A stretch of 64,000 nt of DNA, taken from the NCBI GenBank assembly GCA_965116925.1, contig OZ220744.1, positions 3,584,001-3,648,000 of the forward strand. Direction: 5' to 3'. The position numbers and the translations under genes are program-made. The stretch is from Candidatus Poribacteria bacterium. Its GTDB lineage: Bacteria > Poribacteria > WGA-4E > PCPOR2b. Of this stretch, positions 1 through 64,000 are shown piece after piece. The notes under the pieces were generated by a model. The model saw only the letters and a program-made list of their open reading frames with translations, made no database searches and was not told where the DNA came from. Numbering within the stretch: position 1 is the first letter of the stretch; every line of letters begins with the position of its first letter.

Positions 1-51
1 ATGACCGCGCAAACACTTGATGAAATTGACTTGCAAAACCGTGATGGTTAA
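1..51 (+). CDS. 3' end of an Rpn-family gene or a free Rpn C-terminal copy (partial, runs off the window)
   Basis: Encodes MTAQTLDEIDLQNRDG*; identical to 1125-1175 except for the stop codon. Confidence 0.8.
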   Translation: MTAQTLDEIDLQNRDG

Positions 52-104
52 GCACCTGCCTCAATACTTCAAATCTGTAGAGCCTGTTTGAAAACTAAGG
101 AGCT

Positions 105-1175
105 ATGGCAGAAGAAACAGAAACAATCAATTTTTTCGACATCCGGGTTGAACACTTCCCTGACCGGAGTGCCCGATGGTTATTCCAAGACACAGAGAAC
201 GTCCGAGGATTGTTAGAAATCGTCGCAGCCGAGTTGGTAGAACTGATCGATTTTAGCCAACTCGCTCAGATTAACAGGAGTTTTGTTCCTGACAACCTTC
301 GAGAACAGGAGTCTGACCTCGTATTTAGTGTGCCATTACACCACGAATCGGAAACCGATGAACTGCTAATCTATATCCTTATTGAACATCAATCCACGGT
401 GGATTTGACAATGGGATTTCGGGTGCTGTTCTACATGGTACAGATTTGGGATTCCCAACGCCGGGAATGGGAGTCGAACGATGTGCCCAAAAGTCAGTGG
501 CGTTTCCGTCCGATTCTCCCGATTGTGTTTTATACTGGCGATCAGAGATGGAGCACGCCGCTGACCCTCAACGCAATAATGGACCTCCCCGATCTGTTTT
601 CTCGGTTTGTCCCACAATTTGATACCCTGTTTCTCAGTGTAAAGGAGACAGAGGAAGCGAACCTGACGAAAACCGATCATCCGCTTGGCTGGTTACTAAC
701 GGTTTTACGAAAGGAACATTCAGACAAGGAAGCGATAAGCACTGCGTTAATCGAAGCGATGTCGCACATCAACACGCTTGGAGACGCACAATCGCATCAG
801 CGGCGTCGGGCGATATCTTATCTGCTATTGCTGATTTTGCATCGCCGTCCGGCTGAGGAACACGAAGAATTACAAACACTCTTTGACCAACACATCCAAC
901 AACCCTCAGACAGAGAGGAGGTAGAAGTCATGGCACAGACAATGGCTGAACATCTCATTGAACGCGGCAAAGCACAAGGTATCGAACAAGGTGGAACACA
1001 AGCGAAACAGGAGGTTATCCTTAAAATGATACGGTTACGATTTGATTCCGTCCCCGAAGCTGTAACCAACCAGATTACTCAGATACGGAGTCACTCCCGT
1101 TTGGATGCCCTTGTTGAGAACGTGATGACCGCGCAAACACTTGATGAAATTGACTTGCAAAACCGTGATGGTTAG
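105..1175 (+). CDS. Rpn/YhgA-family recombination-promoting nuclease / putative transposase (PD-(D/E)XK)
   Basis: ESDLVF...YILIEHQS motif, PILPIVFYTG, C-terminal ERGKAQGIEQG repeat region; RBS AAGGAG upstream. Confidence 0.9.
   Translation: MAEETETINFFDIRVEHFPDRSARWLFQDTENVRGLLEIVAAELVELIDFSQLAQINRSFVPDNLREQESDLVFSVPLHHESETDELLIYILIEHQSTVDLTMGFRVLFYMVQIWDSQRREWESNDVPKSQWRFRPILPIVFYTGDQRWSTPLTLNAIMDLPDLFSRFVPQFDTLFLSVKETEEANLTKTDHPLGWLLTVLRKEHSDKEAISTALIEAMSHINTLGDAQSHQRRRAISYLLLLILHRRPAEEHEELQTLFDQHIQQPSDREEVEVMAQTMAEHLIERGKAQGIEQGGTQAKQEVILKMIRLRFDSVPEAVTNQITQIRSHSRLDALVENVMTAQTLDEIDLQNRDG
930..1175 (+). CDS. Putative internally translated small Rpn C-terminal protein (RpnS-like antitoxin), 81 aa
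   Basis: In-frame ATG at 930 (MAQTMAEHL) preceded by a strong RBS, AGAGGAGG; the same RBS and start are reused by the free copy at 1231. Confidence 0.6.
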   Translation: MAQTMAEHLIERGKAQGIEQGGTQAKQEVILKMIRLRFDSVPEAVTNQITQIRSHSRLDALVENVMTAQTLDEIDLQNRDG

Positions 1176-1230
1176 GTTCTGTTGATATGTGACAGATTGC
1201 GTGTTGGGTGTCAGGGAGGAGGCACAAGTC

Positions 1231-1452
1231 ATGGCGCAGACAATGGCGGAACATCTCATTGAACAAGGTAAAACACAAGCAAAACAGGAGGCAGTTCTCA
1301 AACTGTTGCGGTTCCGATTCGATTCCATTCCCGAATCTGTAACCAACCAGATTACGTTGATACGGAGTCTCTCGCATCTGGATTCACTCTTTGAGAACGT
1401 GCTGACCGCGCAGACCCTTGATGAAATTGATTGGCAAAACCGTGATGGCTAA
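1231..1452 (+). CDS. Free-standing Rpn C-terminal domain protein (RpnS-like), 73 aa
   Basis: RBS GGGAGGAGG, then MAQTMAEHLIEQG...TLDEIDWQNRDG; paralog of 930-1175. Confidence 0.75.
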   Translation: MAQTMAEHLIEQGKTQAKQEAVLKLLRFRFDSIPESVTNQITLIRSLSHLDSLFENVLTAQTLDEIDWQNRDG

Positions 1453-1553
1453 GAACCCGTTTTGATATTTCAAATCCGTTCCCGATAGGGTCCATTTGGG
1501 GACAAATTCCCCAAATGCCCTAAAAATGCCTTTGCCACCTCCTTTTCAGATTG

Positions 1554-2507
1554 TCAGGCTTTCGCTTCGGAATGCCGATGAAAGGAGAGCTCAGAGCGGA
1601 CGACCGAAAAGTCCATACGGGTATAGAGTCCAATCGCCTGAAGATTTTTGGCTTGCGTGCCGACTTGGATCTCTGATGTCTTCCCCTGATAGTGTCGAAT
1701 TGCCTCCGCGACCAATGCTTTACCGATCCCCCTGCCGTGGAACGCCGGATCCACCGCAATCAATTCAATTTCCCCTACCGTTTCTGTACCTACTTTCGAT
1801 CGGAGCAGCGCAAATCCGACAATGCGCTTTCCGCTCTCCGCAACATAAATCGCTTCGGCACGTCCCTTGAACCCGTTACGCACCCATTCACGCCGCGAAT
1901 GACGGGCGCGGGGTTCAGGGATCTGCGGATCGACCCGTAACCGAAACGATTGAAAGGCGCGATAAGCAATTGACGCAACCGCCTCCATTTCGTCCGGCTG
2001 CGCGAGTCGGATATGAAAATCGGATCCACCGTCAAACGGAATCTCACCGGCGGTCTTTCGCCCAAAGGTCAGAAATGATTCGATAACCCTGAACCCCACC
2101 CCTTCGACTGCGTGGAGCGCGGCTAATCCATCTTCAGGGAGCCGAACCGACAGAAAACGAACCCCGTGATCCTCCGCATCCGCAATACACGCCTTCAGAA
2201 CGCTATCAAGTCGATGGCACTGTTCAGTATACTCCCCCTCCGCCCACAACCCTCCAACTGAACCCGACGAGCAGCCAAGCACTTGACTATCCCACGGCAG
2301 AAATCGCCAGCCCACCAACGCCTGCAACCGATCCTCTTGACGCAGCCACCACGCACGGGTGTCTGAGTCAACCGCATAATCGAATGCCGAACGCAACGCC
2401 TCCGGATTAGCTGTTGTACAAGCCGCGAGACACTCGTGGTTGACAAGTTCGACCATTTCTTTTGGAGATGCTCCATTGCTGAGTTGTGCCTTCGGGGGAT
2501 TCTTCAA
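1554..2507 (-). CDS. GNAT acetyltransferase (WecD-like), last gene of the RiPP-like operon
   Basis: IELIAVDPAFHGRGIGKALV acetyl-CoA motif, VGTQAKNLQAIGLY; TTG start with AAGGAG RBS. Confidence 0.85.
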   Translation of the reverse strand: MKNPPKAQLSNGASPKEMVELVNHECLAACTTANPEALRSAFDYAVDSDTRAWWLRQEDRLQALVGWRFLPWDSQVLGCSSGSVGGLWAEGEYTEQCHRLDSVLKACIADAEDHGVRFLSVRLPEDGLAALHAVEGVGFRVIESFLTFGRKTAGEIPFDGGSDFHIRLAQPDEMEAVASIAYRAFQSFRLRVDPQIPEPRARHSRREWVRNGFKGRAEAIYVAESGKRIVGFALLRSKVGTETVGEIELIAVDPAFHGRGIGKALVAEAIRHYQGKTSEIQVGTQAKNLQAIGLYTRMDFSVVRSELSFHRHSEAKA

Positions 2508-2518
2508 TCTTGCTCCTT

Positions 2519-2825
2519 TAGGACTTACGCAGTTAAAAGATGAGGTGTTAAGGTAGCATGAGTGAGATTAAAAAGGTTACGTTTCGCCTGCGAAAATCAA
2601 ATTTTCCCAATTTTCCCGCGCAAATGGGAAAATTGTCCCTATTTCAGCATGAAACGTTTCGTCATGCCTGCCAATGGCATTACAAACAGTTACAAACAGT
2701 TACATTACAGGACCCTTGATGGTGCGTCTACTGTGGTCGCCCGATTCATCAGGGGTTGGACATTGTGTTCTGCGGTGATAAATCGCCGAACTACAGGATT
2801 TTGACACTCAACTGCGTAAGTCCTA
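2519..2825. mobile_element. MITE with TAGGACTTACGCAGTT terminal inverted repeats (TIRs) and a 5-bp TSD (TCCTT)
   Basis: Perfect 16-bp TIRs at 2519-2534 and 2810-2825; TCCTT at 2514-2518 and 2826-2830. Confidence 0.85.
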
Positions 2826-2838
2826 TCCTTATTGGACC

Positions 2839-4440
2839 TCAGTACCGTTCAATGACGAGGTGTTTCATGTTTTCGATCAGGTCTGCGTAATTCGTAAGTT
2901 TGGCGTCAAACTGGATTTCTAATGGAGACAGAAGGTGTTGAAAATGGGGACTGAGGAGAATGATTGCAAAGTCCTCCTGTAGAATCGAAATCACCTTCTG
3001 TCCAATCATCCTTCTTTGGGGTATATTCATCGTTTCGTCTAACTGAGAGAGCAGCGCATTCACCTCGGGATTGGCATAGCCAAAAGCGTTAGTTCTCCCT
3101 TGAGGGTGAAAGTATTGAAACAATCGGTTATAATGCTCCCCAAAGAAAATTCGGCTTAAAAAGACATCTGCTTCTCCCCACATATTTTGCAGCCCATCTT
3201 CTTCAAGAAAAACGGGATTAATTGTCGACTTTCCTACCGATTTTCCAACTTGATTAGCCACATAGAGAGCCATTGATACCTCTTTCGGATAAATTATATT
3301 CAAGTCAAGGGCAGAGTGCTTTGTAACTTTCGTCACATTTTCGTCAAGGTGTTGTCCGCCGTGAAGATAGCGGTTAATCGCTTGATAATCGATCGCCTCC
3401 TTCAACCAACGGCAGTTGCTTTCGTCTTTGAGCAAACCGTGACAACGATTGAGGAACATCAGATAGTAGGCTTCCCCGAAAAAGGGGGCCTGCTGCAACG
3501 GTAGGTCGTTGGAAATCTGGTACATAGGTTGCAACGCATCAAGGCGTATAAGATCGATTTTTTGGTCGAGGAGGGCTTTGATTGCATACGCGGCGTGCTT
3601 AAAGCGTTTGATGGTGATCCAGTCAATTCCGCCTTTCTTCTCTTGATAGTAATCTGGATTCCGCGTAAGTCGAAAATTGATGGCTTTCGGGCTGAAGCTC
3701 TTCTTCAAGCGATAGGCACCGGACGTCACGCGATACGGATGGTGCGAATGGGCTGGGCGGATGGGGAGACTGGCAATATGTCGCGGAAATGTTGATTCCG
3801 CTTTTGTCAACTGGATACGGAATCGGTTTTTGCCAGCAGGTTTTATCTCATCAATCAGTTTTGCGAGACGGCTTTCCGAAATTGTCTGGATAACGTCCTT
3901 TCGTCTAATCGGTTTTCCATCGCTCCAGTGGAGATTGGATCTCAAGGTGATTATCCAAGATGAAAAGTCCTTCGCCGGCTCGATTGCAGTTGCGAGTCTC
4001 CATTCGATTTCTCCGTTCCTATTAATCCAGAAAAGGGAGTCATAACAGAGCCGATCCAGCGAGAATTGGATTGCTGGATGGAGGTTTCCATTAGTAGAGC
4101 GGGTAAACTCCCCGATAGAGAGCCCGTTCGCCTGCGGATGTTCGTCCGGGCTTGCCATACGGATAATGCCGGTGTAAGGGGAGGGATTCAGATGTTCTTG
4201 GAGTCGTCTGTAGATCTCTCTTTTGTAGGGATCGCCTTGGTCAAGTTCCGACAGTAAGAAACGGATCTGATCCGCGTCCAAAGACGGAGTTAGATGTTCC
4301 TTGAGAAGGTTGAGTTCTCCGATGCATTGACTCAGGTATTGCGGTGTGATCCCAACCCCTTGGGCGAGTTGTCTCTTTTTTGCTGACGGGTTCTGTTTCT
4401 GATAGTTAATCAGGTTGATAAGGATATCAATTTTGGACAT
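2839..4440 (-). CDS. HTH plus family-5 solute-binding-domain protein (SgrR-like architecture), probable cytoplasmic regulator
   Basis: N-terminal KRQLAQGVGITPQYLSQCI HTH; no signal peptide; LRSNLHWSDGKPI and SGAYRL...LTRNPDYY SBP_bac_5 motifs; ATG at 4440 after AAGGAAGGGAG. Confidence 0.75.
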   Translation of the reverse strand: MSKIDILINLINYQKQNPSAKKRQLAQGVGITPQYLSQCIGELNLLKEHLTPSLDADQIRFLLSELDQGDPYKREIYRRLQEHLNPSPYTGIIRMASPDEHPQANGLSIGEFTRSTNGNLHPAIQFSLDRLCYDSLFWINRNGEIEWRLATAIEPAKDFSSWIITLRSNLHWSDGKPIRRKDVIQTISESRLAKLIDEIKPAGKNRFRIQLTKAESTFPRHIASLPIRPAHSHHPYRVTSGAYRLKKSFSPKAINFRLTRNPDYYQEKKGGIDWITIKRFKHAAYAIKALLDQKIDLIRLDALQPMYQISNDLPLQQAPFFGEAYYLMFLNRCHGLLKDESNCRWLKEAIDYQAINRYLHGGQHLDENVTKVTKHSALDLNIIYPKEVSMALYVANQVGKSVGKSTINPVFLEEDGLQNMWGEADVFLSRIFFGEHYNRLFQYFHPQGRTNAFGYANPEVNALLSQLDETMNIPQRRMIGQKVISILQEDFAIILLSPHFQHLLSPLEIQFDAKLTNYADLIENMKHLVIERY

Positions 4441-4500
4441 TTTTGTGTAAAAATCTCCCTTCCTTTGAAATGTTGCACCTTTAAGGGAAGGGAGCATGCT

Positions 4501-5847
4501 CTAACCCTTCCCCACAGTTGCTTTGTGGTGTGCCTTAATCAGTTCCGGCACAATCAGATCATATTCTTCTTTCTTCGGGTTCGCTTCGGTAATCTTTCCC
4601 CTCTGATGGAGGGCATCGACTCGGCAGTCAGAACATATCGGAAGATACGAACAAGAGAGACATTTCTCTGAACGTTGGTACTGCTCCTTAAGAACGGTGT
4701 CGATTCCGCCAAATCCGGTGGCGATATGCCCCGCCTCGTATTTTGTATCCCGACCGATAAAGGTGGTACAGGTGTACAGTTTACCAGAAGGCTCTAGGGT
4801 AAAATTCCGTCCGTCGTGCCGCTGCATCGCGCACCATGTGTGACTCGGAAGGAGATCGTCCAAAAGCCCCCGCTCTGCGGCATAGATTGAGAGTTTTGCA
4901 ATCTTGACGAGGATTTCTCTCTCCGCAGCGGTCTTTTGGCCTTTATCAGTGTACAACTGAGAGACGGCGATGGTCTCGTTGTCGTTGGTCTCCATCACCG
5001 GCGAAAATGTTACACGAACCCTTCTGTCCGCATAGCCGCTATCCGCCAGGGTGTCGATCAGTTCATAAGCGGCAGCCACACGCGACTCATCCAGAACGCA
5101 GAGGACATCGGTACGAATCAACCCCGCGTATTCGGCGAGGTTTTTCATGATTGTCGCGTAGGTGCCTCTGCCGCTTTGAAAGGGACGGGAGGCATCGTGT
5201 GTCCTCTGATTCCCGTCAATTGTGATCTGCGCTTGGGTGAATCCGAGGGGGCGCAGCGTTTCGACAACCTTCCGTGTCAGCAACACGCCGCTGGTCACCA
5301 TCCCGAAATGGAAGCGGATACCCTTCTCCCCACAGAACCGCTTCAGTTCCGTTGCAGTTGAGACGATCGCCTTCAGGTTCGAGAGCGGTTCACTGCCGTA
5401 GTAGCTGATAAAGAGACGTTCCGCCTCCACCTTTTCGCACTGTGCCTTGATAAACGCAAGGCATTCGTCCGAAAGATCACCCTCCAAACGTTCCCCGTCG
5501 TGCGTGCCCTGCTGATAGCAGTATCCGCACGCTAAGGGACACCGCTGCAGGTTCGTCAGTAACGTGACGTTGACCTCTCCGCCTTTCTGGTCGGGGGATC
5601 GGTTGAGGTATTCGAGAAACCGCTCGCCTTCGCTGAGTTCTTTCGGAACGAGAAACCCTTGATTCCGAAGCGGTTCGATGATTGTGCGCCACTGATGCTC
5701 AGTCGGAACGTCTTTCGACAGGTTTTGTAGCACATCCCATTCCGCTTTGTCAACTTGAATCAACGCACGGGAGAGCGTGTTGTACAGTAGATGTTGGTCC
5801 CTTTTCGGGTAATCGTTCACAGAGACAGTAAACTGAGATAGCTTCAT
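4501..5847 (-). CDS. Radical SAM/SPASM peptide maturase with an N-terminal RRE-like region
   Basis: CPLACGYC radical SAM motif; SPASM cysteines WCAMQ...YTC...CLSCSYLPICSDC; N-terminal LLYNTLSRAL segment; RBS GGAGGG before ATG 5847. Confidence 0.9.
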   Translation of the reverse strand: MKLSQFTVSVNDYPKRDQHLLYNTLSRALIQVDKAEWDVLQNLSKDVPTEHQWRTIIEPLRNQGFLVPKELSEGERFLEYLNRSPDQKGGEVNVTLLTNLQRCPLACGYCYQQGTHDGERLEGDLSDECLAFIKAQCEKVEAERLFISYYGSEPLSNLKAIVSTATELKRFCGEKGIRFHFGMVTSGVLLTRKVVETLRPLGFTQAQITIDGNQRTHDASRPFQSGRGTYATIMKNLAEYAGLIRTDVLCVLDESRVAAAYELIDTLADSGYADRRVRVTFSPVMETNDNETIAVSQLYTDKGQKTAAEREILVKIAKLSIYAAERGLLDDLLPSHTWCAMQRHDGRNFTLEPSGKLYTCTTFIGRDTKYEAGHIATGFGGIDTVLKEQYQRSEKCLSCSYLPICSDCRVDALHQRGKITEANPKKEEYDLIVPELIKAHHKATVGKG

Positions 5848-5878
5848 AGAACCCTCCAATTGATGGTTGATACACGAC

Positions 5879-5968
5879 GAGAAACCGAGTTTTTTCGGAA
5901 GAACTCGGTTTCTGATTTGTTAAGTTGAGGCCGTTGGGTTTCACGGTTCCCGTTCAACCCAACCTACG
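5879..5968. repeat. REP-like palindromes between the GT2 and radical SAM genes
   Basis: AGAAACCGAG...CTCGGTTTCT hairpin, also found at about 20219, 35582, 37534 and 58193; GTTGGGTT...AACCCAAC hairpin. Confidence 0.7.
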
Positions 5969-5980
5969 CTGAACTACTCC

Positions 5981-7114
5981 TTACTGTTTGCCGACTGCGG
6001 CTTTGAATGTTTGTTGAGTTAAGGTGGAGTAGAACTTACCGAATTGACGACGGAGATCTATCGCCTCCGGGGATAACTGGGAAATACCTCCCACCGAAAG
6101 CTGTCTGTGTTGCTCACCGAATTGGGCGAGGGCTGCTGCCTGCTCTCGATACGGTGAGGGGAGATCCTCGTGCTGGGGAAAAGGTCCGTCCGCATTGACA
6201 GCCAACACCCCCTCCCAGAGCCGTAGCAACGGATCGTTCGGTGCGAGTTGCAGCCCCTTTTCCAATTCCTTCTTGGCAAGCAGGATTCCCTTGCCGTATT
6301 CCCCACCTTTCTGTAGGTAGATCGCAGCACGTAACGCGTAGGCATGTGGCTCGGATTGAAGATTGGGGATCAGGTGGTCCAAAGGGGTACTTTCTATCTG
6401 TTCGCGCGTGAAGTTAAGGATATCCCGCTCCATCTTCGCTCGATTGTCTTTGATGTGGACGGAGCCCCCCGGATGTTGTCGATACTCTGCGAGCGGAAGG
6501 TTGATCGTTTCAACCCTGAATTCCTTTGCAACCCGAATCCACATCTCATAATCCTGTGCTTTGATATCTCTATACGCGCCGACCTTTTGGTGGACGAGGG
6601 AACGCACCATCACTCCCGCACAGGCGGAGATACATCCCATCAGCATATTGAACAACCGTCTATAATCCGGGCATCGACGGGGTGAGCGGGTACGGATCCG
6701 TCGCCCCGTTGCATCAATGTGATAGTAACCCGTTGCGACCAATCCGACCTCCGGATAGGTTTGAAACAGTTCGACGGAACGAGCGACCTTTTCCGGTAAG
6801 AGGCGATCGTCGTCATCAAGCCGTTGAATATATTCCCCTTGTGCCAACGCCAATCCGCGGTTCACGGCAGAGACCAATCCGTCGTTTTTCTGGTATAGAT
6901 AGGTGACTTTGGGCGTCCGGGAGAAAGAGGAACCTGCTGAAAGATACGGCTTGAGGGCAGATCTTGTGGCGGCACCCTCGTCCGATGAACCATCATCGAT
7001 AATCAGGATTTCGATAAAAGGGTAGGTCTGGGCGAGGACACTATTGACCGTCTCTCGCAAATAGTCTGGACGGTCATGGGTTGGAATAATCACAGATACC
7101 AGTCCCGGAATCAT
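5981..7114 (-). CDS. Family 2 glycosyltransferase with a TPR-like C-terminus
   Basis: VSVIIPTHDR...IIDDGSSD, YIQRLDDDD (DxD), QDYEMWIR; C-terminal helical ELEKGLQLAPNDPLL. Confidence 0.9.
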   Translation of the reverse strand: MIPGLVSVIIPTHDRPDYLRETVNSVLAQTYPFIEILIIDDGSSDEGAATRSALKPYLSAGSSFSRTPKVTYLYQKNDGLVSAVNRGLALAQGEYIQRLDDDDRLLPEKVARSVELFQTYPEVGLVATGYYHIDATGRRIRTRSPRRCPDYRRLFNMLMGCISACAGVMVRSLVHQKVGAYRDIKAQDYEMWIRVAKEFRVETINLPLAEYRQHPGGSVHIKDNRAKMERDILNFTREQIESTPLDHLIPNLQSEPHAYALRAAIYLQKGGEYGKGILLAKKELEKGLQLAPNDPLLRLWEGVLAVNADGPFPQHEDLPSPYREQAAALAQFGEQHRQLSVGGISQLSPEAIDLRRQFGKFYSTLTQQTFKAAVGKQ

Positions 7115-7218
7115 CGCTTTTCTCCTTGAAGATGTGGGGTGGGATCAAGGGAAGGTGAAACAGACTAACGCCGTTCCGCACCCTCCCTAATGCTCCCAAC
7201 CCACAGGGTATGTCCCTC

Positions 7219-7392
7219 TCACACATCAATATCTTCTTCCCAATCGATGTCGATATGTGTTTCGTAGTGCCCATACGAACAGCAGAGAAGGGATATCCAC
7301 GCAAATTCTTCTTCGGTCTCTGCCTCCGCCTCAACTTTCAAGGATTCCATCGGGAACCCGTTGTCTACCGGGTTGATGATTTGAACTGCCAT
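7219..7392 (-). CDS. Putative RiPP precursor peptide, 57 aa: MAVQIINPVDNGFPMESLKVEAEAETEEEFAWISLLCCSYGHYETHIDIDWEEDIDV
   Basis: Translated by hand (below the ORF-track cutoff); RBS AAGGAG 6 nt before the ATG; acidic leader and CCS motif; first gene of the GT2/radical SAM operon. Confidence 0.8.
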   Translation of the reverse strand: MAVQIINPVDNGFPMESLKVEAEAETEEEFAWISLLCCSYGHYETHIDIDWEEDIDV

Positions 7393-7462
7393 GTTAATCT
7401 CCTTCGGCGATGGACGCCGGATCGTTGTTACATAAGGGTTTATCGGCTAAAACCGATCTACT

Positions 7463-7487
7463 TGTAAACAATGTTTACATGTTTACA
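7463..7487. promoter_or_regulatory. Palindromic/tandem TGTAAACA-TGTTTACA boxes upstream of the precursor gene
   Basis: TGTAAACA-A-TGTTTACA-TGTTTACA. Confidence 0.45.
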
Positions 7488-7524
7488 CACCAAAGAATAT
7501 CCAATCATTTTTTAGTATGCAAAT

Positions 7525-7571
7525 TTATTTTCTTCAACTTGAAACTATTTGTTTCAAGTTGAAGAAAATAA
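7525..7571. promoter_or_regulatory. Perfect 21-bp inverted repeat in the divergent intergenic region (operator candidate)
   Basis: TTATTTTCTTCAACTTGAAAC-tattt-GTTTCAAGTTGAAGAAAATAA; each arm contains TTCAA-N-TTGAA. Confidence 0.6.
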
Positions 7572-7680
7572 GTTTGACTCTCCTTTGTTGGGTTCTGTAT
7601 TCTTTAGTATCGCAGCGCGGAAATCGGCTTAATCTGCCGATTTCAAACTTAATAACCCTTCAACCCTATGGGAGCCTAAA

Positions 7681-7953
7681 ATGAATTCCTCCACCTCTTT
7701 GAAAAAAAACAATCGTTCCGCCAACGGAAATGAATCTGATGCAAAACAATATCTTAAATGCTCGCTTCCGGCAGATGAGGTGGCACGGCACACCTATTAT
7801 GTCCGTGTGGACCTGCTTGAGAAGCTTCAGGGATACGCCTACTGGGAGCGATACGGAATCTCGGAGCTGATTAACCAGATATTGGAGGAATTCTTTGAGG
7901 ATAAGGATGTCAAGCCCAAGCCGCCTCGGAAGCGGGTGCGATATCGGCGGTAG
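7681..7953 (+). CDS. Small ribbon-helix-helix-type DNA-binding protein
   Basis: RHTYYVRVDLLEKLQGYAYWERYGISELINQILEEFF strand-helix-helix pattern; basic tail. Confidence 0.65.
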   Translation: MNSSTSLKKNNRSANGNESDAKQYLKCSLPADEVARHTYYVRVDLLEKLQGYAYWERYGISELINQILEEFFEDKDVKPKPPRKRVRYRR

Positions 7954-8262
7954 GGGTGGGGTTTCTAAAATCTTTTATCGAATCTTTCAATCGGAATGAG
8001 GTATTTGGAATTTCTGAGTCTCGCTGCCACGGTTCTCTGGTTACGATGAAATATCAACAGCACCTATCTCCTATCAAAAACACATCAATATAATTTGAAG
8101 CCTACACCGACAGAAAGCCGAGCAATATCCGATAAATCCGGTTATCGGACATCGTTGTGAAAGAACAGTCAAAGCCCCAAGCGAGGAACACCCCGCACAC
8201 CTCCCTTGCGGCGAAACTTCAAGTGGTGGGGATTTGAAAGAACAAAGACAAGGAAAAATAAA

Positions 8263-9123
8263 ATGAGCGAAATTACGCAAATCCAAGTGGCTTTAATCGA
8301 TCCTAAGAGCGAAGTCAATGTCCGTAGGCAAGGTGTAGAACAGAATGTGGATCAAGTCAAAGCCTCTATTCAGCGACACGGTTATTGGCAAGATCAGCCC
8401 ATCATTGTTCGCCCCCATCCAAATACAGCCTCCGGATACGACTACCAACACGTTACTGGACAATGCAGGTTCAAGGCATGTTTAGAATTGGGACTGAAAG
8501 AGATTCCCGCTTTTATACTTGAATTAGACGACGATGAAGCCATTCAACGTTCATGGCTTGAAAATGAGGTGCGGGGAGATCTGACATATAGCGACCAAGC
8601 ATACTGGACAGAAAGAATATTCAAACGGTATAACGGTGATGGATATACAGCAGATGAAGCAATAGAACTTGCAGCTAAGTTTCTGGGCAGAACGCGTACG
8701 ACCGTTATGAGATATTATAGTTTAGCCGCATTGCCTGATGATCTCAAGGAACTGGTAGATAGGGGAGTTCTCGATCTAAAATATGCCTCCCCTATTGCGC
8801 AAAGCACCTATCAGGGCGGTTCACGTTTGGCACAATCACAGGAGGCAATGAGAGAACGAACCTCATGGATTCTTGGCTTAGACAGGGAGAATCGGACTCA
8901 TGCAGTTGAGGCTTTAGAACGGTTAGGTCACAAAGCCTCGATTGCAGAGTTGACTGCGTATGTAACGGAAAAAAGTCGTGAATCGAATCGTGTTGTTGAA
9001 TATGCAATACCTAGTGAATTGCATGAAGATTTATTGGAGTGGGGCAAACAGCGAGGTTTGAAAGATGAACCGACAATCATTGGTCATATGGTAATGGATG
9101 CGCTCAAGAGGCGAGGTAGGTAA
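8263..9123 (+). CDS. ParB/Srx N-terminal-domain protein (ParB-like)
   Basis: QPIIVRP...VTGQCRFKACLELGLKEIPA...LENEVRGDL, followed by an HTH region; ATG at 8263 after AAGGA. Confidence 0.75.
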   Translation: MSEITQIQVALIDPKSEVNVRRQGVEQNVDQVKASIQRHGYWQDQPIIVRPHPNTASGYDYQHVTGQCRFKACLELGLKEIPAFILELDDDEAIQRSWLENEVRGDLTYSDQAYWTERIFKRYNGDGYTADEAIELAAKFLGRTRTTVMRYYSLAALPDDLKELVDRGVLDLKYASPIAQSTYQGGSRLAQSQEAMRERTSWILGLDRENRTHAVEALERLGHKASIAELTAYVTEKSRESNRVVEYAIPSELHEDLLEWGKQRGLKDEPTIIGHMVMDALKRRGR

Positions 9124-9737
9124 TGGAGGAAAAAATTGCTAGGGAGTATCTAGCTGCCCCTGAAGGGAAAAAATTATCTGAAGTTGGGGAAGCTGTTGAT
9201 ATTTTGTATCAAAAATATCGTTCCTATAAAGCGATCGCGCAGCAAGTAGGTAATATGTCGGACAAATTCTTGCTTTCAAGACATCGCATATTCCAACTCC
9301 CAACGGGTATTCAGTGGAAGGTTGATCAAGGAGAGATAGGGGTTAAACATAGCTATGAAATATCCCGACTTGAGAATGAAGACGATCAATGGTTGTTAGC
9401 CCTTGCTATTAGCGAGCAAAAACTGACACTGGATGAATGTAAAAATATCGTCAATAGGGTTTCTAACCAGAGCGTTTCAATCGGGGAGGCTCTTAGCGTC
9501 TCAACTGGCATTCGATTTGACGAAACAAAACCCCTAATACTCCCCATTCCACCCGAATTATGGATTTCAATGAGCCGGGCGGCTTGGAACCAAGGCAAGA
9601 ATTGGGAGGATCTCTGTTATCACTTCATTCGTCAAGGTATAGTCTTTAACATGGAACAAATTGAAAGTGAGTTTGAGGCAATCGAATCAGCCATCCGTAA
9701 GGTTAGGGAAAAGATGAGCAGACAGGCAAATTTGTAA
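9123..9737 (+). CDS. ParB-like HTH/central-domain protein lacking the N-terminal CTPase domain
   Basis: YKAIAQQVG...IFQLPTGIQWKVDQGEIGVKHSYEISRL resembles the ParB HTH/central region; start overlaps the upstream stop (TAATG). Confidence 0.55.
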   Translation: MEEKIAREYLAAPEGKKLSEVGEAVDILYQKYRSYKAIAQQVGNMSDKFLLSRHRIFQLPTGIQWKVDQGEIGVKHSYEISRLENEDDQWLLALAISEQKLTLDECKNIVNRVSNQSVSIGEALSVSTGIRFDETKPLILPIPPELWISMSRAAWNQGKNWEDLCYHFIRQGIVFNMEQIESEFEAIESAIRKVREKMSRQANL

Positions 9738-9814
9738 TTCTTAAATACGGTAAGGTAGTCACACATCCCCACGCCTCCTTTGTGACGAAACTACAGGAAA
9801 CGGAGATTTGAAAA

Positions 9815-10534
9815 ATGACTTTAGATGAATTATTGAAGCGATGTCATGAAGAATCGCCGATAGAAAAGCGTTTGGTGGAGAATCTATATCCTCAGCTTTC
9901 CCTTGCTATTAGAGAGAAATTAGAAGCTCAGTACCCCATCCATCTGCCTCCTAACACAATCCCCGATTTTGCATTCCCACACGCGAAAATTGCTATTTAT
10001 TGTGATAGCTACAAATGGCATAAAGACAGACAGTCATTTTATGAAGATCGGTGGCAATCAAGAGAGTTACAGTTACTGGGCTGGGTTGTATTAAGATTCA
10101 CAGGGAGTGAAATTAATTCTCAAATTGATAAGGTCATTGAGACTATTAAGAGGGCTCTGGAGTCTAGAGGTCTTGATATATCAGATAGTTCAATTAGCGA
10201 GCGTGCAAAGTCTTTTTATAATCGTGGTTTGAATGACTTGGTAAGTTTTGGTGGTAACGTTAGTTATGACCGTGCGATTGCAAACTTTACGAAAGCGATA
10301 GAATTGTATCCTGATTTTGCGTCTGCCTTTCATAGTCGAGCGAATGCCTACTATGAAATAGCTGATTATACTCGCGCTATAGCCGACTATACTAAAACAA
10401 TAAAGTTGAATCCTGATTCGTCTTACTCATATTGGGGACGTGGTGCAGCTTATGGCAAAATGGGGAATCGTAAACTAGCTGAGGATGACTACGCTATGGC
10501 GGAGCTTCTCGAAGATGCACAGCGGAACCGTTAG
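9815..10534 (+). CDS. DUF559-type endonuclease domain fused to TPR repeats
   Basis: ESPIE...PDFAF...IAIYCDSYKWH...GWVVLRFTGSEI; TPR repeats AIANFTKAIELYPD, AIADYTKTIKLNPD. Confidence 0.85.
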   Translation: MTLDELLKRCHEESPIEKRLVENLYPQLSLAIREKLEAQYPIHLPPNTIPDFAFPHAKIAIYCDSYKWHKDRQSFYEDRWQSRELQLLGWVVLRFTGSEINSQIDKVIETIKRALESRGLDISDSSISERAKSFYNRGLNDLVSFGGNVSYDRAIANFTKAIELYPDFASAFHSRANAYYEIADYTRAIADYTKTIKLNPDSSYSYWGRGAAYGKMGNRKLAEDDYAMAELLEDAQRNR

Positions 10535-10627
10535 GTATTACTGCGAATATCCGTATAACGGGGACAGAGCTTTTGCCGATATTGAATCGGTAATTGATTT
10601 TATTTATCTGTTAGAGCGAGGCAGTAT

Positions 10628-11035
10628 ATGGGATGTGTCTATATCTTGAAGAATGAAGCGATGCCGGGTTTAATAAAAATCGGCTATACAACAAGAAGTG
10701 CCGAAAAACGAGCAGATGAACTCTACGAGGGTGTAACCGGTGTCCCAATGCCCTTTGAGGTGGCACACGAGTACCCTTGTGAAGAACCAGAGAAACTTGA
10801 ACGCGAAATCCATAGGAAACTTACATCTCACCGTATTAACCAGTATCGAGAGTTTTTTGAGTACCCGGCTGATGATGCGTTCCAGTTGCTCCAAGAACTT
10901 CACAACATTGGCAGCTCCGTCTGGTGGCGAAAATGGACATCACATTTTTTGACGCGCTTCAGAAGAAAGACCGACGTGAGGGCAGATATGGTTGAGGACG
11001 AAACACCAACATTTAAACAGGAGAAATATTTATGA
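10628..11035 (+). CDS. T5orf172/GIY-YIG-like domain protein
   Basis: GCVYILKNEAMPGLIKIGYT...TGVPMPF...LEREIHRKL...REFF. Confidence 0.85.
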   Translation: MGCVYILKNEAMPGLIKIGYTTRSAEKRADELYEGVTGVPMPFEVAHEYPCEEPEKLEREIHRKLTSHRINQYREFFEYPADDAFQLLQELHNIGSSVWWRKWTSHFLTRFRRKTDVRADMVEDETPTFKQEKYL

Positions 11036-12558
11036 ATGAGGGGCATGAAAACGGTGCGAATCCGAGTTTGAACGGTAGACCTTACCATAGTGCTGACAAC
11101 GGATTTGCCTGTGCAGCAGCGGGTAGAGGTGTCACAGAAGCATTGCAAGAACATCTCAATGTCATTGTTCGCAATGAGGAATTGGAAATCGAAAGAAGCC
11201 ATTCACAGATTCAAGCAGATATAACAGCCTTAGTTGAAGATAAGGAGCGACTTGAACAACGGAAACTGGATCTGCAAGACAACATCAAGACCTTGACCGA
11301 AGAAAACTCTGTGAAGGAGGTAAAGACTTCTGAATTGACAACAGAATTGGAGGCACCCATAAAACCTGATTCGCCTCCCCCAGACCCGCGTATTGATACG
11401 TTGAAAACCGCAATTGATGAGAAGGCTTTAGCGTTAGAGGAAAAGCAGATTGCCAGCATTAAAATCAAAACCGATTTGGAAGCACCAACCGCAGTCGAAT
11501 TAGAACCGCTGACTATTGACCAAAGTTCAGTTTTACGATTCTCCGCTCTTGAGAAGGGGTTCGCAGTTTTAACCGCCTTTGTGCTTGTAGGGCTGATTGG
11601 CTATCTGTTCATTTTTTATGCTTCAGTGGGAGATAGAACTTTCACCGAAGGTGTCGGAACTCCCGACCAAAAGGAACATATTATTATCCCTCATGCTTTA
11701 TCTGAGGCGTGGAAATCCCAAAATGGGTACGTCCTCACGTTCCCTTTTATCTTCCTCACGCTTGCATTTATCTTCTATTGGTTCGAGATGTATTCAAAAA
11801 GTAAGCGTAAATGGGATATGTGGGGCGTACTCGCAGCTACCTTTTTCATTGATTTAATAATTGCAATCAAGATCTCAAAGCAGATGCACCGATTTATAAA
11901 AGGGGACGAGATAGAATATCTATACAGAGATAATTTGCTGGAAATCTTATCCGTTATCCTTTTAGGTTTCGGGGTTTCAGTGCTTCTATCTCTTGGCATA
12001 TCTTGGGTTATGAAGGTGTGGAATCAAGGGAAGCCATCCCCAGATGGACCCGAGCAATTAGAAAGGCTGAAAAGAGTAGAACAGAACGACCGTTTGATTG
12101 AATTAGCCGCTTTAACTGAAGAAATACTATATTTACAAAATAGGATTGACGATTTGAAGCAGGAGAGAGAGAATTGCGAAAGAGATGAGGAGGAAAGGCT
12201 AGACACACTTATTAAATCTCATAAACACCCAATTCACGTCGAAATTGCTCGCTTAAATGCCGAGAAAGAAATCCTACAAAACCAGATTACTGAACTCAAT
12301 GAGCAGGTTGAAAGTGTTCAAAAGGAAATTAATCAATGTGAATCCGAAATCGAGGAGCTGTTAAAAGATCAGCGCAAAAAAGTCATTGACGTAAAGAAGT
12401 TAGAAGCACAAGCACACGAGTTTGTGAGTGGGTGGTGTCGATATGTGGCACAGAGTAGAACCGAGTTGCCGGCTGATGTCGCAACCCAAATTAAAGACAT
12501 CCAGCAGTTGGCAGGTGACACGCTCGAAACATACAAACAATCGCTCGCAACAGTTTAA
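11032..12558 (+). CDS. Coiled-coil membrane protein (about 4 TM helices flanked by long coiled coils)
   Basis: Hydrophobic segments at about aa 177-330 flanked by heptad-rich regions; ATGA overlap with the upstream gene. Confidence 0.8.
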   Translation: MNEGHENGANPSLNGRPYHSADNGFACAAAGRGVTEALQEHLNVIVRNEELEIERSHSQIQADITALVEDKERLEQRKLDLQDNIKTLTEENSVKEVKTSELTTELEAPIKPDSPPPDPRIDTLKTAIDEKALALEEKQIASIKIKTDLEAPTAVELEPLTIDQSSVLRFSALEKGFAVLTAFVLVGLIGYLFIFYASVGDRTFTEGVGTPDQKEHIIIPHALSEAWKSQNGYVLTFPFIFLTLAFIFYWFEMYSKSKRKWDMWGVLAATFFIDLIIAIKISKQMHRFIKGDEIEYLYRDNLLEILSVILLGFGVSVLLSLGISWVMKVWNQGKPSPDGPEQLERLKRVEQNDRLIELAALTEEILYLQNRIDDLKQERENCERDEEERLDTLIKSHKHPIHVEIARLNAEKEILQNQITELNEQVESVQKEINQCESEIEELLKDQRKKVIDVKKLEAQAHEFVSGWCRYVAQSRTELPADVATQIKDIQQLAGDTLETYKQSLATV

Positions 12559-12569
12559 GGAATTTTTAT

Positions 12570-13484
12570 ATGAGAAAAATGTTTTTTTTTGTGGTTGTGT
12601 GTGCAGTATTTTTTAGCCTCTTAAACGGATGCAAATCGGACGAACAAGAATCTGCTTCACCTTCGGACGAACAAGAACCCGCTTTGCCTAATATCTTAAA
12701 TATCATTGTGATCCTTGACACATCAGATCGAACGAGGCATTCCGACCAAATAGAAAGAGATATTGAGATTACGGAAAAGATTGCTGTGCAGTTTGTAGAC
12801 GTTGCCAAGAAGCATATTGGTCAATCCGCCCTTGTGTATGAAGGCTTTCTTACTGTTGTTGTCCCCAATCAACCGTCATTACCTTCAATTGAATGGAAGA
12901 TCATGGAAAAACTCACAATTAAGGGGAGCGAATGGGATAGCATTCAAGAGATGGAGACTTATTTTGAGCAGCAGAAAGAGGCATTACTTGAAGGAATGTC
13001 CCAATTATACGAAGTTGTTGAGCAACACCCCCAAACAGGGTCTGACATTTGGGAGTGGTTCAAATATGAAGCAGAGGATTACTTTGGCAAGAATAAGCGA
13101 AACCTTATCATCTGCCTGTCTGATGGATACCTCAATTTCGACAGGAGCATTGAAGCAAGGCGTCGTGAGGGCACGTTCATGAAAATCGGCGAATTACGCG
13201 ATGATCCGAACTGGAGAGCGAGAATCTGTGACGGTGAAGGCTTAAAGCCGATCGGAGAAAATTTTAGTCGTTACAATGTGGCGTTCCTGATGCTTGAAAT
13301 CGCACCCCAAAGTGAGAGGGGCTCCGGTATCCCTTATCAACAAGACTTTGATATTATCGAAGCATATTGGGACATCTGGTTAAATTCAATGGGGATTAAG
13401 GATACTGACTTTCTTAAACGGGGTAGTAGTATTCCGAACAGGAAGATAGAATCTTTTATTTCCGGCGAGAACGGACCAGGTTAA
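12570..13484 (+). CDS. Lipoprotein with a vWA-like fold
   Basis: Lipobox LNGC; LNIIVILDTSDR and LIICLSDG MIDAS-like segments. Confidence 0.75.
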   Translation: MRKMFFFVVVCAVFFSLLNGCKSDEQESASPSDEQEPALPNILNIIVILDTSDRTRHSDQIERDIEITEKIAVQFVDVAKKHIGQSALVYEGFLTVVVPNQPSLPSIEWKIMEKLTIKGSEWDSIQEMETYFEQQKEALLEGMSQLYEVVEQHPQTGSDIWEWFKYEAEDYFGKNKRNLIICLSDGYLNFDRSIEARRREGTFMKIGELRDDPNWRARICDGEGLKPIGENFSRYNVAFLMLEIAPQSERGSGIPYQQDFDIIEAYWDIWLNSMGIKDTDFLKRGSSIPNRKIESFISGENGPG

Positions 13485-13600
13485 TCAAGTGCTTATCAAA
13501 GGTACTCGGACTGAATCAAGAATATCCGATAATATTTTTCATCGGACTTTTTGTAAAGATGTAAACTTATACCAAACCTTAAACTGTGCAAAGGAAAAAA

Positions 13601-14152
13601 ATGCGATTCCTGTATATAGTATTGGTGGCGATAGGATTGTTTGGTTGTGGCGTTGAAGAAGATACGCCCATCGCTCCGGCACCCGTGGTAAATGTTGAGC
13701 CGCCAGATGTAACGGTTCAACCACCGGATATAACCATTCAGCCGACAGAGGTGACGGTTCAACCGCCCACGGTGAACGTGCATCCACCAGCAGTAACGGT
13801 TCAACCACCAACAGTGAATGTTCTGCCGCCGGCCGTAGATTCGACACCGCCGGTGATGCTTAGCGGAACGGTGACTCATGGGTCAGATAATGTGAATCCG
13901 GCTCCAATCAATACGGCTGGTCTACAGTTCCATTTTAATGAGCCGGTGACAGGCATTATTAAGTTGACAGATCCGGCTGGGGTCAACCTCAACTGGCTTT
14001 CCAATGTGGTGGGACAGACTGGGACACTGACTGTATTTGCAGGACAACAATTGATTCACGGACAAACCTACATCATTGAAATTGCTGTCGCAGATGCGGC
14101 TGGGAATACGACTCGACAGATCCTGCAATTTGTCACCGCGATCAAGGGGTGA
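13601..14152 (+). CDS. Lipoprotein with a Pro-rich heptad repeat and an Ig-like (Big_5/SbsA-type) domain
   Basis: Lipobox LFGC; 7 copies of xV(T/N)V(Q/E/H/L)PP; DSTPP...FNEPV...VADAAGN. Confidence 0.8.
   Translation: MRFLYIVLVAIGLFGCGVEEDTPIAPAPVVNVEPPDVTVQPPDITIQPTEVTVQPPTVNVHPPAVTVQPPTVNVLPPAVDSTPPVMLSGTVTHGSDNVNPAPINTAGLQFHFNEPVTGIIKLTDPAGVNLNWLSNVVGQTGTLTVFAGQQLIHGQTYIIEIAVADAAGNTTRQILQFVTAIKG
13685..13831 (+). repeat. Coding tandem repeat, 7 x 21 bp
   Basis: VVNVEPP DVTVQPP DITIQPT EVTVQPP TVNVHPP AVTVQPP TVNVLPP. Confidence 0.85.
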
Positions 14153-14162
14153 TTCTTAAACG

Positions 14163-14600
14163 ATGTTTTTACGATCCATCTTCACTGCGTGGTTGGTAAT
14201 CTTTGCGTTCCCACAAGCCGATCCGTCTGCCCTTCAGGTTCGGGTGTGGGTGAATGCAACCGGCAAAAACGGCTTGGATGCGGCGATTGCACAGCACACG
14301 GTCGAGATGTTGGAACGGTTGCCGAATGTGACCGTTGTCGACCGGTTCCCCTACCACTACGAGTTGCAGATTGTCGGGTTGAAAGAATCGGACAACGTAG
14401 CGTTGGGGGTCGCTGCGTTGCGGATATTCGACAATTCAAAGATAGCTGATGAGTTGGTCCGCTCCCGGACCGGTGGGTTGTATGAGAACGTTCAGCTCGC
14501 GGTTGTGACTAGTAAATATGATAACTTGCAAGCGATGTGCCGTGAGATTGTAGTTCGCTTCGAGTCGAATGTGCTTAAATCACGAAGGAGAAAACATTGA
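14163..14600 (+). CDS. Hypothetical exported protein
   Basis: Signal-peptide-like N-terminus; co-oriented and closely spaced with its neighbours. Confidence 0.6.
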   Translation: MFLRSIFTAWLVIFAFPQADPSALQVRVWVNATGKNGLDAAIAQHTVEMLERLPNVTVVDRFPYHYELQIVGLKESDNVALGVAALRIFDNSKIADELVRSRTGGLYENVQLAVVTSKYDNLQAMCREIVVRFESNVLKSRRRKH

Positions 14601-15094
14601 CGCAAAAAATGGTGTGGTATCTGTTGATGATGATGTTATTGGCAGGGTGTGCGTTTCCAGGGCGGGGGGGTCCTCGTTTGTGCTCGGATTACGGCGATCG
14701 GACGACGATAGATATTGTACCGCTTTTGATGCGGAGCCCCGACTACATCGACAGGCGGCTGTCTCACCTCGATTCAGAGACGACTATCGACGCGGAACAT
14801 CTTCAGACTACCAACTATCGGCTGCTCGACGGGTCGAGGCTCAAGATAAGTTTCCGTGACGGGCTAGCGATTGGGTTCACCATCTACCACCGTATCCCTT
14901 TCCACACACCGATGAAGTCCTTGGAGGTGTTGGGCTTTACGCGGTGGGAGCTGACCAACGAGGAGATACGCCCCTACTCACATGAATGGAAGTATGTCAC
15001 CAAAGAGCAACGGGAACTCAAACTCTACGCGCTACGGGATTCTGATTTTGCGTGCTATCGGATGGCGCAAGCGTTTGTCGTGGTGCCGGACTGA
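14597..15094 (+). CDS. Hypothetical lipoprotein
   Basis: Lipobox LAGC; RBS AAGGAG; overlaps the upstream stop. Confidence 0.65.
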   Translation: MTQKMVWYLLMMMLLAGCAFPGRGGPRLCSDYGDRTTIDIVPLLMRSPDYIDRRLSHLDSETTIDAEHLQTTNYRLLDGSRLKISFRDGLAIGFTIYHRIPFHTPMKSLEVLGFTRWELTNEEIRPYSHEWKYVTKEQRELKLYALRDSDFACYRMAQAFVVVPD

Positions 15095-15104
15095 ATAAAC
15101 ATAA

Positions 15105-15389
15105 TAGGACTTACGCAGCCAACTGTGGATGGGGCATACCCGGGCACGAGCCTGCTCTCGATTTATTGGAAATCCGCTCGGACTTACCCTGCAACATTTT
15201 GTCGGGAGTCAGAAGTATCTGCTAATGCGTAAATCCTAACTTTAACGGCCCCCTTGGCAAAATCTAACAAAATCTAACACTTTTTGCGATTTACGCAGCC
15301 AATCGTAGGTACTTGCATTCCGCCTGTCCCGATTTATCGGGGCGGAGCATCTTGCCTCGCGCTAACTGTGCTGAAATGCGTAAGTCCTA
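15105..15389. mobile_element. MITE of the TAGGACTTACGCA family
   Basis: TIRs TAGGACTTACGCA / TGCGTAAGTCCTA; flanks CATAA / CGTAA (5-bp TSD, 1 mismatch). Confidence 0.8.
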
Positions 15390-15410
15390 CGTAATATCGG
15401 AGGTTAATAA

Positions 15411-16016
15411 ATGCGGCTTTGTGTCTGTTTGCTAGTTATCGGAATGTCTGTTGTCACGGCGTCCATCGCAGATACCATACACCTGAAAAATGGCACTGTT
15501 ATCGAAGGCACAGTTATCAGGGAGATCCCCAATGTGTCTGTGGCGATAGAGACGGCAAAGGGCAAGGTGTTTACGTATAGTATGCAAGATGTTGTTAAGA
15601 TAGACCGGCGTCCATCGCGCCCTGCGCCGAGGGTCGCCCCTTTGCCGACGATACAGAAAGACCCGACGCTCAGCGGTCTGTTGTCCGCGCTTATCCCCGG
15701 CTCTGGGCAAATCTATAATAACCAGTACCTCAAGGGGAGCGGCTTCTTTTTGGCAACTATCATCGGCGGTGGCACGACGCTAAACGCTGTATATTGGCAT
15801 AAAACAGACGGGCTGCGGGTGGTTAAAGGGAAGAGAGTGCAGTTGATAGGTGCGGGCTTGATGACAGCGATAATCTACACCGGCGGAATCACTGACGCAG
15901 TGGTCTGGTCAAAGATGATTAACTATTTTAACGAACAGGACGCCAAAAAACGACCGTCTATTGGCATCAACAGGACACCGCACGGCTGGCTCGCGACATT
16001 ATCGGTTCGGTTCTGA
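15411..16016 (+). CDS. Hypothetical exported/membrane protein (TM2/DUF5683-like)
   Basis: Signal peptide; DTIHLKNGTVIEG; KDPTLSGLLSALIPGSGQIYN; RBS GGAGG. Confidence 0.75.
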   Translation: MRLCVCLLVIGMSVVTASIADTIHLKNGTVIEGTVIREIPNVSVAIETAKGKVFTYSMQDVVKIDRRPSRPAPRVAPLPTIQKDPTLSGLLSALIPGSGQIYNNQYLKGSGFFLATIIGGGTTLNAVYWHKTDGLRVVKGKRVQLIGAGLMTAIIYTGGITDAVVWSKMINYFNEQDAKKRPSIGINRTPHGWLATLSVRF

Positions 16017-16156
16017 TGAGTAATGTGAGAATATCCGATAACCGTATTTACCCTCTGAATATTACTTTGGATAAAACGCTTGAGGTGTATTTCCTTTCCG
16101 GTGTAGATGCCGGGACAGGTTTGAAGGAAGTTGACTATTTTAGTAGATAGTCTGTC

Positions 16157-16280
16157 GTACCACAATCTGTTAGATTGTGATCCCAACCCGCAAACTAACA
16201 GTTCGCGCTACTTATGGCAAACTGCCCGATGATTACAGCGTTGACCAAACGAGCAGTATCAAAATATCAACACGTCCTAA
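16157..16280. repeat. Dispersed repeat / MITE end; inverted copy of 39499-39622
   Basis: GTACCACAATCTGTTAGATTGTGATCCC...TCAACACGTCCTA matches the reverse complement of the 39.5-kb copy. Confidence 0.75.
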
Positions 16281-16315
16281 CAACTTAGGTTCATTTACCG
16301 AAAAAGGAGATTCTT

Positions 16316-16819
16316 ATGCGAAGACCTACAGGAAAAGTACTTTTGTTTGGCAGCATCGGAGCTGTGATAGTTGCTTTGATGCTCCTATTGGATGGCGGGG
16401 TATTTTCCCACAGCGGTCGCACAGACAGCAGTGGTGGACACTATAACCGCAGTACCGGAACATACCACTACCACGGCACGCCCAAGTCCTCTACGTCGCC
16501 CTATTCTAGCACAAACTCAAGCAGTGGAACGCAGAGTAGCGCAGTGCAGAGTGGCGCGGTACAGAGTAGTGAAATCGCTGAACTAGCGAGCGAGATGAAG
16601 AGGTTGCGTGCCTCAGTAGAAGCGTTGGATGCCTCAGTGCAGAAGCTAATCACAAGGCTGGAAGGGACTGACGCAGATACTGCGTCCACGGTCTACATTA
16701 CCCGCACCGGAAAGAAATACCATCGCGGCAGTTGCAGCTATTTGCGATATAGCAAGATCCCCATCTCATTGACGGATGCGAAGCGACAGTATTCTCCTTG
16801 TTCGGTCTGTAAGCCATGA
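16316..16819 (+). CDS. YHYH-motif exported protein with a C-terminal Cys/His metal-binding domain
   Basis: HSGRTDSSGGH...YHYH; VYITRTGKKYH...C...PCSVCKP. Confidence 0.8.
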   Translation: MRRPTGKVLLFGSIGAVIVALMLLLDGGVFSHSGRTDSSGGHYNRSTGTYHYHGTPKSSTSPYSSTNSSSGTQSSAVQSGAVQSSEIAELASEMKRLRASVEALDASVQKLITRLEGTDADTASTVYITRTGKKYHRGSCSYLRYSKIPISLTDAKRQYSPCSVCKP

Positions 16820-16881
16820 GTTGTAGCCTGAATATCTTTTCTCCGTAACGGGTAGGTCTAAAAAGTGAAAAGGGGGAGTTA

Positions 16882-17488
16882 ATGAATCTAGATGAACTGT
16901 TAGAACAATGTGGATCGCCAATAGAAGAAATGCTGTTAAATGCCCTGTATCCTCGCTTGAGAGTAAAGGAACGGGATCTCTTATGTGCACAATACGAATT
17001 TCCTATGGATCGAGTACGGAAGCCAGATTTCGCATTTCCCCAGTTGAAAATCGCGATCTATTGTGATGGTTGGGAGTACCATCAGGATAAGCCTGCATTC
17101 CATCAGGATCGTTCTGAGTCGAGGCTATTGCAGTCGATGGGGTGGGCGATTTACAGGCGGTGAGATTTATAGTGATGTCAATGGAGTTGTCAATGAGATC
17201 TTGGCATTTCTTTATAAGATGCCGGACTCTTTTGATTTTGATGAGGCACATAGTAAGAGATCTGGGCCGAAGTCTGATGAGGTCATCGCTTATCATAAGA
17301 CCGCTAATGATTACTACGAAAAAGATGATTATGACAACGCCCTTGAAGTTTACAATCAAGTTATAGAATTGGATTCTAATTTTATCCCCGCGTATTGGGG
17401 GCGTGGGGCGACTTACGCGAAGATGGGCAACCGTGTTAGTGCTGATGAAGACTACGAGATGGCAAAGTTACTCGAAGAAAATCGATAA
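16882..17488 (+). pseudogene. Frameshifted paralog of the DUF559-TPR gene at 9815-10534
   Basis: ORFs 16882-17163 and 17063-17488 join at about 17146, where about 8 nt are missing relative to GWVVLRFTG of the paralog. Confidence 0.8.
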
Positions 17489-17587
17489 AGTTATAGTCAT
17501 TACTCGTCTACTGGAATAGTATTGGAACGGAGAAACATCAGAAGCCAGCAGGGTTGTTTGCTTAATCGGGATACGAAAGGGAAAAAT

Positions 17588-18028
17588 ATGAACTACTATT
17601 ACATCAATACTGACACCGATGCCCTCGGTTACAGCCCCCATGCGAAGTGGATTAAACACAACCGCGCGTTTACTTCGGGATACATACCAGAAGACTATAA
17701 GACCTACGGCGAGCAGGTCCTTGGAAAACTTAGCCCCGGCGACCTGCTCTTCATGTATGTCAACGGGTGCGGCGTTGTGGCTGCGGGGTGGGTCTGCGAG
17801 GCTTGGGATCGTCGCGCTTACAGGAACGCCGACCGGTTGATATATCAGGATACACCCTATACAGAATATCGGATCGGTGTCCACTGGTGCCTCAACATTG
17901 CGGGCAATCCGATCCCCCCGACGGATTTGAGAGATATTATTGGCTGGACACCCCTACGAACCCTACAGCGCATTAAAGATACCGATGCCGCCGATCGACT
18001 CTTTGAGGAGATACGGAACCGGATATGA
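17588..18028 (+). CDS. Hypothetical protein, EVE/PUA-like
   Basis: LGKLSPGDLLFMYVNGCGVVAAGWV...YRIGVHW pattern; ATG at 17588 after AAAGGGA. Confidence 0.6.
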   Translation: MNYYYINTDTDALGYSPHAKWIKHNRAFTSGYIPEDYKTYGEQVLGKLSPGDLLFMYVNGCGVVAAGWVCEAWDRRAYRNADRLIYQDTPYTEYRIGVHWCLNIAGNPIPPTDLRDIIGWTPLRTLQRIKDTDAADRLFEEIRNRI

Positions 18029-18030
18029 AT

Positions 18031-18272
18031 TTTGTGATCCCCGTCGGTATGCACAGCGTCACATTGGGATTGCCCACCGTGAAGAGCCAATATTCGTCGT
18101 AATCGTGATAGTGAAGTTCAACATCCAAGTTTGCGGGGGAACGATATTTGTGAAAACTCTCTGAATTGACGGGGTTCAGCGACTCCGCCAATAGTCCAGT
18201 AATCCTCTCACCCTTCCCGATATGTACCTCACAAAATAAAGGATCGTCTATCCGTCTAGCGACTGATGACAT
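18031..18272 (-). pseudogene. 3'-truncated copy of the cupin gene at 35113-35508
   Basis: RIDDPL...VELHYHDYDEYWLFT is nearly identical to the intact copy; homology stops at PTGITK, before the second cupin motif. Confidence 0.75.
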
Positions 18273-18403
18273 AAGGTGCCTCCTTCGGAATCTTCTTTCA
18301 ATCAGATGCATATTGTGTCATAATCTTGGGTTAGACAACAGTCTGACTTTCCAATGGCAGTGCACAGGTCTGTCTTCAGAACAACTATCAAAAAGGGGTT
18401 ATA

Positions 18404-19972
18404 ATGAACTCGCCGAAAAAAATTGGGATTATTGACCTTACCACCAATAGTAGGACCCGATCCATATACAAGCATATTCTCCACAGCAATTACGCAAGCG
18501 TTATGCCTCAAGCGATAGGTGTTTGGTGTGAAGAGGCCGGGCATGATGTTACACTCGTGTGCTACACCGGTTTTGGGAATGTGATTGAAGATTTGCCCGA
18601 CAATCTAGACGTAGCCTTCATTGGGACTTTCACGCAGGGCGCGCAACTTGCTTATGCGTTAAGCAACCGGCTTCGCTCAGAAGGCACTATCACCGTATTA
18701 GGCGGTCCCCACGCCCGTTGCTATCCAGAAGATGCACAGCAATACTTCGATTACGTTCTCGGCTTTACTGACAAGTCTGCGATTCAAGGGATCTTATCCG
18801 ATTGTTCACAATACCGGCCGATTGGGACATATATTTCAGCGAAACAACAACCAACGGCACTTCCTAGCGTCCGGGAACGTTGGCATTTTATTGAACCGAT
18901 ATTGCAAAAGGCACCATTGATAAAGGGGGTTCCAATGCTTGGGAGCATGGGCTGTCCGTACACCTGTGCTTTCTGCATTGACGCAACTATCCCCTATCGT
19001 CCTTTCGATTTTGATATCATCAAGGATGATCTCCGTTTTCTCTTGGATCAGTTCACACGACCTTTGGTTGGCTGGCATGACCCGAATTTTGGGATTCGAT
19101 TTGACGACTACATGGGGACAATTGAGGAAGCGATACCGCCGGACAGCATCACTTTTGTTGCCGAAAGCAGTCTATCGCTCTTGTCAGAACCTCATCTCAA
19201 ACGGCTCCAGCGAAACGGATTTAAGGCAATCCTACCCGGTATCGAGTCGTGGTATGACCTCGGCAATAAATCGAAGACAGGTTCGAGAGTCGGTCTCGAA
19301 AAAGTCCAGAAAATCTCTGACCAAGTCAATACCATCCTGAAGTATATCCCTTATGTACAAACTAACTTTGTATTTGGGCTTGACACCGATGAAGGTGCTG
19401 ACCCATTTGAACTGACCAAACAATTTGTGGATATGACACCCGGTGCGTATCCGTCCTATAATTTGCTGACTGCTTATGGAAGAGCCGCACCGCTCAATCT
19501 CGATTATCAACGCGCAAACCGCGTTATTCCGTTGCCATTTCACTTCCTGAACAACGATATGATGAACGTCAAACCAAACAATTACTCATGGACTGAATTC
19601 TACGAACACATGGTTGATTTAGGTAACCATACATTTTCGTGGAAAGCCATCGCCAATCGTTGCAAAGCAAATGATGAACCGCTTGCAGGAGGACTGACTG
19701 TGCCACGAGGTATGTCCACAAAACGCCATAAAATTGGGCGATACGCACAAGTGCTTCAACGGCTTGAGAGTGATTCCAAGTTCCGGGCTTATTTTGAACA
19801 GGAAACAACTGAGCTACCACAGTTTTATATCGATTGGATTCAAAAAGACCTCGGTCCCCTGTGGGAGTGGCTGCCAGATGGGGCACTGTATTACGATCCG
19901 AATGCCTACCTCAAATCGGAGCAAGCGAATGACACCGAAATTGTCAACTTAAAAGAGTTGGACCGTGAATAA
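18404..19972 (+). CDS. Cobalamin-binding radical SAM protein
   Basis: TVLGGPHA B12-domain motif; SMGCPYTCAFC; NFVFGLD. Confidence 0.9.
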   Translation: MNSPKKIGIIDLTTNSRTRSIYKHILHSNYASVMPQAIGVWCEEAGHDVTLVCYTGFGNVIEDLPDNLDVAFIGTFTQGAQLAYALSNRLRSEGTITVLGGPHARCYPEDAQQYFDYVLGFTDKSAIQGILSDCSQYRPIGTYISAKQQPTALPSVRERWHFIEPILQKAPLIKGVPMLGSMGCPYTCAFCIDATIPYRPFDFDIIKDDLRFLLDQFTRPLVGWHDPNFGIRFDDYMGTIEEAIPPDSITFVAESSLSLLSEPHLKRLQRNGFKAILPGIESWYDLGNKSKTGSRVGLEKVQKISDQVNTILKYIPYVQTNFVFGLDTDEGADPFELTKQFVDMTPGAYPSYNLLTAYGRAAPLNLDYQRANRVIPLPFHFLNNDMMNVKPNNYSWTEFYEHMVDLGNHTFSWKAIANRCKANDEPLAGGLTVPRGMSTKRHKIGRYAQVLQRLESDSKFRAYFEQETTELPQFYIDWIQKDLGPLWEWLPDGALYYDPNAYLKSEQANDTEIVNLKELDRE

Positions 19973-20053
19973 ACTCGCATCTACTGCCGCACGGAAACTC
20001 CGGGACGATGTAGATGTTTGAGGTTAAGCAACGGTACGCCCCTTGCTCGGTCT

Positions 20054-20178
20054 GCAATCCGATGCGTCCGGCTGACTTGAGAGAGATTATTGGCTGGACA
20101 CCTATACCAACGCTACAACGCATTAAAGATACCGACGTTGCGAATCGGCTCTTTGAGGCGATACGGAACCGTACATAA
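20054..20178 (+). pseudogene. Duplicated 3' fragment of the 17588-18028 gene
   Basis: NPMRPADLREIIGWTPIPTLQRIKDTDVANRLFEAIRNRT* versus NPIPPTDLRDIIGWTPLRTLQRIKDTDAADRLFEEIRNRI*. Confidence 0.75.
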
Positions 20179-20185
20179 AGGCAAT

Positions 20186-20276
20186 AGTTCATATCAAAAG
20201 AAAGTGCAAAATGCAAAGAGAAACCGAGTTTTTTCGGCAAAACTCGGTTTCTTTGCACTATTTCCTAATATGAGCC
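20186..20276. mobile_element. Approximately 91-bp MITE (GGYTCAT...ATGARCC family) with an 8-bp TSD, AAGGCAAT
   Basis: AAGGCAAT at 20178-20185 and 20277-20284; internal AGAAACCGAG/CTCGGTTTCT hairpin. Confidence 0.8.
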
Positions 20277-20370
20277 AAGGCAATAATCAGGGGTTAATAG
20301 ACGACTCAACCCGTATTCGTATTCCCCGCTTTGATATGAGTTTACTTGAATTGGAAAGGAGGGAGTAAAT

Positions 20371-21381
20371 ATGCTTCTTGGTGAAAGTCCTGCCATGCAA
20401 ATCATTCATACAACCATCGACCAACTCAGCAACCACAGCAAGATACCAGTTCTGATTACAGGTGAAACCGGTGTCGGTAAAGGATTGGTCGCCCAAGCTA
20501 TTCATTTTGGAGGGCCCCGGGCGTCAAAACCTTATGTGCCGGTCAACTGCGGTGCAACTCCCCTTACACTCTGGGAATCCAATTTTTTTGGCCATGTTCA
20601 AGGTGCTTTCACCGGAGCAGATGCAGATCATAAAGGCTATTTTGAAACAGCCGATGGCGGAACGCTATTTCTCGACGAAATTGGGGAAATGCCTATCGAA
20701 AGCCAAGTCAAACTCCTTCGCGTTCTGGACGATAATGTCATCACGCCGGTCGGTGCAACGGTGGGCAAAACGGCGGATATCCGGGTGATAGCAGCCACCA
20801 ACGCGGACCTCCAAGCGAAGGTGGAGGCAGGGCTATTTCGGTCAGATCTCTACAACCGCTTGGATGGCATGGAGATTTGGATCCCACCGTTACGTGAGCG
20901 AACAGAGGATATCCCCTCCATTGCCGAGTTCTACTTGAGTCAGTTTACAAGTCAAATGAGAGTGTCAACTCCATCATTGACACCTGAAGCCTCGGCGGCT
21001 TTGGAGACATACCCCTTCCCGGGTAACGTGCGTGAACTGATACACATCATCGAACGTGCCGTGATTGAAAGCAACGGTGAAGATATTCAACCCCAATACC
21101 TGCATTTTCGGTCTTCTCACGTTGGCACCCCTTCCTCTCTAGTAACAGAGAATGATGAAGCCAGTCCGTTGAATACCACTAATTCTGCACCCCACCCGGA
21201 CGATGAGGCAGAAATGAGTGATGACACCCTCTTACCGTTGGAAGAGGCGTTGGCGCGTTATGAAGGACAGTATCTCTGTCAAGCATTAGAGCAGACAGGT
21301 GGAAATAGGACAGAAGCAGCGCGCCTCCTAAATATATCCCGCCGAACTTTTCAGCGCAAATTAGCCAAGTACAATCTGTAA
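20371..21381 (+). CDS. Sigma-54-dependent Fis-family activator lacking an N-terminal regulatory domain
   Basis: GETGVGKG Walker A, GAFTGA, LFLDEIGEM Walker B, FPGNVREL, C-terminal HTH GNRTEAARLLNISRRT. Confidence 0.95.
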   Translation: MLLGESPAMQIIHTTIDQLSNHSKIPVLITGETGVGKGLVAQAIHFGGPRASKPYVPVNCGATPLTLWESNFFGHVQGAFTGADADHKGYFETADGGTLFLDEIGEMPIESQVKLLRVLDDNVITPVGATVGKTADIRVIAATNADLQAKVEAGLFRSDLYNRLDGMEIWIPPLRERTEDIPSIAEFYLSQFTSQMRVSTPSLTPEASAALETYPFPGNVRELIHIIERAVIESNGEDIQPQYLHFRSSHVGTPSSLVTENDEASPLNTTNSAPHPDDEAEMSDDTLLPLEEALARYEGQYLCQALEQTGGNRTEAARLLNISRRTFQRKLAKYNL

Positions 21382-21390
21382 GCGAAGGTT

Positions 21391-21448
21391 GTGCCATATT
21401 TGACGCAACACGTGCCATCAGTGGCACAACTTGTGCCATCAATGGCAC
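21391..21448. promoter_or_regulatory. Three phased palindromic upstream activator sites, GTGCCA-N4-TGGCAC
   Basis: Sites start at 21391 (imperfect), 21412 and 21433, exactly 21 bp apart. Confidence 0.75.
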
Positions 21449-21594
21449 ACCTCCCCTCCTGAATACGATTCTTGTATTCCCCCTTAACAAAAAAATAAAG
21501 AATATGTGGAGGTCGCCTGGATTCAGTCACTGTAAGGATTTCAAACGTCCCGTTGCGGCATGTCCACAGAAAAAATAACGCTCAAAAGGAAAGG

Positions 21595-21610
21595 TGGCAC
21601 AAGAATTGCT
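21595..21610 (+). promoter_or_regulatory. Sigma-54 (-24/-12) promoter
   Basis: TGGCACAAGAATTGCT fits TGGCAC-N5-TTGC(T/A) exactly; lies downstream of the activator gene and activator sites. Confidence 0.85.
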
Positions 21611-21803
21611 CGTTTATGCGTAGACGGTCTTGGGCGATAAACAGACCGCAGGCTAAATCGCTCGAACTAAAAATGACTAAACCTTTGGGCGATTTACTGA
21701 TATTATTTGTTGTGAGATAGACAAAGCATTTTTTCGTTTCTTGTCAATAAACTTGTCATCAGTCGTTAGAACTCGGAGATTCGCATCGAAGGGGGCTATT
21801 CTG

Positions 21804-23843
21804 ATGAACCGTAGCGTTTCGTATCTATTATGTCAAATCGGTTTCCTCGTTATACTTGGATATTCGTTGCCTTGTACGCAAGCCATCGCAGATTCCTCAT
21901 CTACACTGACGCTGATCTATTCTGGTGAGGAACGAGGATTGCTTAGGCTACACGGCTGCGGTGCTGAACAGGTTGGCGGATTAGCCCGCCGCCATACGGT
22001 AATTAAGTCACTCCGTGAGGAACATCCACATGCCCTAAATCTGCACACAGGTAACATTCTCAATTCCACCAACCCCAACAATGAACTCATATACCAGATT
22101 GCCCTCGAAGCGTTGAGTGGGATGGATTACAATGCGCTCTGTCTTGGTCCTCAGGATCTGTCCCTCTCGACAGACACGCTCTCTGCACTCTACGGGAATC
22201 ATCCCGACCTACCTGTTATCTGCACCAATCTCTCCATTTCCTCTCCGAATCCATTTGCACCTTATATCATTCACAATACAACCGCACAGATAAAAGTCGC
22301 TGTCATTAACTTAATATCCCAGTCATACCAAGCGGAAATTACCGCCTATAACCCCAGTATTACTCTATCCGATCCGACAGAAGCACTGGAGGCTTTGTCA
22401 AAAGAAATCATAGGAAAGAGCGACGTGGTCATGGGGGTGTTTCACGGAGGGGAAGATGAGGCGCATATACTCGCTGAAAAAGCCTCATGGCTGTCTGTTC
22501 TAATCCATGCTCAGGATGAATCCTCGGAAGTCGCCTTGGATAGTCCGATTGTGGTGGGAAATACGACGATTGTCACTAACCCTGCTAAAGGTGAAGCGGT
22601 TGGTGTTTTGGAGATTGGAATTGCCTCCGATCTGCAAGTGATTTCAAGACAGAATCAGCACCTCTCGGTCTCAGAACGGGTTACACCCAACGCCGACCTT
22701 GAAATGCTCTTGGCATTCTACGATGATTTGACCGAGGATAGCGGATTTGACCATCAAGAGAGCTCACCGGATGATCGTGCCATCTATATCACCTACTTCC
22801 ACAAACGCGGGTGTCAAAAATGTGCGAGGGCCAGTACGATTCTGAAAGAACTGAAAACCAAATATCCGCAGATTGTCGTTGAATTGAAGTATGCCAAAGA
22901 GAGCCGAGAACTGCTTGAAGCGATGGGGGCTCTCTACGAGGTTCCCGAAGTGAAACGGCTCACCACACCTGCGGTGTTCATCGGCGATGAGTATCTGTTA
23001 GACGAACTTGATGAAAAACGTTTGGAAACGGTTATCCAGAAATACTTGCAGACAGGGGTTGCGTCTCGTCTGCCCCAAGCGGAAGCCAAGGCTGGGGAAG
23101 CTTCAGACGGAATCGTCCAACGCTTTAACGCCTTCGGCACGTTGGCTGTCGCAGGCGCGGGGTTGCTTGATGGGATCAATCCGTGTGCCTTTGCCACTAT
23201 CGTGTTCTTCATCTCCTACATGAGCCTTGTTGGGAGAGGAAGGAAAGAGATGCTCGTCGCTGGAGGTGCATTCGCCGCAGCCGTGTTTGTGACGTACCTG
23301 CTGTTAGGGCTGGGACTGCTCAAATTCCTCTCCTTCCTCAACGAGTTTTCGCTGGTTGCCAAGTGCGTCTATCTACTTGCCGCGATTGGGACGTTTGCAT
23401 TGGCGTTTTTGAGCCTGTACGATGCCTATAAAGCAAAACAGGGGAAGGTTAAAGAGATTACATTGCAGTTGCCCAAGTCGTTGAAGCAGCGGATTCACAA
23501 GGTTATCCGTGAGCAGACGCGGACATCAGGGGTGATCATCGGTGCGTTGGTCATGGGGTTCGCAATCTCTGCGCTGGAGTTGGTCTGTACAGGTCAGGTT
23601 TATTTGCCGACAATTACGTTTGTCATGGGTGTCGAGGGGATGCGGGGCCATGCCTTAGCGTACCTGATTCTGTATAATCTGATGTTCATCGTGCCACTAT
23701 TGGTGGTGTTCGGGTTTGTGTATTGGGGAACGACTTCAATGCAACTCGGTGGTGTGCTGCAACGGCATCTGATGCCGGTGAAGTTGGGAACAGGAGTGCT
23801 GTTGTTTGGATTGGGAACTTGGTTGTTCTTGAACATTCTTTGA
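21804..23843 (+). CDS. Fusion of an exported UshA/5'-nucleotidase-like domain, a thioredoxin-like CxxC domain and a CcdA/DsbD membrane domain
   Basis: HGCG...GGLARR, MDYNALCLGPQD; CQKC...TPAVFIG; DGINPCAF...ELVCTGQVY with about 6 TM helices. Confidence 0.85.
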   Translation: MNRSVSYLLCQIGFLVILGYSLPCTQAIADSSSTLTLIYSGEERGLLRLHGCGAEQVGGLARRHTVIKSLREEHPHALNLHTGNILNSTNPNNELIYQIALEALSGMDYNALCLGPQDLSLSTDTLSALYGNHPDLPVICTNLSISSPNPFAPYIIHNTTAQIKVAVINLISQSYQAEITAYNPSITLSDPTEALEALSKEIIGKSDVVMGVFHGGEDEAHILAEKASWLSVLIHAQDESSEVALDSPIVVGNTTIVTNPAKGEAVGVLEIGIASDLQVISRQNQHLSVSERVTPNADLEMLLAFYDDLTEDSGFDHQESSPDDRAIYITYFHKRGCQKCARASTILKELKTKYPQIVVELKYAKESRELLEAMGALYEVPEVKRLTTPAVFIGDEYLLDELDEKRLETVIQKYLQTGVASRLPQAEAKAGEASDGIVQRFNAFGTLAVAGAGLLDGINPCAFATIVFFISYMSLVGRGRKEMLVAGGAFAAAVFVTYLLLGLGLLKFLSFLNEFSLVAKCVYLLAAIGTFALAFLSLYDAYKAKQGKVKEITLQLPKSLKQRIHKVIREQTRTSGVIIGALVMGFAISALELVCTGQVYLPTITFVMGVEGMRGHALAYLILYNLMFIVPLLVVFGFVYWGTTSMQLGGVLQRHLMPVKLGTGVLLFGLGTWLFLNIL

Positions 23844-23928
23844 AAGATTTGAAAGTTGATTCTAACGTGTTGCTGATGAAAAGTGTAGTAGACTCATTTT
23901 CCCTAACCTGTATATAGGGGACACAATC

Positions 23929-24510
23929 ATGTTTAATTTCGGTTTTAATCGAGGGTTAGCGAGTGTGTGCTTTGTTGTAACTATCGTTTGTATTTTACTG
24001 GTTATCATTGGGGTTCACCCGATTGGCAGCCAAAACGCTCAGACTCAAGGCAGTGCTGGTGAATCTAATGTTCCCTCTCGTGTGAAGGAAATGCTGGAAA
24101 AGGAGAGCGTAGCAATAGCGAATCCGAAAGATGGTGAAGGGCTTCCCAGCGAACGGTTACCACAACTCCAAGAGATGCGAGATAAGAGGGAAATGGAAGG
24201 GAAACCATCAGCAGCGAATTTTTATCGTGTCATTGTTACCAATAATCTGTTCCGTCCACTTGGGCATAGAAAACCGAAGCAAGGTCCCTCGTTTCAATTG
24301 ATCGCTACCGTCATTGACAGCGAGAATGGAAAAAGTAGGGCACTTGTCCAAAACAGTAAAGATCGAAAAATTCACTATGTCACAGTTGGGGAAGCGTTCG
24401 CCGGTGCTAAAGTTAAACAGATAGAACCGAACCGCATAACACTGTTGCTAGAGGGAGAATCAAAGGAGTTTCATCTTCCACAAGGAGCTTTATTGGGCCC
24501 AATGTACTGA
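23929..24510 (+). CDS. GspC/PilP-like membrane-anchored protein
   Basis: N-terminal TM; NNLFRP...FQLIATV...ALV...VTVGEAFAGAKVKQIEPNRITL. Confidence 0.7.
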   Translation: MFNFGFNRGLASVCFVVTIVCILLVIIGVHPIGSQNAQTQGSAGESNVPSRVKEMLEKESVAIANPKDGEGLPSERLPQLQEMRDKREMEGKPSAANFYRVIVTNNLFRPLGHRKPKQGPSFQLIATVIDSENGKSRALVQNSKDRKIHYVTVGEAFAGAKVKQIEPNRITLLLEGESKEFHLPQGALLGPMY

Positions 24511-24639
24511 AATCAATGAAACAAGCAGAATGCTACACCAGCATCAGGCGTAGTGAAGTTGGTTATGGCAGTCCTGTTGCCGGGATTGGGAATCTGGTTG
24601 CTGTTAGGTGTGACACGAAAATTTTGTAAGGAGATAATC

Positions 24640-25362
24640 ATGAACTGGTCGAAAAGATTTTTAATTTTCAGTTTGTTTGTTTTGGGAATCTCAGTAATTT
24701 ACTTTGTTGTAACCTCGTATCGGTTGCCTCACCTTGTTGAGCAGGAAGTAGGGTTAGCACCGCATGAGGAAGAGGGGATTGAGATGTCTTACATTCACAA
24801 TCGGCATGTCTTTTCAGCGAAAACTGATCAATCAAATGAAGAAAGTTTTGCGGTTGAAAATGAGGACGATTCCAAAACAGCCAGCGATGGATCCGTGGAT
24901 TCGATGCTAGACGAATTAGCTGACGATTTTGAGTTAGAACCAGTGAGCGAGAATCTCGCCGATGCGTTGTCCCCTGAAATCAAACTCAAAGCAGAGCGTT
25001 ATGCGAAGTTGGCAGAGATGCTCCCCGTTATCGAAGAATTAAGAGATCGAAAATTTAAACTCACCAAACAATATGAAAAATATATCGAAGAACACTACCG
25101 GAGACTCCGCCTTCAGGGGGGACCGTATCCAGAACCTGATCCAGCTGTTGAAGAAGAGTATCAAGCTGCAGTGAAAGTCATCGATAAAGAGGTATCTGAT
25201 TACAATAGGCAGATAGATAATATGTTCCCGGAACTCGACATCACTTATGAGGAACTAGGGATAGATTATATATTTGTTTTCCGTAAAGATCAGGTACTCC
25301 GGGAGTATTTCGGCAAAAAATTACCGTTTGATGGGAATTCGGATTACTTTTCGGCTGACTAA
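24640..25362 (+). CDS. Hypothetical membrane-anchored acidic protein
   Basis: RBS AAGGAG before ATG 24640; N-terminal hydrophobic helix. Confidence 0.7.
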   Translation: MNWSKRFLIFSLFVLGISVIYFVVTSYRLPHLVEQEVGLAPHEEEGIEMSYIHNRHVFSAKTDQSNEESFAVENEDDSKTASDGSVDSMLDELADDFELEPVSENLADALSPEIKLKAERYAKLAEMLPVIEELRDRKFKLTKQYEKYIEEHYRRLRLQGGPYPEPDPAVEEEYQAAVKVIDKEVSDYNRQIDNMFPELDITYEELGIDYIFVFRKDQVLREYFGKKLPFDGNSDYFSAD

Positions 25363-25405
25363 ACTCGTGGAAATAAGCCATTAGCCGCATACAATGGAGG
25401 TCTCA

Positions 25406-26638
25406 ATGAAAAACATACCGCGTACAACCGAGACTTCACAATCTCGGCAAAAGCCAATCCGAAACCACCACCTTCGGCTTTACATTATTTTATCCCTTGT
25501 GGTGCATCTGTTAGCTGTTATCACGTTTCTTGCGCTGAAAAAGCCTGTCGTCGAACAGGTGGAGGGAGGTTTCACTGTTACCCTTTCAACAATCAAACAA
25601 CCCGCGTTGAAACGCACATCAATCTCACACAAACCTCTCGGCCCGATTCACTCCCAAAAAACGTTAGCAGATGCTGGGTTTCAGAGAACACCTTCCCAAT
25701 TACATCAGGATTCTGGGCAACCTGCGATTCATTCCGTTTCTTTATCCCTTCAGTCCTTCTCTGATGATTCCCCGCCGATGGTAAGTATGGAAAACGCTGA
25801 AGGCTTTGGAGGCACGGTTGGTAACACCGCCGAAGGAGGATTAGAGGCCAGCAACGGCAGAGGTATTGGAGCTCCTTCCGTATCAAGCGAAGAAACAATG
25901 GACACGGAAAACACCTTGTCCAATTACACCGGGGGACTTCAATCTCCGATGGATAAGGAGAAATCAACGCGAGTGGTTACCCGTGTTGACTCGATTGATT
26001 CGGATCGGATTCAATCCCCAACATTAACGCGTAACCGTTCAAATCAGGTTGATGTTGTATTTATCATCTCCTGTAGAGAGGAAATGCGCCCCTACATCAA
26101 CGACGTAGTAGCATTTGTTAAGCGTAAGATTCAGCGATACAGGGCATCAGCCAAAGATTACCGGATAGGTATCATCACCTCTGACATTGAAGCTTGTGAG
26201 GGACCTCAATCCATCAGATACTTTCCGTTGAGCGACCATTTTGATAAAGCCCTTGAAGTGCTAGACCGTGTCCAACTTCGACCATTCTATATGGATATTC
26301 AACTGAATGCGATTCAGTACGCACTTGAACGGTGTGCGTTTCGTCCAGATGCCCAGCGTCAGCTCGTCGTCTTTGGTAATGATATTCCGATATGCGGTGG
26401 ATATTCCCCTCTATCCGTTATTGAACGGTGCCGTGAGCTTGGGGTTGTTCTCAATATTCATGGCGCGGATGCAGAGGTGGGCCCTCTTTTGGCATCGCAG
26501 ACGGGAGGCAAATGGGTTCAGGCTTTTGAGAATCCACACGACATGACACAGCTAGAACCGCCAAACTGGACCCCCTATTGGAAACTCCAAATCACCCTCA
26601 ACGATGTGATTGAACAGCGGATCTATGTGCCAGAATAA
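25406..26638 (+). CDS. TonB-like anchor (SLVVH), low-complexity linker and vWA domain, copy 1
   Basis: ILSLVVHLL; VDVVFIISCREEM...FRPDAQRQLVVFGND...LASQTGG; RBS GGAGG. Confidence 0.8.
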   Translation: MKNIPRTTETSQSRQKPIRNHHLRLYIILSLVVHLLAVITFLALKKPVVEQVEGGFTVTLSTIKQPALKRTSISHKPLGPIHSQKTLADAGFQRTPSQLHQDSGQPAIHSVSLSLQSFSDDSPPMVSMENAEGFGGTVGNTAEGGLEASNGRGIGAPSVSSEETMDTENTLSNYTGGLQSPMDKEKSTRVVTRVDSIDSDRIQSPTLTRNRSNQVDVVFIISCREEMRPYINDVVAFVKRKIQRYRASAKDYRIGIITSDIEACEGPQSIRYFPLSDHFDKALEVLDRVQLRPFYMDIQLNAIQYALERCAFRPDAQRQLVVFGNDIPICGGYSPLSVIERCRELGVVLNIHGADAEVGPLLASQTGGKWVQAFENPHDMTQLEPPNWTPYWKLQITLNDVIEQRIYVPE

Positions 26639-26655
26639 GCAAGGAGGCAAGTCCA

Positions 26656-27936
26656 ATGAAATGCAATTTTTCCCCGTTTTTAATGTTTTTCCTTGTGTTC
26701 GTCGGTTGTAGTCCATCTATGCTTAAGGTTGAACGAGCGATTGCGCCGGGGACTTTGACTGTGATTCAACTCTCGGATAACGGCTCTATAGAACAAACTC
26801 TTGACCAACTATCACTGACCGAGACGGTGGCGGGACCTTCTGACATCGTTGTTCGGGACGGGCGTGCTTATATCGCTACTTATAAACAGTTCTTGATAGC
26901 GGAAAGTAACGTTAATGGCAAGCTGCGCCTACTGTCTTCGCTCCCACTCCCCGGTTACGATACCGCCCTTGCCTTGCATTCAACAGCTACAATCGCCTAC
27001 GTCACCAATACAGAAGGCTTACTGGTCCTAGATGTCAGTGACCCAACCCAACCGAAACAGATCGCACATTTAAAGCTAGCTGCCGAACTGGCAAAACTCA
27101 ATCTTCCAAACCTGCTCAAAGGTCCGACTGGAACCGATATCGGGTGTGAGGACAATAAACTGGTCTTGACGTTGCAGGGGGAAGGTGAAAGTCTAAACAC
27201 AGCCCTTACCATTATTCCAAGCCGTCCAGGCATCGCTGTAGTGTTCGACGTAGAAAAACCACACTCACCCCGGATTGAACGGGTATTGGGCCCTTTACCC
27301 GGTGCAGCCGCCGTAGAGATGGGGCTTTACTGTTATCAAGTCTTTGTTGTTGGGGAGGAACTAGTAGAATACCGAAACCTTACGCGAGTCCCGGGGCCCG
27401 GGGGCGGAATCTGGATTAAATCTGACAAATATGTCGGAGGAACAGGTATCCCAGGCGATGTTGTTGAGATGAAATTTGTGATGGGCTCACGCGACGATTG
27501 GGAAGCGGGGAAAGCAGCGGATACCATCAAGCAGTATCGCCTCGCCAATCCTCAAGAACGCCGTAAACTTGAGGCACTCACATCGTTGGATCAGGGAGTT
27601 GTCTTTATAGCTACAGAACATGCCGTGGTCTCAATGAGCACAAGACATAAGGGACTTACATGGAGACTTAGGAATAACCGTACAGCTTCTGATCGCTTTG
27701 CTCACCTCCACGGGATAGATGCCTATGGATATTTCGCGGTGTACATAGCAGCAGGGACAGAAGGTGTCTATGCCTTGAAATGGGATGGAGAGGTCGAATT
27801 TAGGAAGCGGAATCATCTCAAAACCCTACGGGCTCCTACCTTGGACGTTGCGGTTTCAGGGGACAAGCTCTATGTGTTGTGTGGTGAACCGAATCTAAGA
27901 AATGTGCAACATAATGAGGACTTAATCTCGAATTAG
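26656..27936 (+). CDS. LVIVD-repeat/beta-propeller lipoprotein, copy 1
   Basis: Lipobox FVGC; DIVVRDGRAYIA, GLLVLDVSDPTQP, DVAVSGDKLYV. Confidence 0.8.
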   Translation: MKCNFSPFLMFFLVFVGCSPSMLKVERAIAPGTLTVIQLSDNGSIEQTLDQLSLTETVAGPSDIVVRDGRAYIATYKQFLIAESNVNGKLRLLSSLPLPGYDTALALHSTATIAYVTNTEGLLVLDVSDPTQPKQIAHLKLAAELAKLNLPNLLKGPTGTDIGCEDNKLVLTLQGEGESLNTALTIIPSRPGIAVVFDVEKPHSPRIERVLGPLPGAAAVEMGLYCYQVFVVGEELVEYRNLTRVPGPGGGIWIKSDKYVGGTGIPGDVVEMKFVMGSRDDWEAGKAADTIKQYRLANPQERRKLEALTSLDQGVVFIATEHAVVSMSTRHKGLTWRLRNNRTASDRFAHLHGIDAYGYFAVYIAAGTEGVYALKWDGEVEFRKRNHLKTLRAPTLDVAVSGDKLYVLCGEPNLRNVQHNEDLISN

Positions 27937-28077
27937 GGAGAGGTGTTTGGTCAATCACTAGGCCTCCATTCACACCAATCTGAATGAAGGCCGAACGATT
28001 TCGACATTGCTTGAAGCGGATTATCAATTTGGACCACCCGTTTCAAGCGAAATTCCTATTGAAAGGGGGTGAGAAAA

Positions 28078-28491
28078 ATGAGAAGCATGATGCTTGCCGG
28101 GATTATCCTTGTGGCTCTCGTCGTGGTGGCTGTCAACCTACTAGCCGATCCACAAACGTTGAATGCGAGTCAGATGCAGACAATGTACGGTGGAATATGC
28201 TATAGCAAATCGGAAGTCTTTACCGAGGGTTGTGCGCCTACATGGACCTGTTCTTCCAGTAAAAAGACAGGGAAAACCGATCACACGAATTTGGGGACTC
28301 AGAAGATCAATTACACGACGAGTGGATATAGTTCCTATGAATCTCGTACCAAAGATCACACGTGCAAGGTAACCTCGTTCGATGATTGGAGCAACTCCAA
28401 GCCAACGTGTTCACAAAGGAAGAGACCGTCTACTTATTGGAGGGGCCCGAAGTATACGATGCGCGGCAGTGGTTGTAATGACTATAATTAA
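28078..28491 (+). CDS. Secreted Cys-rich protein with a Sec signal followed by a double-glycine leader
   Basis: Hydrophobic signal at aa 1-23, then QTLNASQMQTMYGG|IC; 6 Cys in a 98-aa Ser/Thr/Lys-rich mature part; RBS AAAGGGGGTG. Confidence 0.8.
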   Translation: MRSMMLAGIILVALVVVAVNLLADPQTLNASQMQTMYGGICYSKSEVFTEGCAPTWTCSSSKKTGKTDHTNLGTQKINYTTSGYSSYESRTKDHTCKVTSFDDWSNSKPTCSQRKRPSTYWRGPKYTMRGSGCNDYN

Positions 28492-28500
28492 AGAATCGGT

Positions 28501-28532
28501 GAGAGGACACTGTTATTTTGTAGTGTCCTTTC
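28501..28532 (+). terminator. Stem-loop right after the GG-leader gene (terminator or mRNA-stabilising hairpin)
   Basis: GAGAGGACACT...AGTGTCCTTTC. Confidence 0.5.
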
Positions 28533-28702
28533 ATATCTGTTTCGCTAGAGTTACTACAGTTTAGCGAAGAACAGACAGCGAGGAACAGCGTACGAGAATT
28601 GGATGTCGACGACTGGTTCTCATTTACTCTCAAGTTTCTGTAGTGGCGAGGTGCACCCTCGCCACTATACCAGTTTACAGTACGTTAAAAGGAATTAAGA
28701 AG

Positions 28703-29611
28703 ATGTTAATAATAAGCAGACGACAATGGTTGACGGCATTTCTGCTTCTGGGAACCGTATTTATATTTCAACGGGATGTCTCTGCTAATACAGAGGGCCT
28801 CGCCGTTGTGCTCGAAGGGGTCAAGTACCACGACCAGCTTATAAAGTCATGCCGTGTCTCTTTTATGAGTCAAGCATTTACCAGCAAGGAGGCTAATATC
28901 GCGGGTACAGAGAGCATAAATCAAGCAGCTGGAGGCGAATGCTTCTTCGCTGATGGGATGCTTGCTTTGATTCAGATTACTCCACACACCCAGTTTGATC
29001 CCAAGATGACACTCAAGCAGATCTATGACAAAGAACGAATTATGGAGGTTTATATTCACGAACCCCAAGATGAAGCGGCTTGGCACAAAGTGTTCTATTA
29101 TCCTGAGCACAGATTTGACCAAGTAGTTGACCAATACTACTCTCCCCTGTTTTGGACGGAGGTAGAAGGGTTGCCACTTGATGAGATTGTTAGTCTTTAT
29201 GTCAAAGCACCCGATGACAGCGTTCAGTCAAGAGGTTATGAGATGATACAGGAGGAACAGTGTTTTCGCGTCTCCCTGATTGGACCTTTATCTGATATAG
29301 ATGTGGTTGTCAATCTTGATAGAGGTTATCGCATACAAGAGATTCATATAACGTACAAAAGTGCTACAACTATAGAAAACCACACCCTCATAAAGGTGCA
29401 AAAGGTTGAGTGGGAACACTATAAAGACGACATCTGGTATCCAACTTCTACGTATAGCGAAACCTATGATCTCCACAACCAGACAGAGGTAAAGCAGACC
29501 CGTTTTCGAGAACAGATACAGTTCAAGGACTTTGAAGCCAATATCAAAATTCCAGAGGATGTGTTTCTCACGGAGCCGCCTCCCGGAGCAGAGTCAGTAC
29601 ACTATTTTTAA
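28703..29611 (+). CDS. Exported LolA-like (lipoprotein-sorting fold) protein
   Basis: Signal peptide; beta-rich; IWYP...IQFKDFEANIKIPEDVF...PPGA C-terminus typical of LolA-like proteins. Confidence 0.6.
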   Translation: MLIISRRQWLTAFLLLGTVFIFQRDVSANTEGLAVVLEGVKYHDQLIKSCRVSFMSQAFTSKEANIAGTESINQAAGGECFFADGMLALIQITPHTQFDPKMTLKQIYDKERIMEVYIHEPQDEAAWHKVFYYPEHRFDQVVDQYYSPLFWTEVEGLPLDEIVSLYVKAPDDSVQSRGYEMIQEEQCFRVSLIGPLSDIDVVVNLDRGYRIQEIHITYKSATTIENHTLIKVQKVEWEHYKDDIWYPTSTYSETYDLHNQTEVKQTRFREQIQFKDFEANIKIPEDVFLTEPPPGAESVHYF

Positions 29612-29630
29612 CTGTAAGGAGGTTTGACCT

Positions 29631-31070
29631 ATGGCAGCGAAAAATTTGGGAGTGGCTGTTTTTGTCAGTACTTTTCTGATATGTATTATGCTACAGGGAC
29701 AGGATCTTTTTGCCCAACAACCCACCGTGGAAGAACTTCCACAACAAGACGCTGACGATATCTTATGCGGCCCTCGGGCGTTACTCATTTTATGCCGAAT
29801 GTATGGTATTGACGCAGAATTAGAGGAGTTGGCGCAACTGGCGAAGGTAAATGAGCAAGGCACAAACATGTTTAACCTGCTGAAAGCCGCTCAAGCGAAA
29901 GGGTTTTCAGCAGTAGGACGGATTCTCAAGTACACCGAGTTACTCGCGCTTAAGAAGCCGGTTATCGCCTTTGTCAACAACAACCATTTCTCTGTGTTGG
30001 AAGCAATAGACAAGCACACTGCGAGAATATCGGATGAAATGACTAACCCTCTGGTCATATCAAGGGAAGAGGTATCCGAGATGTGGCAAGGGCACTGTCT
30101 CGTCGTATCGAAATCTCAACCTATTAAAAAGAACGCCGTGCCTAACATCGTATTTGACAAAATTGTATACGATTTCGGTACGATGCCTCGTGGGAGTTCC
30201 CTTGAGTATAGTTTCGCTGTAAGCAACAAAGGGAACGTGCCGTTGAAAATTTTTCAGGTTATGGGGGCATGTGATTGCACCGTGAGTGCTCCGGGCAAAA
30301 AGGTTCTCCAACCGGAAGAGGTAACCTCCATCCATGTCAAGGCGAATCTTCGAGAAAAAGGGCGTATTAATCGGTCTTTCGTCGTGATTTCAAACGACCC
30401 CTATACGAAGGCGTATCCACTTACTATCACAGGTAACGTGGTGGATGCGTTGGAGGTCACACCGAGTAATATTTTCTTACGGCGTATTGGTGTGAAAGAT
30501 TCTGTTCATCGTACCATCAAGTTTAAAGCACCTAAGAACAAACCGCTTAAAATCGAACGAATTACAGTCCCAGATGGGGTCAAAATCCAAGAATTTCCTG
30601 GGGCTACTCCTGATAGCGTAATACTTGAAGCAACCGTTGGTCCCAATTTGCCCCCGGGTCAGTTTTCGGAGCGTATAGAGATTGAATTGAACAACGTCTA
30701 TGCCACAGAAGGGGCGGCTGCTTCTCCAATTACCATTGAAATCCCTATAGAGGGTATCGTTGAGGGGGATCTGTCCGTCTTTCCTGAACGTTTCTTCTTG
30801 GGATTCATACCATCCGGCGAAGAAAAGTCTTGTACAGTCGAACTAAAGAACTCAGAGGAGATACCAATTCAATTCTCCCGAGCACAGGTGAAAGGTGATT
30901 CCGTCAAGGTGATTGTAGAGCCGACAAAGCCGGGATATACGTATAAGATAACAGCAACAGCACAGGCAGATGTACCCCAAGGCCAATTGAGAGATACCGT
31001 TCGTATCTACATTGAGGAACAAGGGACAGAAAAAGTAGTGGAAATTCCACTCTTCGGAGTTGTACAATGA
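29631..31070 (+). CDS. Exported C39-family cysteine peptidase fused to DUF1573/Ig-like domains (no ABC transporter)
   Basis: Signal peptide; LCGPRAL (Cys), GTNMFNLLKAAQAKGF, PVIAFVNNNHFSV (His), ISD (Asp); YDFG...VSNKGNVPLKI...ACDCT plus two further Ig-like repeats. Confidence 0.85.
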   Translation: MAAKNLGVAVFVSTFLICIMLQGQDLFAQQPTVEELPQQDADDILCGPRALLILCRMYGIDAELEELAQLAKVNEQGTNMFNLLKAAQAKGFSAVGRILKYTELLALKKPVIAFVNNNHFSVLEAIDKHTARISDEMTNPLVISREEVSEMWQGHCLVVSKSQPIKKNAVPNIVFDKIVYDFGTMPRGSSLEYSFAVSNKGNVPLKIFQVMGACDCTVSAPGKKVLQPEEVTSIHVKANLREKGRINRSFVVISNDPYTKAYPLTITGNVVDALEVTPSNIFLRRIGVKDSVHRTIKFKAPKNKPLKIERITVPDGVKIQEFPGATPDSVILEATVGPNLPPGQFSERIEIELNNVYATEGAAASPITIEIPIEGIVEGDLSVFPERFFLGFIPSGEEKSCTVELKNSEEIPIQFSRAQVKGDSVKVIVEPTKPGYTYKITATAQADVPQGQLRDTVRIYIEEQGTEKVVEIPLFGVVQ

Positions 31071-32392
31071 GAAGGCTATGGGGTTGGTTTCTGATGGTCG
31101 TGGGTATATTTCTCTTTTTTGTCTTCTTGTGGGCAAGGGGCGGGATTGCGAAACCTCAGGTGGACAATCTGCCTGAGAAATTAAGGCTACATATTGCTTA
31201 TATGGCAGGGCATGAGGGTTATATTTTTCCAAAACCGCTTAACGATTTAGGGGGATTGATGCGTTGTGCAAGCATATTGGGTAAACTCCGAATGGTTCAT
31301 GGGGCGCTGCTGCTTGCCAATGGAAACCAGACGGATCGGATAGACGGCATGGCGAGTACCCTTCACGCTTGCTTTCTGAACGCATTGAGGTTTGACGCTA
31401 TAAACGTCGGCCCAGGCACCCTCAAGGTTAAGGCTTACGCCCAAGTTCCTTTGGCAGATACTTTATCTTTTCTCAGCAGTAATCTGCTTCATCAAGGAGA
31501 ACCGGCTTTCCTAACAAAGCGCATCCGGGAAGTTACGTTAGGTGATCGTGTGCTGAAGATTGCGATTGTTGGCGTAACAGCAGCAGCATTCGAGCCTGTT
31601 GCCAAGTCTTATTCTCCTGATATAGTGGTTGTTGATGTTGAGCGTTCATTGACCCAAACACTCAGCGAATTACCATCGGATATATCGTTGACAGTTTTAC
31701 TGGCACACGTCACCGATGAAAATATGGCGTTTCAACTCGCTGAGCAGATAGATGGCATTGATCTGATACTATTTGAAGCCCCCGGTGTCAGTCCCATGTC
31801 AGAGCCCCGAACAGTGAATCACACGCTTATCGCCAACGCTGGACCTAGTGTTTCCCACATACGCCATCTCCGCCTTACTCTTAATCCTGATGAAAGGGGT
31901 ATCCAGAGTTTTGCAAGCACTTTGATTCCTCTATCGGTGAACATACCAGATGCCCCCGCTTTTTTTGAACTCATCGAAGGGTATAGGGAAGTATTTATGT
32001 CGGAGGAAAGTGAGCTGGATAAAAAGAAAAAACATTTGATAGATGCGCATCCCAATACATATGTTGGGAGTGAAGTGTGTGCCCGCTGCCATGCGTATGC
32101 CTATCATGTCTGGAAGCGTACCAAACATGCAACTCCCTTTGAAGCGGAAGGGAGGGGTTGTCTCGATTGTCATGGCACAGGATACGGTTTTGAAGTAGAA
32201 ATGGTAGCAGAGAAGGATATATCAGACAACGTTGGTTGTGAAGCGTGTCACGGTCCAGGAAAACAGCACAGTATGCAACCGGAGGCAGCGGTTTATAAGC
32301 CGCTGCCGGTTACCGTCTGTGATTCGTGCCATACACATTCACAGAGTCCAGACTTCAGTTACTCAACTTACTGGGAGCGGATAAACCATTAG
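31067..32392 (+). CDS. UshA/5'-nucleotidase-like domain fused to a tetraheme cytochrome c (c554-like)
   Basis: GGLMR...FDAINVG...FLSSNL; four CxxCH motifs: CARCH, CLDCH, CEACH, CDSCH. Confidence 0.85.
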   Translation: MRRLWGWFLMVVGIFLFFVFLWARGGIAKPQVDNLPEKLRLHIAYMAGHEGYIFPKPLNDLGGLMRCASILGKLRMVHGALLLANGNQTDRIDGMASTLHACFLNALRFDAINVGPGTLKVKAYAQVPLADTLSFLSSNLLHQGEPAFLTKRIREVTLGDRVLKIAIVGVTAAAFEPVAKSYSPDIVVVDVERSLTQTLSELPSDISLTVLLAHVTDENMAFQLAEQIDGIDLILFEAPGVSPMSEPRTVNHTLIANAGPSVSHIRHLRLTLNPDERGIQSFASTLIPLSVNIPDAPAFFELIEGYREVFMSEESELDKKKKHLIDAHPNTYVGSEVCARCHAYAYHVWKRTKHATPFEAEGRGCLDCHGTGYGFEVEMVAEKDISDNVGCEACHGPGKQHSMQPEAAVYKPLPVTVCDSCHTHSQSPDFSYSTYWERINH

Positions 32393-32413
32393 CCGCATAC
32401 AATGGAGGTCTCA

Positions 32414-33649
32414 ATGAAAAACATACCCTGTACGAGCAGGACTTCACCATATCGGCAAAAGCCAATCCGAAACCACCACTTTCTGTTTTGCGTTATTTTG
32501 TCCCTCGTGGTGCATCTGTTAGTTGTTATGGTGTTTTTCGCGCTGAGAAAGCCCGCTGCCATTCAGGTAGAGGAAGCGTTCACTGTCACCCTTTCCTCCA
32601 TCAAACAACCCGCGTTGAAACGCGAATCAGTATCACACAAACCTCTTAGCTCGATTCGCTCTCCAAAAGTGTTAGCAGATGTTGGGTCTCAGAGAATACC
32701 TCCCCGATTGCGTCAGGATTCTGGACAGCCTGCGATTCGCTCTACCCCTTTACCCTTTCAGTCTTCCTCCGATAACTCCCTACTGACGGCAAGCATGACA
32801 AACGCTGAAGGCTTCGGAGGGATGGGTGGTAATGCCGCCGAAGGAGGATCAGGGGAGGACACCAGCACAAGCATTGAAATTCCCTTTGTATCGGGTGGAG
32901 CAGCAATCAATTCTAAAAATACCCTTTCCAATCATACTGGTGCCCTTCAATCTCCGGCGGATAAGGAGAAATCGACGCGATCGATTGCCCTTGCTGACTC
33001 GATTGATTCAAATCGGATTCAACAGCCAAGGTTGGCACGTAACCGTTCAAATCAGGTTGATGTTGTATTTATCATCTCTTGTAGAGAGGAAATGCGCCCC
33101 TACATCAACGATGTTGTTGCATTTGTCAAGCGTGAGATTCAGCAATACCAAGCTTCAACCAAAGATTACCGGGTGGGTATTATCACATCCGACATTGAAT
33201 TCGTTGATGGTCCTCAATATATCAGATACTTTCCGTTGAACGATCATCTCAATAAAGCCATTCAGGTCATAAACAACATTCCGCTTCAGCCATTCCGCAC
33301 CGATATTCAACTGAATGCAATTCAGTACGCACTTAAGCGGTGTGTGTTTCGTCCAGATGCCCAGCGTCGACTTATCGTCTTTGGTAACGATATTCCGATA
33401 TGCGGCGGCTATTCTCCTCTATCCGTTATTGAGTGGTGCCGTGCACTTGGGGTTGTTCTCGATATCCACGGTGCGGATACAGAGGTAGCCCCCCTTCTAG
33501 CATCGCGGACGGGAGGAAAATGGGTTCATGCTTTTGAGAACCAATATGACATGGAAACACTCAAGGAGCCAACTTGGGGAAACGCCTATTGGAAACTCCA
33601 AATTACCTTGAACGATGTGGTTGAACAGCGGATTCATGTACCAGAATAA
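32414..33649 (+). CDS. TonB-like anchor plus vWA domain protein, copy 2
   Basis: Close paralog of 25406-26638. Confidence 0.8.
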   Translation: MKNIPCTSRTSPYRQKPIRNHHFLFCVILSLVVHLLVVMVFFALRKPAAIQVEEAFTVTLSSIKQPALKRESVSHKPLSSIRSPKVLADVGSQRIPPRLRQDSGQPAIRSTPLPFQSSSDNSLLTASMTNAEGFGGMGGNAAEGGSGEDTSTSIEIPFVSGGAAINSKNTLSNHTGALQSPADKEKSTRSIALADSIDSNRIQQPRLARNRSNQVDVVFIISCREEMRPYINDVVAFVKREIQQYQASTKDYRVGIITSDIEFVDGPQYIRYFPLNDHLNKAIQVINNIPLQPFRTDIQLNAIQYALKRCVFRPDAQRRLIVFGNDIPICGGYSPLSVIEWCRALGVVLDIHGADTEVAPLLASRTGGKWVHAFENQYDMETLKEPTWGNAYWKLQITLNDVVEQRIHVPE

Positions 33650-33666
33650 GCAAGGAGGCAAGTCCA

Positions 33667-34959
33667 ATGAAATGCAAATCTTCCCCGTTTTTAATGTTTT
33701 TCCTTGTGTTCATCGGTTGTAGTCCGTCTATGCTTAAGGTTGAACGCGCGATTGCGCCGGGGACTTTGACCGTGATTCAGCTGTCCGACAACGGTGCTAT
33801 AGAACAGACCCTTGACCAGTTGCCACTTAATGAAACGATTGCGGGACCTTCTGACATCGTTGTTCGAGACGGGCGCGTCTATATTGCCAGTTACAAACAG
33901 TTATCAATAGCAGAAAGCGGGGATAACGGCAAGCTGCGTCTGCTATCCTCGCTTCCACTTCCCGGTTACAATGCAGCCCTTGCCCTCCATTCAACCGCTG
34001 CGATCGCCTACATCACTAATACAGAAGGCTTACTGGTCATGGATGTCGGTGACCCAACCCGGCCGACACTAGTCACACATCTGAGGTTGGCAGACGAACT
34101 AGCTAAACTCAACCTTCCAAACCCACTCAAAGACCCGGTTGGAACCGATATCGGATGTGAGGACAATAAACTGGTCTTGACATTGCAAGGGGAGAGTGAT
34201 AGCCTAAGTACACTCCGTGCTAGTATTCCAAGCCGTGCGGGTATCACTGTGGTCTTCAACGTGGGAAAACCCCACTCACCCCAGATTGAACGAATTTTGG
34301 ATCCCTTACCCGGTGCAGCTGCTGTAGCAATGGGGCTTTACCGTTATCAGACCTTCGTTGCCGGTGATGAGATGGTAGAGTATCAAGACTTTAAGCGAGA
34401 ACCAACCCCTGGGACGGGTCTCTGGTTCAAGACCGTCGAGCATCCCGGCGGACAGCGAACCACGGGGGATATTCCGGGGAATGTTGTTGAGATGAAATTT
34501 GTGATGGGTTCTCGCGAAGATTGGGAAGCCGGGAGGACAACTGATATTGCCAAGCAGTATCGGAGTGCTAACCCTCAAGAACGCCGTGAACTTGAGGTGC
34601 TTACACCGTTGGATCAGGGTGTTGTCTTTATAGCTACAGAACATGCCGTGGTTTCAATGCCCACATCACTGAAGTGGCTGATATGGAGACTCGATAATAA
34701 CCGGACAGCTTCCGATCGCTTTGCTCACCTCTATGGGATAGATGCCTATGGATATTTCGCCGTGTACGTGGCAGCGGGAACCGAAGGCGTCCATGTATTG
34801 AAATGGGACGGCACAATCGAATTTAGGAAGCGGGATCATCTCAAAACCCTTCCGGCTCCCGCCTTGGACGTTGCAGTTTCGGGGGATAAGCTCTATGTGT
34901 TATGCGGCGAACTAGGCCTACGGAATGTGCAACACAATGAGGACTTAATCGCGAATTAG
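33667..34959 (+). CDS. LVIVD-repeat/beta-propeller lipoprotein, copy 2
   Basis: Close paralog of 26656-27936; lipobox FIGC. Confidence 0.8.
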   Translation: MKCKSSPFLMFFLVFIGCSPSMLKVERAIAPGTLTVIQLSDNGAIEQTLDQLPLNETIAGPSDIVVRDGRVYIASYKQLSIAESGDNGKLRLLSSLPLPGYNAALALHSTAAIAYITNTEGLLVMDVGDPTRPTLVTHLRLADELAKLNLPNPLKDPVGTDIGCEDNKLVLTLQGESDSLSTLRASIPSRAGITVVFNVGKPHSPQIERILDPLPGAAAVAMGLYRYQTFVAGDEMVEYQDFKREPTPGTGLWFKTVEHPGGQRTTGDIPGNVVEMKFVMGSREDWEAGRTTDIAKQYRSANPQERRELEVLTPLDQGVVFIATEHAVVSMPTSLKWLIWRLDNNRTASDRFAHLYGIDAYGYFAVYVAAGTEGVHVLKWDGTIEFRKRDHLKTLPAPALDVAVSGDKLYVLCGELGLRNVQHNEDLIAN

Positions 34960-35112
34960 AAGAAATAACCAATATTTGCTTGATTAATCAGTCAACCTGT
35001 AGGTGCTCTAAATTGCTTGCGTTATTAACAGGCAACCTCCGCCGGTTGTGGACAGAAACTCTCCAGTGGCGGTCAATGCCCTCCGCTAACTACCGATTTC
35101 TCAACAAATATC

Positions 35113-35508
35113 CTACGCGGAATCGGATCGGATTAGATGCCCACGCCGCTCGCTGCCTTCAAGGACACTACAAAACTGAAAATAGATCAGTTCGTGATCC
35201 GCCCACAGTGTATGCTCCACACCCCGCACACACGCCACCATATCCCCCGGCTCAAGCTGCACCGTCTTCGTGATCCCCGTTGGGAGGCGCAGCGTCACCT
35301 TGGGAGTCCCCGCCGTGAAGAGCCAATATTCATCGTAATCGTGGTAGTGAAGCTCGACATCTGCGTTTGCGGGCAGACGGTATTCGTGAAGACTCTCTGA
35401 ATTGACAGGGTTCAGCAACTCCGCCAATAACCCGGTAATCCTCTCACCTTTCCCGATATGTACCACACAAAGTAAAGGATCGTCTATCCGTTCAGCGATC
35501 AATGACAT
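35113..35508 (-). CDS. Cupin domain protein
   Basis: LHYHDYDEYWLFTAG...LEPGDMVACVRGVEH; RBS GGAGG. Confidence 0.85.
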   Translation of the reverse strand: MSLIAERIDDPLLCVVHIGKGERITGLLAELLNPVNSESLHEYRLPANADVELHYHDYDEYWLFTAGTPKVTLRLPTGITKTVQLEPGDMVACVRGVEHTLWADHELIYFQFCSVLEGSERRGHLIRSDSA

Positions 35509-35557
35509 AGGGGGACCTCCTTTGGTCATTAGGGATAACAGGCTATCCCGTCTTAAT

Positions 35558-35645
35558 CGCTCATGTTAATATTTAGTGCAAAGAAACCGAGTTTTCAAGA
35601 AAAAACTCGGTTTCTCTTCATGCTCTACACTTTTTTACATGAACC
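35558..35645. repeat. GGYTCAT-family MITE copy (inverted orientation)
   Basis: AGAAACCGAG...CTCGGTTTCT core; ends GCTCATG / CATGAACC. Confidence 0.65.
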
Positions 35646-35656
35646 TCTCGTTTTAG

Positions 35657-36940
35657 TTATCGCCAGCGGTCGCGTACCGGCTGTTTTTGTGCCCTTGAGA
35701 ACAGATCCCGCCAGTCGTTAGATCCATCGTTTTCGCGGAGCTCCAAGCGCACACCCTCTACATAGGCGGGACCGTTGCCTGCGTTGAAGTATCCAAGCCC
35801 CTGATCTACCATGTGGACGCAGCTGCCGTCTGGATAGACGACCGTCTTGATAACGTCCGGCATTGAGTGAATCGGTTCTCCGCGTTTCTCAAAGCCGTCC
35901 AACCGCTCTTGAGACACCCGATATTTTTCGACAGCATCCTCATCTAACTCAACACCGAGTCCAGGTCCATCGGGGACTTGCTGATACCCGCCCACCACCT
36001 CGATCGGCTTTTTGAGGAGATGATCGCTGTAGATGTTGATACAGCTAATCGTGGGCCAAGTCGCGTGGGTGAGGACCGCGCCCAAGTGGGCAGCCCACGT
36101 CGTCGTTAAGCCGTTGCCTACCAACTGTAACCAGAAGGGCATCTGTGCTTCTGCGCTCAAGGCACCTTGCCGCACAACCTCGGATTTCCCGCCGCCGATA
36201 ACATAACCATCACACACCCGCTCACGGACGCTAGTGATGTAAGGTGGGCTCCCGAAGTGCATAGCGATCGGTCGGTTGACCGATTGGCGGATCTGTTTAT
36301 TGCCCAATACGTCGTCTTGTGGTATGGGGGTTTCAAACATAGCGACGTTAGAGCATTGCTCCAGTTTCTTCATGACTGGAATCGCAGCGGACGCGTTCTG
36401 GAGCGAACCGTTCGGATCGAGGTCTAACTTGAAATGCGGCGGCACACTCTCGGAGACTGCTTCAACTTGGGCGACGATATCCCACCACGGGCGCGGCTTA
36501 TTCTTGAGACTGGTGTAGCCGTTTGCCACAGCGTCCATTGCTTCGCCTGCCCAATCTTCGGGGGAGGAATCAACACACCACCAAGAGATCGGCGTCCAAT
36601 CTCGCACCTTTGTGCCAATCAGTTGATGGACCGGCACCTCAAGGATCTTACCGACGACATCAAAGAGTGCCATCTGCAACCCGGCACCGAGCGAATCCTC
36701 GTTCATCAGTTCGGCGGGGCGTTGCCCGAGGACCCTTGCTACGGTCTGGTCGGTTACTCTGCCGTAAGTGTAGCGGATAACGGTCTCACCCCAACCGACG
36801 TGCCCGGTGTCCGTTGTAACCTTGCATAGTTCCAACACAGACCAGTTGTAAACCGACGAAATACTGGTACGGGTAATCTTTTGCTGCCGCGGGGTAAACG
36901 GTACATCAACGACAATGCGTTCGATATTTGTGACTTTCAT
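35657..36940 (-). CDS. Mandelate racemase/muconate lactonizing enzyme family protein
   Basis: GHVGWGE, LQMALFDVVGK, KNK, LDLDPN, FETP, PDGPGLGVELDE. Confidence 0.9.
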   Translation of the reverse strand: MKVTNIERIVVDVPFTPRQQKITRTSISSVYNWSVLELCKVTTDTGHVGWGETVIRYTYGRVTDQTVARVLGQRPAELMNEDSLGAGLQMALFDVVGKILEVPVHQLIGTKVRDWTPISWWCVDSSPEDWAGEAMDAVANGYTSLKNKPRPWWDIVAQVEAVSESVPPHFKLDLDPNGSLQNASAAIPVMKKLEQCSNVAMFETPIPQDDVLGNKQIRQSVNRPIAMHFGSPPYITSVRERVCDGYVIGGGKSEVVRQGALSAEAQMPFWLQLVGNGLTTTWAAHLGAVLTHATWPTISCINIYSDHLLKKPIEVVGGYQQVPDGPGLGVELDEDAVEKYRVSQERLDGFEKRGEPIHSMPDVIKTVVYPDGSCVHMVDQGLGYFNAGNGPAYVEGVRLELRENDGSNDWRDLFSRAQKQPVRDRWR

Positions 36941-36954
36941 TGGATTTTCCTTTC

Positions 36955-37600
36955 TATAGGACCTTAGAATTACCTAAGTTGCTAGTTGCGTTACGATACC
37001 ACATACATGTCGCCCCGCTGGGGCTTTAAGGCTGGTTTTATCCTGTTTTCTATACACATGTCGCCCCGCTGGGGCTATGAGTCGGGCAAGATGCCCGACC
37101 TACGGATATTGGGAGTCGACTTTTACTGCGTCACATACAACTAGCAACTCGCGTTAGAATTAATGAAATACTCCAAACCGGTGCGGTCCGATAAATCGAG
37201 ACCAGGGTTGCAAACCACACCTACCGGGTAGGATTGAATGCGGTGCGGTTAAAAACCGCACCTACCGGGGGGTGAAAGTGTCTATTTATTTAGGAGTTAT
37301 GCACTTCAGTAGGGAACGCAGATCTGCGTTCCCTACGAACTCCTTGAGGGTGTTTCGGCTGTAGTTACCCAATTTATCGGGCATTGGCAACGGTGTCCTG
37401 TAACGATAAATCACCGAGCTGCAAGTCTAAGACTCTCCAAACAGGGCGAGTGAGCGTGCAACTGCGTAAGTCCTATTATTTTTAGAATTCACTATAATTT
37501 GGTTCATGCAAAAAGAAAGTGCAATGCACGAAGAGAAACCGAGTTTTCAAGAAAAAACTCGGTTTCTGTTGCACGATTTTTTAATATGAACCTCTAATTT
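36955..37600. mobile_element. Nested stack of four different MITEs
   Basis: TA-flanked outer element 36957-37494 contains 36972-37154 (TSD TAGAATT) and 37291-37475 (TSD TTATT); adjacent element 37501-37592 has TSD TCTAATTT. Confidence 0.8.
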
Positions 37601-37621
37601 TTGGACGTTGGACGGAAGCGG

Positions 37622-39382
37622 TCAATCTCTGTCCCAAGGGAATAGGAGCGTTGGTTGATTTGCATAACGTTTCATCTTGAGAACGATACGACTACCTGTG
37701 CCGGGAGCCAGACGGACGGTAAGAGCGGATTTGTCTATCGACACGGTTTTGTCATCGGTAGCGGCACTGACAAGCTGGTGTTCGGCATACGCGCCGCCCT
37801 GAACGATAACCGTCCGCTCTTCGATGGGGTTGATGTTGACAAGCGAGAGCGTCGTCTCGTCATCGGTCAACTTCTCGACGAGTGCGGCGACATCTTCCGG
37901 TATCCCAGCGCGACGGTTCGCAGGATCGAAATAGCGGACGCGACAGTGTAGGGGTTCACCGAATCGCGGTGTGATGCCACCGAGCATCAGTTCTATTAGA
38001 CTGCTGCCCACCGCAGGGTTAAAAGCCAACGTGTCGTCCGAGAGTCGCGTATCCGGCGTTGTGGTATCCTCATGCATCCCCTGCATTTTCCGGCGGAGTG
38101 TGCTGAAGTCGCGTCGGAACGCCTCTGTCGGATAGTCCGGATTATTTCCTTCCAGATATCCGATCCAGCCGTCCGTGGGCAGCCACTTGAGGACATCACG
38201 GTTCATCGACCAGTAGTAGACATCTAACGCGCCTTGATTGTACGGCTGCGGCTTGTAGCTGTACCAACCATCGTCTCCATACATACTGGGATACATCACC
38301 TGACCGTCGATTGTTTTCTGGTTTGAATTGATCGTCTCAATCATTTTCCGCCACACATCGACATAGCTTTGGTCGCCTGTAGCAAGCAGGGCATTTCCAA
38401 AACCGGCAACCCCTCGCACATGGGCGTTGCGATCTGCCAATGCGCCCGTTTGCGGAACGACAACGGTGAATCCCCAACCGTAGCACCCGCCGTACCATTT
38501 GCCATCGCACTCCCCTCCGATTGTGCCGTCCAGACCGATATTAGAGGGGATAATCCCGCCGTTGGCAGCTGTCCGCTCCGCCCAAGCGTCAACGTACTCA
38601 AGGAGCCACGTTTTGTATTTCTCTTCACCGGTGACCATATAGGCGTTGATCGCAAGGGTTGTCGAAGCAAGATTCAGTGGATGGTCGCCGACGATGTCGG
38701 TATAGTCCTTGAAATGCGCTAACATCTCCTCGAAATTACGCTCGCCATGTTTCGCATCGAAACGTCCTTCAACTTCGATCGGATCACCCGCCCAATCCAG
38801 CGCAGTCGCTTTGCGGAGGAGGGGACCTCGACTGCCGTTGAACATACTGCGGATAATTTTATGTTCCGGGTCGTAGTTCGGAGCCTGGGGATCTTCGTTC
38901 ATGTAGAGGCCGGCGAAACGTCTCACCCGATTTTGGAAGGTGCGATCGTAGGGATCCGACAATCCTTGCAGGTTAAAGACCGCAAGCCCTTCGCCGTGAT
39001 GAAACCAGTCGAACATGACGGAGAACTCCTTATAATACATCCCCTCGCGGGCGATTGGGACCTCCACTGTTTTCGCTTCTGTATATTGCAGTAGGTGTCC
39101 CTCCCATGCCAGTTTATACATTTCCAAGATGCTATCTGAGGCACCGAGCGCGTGCAAGATGGGCCAACCTGTGAGATTTTCGATGGCATCGTCGGGACCG
39201 TCGTTCCCGCCCCAGCGCGGGATGCAGATCAGATAACCACGTTCGTCAAAATAGCGGTCAAAAAATGTCTCACAGGCGAGGGTTTGGGCGTGGATAAGTT
39301 CCCGCTCCAAAAGTGCCCAATTTGGCGGTGGAAGGGGTGTATCTATCGTAAGGGTGTTTCTATTCACATTTGGTATCGGCAT
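37622..39382 (-). CDS. Conserved hypothetical protein, possibly an (alpha/alpha)-barrel carbohydrate-active enzyme
   Basis: 586-aa ORF rich in W/G/D; RBS AAGGAG; function not identifiable by eye. Confidence 0.75.
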   Translation of the reverse strand: MPIPNVNRNTLTIDTPLPPPNWALLERELIHAQTLACETFFDRYFDERGYLICIPRWGGNDGPDDAIENLTGWPILHALGASDSILEMYKLAWEGHLLQYTEAKTVEVPIAREGMYYKEFSVMFDWFHHGEGLAVFNLQGLSDPYDRTFQNRVRRFAGLYMNEDPQAPNYDPEHKIIRSMFNGSRGPLLRKATALDWAGDPIEVEGRFDAKHGERNFEEMLAHFKDYTDIVGDHPLNLASTTLAINAYMVTGEEKYKTWLLEYVDAWAERTAANGGIIPSNIGLDGTIGGECDGKWYGGCYGWGFTVVVPQTGALADRNAHVRGVAGFGNALLATGDQSYVDVWRKMIETINSNQKTIDGQVMYPSMYGDDGWYSYKPQPYNQGALDVYYWSMNRDVLKWLPTDGWIGYLEGNNPDYPTEAFRRDFSTLRRKMQGMHEDTTTPDTRLSDDTLAFNPAVGSSLIELMLGGITPRFGEPLHCRVRYFDPANRRAGIPEDVAALVEKLTDDETTLSLVNINPIEERTVIVQGGAYAEHQLVSAATDDKTVSIDKSALTVRLAPGTGSRIVLKMKRYANQPTLLFPWDRD

Positions 39383-39442
39383 AATTTATCTCCTTTGTGT
39401 TGGTACATTGGTTCATTAAGCTAGTGGGCGATATATTCTTTT

Positions 39443-39744
39443 GTAGGGGTTGGGTTTCCCAACCCGTTGGACGAGGTCACCTCGCCCCTACGAGCTATCT
39501 AGGGCGTGTTGACATTTTTGATGCTGCTGATTCGGCAACCGATGTAATCATCGGGTAATCTGCCATAAGTAGCGCGAACTGTTAGTTTGCAAACGGGGAT
39601 CACAATCTAACAGATCGTGGTACAAAAGACTGCTTCAAACTGACGGACGATATATGCTTTCGTAGGGGTTGGGTTCCCCAACCCGTCGGGCGAAGGGAGA
39701 ATCCTCGATGAAATCGGATCGGGCGAGGAGACCTCGCCCCTACG
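39443..39744. repeat. REP-like palindrome cluster with a MITE end (TAGGGCGTGTTGA)
   Basis: Two copies of GTAGGGGTTGGGTTNCCCAACCCGT, two of GCGAGGNNACCTCGCCCCTACG; 39499-39622 repeated inverted at 16157-16280. Confidence 0.75.
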
Positions 39745-39757
39745 ATAACGGGCAGCC

Positions 39758-40126
39758 TCACGTCGTGGACTGAATATGGGGAATGATTGAAAGGTCAAAT
39801 TCCCTTCTCTGTCCACTCTGGACCGTCGCTAGCATCTCCTGACAACGAAGAATTCCCTCAGTGAGCGGTTTGAGTTCAACCCCCAAATGCTGGTCACCGA
39901 AGGCTATTAGCTTTGCATAGGCTTTCGACCATTGGCTCTCCGCTCCCACATAGTTTCGGTTCAACAGATGAAAGCAGCCAACGCTCAGTTGGAGTAGTCC
40001 TTGATAGAAGGGACGATCGGGTCCCATCTCGATCATCCATACGTCCTCTAAAGTTTCGTGGCACTCGAAGTAATCGCCATTATTAAACTCTTGAATCCCT
40101 TTTTTAAGTGCTGCTTGTTTGTCCAT
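39758..40126 (-). CDS. DUF309 domain protein
   Basis: GIQEFNNGDYFECHETLEDVW...YQGLLQLSVG..H. Confidence 0.9.
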   Translation of the reverse strand: MDKQAALKKGIQEFNNGDYFECHETLEDVWMIEMGPDRPFYQGLLQLSVGCFHLLNRNYVGAESQWSKAYAKLIAFGDQHLGVELKPLTEGILRCQEMLATVQSGQRREFDLSIIPHIQSTT

Positions 40127-40154
40127 TGGTTCATTAGTGCAATGTCAGCAGAGC

Positions 40155-41468
40155 CTACCTGAACTCTTCATCGTGGTATACCTCTTCCAAGCGGGTTGAT
40201 GTAATGAATGCAAAGAATCCCACGCCCAGCGCGATTGCAAAGGTATATTCATAACCGATCCATTGGATAAGTTGACCTGCAGCTACCGGCATAAAACCGA
40301 AAGGAAATACCAGCGTGTTCATGAAACCGATATAGGTGGGGCGGTTCAGTGGAGGCGCAATATTAATCATGTATGTCATGAATCCGACCATCATACCGCT
40401 CATGGAGGCACCGCCGAGTACAAACGTCAGAAAATAGAACGGCAACTGCCATGCCTGTGGCAGAAACTGGATACAGATTGCCACCAGCGGTGCCGTGCAA
40501 GCGAGCAGTGCGGTGCAGATCAGTATCCATCGAACACCGTACCGTCCACTCATATAGCCCCATAAGATGTTCGACAGCACCCCACTGACAGCCCCAACCG
40601 CAAGGAACAGCCCAATCGTCTCATCTGAAATGCTCAATTTGTCCAAAGCATAAGGTACGTAGAAAGGCATGCACATCCGTCCGACATTGACGAAGATTCG
40701 GTACACGATGAAATCTCGATAATTCCGATCCATCTTGAGGAAATGCGGTCCCTGTTTGATGTGCTGCCAGAACGTTTTGCGTTCGGTTTGAACGGGACGG
40801 ATTGGCTCGCGGATTTTAAGGAAAACGAAAAGCGAAATTACCGCCATAAGCGCAACGCCAAAGAACAGAAGCGCATAGTTATTCGGAAAGACTAATCCAG
40901 AGTCATCGCTCAAAATGTAGCGAACCAGAAAACCGATGAATATGGTGAAAAACCCGCCGATGAAATTGCCTATACTGAAAAATCGTGCACGTCGTAACGG
41001 TTCAATCGTTTTGGAGATAATGTCCATATACGCAACGGACGACGCGCCCATCGATGAGGTGCCTAGAAAATAGAGGAAGATGAAACCCGCAGCGAGTAAA
41101 CCGTAATTCCGTGCACCGATCCAAACCGTACATGCGGCAGCGGCAAGCCACACAGCGGTGTGCACACTCATGCCGAAGATATAGAACGGCATCTTGCGCG
41201 GTTTGTGTTCGAGCAGATTGGAGATCAGCAGTTGGGGCCACATCCACCCCACTGACATCAGCGAGCCGGTCAAGCCGACGAGGGTATTGGAGGCGGTGAG
41301 CTTATAGATAAAAGCAGAAAGCACCGTCGTGCTGTCCGATAAGGAGAAAGAGATTCGCCCAAATATCCCTTGAAATATGGCGATCCAAAAGTTACGGTTC
41401 TGTTCTCGCGTTTTGTTTTCTTCCTCTTGGGGCTGTGATTCGGGCATGTCCGTTGAAGCGGTTTTCAT
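40155..41468 (-). CDS. MFS transporter
   Basis: About 12 TM helices; paralog of 41489-42802. Confidence 0.9.
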   Translation of the reverse strand: MKTASTDMPESQPQEEENKTREQNRNFWIAIFQGIFGRISFSLSDSTTVLSAFIYKLTASNTLVGLTGSLMSVGWMWPQLLISNLLEHKPRKMPFYIFGMSVHTAVWLAAAACTVWIGARNYGLLAAGFIFLYFLGTSSMGASSVAYMDIISKTIEPLRRARFFSIGNFIGGFFTIFIGFLVRYILSDDSGLVFPNNYALLFFGVALMAVISLFVFLKIREPIRPVQTERKTFWQHIKQGPHFLKMDRNYRDFIVYRIFVNVGRMCMPFYVPYALDKLSISDETIGLFLAVGAVSGVLSNILWGYMSGRYGVRWILICTALLACTAPLVAICIQFLPQAWQLPFYFLTFVLGGASMSGMMVGFMTYMINIAPPLNRPTYIGFMNTLVFPFGFMPVAAGQLIQWIGYEYTFAIALGVGFFAFITSTRLEEVYHDEEFR

Positions 41469-41488
41469 AGCTGGTTTCGGCTTCCTTT

Positions 41489-42802
41489 TTAAGCGGTCTC
41501 CTCTTCATAATACACATCTTTCAGCCGTGTTGCTATTAAAAATCCAAATACTCCCATTGCCACGGACATCAAGAATATCCCTTCGTAAGTCAGTAGCCCT
41601 ACCAGTCTGCCTGCTAACACCGGCATGAAACCACACGGAAATAGTATCGTGTTCATAAAACCGAGATAGGTCGGACGAACTTTGGGCGGTGCGATATTGA
41701 TCATATACGTCATAAAGCCGACCATCATACCGCTCATCGCTCCGCCGTTGAGGGCAAAAATTGACAGGTAGACGGGCACCCGCCAAGCCGGCGACAGGTA
41801 CTGCACAAAAACAACGATCAAGGGCGATGCCCAAGCCATTGCTGATGTGAGAATCAGGATCCACCGTTCACCATATTTCTCTGCGGCGTAGATCCATAAA
41901 AAGTTTGAGATGACACCACTGGCTGCGCTGACAGCAATGAACAGTCCAATCGTCGCTTCGGGAATTGCTAGTTTGTTCAGTGCATACGGGACGTAGAAGG
42001 GACCACACATCCCTGCGGCATGGCCGAAGATCCGAAAATACAGGAATAATCGATAATTTCGGTCTGTCCGAATAAATTGCGGTCCCTGCTTCAGATGTTG
42101 TCGAAGGGTGCGGCGTGTGGATTGGACCGGGCTAATAGGTTCACGGATTCTCAGAAAAATAGCGCACGCCATGCCAACAGAGACAGCACCACAGGCAAAC
42201 AGGATCGCGTAGTTATGTGGAAACGCTAATCCGAAATCATCGTCCAAGACATATCGGACAAAAAAACCGATGAAGAAGCTACAGATCCCGCCGGTGATGT
42301 TACGCAAACTAAAAAACCGTGCGCGCCGATGCGGTCCTATTGCCTTAGAAATAATATCCATGTACGGAATCGTCGAAACACCCATCGACGAAGAGCCGAC
42401 AAAATAAAAACAGAGAAGACAGGCAGCAAGCAGCCCGAAGTCACGAGGACCGATGAGCAGCGTGGACAGAAAAATTGCGACCCATGCGAAAGTACGGATA
42501 CCCATACCGAGCGCGTAGAAGGGCATCTTGCGGGGGCGATGTTCTAGGAGATTTGAGATAAGTAGCTGAGGCCACATCCAACCAGCAGTGCCGATTGAAC
42601 CGACCAACCCAACGAGGGTATTTGAGTTGGTGAGTCTATAAACAAAAGCGGAGAGGACAGTCGTGGAATCAGCAAAAGCGAAGGAGATGCGTATAAATGT
42701 GCCTTGAGCGACAGCTAAGAAAAAGGTGCGTTTCTGTTCTTTGGCTTTGTCTTCTCCACTCTGTGACTCTGTCTCTAGTGTATCAGTTGACGCAATTTTC
42801 AT
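41489..42802 (-). CDS. MFS transporter
   Basis: About 12 TM helices; tandem paralog. Confidence 0.9.
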   Translation of the reverse strand: MKIASTDTLETESQSGEDKAKEQKRTFFLAVAQGTFIRISFAFADSTTVLSAFVYRLTNSNTLVGLVGSIGTAGWMWPQLLISNLLEHRPRKMPFYALGMGIRTFAWVAIFLSTLLIGPRDFGLLAACLLCFYFVGSSSMGVSTIPYMDIISKAIGPHRRARFFSLRNITGGICSFFIGFFVRYVLDDDFGLAFPHNYAILFACGAVSVGMACAIFLRIREPISPVQSTRRTLRQHLKQGPQFIRTDRNYRLFLYFRIFGHAAGMCGPFYVPYALNKLAIPEATIGLFIAVSAASGVISNFLWIYAAEKYGERWILILTSAMAWASPLIVVFVQYLSPAWRVPVYLSIFALNGGAMSGMMVGFMTYMINIAPPKVRPTYLGFMNTILFPCGFMPVLAGRLVGLLTYEGIFLMSVAMGVFGFLIATRLKDVYYEEETA

Positions 42803-42885
42803 AGTGTGTTTGATTTACCTCAAACCTCGAAATATGAAGGAAGATTTATAATGCAGAGAAACGGGGATAAGTTCCTAGTGTAAAC

Positions 42886-43166
42886 TATAGTGGATTTTAG
42901 AATTAATGAGACGCTCCAAACCGGTGCGGTTAGATGAAGATTAAAAAAACAGTTCGGTAATTTGCTAGCGACACCGGCGCGGTTGAAAACCGCGCCTACC
43001 GTGTGTTTCGAGGAAAATAGGGATTACCGATTTAAATACTTAAACTTCATGAAACCGCACCTACCGGTCCCGATAAATCAACACGATTTGGCAATTTGTC
43101 AGGGCCCTGTCAGGTCTAAACTCTGAAATGCGTAGATCCTGGTCTATTCACTTTGCGTAAGTCCTA
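42886..43166. mobile_element. Composite MITE remnants
   Basis: Left end TATAGTGGATTTTAGAATTAATG as at 63425; inner ATGAAG...CTTCAT element; right end TGCGTAAGTCCTA. Confidence 0.65.
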
Positions 43167-43357
43167 ACTACACTTTTGTCTTGTGGGTTAATCCAAAGTC
43201 AACGGGAGCCGCTGATTTTTAGGAGCGACTTTGAAACAATCCCCGTAAAATGGATGATTGTCATGGATAATCGATCTGTGATATTATACCCTATGTTAGG
43301 TCTTTTGTGCATTATGTATTATGGCACATTTCACAAAATTTGAGAAAGGAAATTACA

Positions 43358-44305
43358 ATGTCCAAACCAAAAGTCTTAATCGCACACCGCCCGGGCCCAG
43401 AAATTGAAGCCATGCTCGCAGATGCCCCATCGGAACTTGATATCCAATTCTTGCCCGAAGGCGAAAAACTCGGCGATCATGTCTCGGATGCTGAAATTGT
43501 CTACGGCACCGTCGGTGAATCAGATTTTCCTCAAGCGAAAGCGTTGCGCTGGATACAACAACCCTTTGTCGGTGTTGAATGGGCGCGGTTCCCCGCCTTC
43601 ATGGAGAGCGATGTAAGCCTCGTCAACAGCCGCGTATTGTACGGTCCCCAGATTGCCGAACACGCCTTCGCGCTCCTGCTCTCGCTGACGCGAGGCATTA
43701 TCACCCAACTCGATTTCATGAGACACAAGCACTGGGAATGGACGCCAACCATCGAAATTGCAGGCATGACCATGTGCATTCTTGGGCTTGGCGGTATCGG
43801 TCGTGCTGTCGCGGTAAGGGCGAAGGCGTTCGACTGTAAGGTGATCGCTGTCGATAAAGAACCTGTCGAAAAGCCGGATACGGTTGATGAGCTCGGTCAG
43901 ATGGACTCGCTGCTCGATTTCCTCGCCCAGACCGACATTCTGATGGTCTGCTGTCCGATTACACCGGAGACGCACAAACTGCTATCGCACGATCAGTTCA
44001 GTGCGATGCCGGAAGGCAGTTATATCGTCAATGTCAGCCGCGGCAAAGTGGTTGATGAAGATGCTATGATCGCTGCACTTGATAGTGGTAGGTTGGCGGG
44101 AGCGGGGCTGGATGTCACCTACACGGAACCGTATCCTGAAGATGGACCGCTATGGATGAGACCGAATGTGATTTTGGCGTCTCACACCGCGGGTGGATCC
44201 CAGAACATTGGCAAGCGTGCGATGGAGCTGTTTATTGAGAACCTACACCACGATGTTAAGGGTGAACCGTTGGTCAATAAAATCGACAAGGAAAAGGGGT
44301 ATTAG
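43358..44305 (+). CDS. D-2-hydroxyacid dehydrogenase
   Basis: ILGLGGIG, IVNVSRGKVVDE, GAGLDVTYTEP, SHTAG. Confidence 0.92.
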   Translation: MSKPKVLIAHRPGPEIEAMLADAPSELDIQFLPEGEKLGDHVSDAEIVYGTVGESDFPQAKALRWIQQPFVGVEWARFPAFMESDVSLVNSRVLYGPQIAEHAFALLLSLTRGIITQLDFMRHKHWEWTPTIEIAGMTMCILGLGGIGRAVAVRAKAFDCKVIAVDKEPVEKPDTVDELGQMDSLLDFLAQTDILMVCCPITPETHKLLSHDQFSAMPEGSYIVNVSRGKVVDEDAMIAALDSGRLAGAGLDVTYTEPYPEDGPLWMRPNVILASHTAGGSQNIGKRAMELFIENLHHDVKGEPLVNKIDKEKGY

Positions 44306-44439
44306 AGGGGTATTGGGGCAGTTGGTAGGGCTAGCAGGTTCAATTCTCGTGCCGATTTCAACGGTGGTTGATGGGGTAGGAATAGATGTGATGCGTGATG
44401 GTTTGCTGAATACCCCACCACGCATCATAAAAACTGTTT

Positions 44440-44670
44440 TTAGCCACCATTGATGGCAGAGACAATCTGTCCTGTGGTTGGGTATTCTCCCGTTTCCAAC
44501 TTGGAATAAATCAGCTTTCCGTTCAGGGAGACTTCAAAGCATCCACCACCACTGGGAACGAGGGTAAGTCCTTTAACGTCTGTTTTGAATTTGCTCAATA
44601 AATCGTCCGTCAAACTGACGGCTCTGGGCAGGTAGTTTCAAGCGGAGCAGTATTCAACGCGCAGTTCCAT
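44440..44670 (-). CDS. SelW/SelT/Rdx-family selenoprotein (CxxU), 76 aa
   Basis: Hand translation MELRVEYCSAUNYLPRAVSLTDDLL...LVPSGGGCFEVSLNGKLIYSKLETGEYP; in-frame TGA at 44638-44640; RBS AGGAGG; SECIS-like hairpin CCGTCA-GTT-TGACGG downstream of the TGA. Confidence 0.9.
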
Positions 44671-44878
44671 TGTTAGTCCTCCTAAGCGTATCAGAAGTTC
44701 CCAGAGATTCGATTCGGTATGATATTCGCTTCTCCGGGCGGGTGATTTGAGTGCTTGTTAGCACGAATTGGATTCGTATTTACTCGAACCAACTGAACTT
44801 ATCCCCAGCCTTTAGATAGCAAAGGGTTCGATTTAAGGTGAGGCTTGCTGGGTGTAAGCAACCAGAGTGGAATCGTTC

Positions 44879-45103
44879 CTAATTCTTGTTTGATATTGCT
44901 TCAAAGAATCTCTGTCGGTCATCTCGAAGGTCTTGGGCGAACTGATCGAGTCTCTTTTCAAAACTTCTTAACTCTTTAGAAAATTCGTCCATTCTCTTTT
45001 CAATGCGCTGAATGTCCCTTGATGTAGGAATACCCCTAAAGAGAATAATCAAAGCAACGCTAGCGGTGATAATTTGTGGAAGGTGCTTGATTATACTTTC
45101 CAT
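44879..45103 (-). CDS. Small membrane-anchored coiled-coil protein
   Basis: N-terminal hydrophobic helix, then heptads; RBS GAGGAG. Confidence 0.7.
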   Translation of the reverse strand: MESIIKHLPQIITASVALIILFRGIPTSRDIQRIEKRMDEFSKELRSFEKRLDQFAQDLRDDRQRFFEAISNKN

Positions 45104-45371
45104 GTTGTATCACTCCTCTTCTGTAGTGCGTCTATTGTATCATTTAGGTTTTTAAGAATCAACCAAAATTGAAAGCGTCCAATTTTGAGGAGAAGTTGTC
45201 ATACATTCATCACGCCATTGGTATATTACAGGAACCTGACCATAGGGGTGAAGGGTGCGAAGGGGCACATCTTAAATTTTACAAGAAAAACTATGAACTT
45301 CGCAAGTCTTTTTTTCGAGTGATAGAAGGGCATAATCAAAAATTGGGCATAAAGTAGGGAGTTGAAAAACA

Positions 45372-46235
45372 GTGAGATTTGGCGTTGTGACCCACGCGGT
45401 GGGACATCATCTGTCGTTTGAAAAAACTTTAGCGGCGATTAAGCGACTCGGTTTTGATTTCATCTTATTGCTAACGAGTCGGGGGGCAGAACCTGTAAAT
45501 GCGGAGGGTAGGAGTGGAAGCCCATTTCCCAACGTTCTCGATTCTGATCCTGAACATGTCCGCAAGGCGATGCGTAACGCTGGGTTAGAAATCGGCGCGC
45601 TCCATTTTTCCGGGGACATCAATATCGACAGCGATGCGGGAATCGAACCGACGGTTGCGGGGTTAAAGGAGTATGCGGCTTACGCATTGGCGTTGGAGTG
45701 CAAATACTTAACGCACCCTGTTTCGAGTTGTGGCAGGTCTAAGGTGCCTACGGTGGAAAAAGCGGCGGAGATCAAACGACTCGCTGCCTGCATGAACGCG
45801 GTGGCAGAGACCTTTATGAGCGAGGGGCTGCGAATCGGGGTTGATATTCACCATACCGCGTGGGTGGAGGGTTTGGACGATTGCCGCCTCCTGCTCGACT
45901 CGATGCCGTGTGAGAACGCTGGCATTATCCTCAACATCGGACACATGACTAGCGCAGAGGGGTACGGGTGGTTGCTTGTTGATGAGTATCCTAACCGGAT
46001 ACCGGTTGTGGGTTGGAAAGACCATAGTCTGGCAAAGGATCGGCCGCGTCCCATGTGGTCAATTGAGTTGGGGACGGGACACAGTCCATTTGAACTGTAT
46101 ATCAAGGCGTTCAAACGGAATGCGGGAGACCGCGTCCATCTGATTAATTGCGAAAATGTCCCAGACGATGAGCGTTCCGCTGTCCTGCAAAGGAGCCGCG
46201 AATACCTGACGACCCTTTGGGATACTGTTGGGTAA
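45372..46235 (+). CDS. Sugar phosphate isomerase/epimerase (xylose-isomerase-like TIM barrel)
   Basis: LAAIKRLGFD, GIILNIGH, WKD...ELGTG. Confidence 0.8.
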   Translation: MRFGVVTHAVGHHLSFEKTLAAIKRLGFDFILLLTSRGAEPVNAEGRSGSPFPNVLDSDPEHVRKAMRNAGLEIGALHFSGDINIDSDAGIEPTVAGLKEYAAYALALECKYLTHPVSSCGRSKVPTVEKAAEIKRLAACMNAVAETFMSEGLRIGVDIHHTAWVEGLDDCRLLLDSMPCENAGIILNIGHMTSAEGYGWLLVDEYPNRIPVVGWKDHSLAKDRPRPMWSIELGTGHSPFELYIKAFKRNAGDRVHLINCENVPDDERSAVLQRSREYLTTLWDTVG

Positions 46236-46253
46236 AGGAGAAAGGGAAGTTCA

Positions 46254-47240
46254 ATGTTCAAGGTTGCGATTCTTGGCTATCGTGCACAGGGGTCTAATCA
46301 CCACGCGCCGTCGTTTGCCAAATTGTCCGATTGCCAGATTGTCGCTGTCTGCGACATTGTTGAGGAACGGGCGAGGGCGGGGGCAGAACGGTACGGTGTG
46401 CCAGCCTATACCAATGTGGACGAGATGCTCGACGCTGAACAGATCGACATCGTGGATATCCCTGTCAGTGAGGGGTATCGGTATGAACTTGTCATGAACT
46501 GTTTGAGGCGGGGATTGCATGTGTTCACCGAAAAGCCGTTGGCGGGAGCGGAGGGGCAGTACAGAATTCAACCCTCCGATGTACCAGTTGCCCAAGAGAT
46601 GATTGACGAATGGCGACGACACGATGTACACTTTGGTATCTGTTTTTGTCTCCACGCCTCACGCAATGTAAAGCGGGTGAAAGAGGTCATCCAGAGCGGT
46701 CAGTTGGGGCAACTTCGGCAGATCCAGGCTCGCACTGCTCTGGGATCCTGGAATCACATCATTGATATAGTGCGGTTTCTGAGCGGAGAGGTACAAGAGG
46801 TTTTTGCCTATGCCGACGGTGAGGAGATGGGAAACAAGGCGGCGTGTCTGAAGTTTGAGAGCGGTGCGGTGGGGACGTTGACAGTTTCACAGGATTTGGG
46901 GCTGCAATTTCAGATTAAGTGGATTGGTGAGTTGGGAGAGGCGACGATTGACAACATCGCGGGCACTGCGTATTGGCACCTACACGGTTCGCATGATGTG
47001 ACCCATTGGAGCGATGCACGACAGTTAGATGGGGGTACATATGGCACCCAATTCGAGGATCTAATCGCCGACTTTGTCGCTTCTATCAAGGAGCATCGAC
47101 CTTTCGTTGCAGACGGTTGGGCGGGGTTACGTCACATGGAGATTGATGCTGCAATCACGGAATCGATCAGGACCGGCAAGTCGATCCCCATTCGCCGATA
47201 CAGGTCGGATCAGGGGCGCACCATTTTAACTTTGACTTAG
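46254..47240 (+). CDS. Gfo/Idh/MocA oxidoreductase
   Basis: KVAILG...VAVCD...HVFTEKPL. Confidence 0.9.
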   Translation: MFKVAILGYRAQGSNHHAPSFAKLSDCQIVAVCDIVEERARAGAERYGVPAYTNVDEMLDAEQIDIVDIPVSEGYRYELVMNCLRRGLHVFTEKPLAGAEGQYRIQPSDVPVAQEMIDEWRRHDVHFGICFCLHASRNVKRVKEVIQSGQLGQLRQIQARTALGSWNHIIDIVRFLSGEVQEVFAYADGEEMGNKAACLKFESGAVGTLTVSQDLGLQFQIKWIGELGEATIDNIAGTAYWHLHGSHDVTHWSDARQLDGGTYGTQFEDLIADFVASIKEHRPFVADGWAGLRHMEIDAAITESIRTGKSIPIRRYRSDQGRTILTLT

Positions 47241-47382
47241 ATGACTTGGCTCAGGTGAATAGAAAGTACCAAACGCAAAGAGCGTGAAACGTGATGCGTG
47301 AAACGTAAAAAAACGTTGGTTCATTGGTGGATTGGTTCATTTTCTCAACGTGAGGAAACGACTTTTTGGGGAAGGAAAATTG

Positions 47383-48360
47383 ATGGAATATCGTAACTTT
47401 GGTACGGCGGGCGTTCAGGTATCGCCCATCTGTCTGGGGGTTGCCTTTCGTGGGCGACCCGATAAAGCAATCCAACGAGCAACAATCGAACACGCGATCG
47501 AGGGTGGTGTCAATTTCATTGACTGCGCGAACACCTATCAGCGTGGGGATTCTGAACGTATCCTCGGCGAGACTATTAAGGGACGGCGGGATCAGTTTGT
47601 CATTACCACCAAAGTATGCGAACCCATCAACAAGGGAACGAATGACCCAATGGGACCGAACGACCGGGGGTTATCACGTTTTCATGTCATGCGTGAGGTA
47701 GAAAAAAGTCTATCGCGCCTGCAAACAGATTACATCGATATCTATCTGCTCCATCATGTGGATCCGACGACACCGATAGAGGAGACGCTGCGAGCGTTAG
47801 ATGATCTTGTACGGCAGGGGAAGGTGCGGTATATCGGTTGCGCTAACTTTGCTGCGTGGCAGGTGTGTCAGGGATTGTGGATTAGTGACCGTCGCAACCT
47901 TGCGCCCTTTATCTGTGTGCAGAGCCATTATAATCTGCTGGATCGTTCTCCTGAACGGGAGATTATGCCTTTCTGCCGTGCGGAAGGGTTGGGGATGATG
48001 ACGTATAGTCCACTGGCTATCGGGTTGCTGACGGGACGGTTTCGGCACGGTGTAGCACCGCCGTCCGATACGCCGTGGGGACAAGGACGGTTAGGATTCG
48101 AGAAGATGATGACACCTGACGCTGATCGGGTGGTAGAAACGCTCATTCGCATTGGAACGGAACGTGGAAAAACGCCTGCCCAAGTTGCCATCGCATGGGT
48201 GCTGTCACACCCTGAGATCTCCGCAGCGATGATTGGTCCTGACAGCCCAGAACAGGTTGAGGAAAATCTAGGCGGTGTGGGTTGGGAATTGACTGTTGAT
48301 GAACGTGCTGCGTTAGACAAAGCATCGGTGTGGGCACTCGCCGGTGAGAATGTAGGTTGA
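47383..48360 (+). CDS. Aldo/keto reductase
   Basis: FIDCANTY, SLSRLQTDYIDIYLLH, GKVRYIG, YSPLAIGLLTG. Confidence 0.95.
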   Translation: MEYRNFGTAGVQVSPICLGVAFRGRPDKAIQRATIEHAIEGGVNFIDCANTYQRGDSERILGETIKGRRDQFVITTKVCEPINKGTNDPMGPNDRGLSRFHVMREVEKSLSRLQTDYIDIYLLHHVDPTTPIEETLRALDDLVRQGKVRYIGCANFAAWQVCQGLWISDRRNLAPFICVQSHYNLLDRSPEREIMPFCRAEGLGMMTYSPLAIGLLTGRFRHGVAPPSDTPWGQGRLGFEKMMTPDADRVVETLIRIGTERGKTPAQVAIAWVLSHPEISAAMIGPDSPEQVEENLGGVGWELTVDERAALDKASVWALAGENVG

Positions 48361-48427
48361 TGTGATGGGGTAGACGATGTAGGAGGTGCGCTGCCAAGCA
48401 ACAAACGAAGGAGGCACAGAGACCACG

Positions 48428-48634
48428 ATGAGATACAAATTAAGCATTATCGCAACACCCGAACCCGAAGGGGGTTTTACCATAACTTGTAAAGAACTCC
48501 CAGAATTAATAACCGTAGGAGATTCTCTAGATGAAGCGATAGAAAACATTAAAGATGCTTTCATAGCAGTCTTTGAAATATACCAAGACACAGGTCGCAC
48601 ACTACCAGAAGGCATTAAGGTTTCAGAGACATAA
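48428..48634 (+). CDS. HicB-family antitoxin (short form; no adjacent hicA)
   Basis: EGGFTITCKELPELITVGDSLDEAIENIKDA. Confidence 0.85.
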   Translation: MRYKLSIIATPEPEGGFTITCKELPELITVGDSLDEAIENIKDAFIAVFEIYQDTGRTLPEGIKVSET

Positions 48635-48766
48635 TGTCCATAAATATATCTACTGATTCCATAAGTTTCTGTGTCGGATTTTAGATTGATCTTGGACACA
48701 TTTTAAGGTATACTACTCATGCAAGCAAAATAGTTTTGATAAACTGGTTGTTTTTACTACGCTTTT

Positions 48767-48789
48767 ACCCCGGCTGCCGGGGTTTTTTT
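48767..48789 (+). terminator. Rho-independent terminator just upstream of purL
   Basis: ACCCCGGC-TG-CCGGGGT followed by a T-run. Confidence 0.65.
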
Positions 48790-48826
48790 ATTCTGTTTTT
48801 CTAATTACACCCCATTGAGGTATCCG

Positions 48827-51283
48827 ATGATCGCTAAACAGATTCCAATCTTAAACGCCGATGCCGATGAACTATCACGCATCAGTCAGGAGGGGTTGCT
48901 TTCGCTGAATCTCGCTGAAATGCAGGCGATCCAAGCTCACTTCGCCAAATTGGAGCGAAATCCCACCGATGTCGAGCTTGAAACTATTGCCCAAACGTGG
49001 TCAGAGCATTGTGTTCACAAAACATTTAAGAGCATGATTGAGTATGCGGAAAAAGGGCGAGAGACGGAGATGATTGATGGACTGTTCAAGACGTATATCC
49101 AGCGGGCGACACAGGAGATTGGGGCGGAGTGGTGTGTCTCCGTTTTCATCGACAATGCGGGCATCATTGAGTTTGATGATAATTACAATATCGTTTTCAA
49201 AGTCGAAACGCACAATCACCCCTCCGCAATCGAGCCGTATGGCGGCGCAGGCACAGGAATCGGTGGCGTGATTCGGGATTCGCTCGGTACGGGGTTGGGT
49301 GCGAAGCCTATTCTCAACACGGATGTTTTCTGTTTCGGCCTCCCCGATCTTAGCTATGACGAACTCCCCAAAGGCGCGCTCCATCCAAAACGGATCTTCA
49401 AAGGCGTTGTCTCGGGTGTACGGGACTACGGCAATCGTATGGGGATTCCGACGGCGAATGGGGCTATCCTATTTGACCCACGCTATACGGGGAATCCGCT
49501 CGTCTATTGTGGCAACGTCGGTCTGATCCCCAAGGATCGGTGTGATAAAACGGTGGAACCTGGTGATCTGGTCGTTGCTGTCGGCGGACGCACCGGACGG
49601 GATGGGATTCATGGGGCGACGTTCTCCTCTCTGGAGTTGGACGACACCTCCGAAAGCCTCGGCAGCGTCGTGCAGATCGGCAACCCGATTATGGAGAAGA
49701 AAATCGTCGATGCCCTGATGGGTGCCCGGGATCGGCAGCTTTATCGCAATATCACGGATTGCGGTGCCGGTGGATTTTCCTCTGCCGTTGGGGAGATGGG
49801 CCAGGAGATAGGTGCGGAGGTGCATCTGGAAAACATACCGCTCAAATATACAGTCCTTGATCCGTGGGAGATCTGGTTGTCCGAGGCGCAGGAAAGAATG
49901 GTAATTGCCGTACCGCCTGAGAATATAGAAGAATTGATGGCGATCTGTGAATCAGAATCGGTTGAAGCGACTGTACTCGGTACATTCACCGATACCCACA
50001 GGCTGCGCGTTTTCTACCGGGGAGAGGTTGTAGGAGACCTTGACATGGATTTCCTCCACAACGGCTTGCCTCGCCATACGAAAAAGGCGGTCTGGGATCC
50101 GCCGCAACACCCTGAACCTGAACCGGGTCAAATCGGTTCACCCCCACTCACCGAAGACCTCTGTCGTATCCTCGCAAGCCCCAATGTAGCGAGCAAGGAG
50201 TGGGTTATCCGGCAATACGACCATGAGGTTCAGGGCGGGTTGGTTCTCAAGCCGCTCGTTGGGCGCGAGAATGACGGTCCCGGCGACGCTTGCATCACAA
50301 CGCCTGTTCTCGGCTCCCGAAAAGGGGTCGTTGTGGCTAACGGGATCAATCCGAAGTATGGGGACATTGATCCGTACCACAGCGCAGCAGCGGCGATTGA
50401 TGAAGCGTTGCGAAATATCATCGCTGTGGGTGGGAATTTGGAGCAGACTGCGCTGCTTGATAACTTCAGTTGGGGCAATCCCGACAAACATGACCGTCTC
50501 GGTGGCTTGGTGCGTTCAGCGCGGGCGTGTTACGACATCGCTGTTGCGTATGGCACCCCCTTCATTTCTGGTAAGGATAGCCTCTACAACGAATACCGTG
50601 ACACCACCACCGGCGAGCAGCTTGCGATTCCGCCGACCCTGCTTATCTCTGCGATCTGCGTGATGCCGGATGTGAGCAAGGCGGTGTCGATGGACGTGAA
50701 ATCGCCCGGCAACCGAGTCTATGTCATTGGTAAGACCTATGCTGAACTTGGTGGTTCGCACTACTACGCGGTTCACGGTTTCATCGGAAACGTTGCCCCG
50801 AAGGTACGACCCGCTGAGGGGAAGCGAACGATGGAGGCGTTGAGTCTTGCGATTGATCAGGGGCTTGTGCGCTCCTGCCACGATTGCTCCGAAGGTGGTA
50901 TTGGTGTGGCTGCGGCGGAGATGGCGTTTGCCGGTGGGTTTGGTATGCACCTTTCGCTTACAGACCTACCCCGCGACCCCGATGTTACATCGGATGATGC
51001 GTTACTTTTCTCAGAGTCGAACAGTCGATTCATCGTGGAAGTCGCGCCGGAGAAACAGGAAGCGTTTGAGAGGTGTATGGCAGGTGTCCATCCCGTGATG
51101 GCAGGGTTGTCACCGCAAGTGAAGGAAGCGTTTGAGAAGGGTATAGCGGGTGTCCCGATTGGCTGCATCGGCACCGTGGTTGAGGGTGTGGATTTTGTTG
51201 TCAACGGCACCGATGGGAGCACGATTGTGGAGACGACAATAGATCGGCTCAAGGAGAATTGGCAGGGAACGTTTCGATGGTAA
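48827..51283 (+). CDS. purL: Phosphoribosylformylglycinamidine synthase subunit PurL
   Basis: QTWSEHC.HK, KVETHNHPSAIEPYGGAGTGIGGVIRD, DCGAGG, ISGKDSLYN, HDCSEGG. Confidence 0.97.
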   Translation: MIAKQIPILNADADELSRISQEGLLSLNLAEMQAIQAHFAKLERNPTDVELETIAQTWSEHCVHKTFKSMIEYAEKGRETEMIDGLFKTYIQRATQEIGAEWCVSVFIDNAGIIEFDDNYNIVFKVETHNHPSAIEPYGGAGTGIGGVIRDSLGTGLGAKPILNTDVFCFGLPDLSYDELPKGALHPKRIFKGVVSGVRDYGNRMGIPTANGAILFDPRYTGNPLVYCGNVGLIPKDRCDKTVEPGDLVVAVGGRTGRDGIHGATFSSLELDDTSESLGSVVQIGNPIMEKKIVDALMGARDRQLYRNITDCGAGGFSSAVGEMGQEIGAEVHLENIPLKYTVLDPWEIWLSEAQERMVIAVPPENIEELMAICESESVEATVLGTFTDTHRLRVFYRGEVVGDLDMDFLHNGLPRHTKKAVWDPPQHPEPEPGQIGSPPLTEDLCRILASPNVASKEWVIRQYDHEVQGGLVLKPLVGRENDGPGDACITTPVLGSRKGVVVANGINPKYGDIDPYHSAAAAIDEALRNIIAVGGNLEQTALLDNFSWGNPDKHDRLGGLVRSARACYDIAVAYGTPFISGKDSLYNEYRDTTTGEQLAIPPTLLISAICVMPDVSKAVSMDVKSPGNRVYVIGKTYAELGGSHYYAVHGFIGNVAPKVRPAEGKRTMEALSLAIDQGLVRSCHDCSEGGIGVAAAEMAFAGGFGMHLSLTDLPRDPDVTSDDALLFSESNSRFIVEVAPEKQEAFERCMAGVHPVMAGLSPQVKEAFEKGIAGVPIGCIGTVVEGVDFVVNGTDGSTIVETTIDRLKENWQGTFRW

Positions 51284-51324
51284 AATCCCTTGGCTTAAGG
51301 TCTTTAGTATAGGAGAGAATTGAG

Positions 51325-52104
51325 ATGAAACCGAAGGTCCTTATCCTTCGCACCGCAGGCACGAACTGCGACTATGAAACAGATCACGCCTTTCAACTTG
51401 TAGGTGGGGAAACATCACTGGTTCACGTCAACCAACTGATTGCCGGTGAGGTTGACCTCATGGATTATCAGATTATAGCGATTCCGGGCGGTTTCTCTTA
51501 CGGTGACGATGTTGCCGCCGGCACCTTGTTAGCAAACGAGATGCGATACAAACTTGCCGATTCGCTCGCCACTTATGTCGAATCGGGACGCTTGATGATT
51601 GGTATCTGCAATGGGTTTCAGGTGCTTGTGCGTGCTGGGTTGCTCCCCCGCCTCGATTTGCGGCAGGGGCAACAGATGACCCTTGCCATGAATACCTCTG
51701 CAAAGTTTGAATGCCGTTGGATTCAGTTGGAAACTCAAGAGAGTAACTGTATCTTCACGCGAGGGTTGAAGTCTCGTATTTATCTGCCTGTCGCTCATGC
51801 GGAGGGACGGTTCACCGCACCGCAACCGATACTGGATCAGATTGAAGCCGATGGCCAGGTGGTGTTTCGATACGCCTCAAGCAATGGGGGGGCACCGGAA
51901 TATCCTGATAATCCAAATGGTTCCGATCGCCACATCGCTGGAATCTGTGATCCCACTGGCAGGATTTTCGGGATGATGCCTCACCCGGAACGATTCCTAA
52001 CACGCCTCAACCATCCCCGTTGGACACGAGAAAATCTGCCTGAAGAAGGAGATGGACTAGCAATTTTTCAAAATGCTGTCGATTACGTGTCAGGACTTTC
52101 TTGA
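51325..52104 (+). CDS. purQ: Phosphoribosylformylglycinamidine synthase glutaminase subunit PurQ
   Basis: GTNCD, PGGFSYGD, GICNGFQVL, GMMPHPER. Confidence 0.97.
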   Translation: MKPKVLILRTAGTNCDYETDHAFQLVGGETSLVHVNQLIAGEVDLMDYQIIAIPGGFSYGDDVAAGTLLANEMRYKLADSLATYVESGRLMIGICNGFQVLVRAGLLPRLDLRQGQQMTLAMNTSAKFECRWIQLETQESNCIFTRGLKSRIYLPVAHAEGRFTAPQPILDQIEADGQVVFRYASSNGGAPEYPDNPNGSDRHIAGICDPTGRIFGMMPHPERFLTRLNHPRWTRENLPEEGDGLAIFQNAVDYVSGLS

Positions 52105-52154
52105 TTTGTCATCTGGATCATCATTGAATTTTGATTAGAAAAGGACTTTAATCA

Positions 52155-53210
52155 ATGAACCTTCGCCCCTTTTTGCGAGACGATCTCGCGGACCTCACGC
52201 CCTACCATGTTGCTCAACCGCCCCACCGAGTTAAGGCGGATGCGAATGAATCTCCTTTTGACCTACCACCGGAGATTCGACAGGAGTTGACCGAAGCCCT
52301 CGCCCAACTCAATTTTAATCGCTACCCGGATCCAAGTTCGGACCTGCTGCGAACACAACTTTGTGAACGGTTGGGGGTTGATAAGACGGAAATTGTCGTT
52401 GGCAATGGATCTGATGAGTTGATCGGCAATTTTATGTTAGCTTTCGGCAGACCGGAGGCGTGCGTCTCCTTTCCGACCCCAACATTTTCGATGTTTGGGA
52501 TTCTCGCACAAGTTGCGCGGCTTGAAGCGGTCGGATTGCCGCTTAATGACGAGTTTGATCTGGACTCGGAGGCGTGGACAGCTCATCTTGATGCCCACGC
52601 GCTTAACCTTGTATTCCTCTCATATCCCAACAATCCGACAGGCACCAATTTCTCGGCAGCAGTGATTCACGAGATGCTTTCCCGTCCTGATACGCTTGTG
52701 CTCCTCGATGAAGCGTATTACGAGTTTTCCGGGCAGTCTCTTATGGAAGATCGGGAGCGTCACCCCAATCTAGTCATCACCCGCACCTTCTCCAAGGCGT
52801 ATGGACTTGCGGGCTTACGGGTCGGCTACGTCGTTGCACATCCAGAGGTCGTCGATGAGCTGAACAAGGTTCGCCTGCCGTATAATCTCAACCGTTTTTC
52901 ACAGATTGCTGCAACGCTTCTGCTCAAACGTCCCGAACGATTGGTTCAACATCTGCGGCTAATTCGGGGCGAGCGAGAACGGGTTTTCAACGCGCTGAAA
53001 GCGATAGAGGGCATCCACCCATTCCCAACGGATGCGAACTTCGTCCTCTTTCGGACAGATCAATCTTGCCATGAAGTGTTTCAACGTTTGCTCGATCACG
53101 GTGTGCTTGTCCGCAACCTCGATCGTCCGGGACCGTTGCAAAACTGTTTACGAGTAACAATCGGCACACCGGAAGATAATGAAATGTTCCTTGAAGGTTT
53201 GCGGAGTTGA
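52155..53210 (+). CDS. hisC: Histidinol-phosphate aminotransferase
   Basis: GNGSDELI, PNNPTG, DEAY, RTFSKAYGLAGLRVGY. Confidence 0.93.
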   Translation: MNLRPFLRDDLADLTPYHVAQPPHRVKADANESPFDLPPEIRQELTEALAQLNFNRYPDPSSDLLRTQLCERLGVDKTEIVVGNGSDELIGNFMLAFGRPEACVSFPTPTFSMFGILAQVARLEAVGLPLNDEFDLDSEAWTAHLDAHALNLVFLSYPNNPTGTNFSAAVIHEMLSRPDTLVLLDEAYYEFSGQSLMEDRERHPNLVITRTFSKAYGLAGLRVGYVVAHPEVVDELNKVRLPYNLNRFSQIAATLLLKRPERLVQHLRLIRGERERVFNALKAIEGIHPFPTDANFVLFRTDQSCHEVFQRLLDHGVLVRNLDRPGPLQNCLRVTIGTPEDNEMFLEGLRS

Positions 53211-53255
53211 GGTAAAAGGAATACCGGGCCGAGGAAACGGACAACTCGATTTATT

Positions 53256-53762
53256 GTGTTTGGGGCGGTGCCTGTCCCAGAAGGAAGTCCAGTGAATAGT
53301 CCCCCCAGAAAAACAGCTAAACATGAGCCCAACAAACTGCGTCGCCGCTTGCTGCCGCTCTACATGAGACCCTTCATCTTGATTGCTTTCATGGTAACTT
53401 CGTTGGTAGGACAGCTTACATGGACGACGGCTATGGCAATAGCTGAAGCCGTAGATGCACGATGGTGCGGTGTTGGTTTTGCCCTTGGGATTGTTCTTGG
53501 TTACATTCAAGGGGGTTGGATATCGCGGATGTGGGCGCGTGATTATTTGCGCGTGCTGAAACGCGAAATTACATTTTGGGAGGCGAGGGGTGCTACGGGG
53601 ACAACTGTTTTCGTAATTCTTGCGCTGGGTATTCCGATTGTGGTCGGATTGTCTTTGAGGCATGCACATCATATGTTGGTGGGGATTCAATCGTATATCT
53701 TTGGCTTTATTGGTGGGATGAATTTTGCGCTCTACCTATGGGTGCGGCGTTTGCCTAAGTAA
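53256..53762 (+). CDS. Hypothetical membrane protein (true start probably downstream)
   Basis: Four hydrophobic segments. Confidence 0.65.
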   Translation: MFGAVPVPEGSPVNSPPRKTAKHEPNKLRRRLLPLYMRPFILIAFMVTSLVGQLTWTTAMAIAEAVDARWCGVGFALGIVLGYIQGGWISRMWARDYLRVLKREITFWEARGATGTTVFVILALGIPIVVGLSLRHAHHMLVGIQSYIFGFIGGMNFALYLWVRRLPK

Positions 53763-53868
53763 CACAAATTAGTATTAGTTCATTAAGCTGGCGGATTTGA
53801 TGCCTTGATGGGCGGGGAAACCCCGCCCCTACTAGCTTTGGTGGACGGCACGCGGAGCGTGCCTACTA

Positions 53869-55131
53869 CTATTTGACTCCGTAAACTTTTGCGGGATTGT
53901 CGTGGAAGGCGGCTTGCGCGACGTCAAGGGCGACGGATTCTGAAATCGATCCTTCCTGCATCATTTCTGCAAGCGTGACCGCGAAATTTTGGCGTGCCAT
54001 TTTGATGTGTCCATAGACTGCTTCGACATGCTGGAGGTCGTCGCCGAAAGCGATGATTTTGTTATAGGGCACCATCTGAAGCCACTCCCTCAAATCGAGC
54101 CGTGAACCGATCGGCGAGATAATATGGATCCAAGACATGTTCAGGTAGACATTGCTGAACGCCTTGCCGAGCACGGCACCTTCTCGAAGGTAGGGATAAC
54201 CGGCGTGAGAGAGATCGAAACGTGCGTCTCGGAAGGTCTGAAACAGTTCGGCGAGCGGCGCGGGGGTGCACCCTTCCATGCTTCCGTAATTTCCAGCCCG
54301 TATGCCCTGATGGAACTGGACAGTCAGATCAGCATCGGAGGCGGCACGACAGCATTCAAAAACGAGGTAGTCTTCCAAGAGGATACCTTCTTCGGAATCT
54401 AGCCCAGCGTACTTCCCGCACATCAATCCATCAAAGACCTTTGCAGCATCTTCCTTCTGGCGTGTCGTGAAATCCATACGGCGATGGTAGGACTGCGACA
54501 TCTTTACCCCTGCGACGGTTGCCCGCTTCCAATCCCGACATACCTGCCGAATGACTTCGACGTGTTGGGCGAGATTCGTGATGGCAACGTCGTAGTCTTT
54601 TTCAATAGCTTGGACTTGGTCGGCGGAGTGAAGCATACTGAAGCGGTTCAAGCGTGGCAGTGGTAGGAACAGCGTTCGATCCACTTCGATGAGGTCTTCC
54701 ATGTTGACCACTGAGAGCGCGATATTCGATCGTCGCTGCAGCACGTCGTGATAAAACCCCGGCTTACTGCGCTCGCGGAGGGCATCTGAAATGGGTTCGA
54801 CTGTCTCGGCGGTCAAGTCTGGGAATCCGAGTAGATCTCGGAAGCCTTCAATGATGCACTGCGAAAATCCAGTCAGACGGGTGTATCGGAAATACGGCTC
54901 GAAAATCTTCCAGCGTTCTGCAAGTGGAAGTCCCGGCTCCAGTGCTAATTTCATTTGATCAGGGGACATCCCTGCCGAGACCAAATCGGAGGCGGGGTAG
55001 GGATGTTTGAAGAAAGCGAGGGCGTCGGGTGCTTCTGCGATCCGGTCTATCTCAGGACTGATGTGGGAGTGGGAGTTAATACACGGAATTTTTGAGATTT
55101 CATCAAACAGTTCTGTCGAAAGGGTATCCAT
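53869..55131 (-). CDS. Amidohydrolase-superfamily protein (uronate-isomerase-like)
   Basis: INSHSH, VQFHQG, DLSHAGYPY, KIIAFGDD. Confidence 0.85.
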   Translation of the reverse strand: MDTLSTELFDEISKIPCINSHSHISPEIDRIAEAPDALAFFKHPYPASDLVSAGMSPDQMKLALEPGLPLAERWKIFEPYFRYTRLTGFSQCIIEGFRDLLGFPDLTAETVEPISDALRERSKPGFYHDVLQRRSNIALSVVNMEDLIEVDRTLFLPLPRLNRFSMLHSADQVQAIEKDYDVAITNLAQHVEVIRQVCRDWKRATVAGVKMSQSYHRRMDFTTRQKEDAAKVFDGLMCGKYAGLDSEEGILLEDYLVFECCRAASDADLTVQFHQGIRAGNYGSMEGCTPAPLAELFQTFRDARFDLSHAGYPYLREGAVLGKAFSNVYLNMSWIHIISPIGSRLDLREWLQMVPYNKIIAFGDDLQHVEAVYGHIKMARQNFAVTLAEMMQEGSISESVALDVAQAAFHDNPAKVYGVK

Positions 55132-55309
55132 TGAGAGTGCCTCCTCATTGGTTCATTAGTGCATTAGTTCATTGGTGCATTGGATTGACAAACGCTATCT
55201 ATTTTCTATTTTGGCACAAAAGCGTTGTAAATTCAAGTGGGGATAGAAATAATCCAAATCGCTAGCTATCATCCTGATAAATAACGTGAGGCGTGAGGTA
55301 TGGGTACAG

Positions 55310-56044
55310 ATGAGTGATTCATATCTTTTAATCTTTTCCATTCTATTTGTTTCGACTTTTATACATTCGACCCTTGGCTTTGGTCAGGCGTTGATCGCTA
55401 TGCCTCTGTTAGCGATGGCTGTTGAACTAAAGACCGCTACGCCGTTGGTGGCGTTTGTCCTAATGACGATTGCAGCTATTATTCTGTTGCGGAATTGGCG
55501 TGTTGCGGATCTGAACGCGGTGTGGCGGTTGGTGCTGTCGTCATGCTTTGGTATACCTGTGGGGCTTTTTCTGTTGAAAGGCGTTCCGGAAGGATTGATG
55601 AAAGTATTTCTAGGAACAGTGGTCATCCTGTTCAGTCTCTATAATCTGGTGAATCGGCATCTGAAGATAATCGATCGGCACCGGGTGAACGGTGGCTCCG
55701 GACTTGCTTATCTCTTTGGGTTTGTTGCTGGAGTTCTCGGCGCGGCTTATAACACCAGCGGGGTGGTAATCACGATTTATGCGACACTTCGTGATTGGTC
55801 GCCGGATCGTTTCCGATCCACATTGCAGAGTTATTTTGTGTTTACCGGTCTTCTAATCTTGGCGAGTCACGGATTGGCTGGCTTATGGACGCCTTATGTG
55901 TTCAGGCTGTACGGGACTTCTCTGCCACTAATTTTGGTAGGGATATTCCTCGGCGGCAAATTGAGCAGACTAATCCCTCAAGGGCAGTTTGATGGGTATG
56001 TCAATGTGGGGTTGCTTATTATGGGGCTCTTGTTATTCCGTTGA
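55310..56044 (+). CDS. Sulfite exporter TauE/SafE family membrane protein
   Basis: STLGFGQALIAMPLL, GFVAGVLGAAYNTSG, FRSTL. Confidence 0.88.
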   Translation: MSDSYLLIFSILFVSTFIHSTLGFGQALIAMPLLAMAVELKTATPLVAFVLMTIAAIILLRNWRVADLNAVWRLVLSSCFGIPVGLFLLKGVPEGLMKVFLGTVVILFSLYNLVNRHLKIIDRHRVNGGSGLAYLFGFVAGVLGAAYNTSGVVITIYATLRDWSPDRFRSTLQSYFVFTGLLILASHGLAGLWTPYVFRLYGTSLPLILVGIFLGGKLSRLIPQGQFDGYVNVGLLIMGLLLFR

Positions 56045-56172
56045 TTGTGTTGGTCCATTAGTTTTTCGTTGTAGAGGCGGTGAAACTTTGGTATGATGTG
56101 ATTTGTTGGATTTATTTTTTGATAAGGAGGTGCGGTGCCTCGGCAGCAAAGGAGGTCTACCGCCGATTTTCG

Positions 56173-56916
56173 ATGAGAAGTAAAATTCGTGAGAAGTTAT
56201 CAGGTGAAGGGGTATCCATTGGATCATGGCTAAATCTCGGATCGCCACAGGCGGCAGAGGTGATGGCGGCTGCCGGGTTTGATTGGCTTGCCGTTGATGC
56301 CGAACATTCACCGGTGGGGATCACAGAGATTGCGAATATGTTCCGATCGATTGAATCGCGTGGGGCGACGCCGATTGTGCGTGTATGGGACCATGCACCG
56401 GAGACCATAGGGCGTGTGTTGGATGCTGGCGCGTTTGGGGTTGTTCCCCCGCATGTCAGCACGCCGGAGCAAGCGGCGCAGATTGCCCAAGCCTGCCGCT
56501 ATCCGCCGCGGGGGAGACGGTCTTCGGGATCCGGTCGAGCGGGAACATGGGGACCTGATTACAAGACGTGGATTGACGATGAGGTGGTGGTCATCCCGCA
56601 GATTGAGGACCGGGAAGGGATTCGGAATGCAGAAGCCATCATGGAGATTGAAGGCGTTGATATTGGCTTTCTCGGTCCCGGCGATCTATCCCTTGAGATG
56701 GGGGTTGCGGCTGGCAGCCCCGAACATGAGGAAGCGATTCAACACTTTCTGGACGCCTGCAACCGGGTTGGCAAACCGTGCGGCATCCCTGTCGGTTCTG
56801 GCGAGGACCTACTGAAACGGAAGGATCAGGGGTTTGTGTTCTTCGACTTGAGCAATGATATGAGTTTCTTGGCTGCCGAAGCAGGTCGGCAGTTGAGAGA
56901 AGCGAGGGAGGAGTGA
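56173..56916 (+). CDS. HpcH/HpaI aldolase family protein
   Basis: GFDWLAVDAEHSP, RVLDAGA, RYPPRGRR, PQIE, GPGDLS. Confidence 0.92.
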   Translation: MRSKIREKLSGEGVSIGSWLNLGSPQAAEVMAAAGFDWLAVDAEHSPVGITEIANMFRSIESRGATPIVRVWDHAPETIGRVLDAGAFGVVPPHVSTPEQAAQIAQACRYPPRGRRSSGSGRAGTWGPDYKTWIDDEVVVIPQIEDREGIRNAEAIMEIEGVDIGFLGPGDLSLEMGVAAGSPEHEEAIQHFLDACNRVGKPCGIPVGSGEDLLKRKDQGFVFFDLSNDMSFLAAEAGRQLREAREE

Positions 56917-56918
56917 AA

Positions 56919-57926
56919 ATGGCGACTAATGATAAGCTCGGTTGGGCACTCATCGGGTGTGGCGGTGCGGGCAATGGTCACGCACGGTATGCTTCGGACA
57001 CACCGGACGTTGAGGTGCGCGGGTTCTGTGATGTCCGATCTGATTCAGCGAAGAATTTTCATGAACAGTACGGCGGCGATTACTATACCACTGATCCGGA
57101 CCGGGTTTTCTCTGATCCATCGGTGGATATTGTCTCAATTGCTACGTCTCACAGTTCCCACGCTGACTTGGCGATTGCCGCTTTCAATGCTGGGAAGCAT
57201 CTATATCTAGAGAAACCGATGGCAATGACAACGGCGGATTGCCTACGCATCTATGAGGCAATGCAATCTGCTAATCGGAAGCTAATGATAAACTTCTCTA
57301 TCCGTTTCTCTGGCGCGGCGCGGGAGATTAAGAAACGGATACGCTCTCCGAAGGTGAGCCATGGTCAGTGTATGATGGGACCGGCAGATCTGAGTCGATG
57401 GCGTTGGCACGCCGAAGAGGGCGGCGGTCCGCTCTATGATGTCGGTGTTCATGCGGTGGATCTGCTCTGTTGGATTCACGACGCGGATCCGGTGGAGGTC
57501 TACGCAACAGGGGGGCAGATTACCCATCCCGATGGGGAGTTAGACAGCCCTGATACGGTGGACACAGCTGCGGCGACTATCCGTTTTGCGAACGATTCGG
57601 TGGCTACCTTTCTGATGAGCGATGCCGGAAGTAACACGGTCATTTCCAAGTGGTTCTTTGAATTCTTTGATGGCGAGCAGTCCGCAGTCTTATATGAGCA
57701 TTTCAGCAAGGTCACTTTTGGCGGCGATGAAACCTTGAAACCCGGACCTATTGAACGGATGCCGTTGTTGGTGGAAGCCATCCGTAACGATACGGATTCT
57801 TATGTTCCAGCGCGGCCCGGTATCGTTTCTACGCTGCTGGTAGAGAAGATTACGGAGTCTATCCACACCGGGCTGCCGCAGAAGGTGGAAATACCATATT
57901 CCGACAAAAAGATGCAGAGGTTTTGA
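56919..57926 (+). CDS. Gfo/Idh/MocA oxidoreductase
   Basis: IGCGGAG, GKHLYLEKPMA, GGGPLYDVGVHAVD. Confidence 0.92.
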   Translation: MATNDKLGWALIGCGGAGNGHARYASDTPDVEVRGFCDVRSDSAKNFHEQYGGDYYTTDPDRVFSDPSVDIVSIATSHSSHADLAIAAFNAGKHLYLEKPMAMTTADCLRIYEAMQSANRKLMINFSIRFSGAAREIKKRIRSPKVSHGQCMMGPADLSRWRWHAEEGGGPLYDVGVHAVDLLCWIHDADPVEVYATGGQITHPDGELDSPDTVDTAAATIRFANDSVATFLMSDAGSNTVISKWFFEFFDGEQSAVLYEHFSKVTFGGDETLKPGPIERMPLLVEAIRNDTDSYVPARPGIVSTLLVEKITESIHTGLPQKVEIPYSDKKMQRF

Positions 57927-58159
57927 GTCGTTTTAGAGGAACATCTATATCTCCATCAATGCTTTCTGGAGAAATGCTATCGGGTGCAGAGGTATCGGAC
58001 CGGAGATTCGAGAATTGACCTAAGAGTATCCATCTGGGCAATAAGAAAAGGCTTGGATATGGCTTCCAAGCGATATAGGGATAAGAAAGGATACGTCCCC
58101 AAATCTTAAGAATCCCAAAATCCTGTCAATCCAGATTCAGACAATGAGGAAAACACCGA

Positions 58160-58251
58160 GGCTTACATAAAAAGAAAGTGCAAAGCACGAAGAGAAACCG
58201 AGTTTTTTCTTGAAAACTTGGTTTCTGTTGCACGATTTCTTGACATGAGCC
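58160..58251. mobile_element. GGYTCAT-family MITE with an 8-bp TSD, AACACCGA
   Basis: AACACCGA at 58152-58159 and 58252-58259; AGAAACCGAG hairpin core. Confidence 0.8.
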
Positions 58252-58358
58252 AACACCGAAATCGTAGATAAAATGGAGAAAACAGTTGAGGATGTTCAGG
58301 AGAATATAAAGAAACTGGCTTTTGACTACCAGCAAAAGGAAATGTACAAGAAAATCTT

Positions 58359-58703
58359 ATGAACACTATTGAAACTCATATTGACAAAACCACTATCCAA
58401 GCGATAGCGCAACTGATTGTCGAACGCTTTAATCCAGAGCAAGTCATCCTCTTCGGCAGCCATGCTCGCGGAGAAGTTGGGGACCACAGCGATGTGGATC
58501 TGTTGGTCGTGATGCGCGCTGACGTAAGACAGCCACAACGCGGTAATCCAATTCGTCGGGCTATTGCCGAGCACTTTGTCCTGCCTGTTGATGTCATTAT
58601 CCGTTCCCCGGAAGTCCTCGCCGCACAGCGTGATGATCCGTATTCTTTTATCCACAAGGTGCTGAAAGAAGGAGAAGTGTTGTATGAACGACGTGCGGCC
58701 TGA
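58359..58703 (+). CDS. Minimal nucleotidyltransferase (MNT) antitoxin
   Basis: LFGSHARGEVGDHSDVDLLVV (GS-x10-DxD). Confidence 0.92.
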   Translation: MNTIETHIDKTTIQAIAQLIVERFNPEQVILFGSHARGEVGDHSDVDLLVVMRADVRQPQRGNPIRRAIAEHFVLPVDVIIRSPEVLAAQRDDPYSFIHKVLKEGEVLYERRAA

Positions 58704-59070
58704 ACGGGCTTGGTTTGAGAGGGCAGATCAAGACTTGGAGATGGCTCGTCGAGCATTGGGACCCGAAAAACCTCTGCCAGGGATGGCTTGCTATCACGCC
58801 CAGCAATGTGCTGAGAAGTACCTAAAGGGTTATCTGATTGCTCAGTCAATATCCTTCCGTTTTGTGCACGACCTCGTTTACCTCACGCAGCTATGTGCGG
58901 CACGAGAATTGGTCTTCGAGGAATTGATGTCAGCTGCAGAAATTTTAGGTGAGTATGGAGTAACAATGCGCTATCCGATGGAAGATTCAGAAGAACCGGA
59001 TATAGAAGCAGCTAGAGAAGCTATTGAGCTCGCTGAACAGGTTATCGCTTTAGTCCGCAGGGTTTCATGA
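58684..59070 (+). CDS. HEPN domain protein (partner of the MNT)
   Basis: ACYHAQQCAEKYLKG...HDL...RYP; overlaps the MNT gene. Confidence 0.92.
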   Translation: MNDVRPERAWFERADQDLEMARRALGPEKPLPGMACYHAQQCAEKYLKGYLIAQSISFRFVHDLVYLTQLCAARELVFEELMSAAEILGEYGVTMRYPMEDSEEPDIEAAREAIELAEQVIALVRRVS

Positions 59071-59104
59071 TGTAACTAACGATTGATTGACCAATGCGCG
59101 ACAA

Positions 59105-59500
59105 TTAACGGCCAAATAGGCGTTTCCAGAAAGACGGCTTTCGATTATCTTCTATCAAGAGGTTATGCTGATCCGTAACCTGTTGGAGCGACCTGTGGGC
59201 AACAGCCAACAGTTGAGAGAGATGCTCTATATGCTGGGTCATGGATTCAATTTGGCTGTCTCGGTTATCTAATAATTCTTGCAAGTGTCTCGTTTTATCC
59301 TGCAAGTGTTCAAGGGCTAGCTGAGTATCCATGTGGGCATTAGGGTTTAGGTAATGTTCAAATATGGCATCAGCTTGAACGTACCATTTCCCGTCTACCT
59401 TTTCGCCGTTTAGCTTGCCTCGCTTGAGCCAGCGTTTGACGCTTTTAGATGAGAGATTCAGTTTTTGAGCGGCTTGATTGACCTTTAGTTTGGCGTCCAT
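59105..59500 (-). CDS. Excisionase-like HTH protein with a coiled coil
   Basis: VNQAAQKLNLSSKSVKRWLKRGKLNGEKVDGKWYV; C-terminal SFWKRLFGR. Confidence 0.8.
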   Translation of the reverse strand: MDAKLKVNQAAQKLNLSSKSVKRWLKRGKLNGEKVDGKWYVQADAIFEHYLNPNAHMDTQLALEHLQDKTRHLQELLDNRDSQIESMTQHIEHLSQLLAVAHRSLQQVTDQHNLLIEDNRKPSFWKRLFGR

Positions 59501-59572
59501 GTAAATACCAACGTAGATGAGTCCAGAGTCGTTTCAGAAGCAACAATCGGTCAATGGATAAGGAACCGTAAT

Positions 59573-61666
59573 ATGAATTCAACCCAAAAGACACATCGCC
59601 TCGGCATTGATATCGGCGGCACCTTCACCGATATTGTCCTAATAGGGGATGATGGCACGGTGTTGACACAAAAAGTGCCCTCCACGCCAAACAATTACGC
59701 AGAAGGCATAGCTACAGGCTTGACACCGCTGCTGCCACGTCAAATCAATGAAGTCGTGCACGGCACAACGGTGGCGACTAACACGATTTTGGAACGTAAA
59801 GGTGCTTTGACCGGTCTTATCACAACAAAGGGCTTCCGGGACGTGCTTGAAATTGGACGCCTACGCTACCCTCGTCTGTACGATTTGACGTGGGAGAAGC
59901 CGATCCCGTTAGCGTCAAGGCGTTTACGGCGTGAGGTTGCGGAACGCATCGGTGCGAACGGTGAAATCGTGCGTCCGTTGGATATGGAAGGGGCACGGGA
60001 GGTGATTCGATGGATGCTGGCACAAAACATTGAATCCCTCGCGGTCTGCCTCATCAACGCCTACATCAATCCTGATCACGAGCGGCAGTTGGGTGAGCTC
60101 ATCCACGAGTTGGCACCAGACCTACCCGTTTCTCTGTCTTGCGATGTCCTGCCCGAAATCAAAGAGTATGAGCGAACTAGTACGACTGTCATCAACGCTT
60201 ACCTGCAACCTGTCGTCAGCCGTTATCTGGGCTCACTATCCGACCGACTGAACCAACAGCTCACTCACACAGATGACGCGCTCCCGCTCTATGTCATGCA
60301 ATCCAACGGCGGGGTCATGTCCGCTGAATCCGCCGCCGAGATACCTATTCACATCATCGAATCAGGACCGGCGGCGGGGGTCATCGCCTCCCTTACCCTT
60401 GCAGAGCGTGTCGGTTTAACGAATGTCTTGACGCTCGACATGGGTGGCACTACGGCGAAGGCATCGTTAATCGAAGATGGACAGATCATGCACTCTCCGG
60501 AATACCAAGTCGGTGGAGGTGTCTCGGTCGGCACCCGTTTGAGCAAAGGAGGAGGCTATCCGTTGCGTGTGCCCGCCATTGACATCGCTGAGGTCGGTGC
60601 CGGCGGTGGAAGTATCGTGTATCTGGACATGGGTGGGGCACTACGGGTCGGTCCACAAAGCGCGGGTGCGGTCCCCGGTCCCGCATGTTATGCGTTGGGC
60701 GGAGAAGAACCGACGCTCACCGATGCCAATGTGGTGCTCGGCTACCTCAATCCAGAGCATCTCGCAGGCGGTGCGCTGCCACTGAACGCGGAGAAAGCAC
60801 ATCAAACTCTGCACGACAAAATTGCTGCTCCACTCAATTTGAGCGCGTCCGATGCCGCTCATGGCGTCTATCGTATCGCCGCAGCGAATATGGCGCGGGC
60901 AGCACGAGCCGTGTCATTAGAGCGCGGACGCGACCCCCGCGAGTTTGTGCTATGTGCTTTCGGCGGCAACGGTCCCCTACATGCAACAGAATTGGCAGAA
61001 TCGCTCGGCATGAAGCGAATCCTCATTCCTCCCTCTCCCGGGCTCTTCAGTGCGTTCGGGTTACTCTACGCGGACATCGCCTATCATCTCGTTCAAACCT
61101 ACAAGCAGTTAGTTACTGAGTTGGACATAGATGATTTCAAAGAGACATTGGGACGACTGGAAGTCTCGGCGCGGGAAGGATTGATGGCAGAAGGAGAAAA
61201 CGCGGCGCAAGTCGTCTTGCAGCGTGCGGTAGACCTGCGCTATGCCGGACAATCCTCCGAACTGACGCTGCCCATAGTTGAGGCAAATATCGGACAGCCG
61301 CAGTTTTTCCACACATTGGGCGAGCGGTTTGCTGCCGACCACGAGCGTACCTACGGACACCGCGCCCCCGATGACCCGATAGAGGTTGTCAACCTGCGCT
61401 TGACCGCGATTATCCCAACTGCCAAATCTCAGTTTTCACATCTCCAACCCCCAAGCTCTCAAACCTTACCACCAAACCGCCGCTGTTACTTCGGTAGGGA
61501 GACCGGTTGGCTTGAGGTGCCGGTGTTATCTCGTGAGGGGTTAGGCAGCAAATCTGAAGATGGACCGTTCATTGTCGAAGAGTATGACACGACAATTCTG
61601 GTCCCGCCACGTTGCACCGCACTGCGGGATGAGTGGGGAAATGTAGTCATTGATATGGCAGTGTGA
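59573..61666 (+). CDS. Hydantoinase/oxoprolinase subunit A family protein
   Basis: GIDIGGTFTD, HGTTVATN, ESGPAAG, DMGGTT, GAGGGS. Confidence 0.95.
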   Translation: MNSTQKTHRLGIDIGGTFTDIVLIGDDGTVLTQKVPSTPNNYAEGIATGLTPLLPRQINEVVHGTTVATNTILERKGALTGLITTKGFRDVLEIGRLRYPRLYDLTWEKPIPLASRRLRREVAERIGANGEIVRPLDMEGAREVIRWMLAQNIESLAVCLINAYINPDHERQLGELIHELAPDLPVSLSCDVLPEIKEYERTSTTVINAYLQPVVSRYLGSLSDRLNQQLTHTDDALPLYVMQSNGGVMSAESAAEIPIHIIESGPAAGVIASLTLAERVGLTNVLTLDMGGTTAKASLIEDGQIMHSPEYQVGGGVSVGTRLSKGGGYPLRVPAIDIAEVGAGGGSIVYLDMGGALRVGPQSAGAVPGPACYALGGEEPTLTDANVVLGYLNPEHLAGGALPLNAEKAHQTLHDKIAAPLNLSASDAAHGVYRIAAANMARAARAVSLERGRDPREFVLCAFGGNGPLHATELAESLGMKRILIPPSPGLFSAFGLLYADIAYHLVQTYKQLVTELDIDDFKETLGRLEVSAREGLMAEGENAAQVVLQRAVDLRYAGQSSELTLPIVEANIGQPQFFHTLGERFAADHERTYGHRAPDDPIEVVNLRLTAIIPTAKSQFSHLQPPSSQTLPPNRRCYFGRETGWLEVPVLSREGLGSKSEDGPFIVEEYDTTILVPPRCTALRDEWGNVVIDMAV

Positions 61667-61732
61667 AAACGAGTATGTCGCTTTCTCCGCTTCACGTTGG
61701 ATTCATCACCACAAAGAAGATAAGGGCACAAA

Positions 61733-62635
61733 ATGAGCCACCTAACCGTCGAAAAACTGAACACAGAGAATCGAGACGCAGCATTGTCCTTGATAAATGA
61801 GGCTTACGACAATGTACACGGATTTGATCCGCTTGCCCCGACTGATTTGGACGTGCTGGAACAATCGGGTTTTTTCGCGCTCGGTTTTATGGACGACAAG
61901 TTAATCAGTTTTGCATACGGTGCTATGGTAGAGGAGGGGTTAGGAGAAATCCGTTGGGCGGGTGTGCCCGACAACTTCCGGGGCGAATGCCACAGCCTTC
62001 CCCCAATGCAGGAGTGTATCAGCTATCTCAGAGGCAGAGGTGCAAAGCAGATTGGCGTGTCGAATTGGCTGGATGCCCCTTATCGTCAGATGTTGAGCCA
62101 TTTTGAGCGAGCGGAAATTGAGGTTAAACATGACCAACTTATCCTGCGCCTTGACATGCGGAACTACACGCCGCAGCCGTCCCCGATCAAAGCTGGGTAT
62201 AACCTGCGAACATTTCGAGAAAACGATGAACAAACATGGGCGGATGTCAAGAATGCGGTGTTTGGCAGTTCATCGACACCAGAGGAGTTCTGGACCCAAA
62301 CCTTCTCGGGTGTCAACAAGAAGATAGATTTTGCGCCGGAGGGATTCTTCTTTGCCGAAAAGGACGGAGAACCTGTCGGCATCTGCGCGGGCATCGTTCT
62401 GCATGATCGGAAAAAAATCGGCGGAACGCTACCCGGCGTCATTGGGTGGACAGGTGTCCATAAAGATCACAGAGGGGTCGGACTCGGCAGAGCGTTAATG
62501 GTTAGTTCTCTGAATTACCTGCACGACCGGGGCATCGCCATGACGGAGATTGGCACGCAGTTTTATCGTACCGCAGCGGTGAATCTATACGAAAATCTCG
62601 GCTTTCATATTTACACCGCTTGGTTTAACATCTGA
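61733..62635 (+). CDS. Tandem GNAT acetyltransferase (MshD-like architecture)
   Basis: GWTGVHKDHRGVGLGRAL...AVNLYENLGF. Confidence 0.85.
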   Translation: MSHLTVEKLNTENRDAALSLINEAYDNVHGFDPLAPTDLDVLEQSGFFALGFMDDKLISFAYGAMVEEGLGEIRWAGVPDNFRGECHSLPPMQECISYLRGRGAKQIGVSNWLDAPYRQMLSHFERAEIEVKHDQLILRLDMRNYTPQPSPIKAGYNLRTFRENDEQTWADVKNAVFGSSSTPEEFWTQTFSGVNKKIDFAPEGFFFAEKDGEPVGICAGIVLHDRKKIGGTLPGVIGWTGVHKDHRGVGLGRALMVSSLNYLHDRGIAMTEIGTQFYRTAAVNLYENLGFHIYTAWFNI

Positions 62636-62640
62636 TCCGT

Positions 62641-63405
62641 TCAAACACATCCGGGATACTCCCTACCCCGCAAGAGTGGAAAGTCCCGCTTCTGATCTGG
62701 ATCGCCAACCCATTTGGAATCCGCTCGCATGTAACTGGTCGCAAGTCCTCGACGACGATGCGGTGTCCGATTTTCGCCACTGCCGTGGACGGTCAAACTG
62801 TGGTGAAAACTGCAGCCACCTGCCTTCAGCACCACCGGCACCGCTGTGGATTCATCGATGCCTTGAGCGTGCAGAAAATCCCGCCGCTCATGGGGCCAAA
62901 TCCCTTTCTTGTAACTGCCGGGGAGCAATCGCAAACAACCGTTCTCTTCCGTCACATCGTCCAACGCTGTCCAGCAACTCACAAGTGTCGGCGGATCCAC
63001 AGAAGTCCAGTAAGCCGAATCCTGATGCCAAGAAACAATCGAACCGTGGAAGGCAGGCTTCATCAGGGTCTGGGTATGGAAGAGTTTGATGTCCTCCGTA
63101 CCAAGCAGCTCCGCAACAACGTCTAGGATTTTCGGGTTGCTAGCGTGTTCAAAGACTACTTCATCGTAACGATGGGGATCTAAAAGCTGCCAGACCTTGT
63201 CACGACGCGGCACATTCTCAAGTTCACCTCTCTGGGCGGCAGCTTCCAGCCGTACTCCCGCCTTCTCCGCATTGGGATGCGATCCATCTGCTAGGGCATC
63301 CATCCGCTCACGCAAGGCTTCTAATGTTTCCTCTGACAGGAGGGGTCCATAAATCACAAATCCGTCGCGTTCATAATCCGCTTTCTGTTTCTCCGTTAAA
63401 CTCAT
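62641..63405 (-). CDS. Phytanoyl-CoA dioxygenase (PhyH) family protein
   Basis: WHQDSAYW, WTALDDVTEENGCL, HHSLTVHGS. Confidence 0.93.
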   Translation of the reverse strand: MSLTEKQKADYERDGFVIYGPLLSEETLEALRERMDALADGSHPNAEKAGVRLEAAAQRGELENVPRRDKVWQLLDPHRYDEVVFEHASNPKILDVVAELLGTEDIKLFHTQTLMKPAFHGSIVSWHQDSAYWTSVDPPTLVSCWTALDDVTEENGCLRLLPGSYKKGIWPHERRDFLHAQGIDESTAVPVVLKAGGCSFHHSLTVHGSGENRTPHRRRGLATSYMRADSKWVGDPDQKRDFPLLRGREYPGCV

Positions 63406-63424
63406 CTGAGTCTCCTTGTGTGTT

Positions 63425-63526
63425 TATAGTAGATTTTAGAATTAATGGGACACGCCAAACCGGTGCGGTTACAAACCGCACCTACCGGGGGGCGCAAGTG
63501 TTTGTTTATTTTTAGAATTCACTGTA
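63425..63526. mobile_element. TA-flanked MITE, uninterrupted copy of the outer element at 36957-37494
   Basis: TATAGTAGATTTTAGAATTAATG...GGTGCGGTT-AAACCGCACC...TTTATTTTTAGAATTCACTGTA. Confidence 0.75.
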
Positions 63527-63556
63527 AATGTCCCTACCTTCTTGCCATCTTAAATC

Positions 63557-64000
63557 TCACCCAACACGATGCCGCTCAAGGAGAGCCATGTTCGGCTCAA
63601 AGCCGATGCCCGGTCTATCCGGCACCGTCACGTATCCATCCTTTTCCAATGACATTTGCGGGTGAAACATTTCACCCCTTAACGGATCGACAGCAGGTGG
63701 GTAGTATTCAAGCATTAAGCCGTTTTGACGCGCTGCTGCAATATGCACCTGAAGTTCCTGCGCCCCGTGGGGGGCAATTAACTTTTGATGGGCTGCGGAT
63801 TCTTCCACCACCGCTAAAGCCGGTTCGTAGCCGGCTAGAATCGCGACATCAATATTGAAAACATCTGCCCCCTGATAATCGATTAACGTTTGAAAGTAAT
63901 GAACACCGTAGCCGTTTTCACCTGTTGCGATCAAGACATCGTAATCTTTAGCGACTGCAGCCAATTCCTTATGTCCCCGGTAATCGTGGCTGGAGATCGG
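63557..64000 (-). CDS. Mandelate racemase/enolase-superfamily protein, C-terminal part (runs off the window)
   Basis: IATGEN, IAPH, VPDRPGIGFEPN. Confidence 0.88.
   Translation of the reverse strand, partial: PISSHDYRGHKELAAVAKDYDVLIATGENGYGVHYFQTLIDYQGADVFNIDVAILAGYEPALAVVEESAAHQKLIAPHGAQELQVHIAAARQNGLMLEYYPPAVDPLRGEMFHPQMSLEKDGYVTVPDRPGIGFEPNMALLERHRVG

Follow-up and report, generated by a model that had tools for sequence, protein, structure and literature searches.

What does a short row of genes in a sponge-symbiont Candidatus Poribacteria produce, and does the unannotated open reading frame at its head encode a peptide substrate? In the window, a 64-kb stretch of contig OZ220744.1, the row comprises five frames, all on the minus strand: a 57-residue precursor peptide (7219..7392), defined by its frame and an alignment of homologues; a GT2 glycosyltransferase of the GT-A fold with a helical, TPR-like C-terminal domain (5981..7114), assigned by domain, structure and tree; a putative RRE-radical SAM-SPASM maturase of 448 residues (4501..5847); an SgrR-like regulator with an HTH head and a family-5 solute-binding domain, HTH-SBP5 (2839..4440); and a WecD-like GNAT protein (1554..2507; Pfam, NCBIfam). 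The starts of orthologues place the maturase at the ATG at 5847 and the regulator at the ATG at 4440, both inside the called frames (4501-5859 and 2839-4497). An earlier sequence-only reading gave the same five-gene order, with which coordinates and Pfam/NCBIfam domains agree, and likewise reported no protease or exporter; a Pfam scan of 14 window proteins matched no family of either kind. On the plus strand, a small divergent protein of 90 residues (7681..7953) is retained next to all 10 full clusters; it has no Pfam match and is presumably, judged by eye, ribbon-helix-helix-like. The interval separating the divergent genes holds three inverted repeats (7460-7482, 7520-7576 and 7620-7644) that are conserved and are candidate operators.

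Several features of the sequence indicate that the 57-residue frame is a real gene and not a chance one. A Shine-Dalgarno AAGGAG (7399..7404, minus strand), located 6 nt upstream of its ATG, is conserved in all 10 orthologous leaders. Nine ungapped orthologues have 57 codons each with zero internal stops, and their differences are distributed 304/251/511 over the three codon positions. The pN/pS ratio is 0.53 for the whole peptide, 0.22 for residues 30-40 and 0.89 for residues 41-49. Finally, acidic, Lys/Arg-poor short frames (35-75 residues) with a Cys-Cys pair are rare, only 6 of 42,522 in the genome, with members of this precursor family accounting for two of the six. Among sequencing runs, no RNA data set holding the sequence is listed.

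The peptide is composed of an acidic leader (residues ~1-31), the motif W-x-x-L-x-C37-C38-S39-Y40, a variable stretch (41-49) and an acidic tail with W51. All 24 aligned precursors have C38 and Y40, and 23 have C37; residue 39 is Gly or Asp in two. The Cys-Cys-Ser/Thr-Tyr motif is under purifying selection. None of the 24 matches a curated NCBIfam peptide model at E up to 5, and ESM Atlas gave no lead (best score 0.83).

Altogether 26 precursor homologues are found in 13 of 20 genomes of the Poribacteria genus, and radical SAM matches in the same 13 and none of the other seven, although these are kin genomes, in which linked genes are not independent. The precursor with its acidic leader and core, as well as a conserved short frame beside radical SAM homologues, both anticipated from the sequence, are present. 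Each of the 14 GT2 copies in the genus (12 genomes) immediately follows a precursor, and one locus, L139, consists of precursor and GT2 alone. Conversely, two precursor-radical SAM loci have no GT2, genome G025 carries its GT2 on a different contig, where no precursor was seen ahead of it, and G018 keeps the precursor with only a partial radical SAM gene and no GT2 match. GT2 and radical SAM genes are also neighbours in G024 and G066, which represent two further lineages, and in both an HTH-SBP5 gene and a short, acidic, Cys-bearing peptide accompany them; the G066 peptides, one of which lacks the C-x-Y spacing, are missed by the precursor profile (hhalign probability 16%). Six precursors without enzymes show weak constraint (pN/pS 0.84) and so may be deletion relics.

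The maturase possesses the radical SAM cysteines C103, C107 and C110 and the SPASM cysteines C339, C360, C396, C399, C405 and C408, and is without the distal cysteine. Its N-terminus (residues 7-82) is modelled by AF2 as three strands followed by helices, an RRE-type arrangement that bears out the earlier assignment. The nearest solved structures are TigE, first by fold, and CteB, with TM-scores of about 0.6-0.65 and 15-17% identity. To our knowledge, TigE is not a thioether enzyme. Six SPASM cysteines characterize the window clade (10 of 152 enzymes), as opposed to the seven-cysteine pattern of 125 of the 152, and this might indicate unusual chemistry. Seven are present in the G066 enzyme and in the full-length fusions described below, and seven are given for the SPASM domain of CteB in the available part of PMC10352776.

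The maturase resembles those of ranthipeptides and sactipeptides (CteB, PapB, CefB) and TigE, which include its nearest solved relatives, in the predicted binding of a leader by an RRE and in the placement of an RRE-radical SAM-SPASM enzyme beside a Cys-bearing core. It differs in its six SPASM cysteines instead of seven or eight, in the Cys-Cys-x-Tyr core, the acidic tail, the dedicated GT2, the lack of a transporter and the low identity given above. Comparison with the TIGRFAM radical SAM/peptide pairs had been suggested, with the geopeptide as an example. The geopeptide model TIGR04280, a hypothetical equivalog, is the best model over the whole window enzyme (220 bits, E 4.5e-65) and shares the RRE-radical SAM-SPASM layout; geopeptide precursors are short and Cys-bearing. 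However, 220 bits is below the cut-off of 400, the 15 proteins above it form a branch separate from the window enzyme (FastTree support 99 and 100), and no NCBIfam model matches the window-family precursors, the comparison being made by enzyme and peptide models. A search for geopeptide loci in 301 genomes around each of G062 and G061, seemingly one and the same sample, and in plasmids yielded none; it had no positive control and so carries no weight. By analogy with CteB-type enzymes, a thioether is the somewhat favoured product over other radical chemistry.

The GT2 has the invariant residues DDDD 100-103 and QD 187-188. Its description as a GT2 with a TPR-like part stands for the GT2 domain; the TPR itself has zero Pfam matches in the window protein, but the helical C-terminus can be aligned to a part of fused relatives in which TPR_1/2 is matched. 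These relatives are natural GT2-TPR::radical SAM fusions, nine full-length and one partial among protein sequences. The GT2 parts of the two that were compared share 41% and 38% identity with the window GT2 across ~310 residues. The GT2 tree unites the 15 cluster GT2s with the nine fused ones in a single branch (SH-aLRT 99) apart from 78 generic GT2s. The radical SAM halves of the fusions, ~30-33% identical to the window enzyme, are not grouped with it, and a single clade of the two is neither established nor refuted (p-AU 0.38). A metagenome scan with the fusion alignment returned generic GT2 patterns, and none of the 80 loci kept showed a radical SAM, regulator or C-terminal-domain match.

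SunS, the glycocin enzyme previously offered as a model, is not supported as one. The GT2 profile finds 29 PDB entries without SunS among them, the best 50 of Foldseek do not include it either, and in the fold comparison it ranks 39th (Z 13.2, rmsd 11-12, 13-15% identity), while chondroitin polymerase reaches Z 23.6 and polysaccharide GT2s Z 20-24. The window GT2 is not specifically SunS-like, although the two may be kin and the alignment extends into the helical domain. Glycocins are marked by a double-Gly leader, a peptidase-containing ABC transporter and a disulfide oxidoreductase; the window peptide contains no Gly-Gly, and these transporter and oxidoreductase families are absent among the 14 window proteins. 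What is shared with glycocins (SunS, ThuS, PalS) is a GT-A fold with a helical C-terminal domain and a Cys/Ser-bearing peptide, as described in the available text of PMC10373908, which also calls glycosylated RiPPs rare; the window has a radical SAM enzyme in place of disulfide chemistry.

Among solved GT2s the closest have polysaccharides or teichoic acids as substrates, and glycan genes abound at the loci (ArnC-like GT2, PF03706 protein, PMT_2 GT-C, TylF). The peptide might therefore be cross-linked and not glycosylated, with the GT2 serving surface glycosylation and acting on a glycan or lipid like the TarS/TarP-type GT2-TPR enzymes, which would suit the two precursor-radical SAM loci without a GT2 and the displaced GT2 of G025. 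This is unlikely in view of the 14 of 14 copies directly behind a precursor, of L139, and of the fusion of the same GT2 clade to RRE-radical SAM enzymes. Quite probably the GT2 acts on the peptide. Because of the same 14 copies and nine fusions, a cross-link and a sugar on one peptide are likely; this part of the earlier proposal is retained, on co-occurrence, fusions and the GT2 tree.

The sequence-only reading underrated the HTH-SBP5 gene. It is the most constant neighbour of the peptide, in 28 of 30 precursor loci (25 of 26 in the genus, three of four distant), which suggests that the peptide product may be the ligand of the regulator. Regulator and precursor occur without the enzymes at 11 loci and in two lineages. 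The regulator has no signal or membrane segment and is matched to SgrR/YbaE in ESM Atlas (0.97); the SgrR_N domain has no match in it, and its G024 homologue scores 43 bits against NF010149 (cut-off 476). Family members have three types of head (HTH_24-like, XRE, HTH_11) and up to seven copies per genome, and three solo regulators have a radical SAM remnant upstream. With the G066 regulator as query, mostly ordinary solute-binding proteins are returned. A complex prediction of the precursor with the solute-binding domain scored 0.00, which speaks neither for nor against binding. Rgg/SHP-type systems sense peptides, and the proposed function would resemble theirs with a different fold. SgrR, YbaE and DsvR are likewise cytoplasmic HTH plus SBP_bac_5 chains beside a small-peptide gene, according to the available text of bioRxiv 10.64898/2026.04.01.715812; the window family differs by the missing SgrR_N, the three HTH types, the copy number and the linkage to a modified peptide.

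Alternatively, the product would be a bioactive or metal-binding glycopeptide exported by an unlinked peptidase and transporter, the regulator being a mere operon controller that senses a sugar phosphate or metal complex in the manner of SgrR or NikA. The variable residues 41-49 would suit a diversifying product, the solute-binding domain matches peptide-, nickel- and sugar-binding proteins alike, three genomes (G010, G012, G014) keep the regulator without precursor or radical SAM, and DUF4198 precedes six precursors. This is nevertheless quite unlikely, as no exporter, peptidase or immunity gene is found at any precursor locus (by Pfam for the window, by eye for the others), the core is strongly acidic, and two lineages retain the regulator-precursor pair in the absence of the enzymes.

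The GNAT is probably the first gene of a sugar-nucleotide block (Zn dehydrogenase, GalE-like epimerase, HddA-like kinase, RmlA-like nucleotidyltransferase) and not core to the peptide pathway. It follows the regulator in only eight of 26 genus precursor loci and is absent from the three distant enzyme loci, while all 16 GNAT loci adjoin sugar-pathway genes. Of the two targets suggested for an acetyl group, the peptide is rejected on these grounds and an amino sugar fits the WecD-like family better. The best model of the downstream dehydrogenase is TIGR03989, which we take to be a mycofactocin-associated family, at 183 bits against a cut-off of 440; this enzyme and an SDR are grouped with the sugar kinase and the nucleotidyltransferase, and neither adjoins the clusters of G024 or G066.

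Mycofactocin is a RiPP formed by MftC, a radical SAM enzyme, and glycosylated by the GT2 MftF, according to the available text of PMC7491314, so the pairing of a radical SAM enzyme with a GT2, which the earlier reading did not know from a characterised RiPP class, has a precedent. It is the one case found of a radical SAM enzyme and a GT2 building the same product, and it shares with the window this gene pair, fused in relatives, and a presumed intracellular use. A small Tyr/Cys-derived glycosylated cofactor, which a general peptidase would excise and the downstream dehydrogenase and SDR would use, would agree with the conserved Tyr and with the finding, in the same source, that an unlinked peptidase can replace MftE. 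It is very unlikely, given the sub-threshold TIGR03989 score, a match to the MftF model TIGR03965 of 35 bits (cut-off 280), the internal motif with a conserved acidic tail, the company of sugar genes kept by the dehydrogenase and SDR, and a core that differs between species, as that of a cofactor precursor should not. The window further lacks a C-terminal Val-Tyr core, MftD and MftE, its RRE is fused to the enzyme and its GT2 is TPR-like.

A Cys/Tyr-sensing attenuator leader, or an unmodified small protein next to enzymes with other substrates, would accord with the short frame heading the genus operon and standing before the regulator alone in 10 loci, but is extremely unlikely and rejected because in G024 and G066 the peptide follows the enzymes or the regulator, last in the gene row, the amino acids of the motif are constrained, and the radical SAM enzyme has an RRE and falls within the peptide maturases.

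The gene set is conserved and apparently undescribed. No description was found among NCBIfam models or in the literature searched, whose scope leaves most subscription papers outside, and the terms "geopeptide" and "TIGR04280" do not occur in what was searched for them. The cluster is not described in the available parts of PMC6423787, PMC11832590, PMC9426513, bioRxiv 10.64898/2026.08.03.742642 and bioRxiv 10.1101/2023.06.09.544420, the last of which has unnamed Poribacteria clusters in its figures. The RRE-Finder study reports RRE-glycosyltransferase fusions and, in its available text, does not name Poribacteria (PMC7470986).

A Poribacteria RiPP pathway with precursor, GT2-TPR, RRE-radical SAM/SPASM enzyme and HTH-SBP5 as its core, comprising leader binding, cross-link and sugar in outline, is reasonably probable. 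The RRE would bind the acidic leader, and the radical SAM enzyme would hold a core cysteine, most likely C38, at the open auxiliary-cluster site. After hydrogen abstraction its sulfur would be linked to a nearby residue, probably Y40, to yield a thioether (-2 Da). The GT2 would then attach a single sugar, with inversion, to this peptide. The acceptor would be a free cysteine or the hydroxyl of Tyr and not residue 39, since two precursors have Gly or Asp at that position. The sugar-nucleotide genes next door may supply the donor, and the GNAT among them would acetylate an amino sugar. Because no peptidase or exporter is linked, the product might remain in the cell or use general machinery, and only tentatively is it proposed to bind the cytoplasmic SgrR-like regulator, which would control the cluster and the nearby glycosylation genes.

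The pathway is uncharacterised and belongs to an abundant, uncultured sponge symbiont, and it offers 30 precursor sequences, a 57-residue substrate and two soluble, co-expressible enzymes. If the regulator binds the product, this would be a new kind of peptide signalling. A class of radical-cross-linked glycopeptide RiPPs, with a Cys-Tyr ring and a rare sugar from the neighbouring genes, built by a single GT2-TPR::RRE-radical SAM fusion enzyme in some lineages and read as a species-specific signal by an SgrR-fold factor, is possible but doubtful; if true, SgrR-type regulators would gain a defined peptide ligand, and the loci that pair precursor and regulator without enzymes, together with the solo regulators, would supply additional channels and listeners in a dense sponge community.

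The five minus-strand reading frames of the cluster (7392 down to 1554, in a single-contig genome of 6.47 Mb) are all present in the order described by the sequence-only reading: precursor peptide, GT2 glycosyltransferase, radical SAM/SPASM enzyme, HTH-SBP5 regulator and GNAT. The 57-residue peptide matches no Pfam or NCBIfam model. Its frame is preceded by a Shine-Dalgarno site, 57 codons are kept in nine ungapped orthologues, and differences in the orthologue alignment favor third codon positions (304/251/511). Among the nine ungapped orthologues, the G011 precursor with one extra codon being excluded, pN/pS is 0.22 in the motif W-x-x-L-x-C37-C38-S39-Y40, 0.89 in residues 41–49 and 0.30 in the acidic tail. 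Judged by these sequence features, the frame is a gene. Glu21, Cys38 and Tyr40 are invariant, and Cys37, Trp51 and Asp56 almost so; an additional precursor (locus L139) has Gly-Cys-Asp-Tyr in the motif. A background scan of short frames in the same contig (C1) found two other acidic, cysteine-bearing ones with Shine-Dalgarno sites (C1:4942642–4942749 and 3286974–3287153).

Searching the phylum sample with a profile built from 24 precursors gives 26 copies, all within the genus, where 13 of 20 genomes have at least one; the 131 genomes outside the genus have none. Radical SAM matches occur in the same 13 genomes and the other seven match neither; these genomes are kin rather than independent, and the two genes are linked. 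The enzyme's relatives at 45–92% identity were found in Candidatus Poribacteria.

Ten genus loci contain precursor, GT2, radical SAM enzyme and regulator (type 1, GNAT next in eight), five contain precursor, radical SAM enzyme and regulator (type 2, GT2 in three), ten only precursor and regulator (type 3), and one only precursor and GT2 (type 4). In total, the 26 precursors have the regulator in the same row in 25 cases, the radical SAM enzyme in 15, the GT2 in 14 and the GNAT in eight. The window's genome holds one locus each of types 1, 2 and 3, and six regulator copies. In one type 1 locus (L038, G001) many frameshifts break the GT2, radical SAM and regulator genes while precursor and GNAT are intact, reflecting either decay or assembly error.

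Related loci occur in three distant genomes. G024, from another genus, has a GT2, a radical SAM enzyme, a 41-residue acidic peptide carrying Gly-Cys-Ser-Tyr, and an XRE-SBP5 gene in convergent orientation. G025 has a 58-residue peptide with Cys-Cys-Ser-Tyr and a radical SAM enzyme near a contig end, its GT2 lying on a different contig. G066, from another family, has one locus with GT2, radical SAM enzyme, HTH_11-SBP5 and then a 54-residue Cys-Cys peptide, which lacks the C-x-Y spacing, and a second, without radical SAM enzyme and GT2, with HTH_11-SBP5, a PafC-like HTH gene and a 50-residue peptide with Cys-Cys-Thr-Tyr. The G066 peptides share with the window peptide only a common style and the motif.

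Pfam and NCBIfam models confirm the radical SAM and SPASM assignments. Among NCBIfam models the geopeptide maturase scores highest, with 220 bits against a cut-off of 400, followed by TIGR04463, CefB, FlmE/OhkG and PapB; among solved structures, TigE and CteB are the closest. The RRE-like N-terminus noticed earlier appears as an RRE-type head in the AF2 model (pLDDT 74, low round the clusters). The window clade (n=10) is separate from 15 above-cut-off geopeptide enzymes in a 152-enzyme tree. To this clade is confined a six-cysteine SPASM, CX2CX5CX2C without the distal cysteine, while 125 of the 152 enzymes show the seven-cysteine pattern. By analogy with CteB, a cluster with a site open to a thiol of the peptide would fit thioether formation, and other radical chemistry is possible. 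That the enzyme modifies the precursor is very likely. Two geopeptide-class enzymes (P0198 and P0216, >550 bits) carry a fused C-terminal domain of ~290 residues.

The GT2, also confirmed by Pfam/NCBIfam, has invariant catalytic motifs in 15 homologs compared, and each of its 14 copies in the genus immediately follows a precursor gene. When 1.84 billion proteins were searched with a profile, chains came up in which this GT2 is fused in front of an RRE-radical SAM enzyme, and nine full-length examples were gathered. The GT2 halves of these fusions fall together with the cluster GT2s in a single branch against 78 generic GT2s (SH-aLRT 99, quick tree). The fused radical SAM halves group with G066, apart from the window clade, and a joint clade with the latter is neither rejected nor shown (p-AU 0.38). 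That this GT2 occurs fused to an enzyme binding the leader is the strongest argument for the peptide as its substrate, and glycosylation of the precursor is predicted as probable. SunS, suggested earlier as the model, is not the closest fold; polysaccharide and teichoic-acid GT2s are nearer, and therefore S-glycosylation should not be assumed. Since two precursors have Gly or Asp at position 39, the sequences point to Tyr40 or a cysteine as the acceptor; Tyr O-glycosylation is known from cacaoidin, as mentioned in the excerpted text of PMC10373908.

The regulator consists of an HTH head and an SBP_bac_5 body without a hydrophobic segment; the ESM Atlas groups it with SgrR/YbaE at a score of 0.97, and solved relatives bind peptides, nickel complexes or sugars. 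Of 30 precursors, 28 have it as a neighbor, its HTH being of three types across the loci, and 11 of these loci are without enzymes, which suggests a ligand-receptor pair; that the pathway product is the ligand is a tentative proposal. Against it, three of the 16 genus genomes (of 20) with a regulator lack precursor and radical SAM enzyme, three solo regulator copies have a 33-residue radical SAM remnant upstream, and six enzyme-less precursors show a pN/pS of 0.84, at low divergence, so that part of this pattern is explained by the loss of entire clusters. That solo regulators are kept is consistent either with sensing of peptides from other cells or with another ligand. The HTH-SBP5 family has up to seven copies per genome in the genus, often among TolB-like repeat genes; paralogs of ~45% identity lie at C1:1896941–1898533, 2592572–2594194, 2857495–2859114, 4030451–4032157 and 4672079–4673683.

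An inverted repeat with 26-nt arms (7520–7576) lies between the precursor and a divergent small gene. All 18 pairs are kept in four of the nine orthologues having the repeat, with differing sequences and covarying arms; it is absent from G015. Lacking a T tail, it is a candidate operator or cruciform rather than a terminator. At 8206–9737, a region of low GC that differs among relatives, an adjacent ParB-like pair (ParB_N/KorB, DUF7119) is followed by DUF559-TPR and T5orf172 genes.

Acetylation of the peptide by the GNAT, suggested earlier, is very improbable. The GNAT, confirmed by Pfam/NCBIfam, has as best model the dTDP-fucosamine acetyltransferase WecD (under cut-off), accompanies eight of the 26 genus precursors and is absent from the G024, G025 and G066 loci. 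All 16 loci of its family adjoin sugar genes, the next gene being a Zn dehydrogenase in 14 (three across inserted Rpn genes) and another sugar gene in two. Six of the 16 GNATs are preceded by, or in one frame with, an ArnC-like GT2, and one locus is in G021, a genome without radical SAM or GT2 match. The rest of this sugar-nucleotide block has genes whose best models are HddA, long RmlA and GalE, each under cut-off; the block may supply the GT2 donor or serve nearby surface-glycosylation genes (PF03706, PMT_2, TylF). The in-frame ArnC-like GT2 and WecD-like GNAT occur in two genera (L256 of G017, 1420–3411; L260 of G021, 772–2352). Putative transposase genes of the Rpn/YhgA type, in tandem and with fragments, are inserted between GNAT and Zn dehydrogenase (window 105–1452 and C1:3581955–3583732), a site also struck in G005 and G007.

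Of the modified-RiPP reading, the unannotated precursor with linked radical SAM enzyme and GT2 is supported; peptide acetylation, SunS as the specific model for the GT2 and an unprecedented combination are not. Mycofactocin already pairs a radical SAM enzyme with a GT2 (PMC7491314), and excerpts of genome-mining papers (PMC10352776; PMC7470986) mention radical SAM clusters with glycosyltransferases, so that in principle such a pair has precedents. The pathway fails membership tests for the geopeptide, glycocin and mycofactocin classes; from its sequences, it would work like a CteB-type radical SAM RiPP with an added glycosylation step. NCBIfam, Pfam and the literature searched brought up neither the precursor family nor the fusion enzyme, the six-cysteine SPASM or the link with a regulator of SgrR type. 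The Poribacteria set of precursor, GT2, radical SAM enzyme and regulator is a real, conserved and apparently undescribed RiPP pathway.

Follow-up and report, generated by a model that had tools for sequence, protein, structure and literature searches.

A putative double-glycine propeptide behind a Sec-type signal, and a candidate exported C39 peptidase to read it, in a Candidatus Poribacteria gene cluster

C39 peptidases and the double-glycine leaders of their substrates are textbook parts of the cytoplasmic export of bacteriocins and pheromones, and to our knowledge this tag system is not known to work outside the cytoplasm. In a passage of Rouse et al. 2017 (PMC5557850), the double-glycine leader stands at the very N-terminus of the protein, where it takes the place of a Sec signal. 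The stretch of Candidatus Poribacteria DNA analysed here (64,000 nucleotides, referred to as the window) contains a small gene whose product has the leader motif behind a 23-residue hydrophobic N-terminus and not at its extreme N-terminus, which raises the question of what such a motif does there and which enzyme may act on it. The gene and the parts of its product are as follows:

28078 to 28491, stop codon included, + strand: gene for a 137-aa pre-pro-protein (open reading frame list, homologues)
28065 to 28069, + strand: Shine-Dalgarno-like GGGGG, 8 nt upstream of the ATG at 28078 (read from the sequence)
28078 to 28146, + strand: N-terminal hydrophobic export signal, aa 1-23 (read from the sequence)
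28147 to 28194, + strand: putative double-glycine-type propeptide DPQTLNASQMQTMYGG, aa 24-39 (conservation, AF2 helix, modelled C39 interface)
28195 to 28488, + strand: predicted mature protein of 98 aa, aa 40-137, basic and rich in beta strands, with six Cys (composition, AF2)
28499 to 28534, + strand: terminator-like or stabilising stem-loop directly 3' of the gene (folding, shuffles)

Regarding the gene itself, a preliminary description of this DNA had placed it at these same coordinates, and the reading frame is real; its homologues likewise begin with MRS, 13 of them having 61-91% identity and further ones being more distant, and no Pfam or NCBIfam family matched the 137-aa protein. The ribosome binding site that had been claimed corresponds to the Shine-Dalgarno-like GGGGG run, and the claimed 3' hairpin has a minimum free energy of -22.5 kcal/mol with a z of -3.84, a value equalled by none of 200 shuffles. 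A simple sigma-70 scan of the + strand from 27937 to 28077 gave no promoter-like site. As for transcription, one sponge metatranscriptome run (Logan contigs) contains two 100%-identical pieces, 27792-27941 and 28272-28496, and the remainder of 27000-31100 is uncovered in it; such contigs give no level, strand or ends, and DNA may be present in an RNA library, so that these pieces speak neither to expression nor to a step in coverage at 28.5 kb.

The leader positions are those first proposed, with L28 at -12, Q32 at -8, M33 at -7, M36 at -4 and G38-G39 at -2/-1. The match to the classical consensus, which the preliminary description had pointed out, holds for L(-12), M(-7), M(-4) and the two glycines and fails at -8, where Q stands instead of E; a further departure is the non-hydrophobic P at -15 (Pro in 22 of 33 sequences). 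Among 21 homologues, collected by HMM and not by motif, L28, M33, G38 and G39 are invariant at identities down to 22%, and position -4 is always M, L or I. In G005, a genome from another family of the class, the homologue has 36% identity, with the leader retained and the core divergent. When all 33 sequences are taken together, of which 12 are genes of paralogous loci selected for the G-[GAS] feature, -2 is G throughout and -1 is G in 23, A in seven and S in three. An alignment of homologues had been suggested as a check on the leader, and its outcome is a conserved GG with conserved hydrophobic residues at -12, -7 and -4, next to a variable core. AF2 places a helix at residues 30-37 that does not pack against the confident core, although its confidence is low throughout residues 1-39 (block means 42-54).

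Two genes downstream of the small gene lies the most likely candidate for the processing enzyme:

29631 to 31070, + strand: 479-aa exported C39 peptidase (C39 domain at aa 43-162), followed by DUF1573/Ig-like domains (Pfam)

The earlier reading of the locus had overlooked this gene as a likely partner. Its product matches Pfam Peptidase_C39 (PF03412) with 80.9 bits (cut-off 22) and DUF1573 with 87.9 bits, and the closest solved chains are the peptidase domains of PCAT1, LahT150 and ComA (PDB 4ry2, 7n87, 6mpz and 3k8u; E from 1.6e-7 to 2.8e-4). In a set of 23 C39 proteins, C46 and H119 are kept in every one, the third residue, D135, is D in 16, E in five and N in two, and a hydrophobic segment precedes the C39 domain in all 23; given this N-terminal signal of its own, the enzyme should face the periplasm.

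The genome to which the window belongs encodes two PF03412 domains and no more; each is part of a C39-DUF1573 protein, not of an ABC transporter, and each is ∼2.2 kb from one of two Sec+GG genes, the only open reading frames of the genome in which a hydrophobic N-terminus occurs together with a polar GG leader and at least six Cys. These counts bear on the simplest alternative, that the GG motif is a chance resemblance unrelated to the C39 gene and that the protein is an ordinary periplasmic one. Loose versions of the motif are indeed common, occurring in 92 of the 33,994 open reading frames, mostly within membrane segments. The strict motif, searched in six-frame open reading frames of at least 60 aa over the 6.47-Mb genome, gave six matches, of which only two follow an N-terminal hydrophobic segment, and both of these adjoin the only two C39 domains; with the invariance of the motif in the 21 homologues and 15 further cases beside paralogous peptidases, coincidence is hardly credible.

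The gene order is conserved as well: the small gene, a gene for a 322-aa protein, the C39-DUF1573 gene and a UshA-cytochrome gene follow one another in G005 too. The two genes that accompany the peptidase are:

28643 to 29611, + strand: conserved neighbour gene, 322 aa, possibly LolA-like (weak profile matches)
31067 to 32392, + strand: UshA-like protein ending in a multihaem cytochrome c part (Pfam/NCBIfam)

As for the former, the gene starts with GTG at 28643, an alternative ATG at 28703 would give a signal-peptide-like N-terminus, and a homologue occupies the same position in G005. The protein weakly matches DUF2092 (E 0.029) and, colinearly but again weakly (E 0.029), the LolA_like segment of a 795-aa LolA_like-C39-DUF1573 fusion, from which it is possibly LolA-like; its AF2 model has a mean pLDDT of 48, too poor for a structure search. 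The UshA-cytochrome gene recurs beside C39-DUF1573 at 14 of the 21 loci compared by tblastn (L007, L036-L055).

Across 176 Poribacterial genomes, the searches detected the small protein only in this genome and in G005, plus two weak matches with stops, and the sole full-length C39 match above 50% identity was also in G005; scans of genome and metagenome contigs with the small-protein alignment found no relative. The family is small and, so far as detected, confined to Poribacteria. C39-DUF1573 enzymes are much more widespread, being present in 79 of the 176 genomes, often several per genome; their DUF1573 part has an invariant CxC motif, replaced in some paralogues by an in-frame TGA. At 11 of 36 Poribacterial paralogous C39-DUF1573 loci, 15 further small open reading frames of 129-148 aa were recognised, each with a signal, the motif LSxxEMxxLxG[GAS] and a variable core with 6-12 Cys; an hhalign comparison (probability 97%, E 3.9e-11) makes these proteins remote homologues of the window family, with which they have in common the Cys columns C52, C58, C96, C111 and C133. 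Since these genes were chosen by a regular expression requiring hydrophobic residues at -12, -7 and -4 and G-[GAS], their conservation at these positions is partly circular, while the identity of the L and M residues and positions -11 and -8 were left free. The remaining 25 of the 36 loci have no recognisable Sec+GG gene within ∼6 kb, which implies that the peptidase family must have other or unlinked substrates and that adjacency is not universal. By set, relaxed motif scans left 12 of the first 20 paralogous loci, nine of the next 10 and four of six further Poribacterial ones without a candidate, and likewise all of six non-Poribacterial C39-only loci; 12 of the 24 loci of one set had been left out because they were the same places as loci already scanned.

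How the two products may meet was addressed by modelling residues 30-175 of the C39 protein together with residues 24-137 of the pro-protein. The complex scored 0.73, and the best of three controls 0.00; the score mark is passed by 116 of 157 solved complexes and by 2 of 215 mismatched pairs, counts that apply here only roughly because own alignments were used. The runs agreed in at least 62% of contacts, with a partner pLDDT of at least 68. On the leader side the modelled interface comprises residues 24-28, 30 and 33-42, and on the C39 side residues 43-47, 76-82, 84, 95-100, 103, 114, 117-120, 155 and 157, which include the catalytic Cys46 and His119; G38-G39 and I40 lie at the catalytic residues. 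The matched C39 entries of the PDB presumably contain leader substrate, and, as C39-leader complexes have already been solved, the pass may reflect memory of this likeness and not binding of this pair.

A rival reading is binding without cleavage: D24 would be the mature N-terminus, and residues 24-39, either bound and left uncut or simply belonging to the mature protein, would serve as a docking helix for a chaperone-like C39-DUF1573 or for another partner. Rouse et al. 2017 (PMC5557850) describe non-catalytic C39-like domains that only bind substrate in some type 1 secretion transporters, and a docking motif would, like a leader, be the best conserved part of its protein, which residues 24-39 are. 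Such a role is nonetheless quite improbable for this pair, considering that the catalytic Cys and His are invariant in the 23 proteins, with D, E or N as the third residue, that the model puts the two glycines and I40 at the catalytic residues, and that the motif ends with G-[GAS] in 33 of 33 sequences, as cleavage sites do.

If the propeptide is cut, it can be asked whether a signal peptidase acts before. Residues 1-23 have R2, then a hydrophobic stretch of ∼18 residues that ends ...NLLA, and by inspection the putative signal-peptidase site is A23/D24, with Ala at -1 and Leu at -3; the segment reads as an export signal, of either the Sec or the signal-anchor kind. The length of the stretch and the Leu at -3 would allow an uncleaved anchor in the inner membrane, in which case C39 cleavage after G39 would be the sole processing event and would by itself free the mature protein. 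The leader begins just four residues past the hydrophobic stretch, so that the C39 enzyme would act near the membrane, and close relatives keep part of the segment with little change (G8 is invariant; I9, I10 and V19-L22 are almost so). Against this, the residue just ahead of the propeptide is Ala in 16 of the 21 family members, and the signal of many paralogue-locus proteins ends in an AxA-like manner (A-I-A, A-T-A, V-T-A, S-Y-A), which fits a conserved signal-peptidase site and makes release in one step rather unlikely; it should be noted that this alternative has the C39 step in common with the best explanation.

That explanation, which we consider probable, is Sec export followed by periplasmic removal of the GG propeptide. 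The hydrophobic N-terminus would take the protein by the Sec route across the inner membrane, and signal peptidase would probably cut after A23, as the sequence suggests. The 16-residue propeptide would then act as the double-glycine leader: folded into a short helix, it would dock with L(-12), M(-7) and M(-4) into the C39 domain, and the C39-DUF1573 enzyme would cut after G39, as suggested by conservation, the gene neighbourhood and the complex model. The last step would be the release of the 98-aa protein beginning ICYSK, whose six Cys would probably pair up as three disulfides, the periplasm being oxidising. The central proposal of the preliminary description, a two-stage leader with its second stage removed outside the cytoplasm, is in this way strengthened by the conserved leader, the C39-DUF1573 neighbour, synteny, pairing in the genome and the complex model.

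Concerning the mature protein, the properties first attributed to it hold: 98 aa, a pI of 9.2, 15 K+R against 8 D+E, 30 S+T among 98 residues, and six Cys, at 41, 52, 58, 96, 111 and 133. For residues 41-130, AF2 gives block-mean pLDDT values of 74-95 (at least 84 in eight of nine blocks), and all strands fall in that range. A PDB sequence profile search with the mature protein gave no matches at E of at most 1, Foldseek against the PDB gave none at the same limit, ESM Atlas yielded no usable match, and NCBIfam returned nothing significant for 11 of the small proteins; the lactococcin 972 family (TIGR01653) stayed below threshold, with 13.5 bits against a cut-off of 32.1 and E 0.063. The best Z of a wide VIA-align comparison was 3.0, within the noise of the method, as are the cystine-knot growth-factor-like rows 3mjk_A (Z 3.0, rmsd 5.9, 74 aligned) and 5aej_A (Z 2.9, rmsd 6.3, 82 aligned).

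The mature protein could be a subunit of a surface fibre, with removal of the propeptide licensing polymerisation or export as proposed for Fap/Fil-type systems with periplasmic C39 peptidases; such a role would not conflict with the processing outlined above. The all-beta prediction agrees with it, the DUF1573 domains match Ig-like HYDIN/VesB models, and the pilus-like filament 9xfv_A is among the top structural rows, but with only Z 3.0 and an rmsd of 8.1 over 78 residues. On the other hand, the 39 window open reading frames scanned include no family match to an outer-membrane channel, usher or FapF-type protein, the peptidase has only 17.5 bits with NCBIfam C39_FapD (NF058616; E 0.0019) against a cut-off of 330, and the cores, hypervariable, Cys-rich and in tandem variant copies, suit effectors at least equally; a fibre subunit thus seems a minor prospect. 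In order of preference, the protein may be a secreted effector of the bacteriocin or host-interaction kind, a fibre subunit, or a redox or carrier protein.

The wider cluster begins upstream of the small gene, with these features:

21595 to 21609, + strand: exact sigma-54 promoter consensus, ∼130 nt ahead of the first cluster gene
21741 to 23843, + strand: first cluster gene, encoding a UshA-like part, a glutaredoxin/thioredoxin-fold with CxxC and a polytopic membrane domain (profile matches)
23929 to 24510, + strand: weakly GspC-like protein, conserved in the paralogous cluster (NCBIfam, Pfam)
24553 to 25362, + strand: 269-aa membrane protein, no family assigned (comparison with G005)

The sigma-54 site is the sole zero-mismatch match in the window, and a sigma-54 activator gene (20371-21381) lies just upstream of it; this promoter probably drives the cluster, which encodes, along with the small protein and the peptidase, the thioredoxin-fold/CxxC membrane protein, the possibly LolA-like protein and the UshA-like cytochrome c protein. 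The first gene has a 94% identical copy at the head of the paralogous cluster. No Pfam family matched the membrane part of its 700-aa product, and a CcdA/DsbD-like label for this C-terminal domain was dropped for want of such a match. The next product matches GspC_delta with 27.2 bits (cut-off 150) and Pfam T2SSC with E 0.007, and has a 76% identical copy at L055, and in G005 the C-terminal domain of the 269-aa protein is fused to an ECF sigma factor, directly upstream of the small gene. The scan of 39 window open reading frames turned up no ABC transporter.

More broadly, and only tentatively, GG leaders behind a Sec signal could be tags for a second, periplasmic stage of maturation, recognised by an entire class of exported C39 peptidases that has expanded in Poribacteria; C39-DUF1573 would both remove the propeptide and, via its CxC (possibly with selenocysteine at the TGA), handle the disulfides of hypervariable Cys-rich secreted proteins, perhaps aimed at competitors or at the sponge host. 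A literature search pairing C39 with DUF1573 found no paper, and none was found whose title or abstract reports a Sec signal followed by a GG leader. C39 enzymes of the periplasm, FapD among them, are known, and neither PMC5557850 nor a bioRxiv preprint names their substrate or cut site. The present locus offers a clean candidate pair of enzyme and substrate, in which a near-canonical motif would be used in the other compartment. If the proposal is true, leader and secretion prediction would have to allow for a GG motif that follows a Sec signal, an uncultured phylum of sponge symbionts would be credited with a new, so far unannotated family of secreted proteins rich in disulfides, and the C39-DUF1573 architecture, widespread in Poribacteria, would gain a function.

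Compared with known systems, the small protein resembles the lactococcin 972 family, whose members are also small, beta-rich and Sec-exported, although the window match is only sub-threshold; we know of no GG propeptide or C39 partner in that family, whereas the window protein has the propeptide and a C39 neighbour. A counterpart of the peptidase is FapD of the Pseudomonas Fap functional amyloid system, described in part of PMC5557850 as a stand-alone C39 peptidase with a Sec signal, active in the periplasm, whose catalytic Cys is needed for the pathway; in the same part of Rouse et al. 2017 (PMC5557850), its target is unclear and the Fap proteins are without canonical C39 sequences. The window C39 is likewise stand-alone, with an N-terminal signal, and predicted to be periplasmic. 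In contrast to FapD, it has a candidate substrate with a near-canonical motif and carries DUF1573 domains, which FapD lacks, and the window open reading frames scanned include no FapF-type channel or amyloid-repeat proteins.

As for PCAT and AMS systems, their C39 enzymes are N-terminal cytoplasmic domains of ABC transporters. The window peptidase has, like PCAT1, LahT150 and ComA, a C39 domain recognised by Pfam in which the catalytic Cys and His are present, and its candidate substrate has, like theirs, hydrophobic residues at -12, -7 and -4, then G-[GAS], in a helical segment, with the tag on the active site in the model. The peptidase differs from them in its own export signal, its fusion to DUF1573 and the absence of an ABC transporter, and the substrate differs in that its leader follows a Sec-type signal and that its cargo is predicted to be a 98-aa disulfide-rich protein and not a short peptide.

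Regarding the small gene, the open reading frame at 28078-28491 (+) is real; a GGGGG Shine-Dalgarno-like run lies 8 nt before the ATG at 28078, and the start Met is common to all homologues. The 137-aa product, which matches no Pfam or NCBIfam family, has three parts:

aa 1-23: hydrophobic N-terminus, MRSMMLAGIILVALVVVAVNLLA
aa 24-39: leader/propeptide segment, DPQTLNASQMQTMYGG
98 aa after the leader: core, pI 9.2, Ser+Thr = 30, six Cys

Counted back from the predicted cut after G39, L28 stands at -12, Q32 at -8, M33 at -7, M36 at -4 and G38-G39 at -2/-1, just as the preliminary description had placed them, and its basic, Ser/Thr-rich mature part with six Cys is borne out by the composition of the core; the observation of a predicted Sec-type signal together with a GG motif on a six-Cys protein is confirmed. 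The 3' hairpin that it had reported was also recovered, at 28499-28534 (-22.5 kcal/mol, z -3.84), and none of 200 shuffles equalled it. Sponge metatranscriptome contigs are 100% identical to 27792-27941 and 28272-28496, a weak observation given that contigs cannot show level or ends; the second match takes in the small gene's 3' half and stops 3 nt short of the hairpin.

A word-based search returned 13 homologues at 61-91% identity, in each of which the motif and the hydrophobic N-terminus are present; 12 are full-length, and these have six Cys as well. When 1.84 billion representatives were searched with a profile, 13 proteins reached E ≤0.001, of which 7 are full-length relatives (22-48% identity) new with respect to the earlier searches. 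The members of the resulting 21-sequence alignment were picked by profile, not by motif, so that conservation is a fair test of the leader: M1, L28, M33, G38, G39, C41, C52, C58, G83, C96 and C133 are invariant, D29 and C111 nearly so, and -4 is occupied by M, L or I. The leader had been made to depend on GG and the residues at -12, -7 and -4 being kept among homologues, and they are. Ala directly precedes the propeptide in 16 of the 21 members, which fits a conserved signal-peptidase site.

As for the candidate processing enzyme, it is encoded two genes downstream (29631-31070) as a 479-aa protein that belongs to peptidase family C39; Pfam Peptidase_C39 covers residues 43-162 (80.9 bits against a cut-off of 22) and is followed by DUF1573/Ig-like domains. 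In sequence it comes closest, among solved chains, to the double-glycine peptidase domains of PCAT1, LahT150 and ComA (E 1.6e-7 to 2.8e-4). Among 23 aligned proteins of the C39-DUF1573 type, C46 and H119 are invariant, position 135 is D in 16, E in 5 and N in 2, and an N-terminal hydrophobic segment precedes the CGP active-site motif in all 23. The enzyme has a hydrophobic signal of its own (MAAKNLGVAVFVSTFLICIML...), as does the small protein, and both are therefore predicted to lie outside the cytoplasm.

In G005, a Poribacterial genome that shares the class but not the family of the source genome, the gene order is that of the window, namely small gene, homologue of the 322-aa gene, C39-DUF1573 gene and UshA-like cytochrome gene; the small protein there has 130 aa, is 36% identical to that of the window and carries the leader ...LDNQTMQRMIGG, and the C39-DUF1573 proteins are 57% identical. 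A survey of 176 genomes of the phylum recovered the small protein from the source genome and G005, with two further weak matches that contain stop codons; above 50% identity, G005 alone gave a full-length C39 match. The source genome has exactly two PF03412 domains, both within C39-DUF1573 proteins, and no ABC transporter with a C39 domain. A loose leader pattern matches 92 of its 33,994 ORFs, mostly within membrane segments; an N-terminal hydrophobic segment followed by a polar leader, together with 6 or more Cys, occurs in only two, the window gene and a 146-aa paralogue ~38 kb upstream (leader LSNEVMEEISGG, 10 Cys), each with one of the two C39 genes ~2.2 kb away. With a stricter motif, all ORFs of at least 60 aa gave six matches, and only the same two genes had it near the N-terminus. 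The paralogue belongs to a second cluster (G000:C1:3564884-3578182) that lies a short way upstream of the window and matches the window cluster in order: UshA/thioredoxin-fold membrane protein (94% identical to 21741-23843), GspC-like protein, 269-aa-like protein, small GG protein and C39-DUF1573, the last a 795-aa fusion with an extra, N-terminal LolA_like domain.

Of the 176 genomes, 79 encode C39-DUF1573 proteins, often several each. When 36 such Poribacterial loci were fetched and scanned for Sec+GG genes, 11 contained a total of 15 small ORFs (129-148 aa) in which a hydrophobic N-terminus precedes a leader of the LSDSEMQELxGA, LTPVQMSEIWGG or LRDITMQGIYGA type and a core with 6-12 Cys, several of them in tandem; the other 25 had none. 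The regular expression forced hydrophobic residues at -12/-7/-4 and G-[GAS]; L at -12 (33 of 33 sequences), M at -7 (32 of 33, the single miss being a mis-anchored sequence), S/D at -11 and E/Q at -8 were seen without being forced. By hhalign, the small proteins of these loci are distantly homologous to the window family (probability 97%, E 3.9e-11, 103 columns), and they have five Cys columns in common with it, giving a picture in which signal and leader appear conserved and the Cys-framework core variable. The combined profile of both groups found 20 of 5.8 billion proteins, all named no further than 'hypothetical protein', with Candidatus Poribacteria as the sole labelled organism. The product may be an effector, bacteriocin-like or host-directed, as the hypervariable Cys-rich cores and tandem variants would suit, although no immunity gene or target is evident.

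Seven of the paralogues fetched bear an in-frame TGA, which in six (L056-L059, L061, L062) aligns at the invariant C-x-C of DUF1573; the seventh, L060, had no tblastn match. This placement, with which a match to NCBIfam 'OS_HP2 family (seleno)protein' agrees, suggests selenocysteine at a redox-active site. No Sec+GG gene lies nearby in these seven loci.

The AF2 model of the small protein (21 sequences) has a mean pLDDT of 74; residues 41-130 are all beta, with block means of 74-95 (at least 84 in 8 of 9 blocks), and a helix at residues 30-37 falls within a low-confidence region. Foldseek found no solved structure resembling the core at E ≤1, and VIA-align gave a best Z of 3.0, with cystine-knot growth factors and a pilus-like filament tied within noise. 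The predicted beta-rich fold and the Ig-like DUF1573 domains keep alive a second reading, a fibre subunit; against it, none of the window ORFs scanned matches a channel or usher family, and the score for the NCBIfam model of FapD, a periplasmic C39 peptidase, stays below that model's cut-off.

The enzyme and its candidate substrate were also modelled together, as C39 residues 30-175 and pro-protein residues 24-137. The complex scored 0.73, the best of 3 controls 0.00; the score mark is attained by 116 of 157 solved complexes and 2 of 215 mismatched pairs, counts that are only rough because own alignments were supplied. Contact agreement between runs was at least 62% and partner pLDDT at least 68. 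The modelled interface sets leader residues 24-28, 30 and 33-42 against C39 residues including 43-47 (Cys46) and 117-120 (His119). Structures of C39-leader complexes, which presumably contain substrate, are already available, so the model shows a pair that looks like them, not binding.

Activation outside the cytoplasm, the main point of the earlier interpretation, is supported by leader conservation, the signal-bearing C39 neighbour, synteny and pairing. What is directly observed comprises the features of the sequence together with their conservation, the gene neighbourhood, and the C39/GG-gene pairing; from this a route can be proposed: the precursor would be exported by Sec and probably cut by signal peptidase at A23|D24, the 16-residue propeptide would dock in the exported C39 domain, and cleavage after G39 would release a 98-aa disulfide-bonded protein. 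The remaining cluster genes could, as a conjecture, provide the extracytoplasmic setting for this maturation, in view of the thioredoxin-fold CxxC membrane protein, the invariant DUF1573 CxC and the cytochrome c-bearing UshA-like protein. Around the probable start of the cluster lie:

20371-21381: sigma-54 activator gene (AAA+ and HTH_8, without receiver domain), just upstream of the promoter consensus
21595-21609 (+): sigma-54 promoter site that fits the consensus exactly (no other site in the window fits without a mismatch), ~130 nt ahead of the cluster's first gene
21741-23843: unusual 700-aa fusion of three domains: UshA-like metallophosphoesterase, CxxC-bearing glutaredoxin/thioredoxin fold, and a polytopic membrane domain that matches no Pfam family

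The cluster probably starts at the consensus 21595-21609; ~170 nt upstream of it, and likewise close behind the activator gene, a near-palindrome (21422-21438) fits the sigma-54 pattern with 1 mismatch on both strands and may be an activator site. Within the cluster, a gene pair for a weakly VWA-like membrane protein and an LVIVD-repeat lipoprotein is duplicated (25394-27936 and 32402-34959; 70% and 78% identical proteins), the first copy ending immediately before the small gene. In G005, the gene directly preceding the small one (L003:95-1489) joins an ECF sigma factor, with regions 2 and 4, to a membrane segment and, at the C-terminus, to a domain with homology to the window's 269-aa protein (24553-25362); this fusion hints at a sensing or regulatory role for the domain. 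Elsewhere, radical-SAM-type genes lie at 4501-5859 (-) and 18404-19972 (+), the latter with weak B12-binding and radical SAM matches, and a YhgA-like transposase at 105-1175; no link of these three to the small gene was seen.

In the freely accessible literature, no paper was found that joins C39 with DUF1573, nor one whose title or abstract describes a double-glycine leader following a Sec-type signal. Among described systems FapD comes nearest, a C39 peptidase that is periplasmic, as predicted for the C39-DUF1573 enzyme; a 2017 article called its target 'unclear' and noted the absence of canonical motifs from its system (PMC5557850), and a 2026 preprint still describes it only as 'involved in precursor processing'. 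Compared with double-glycine leaders, the tag of the small protein appears to be of the same working type, but it does not replace the Sec signal and involves no ABC exporter; it would work like a double-glycine leader while failing one defining feature of the class.
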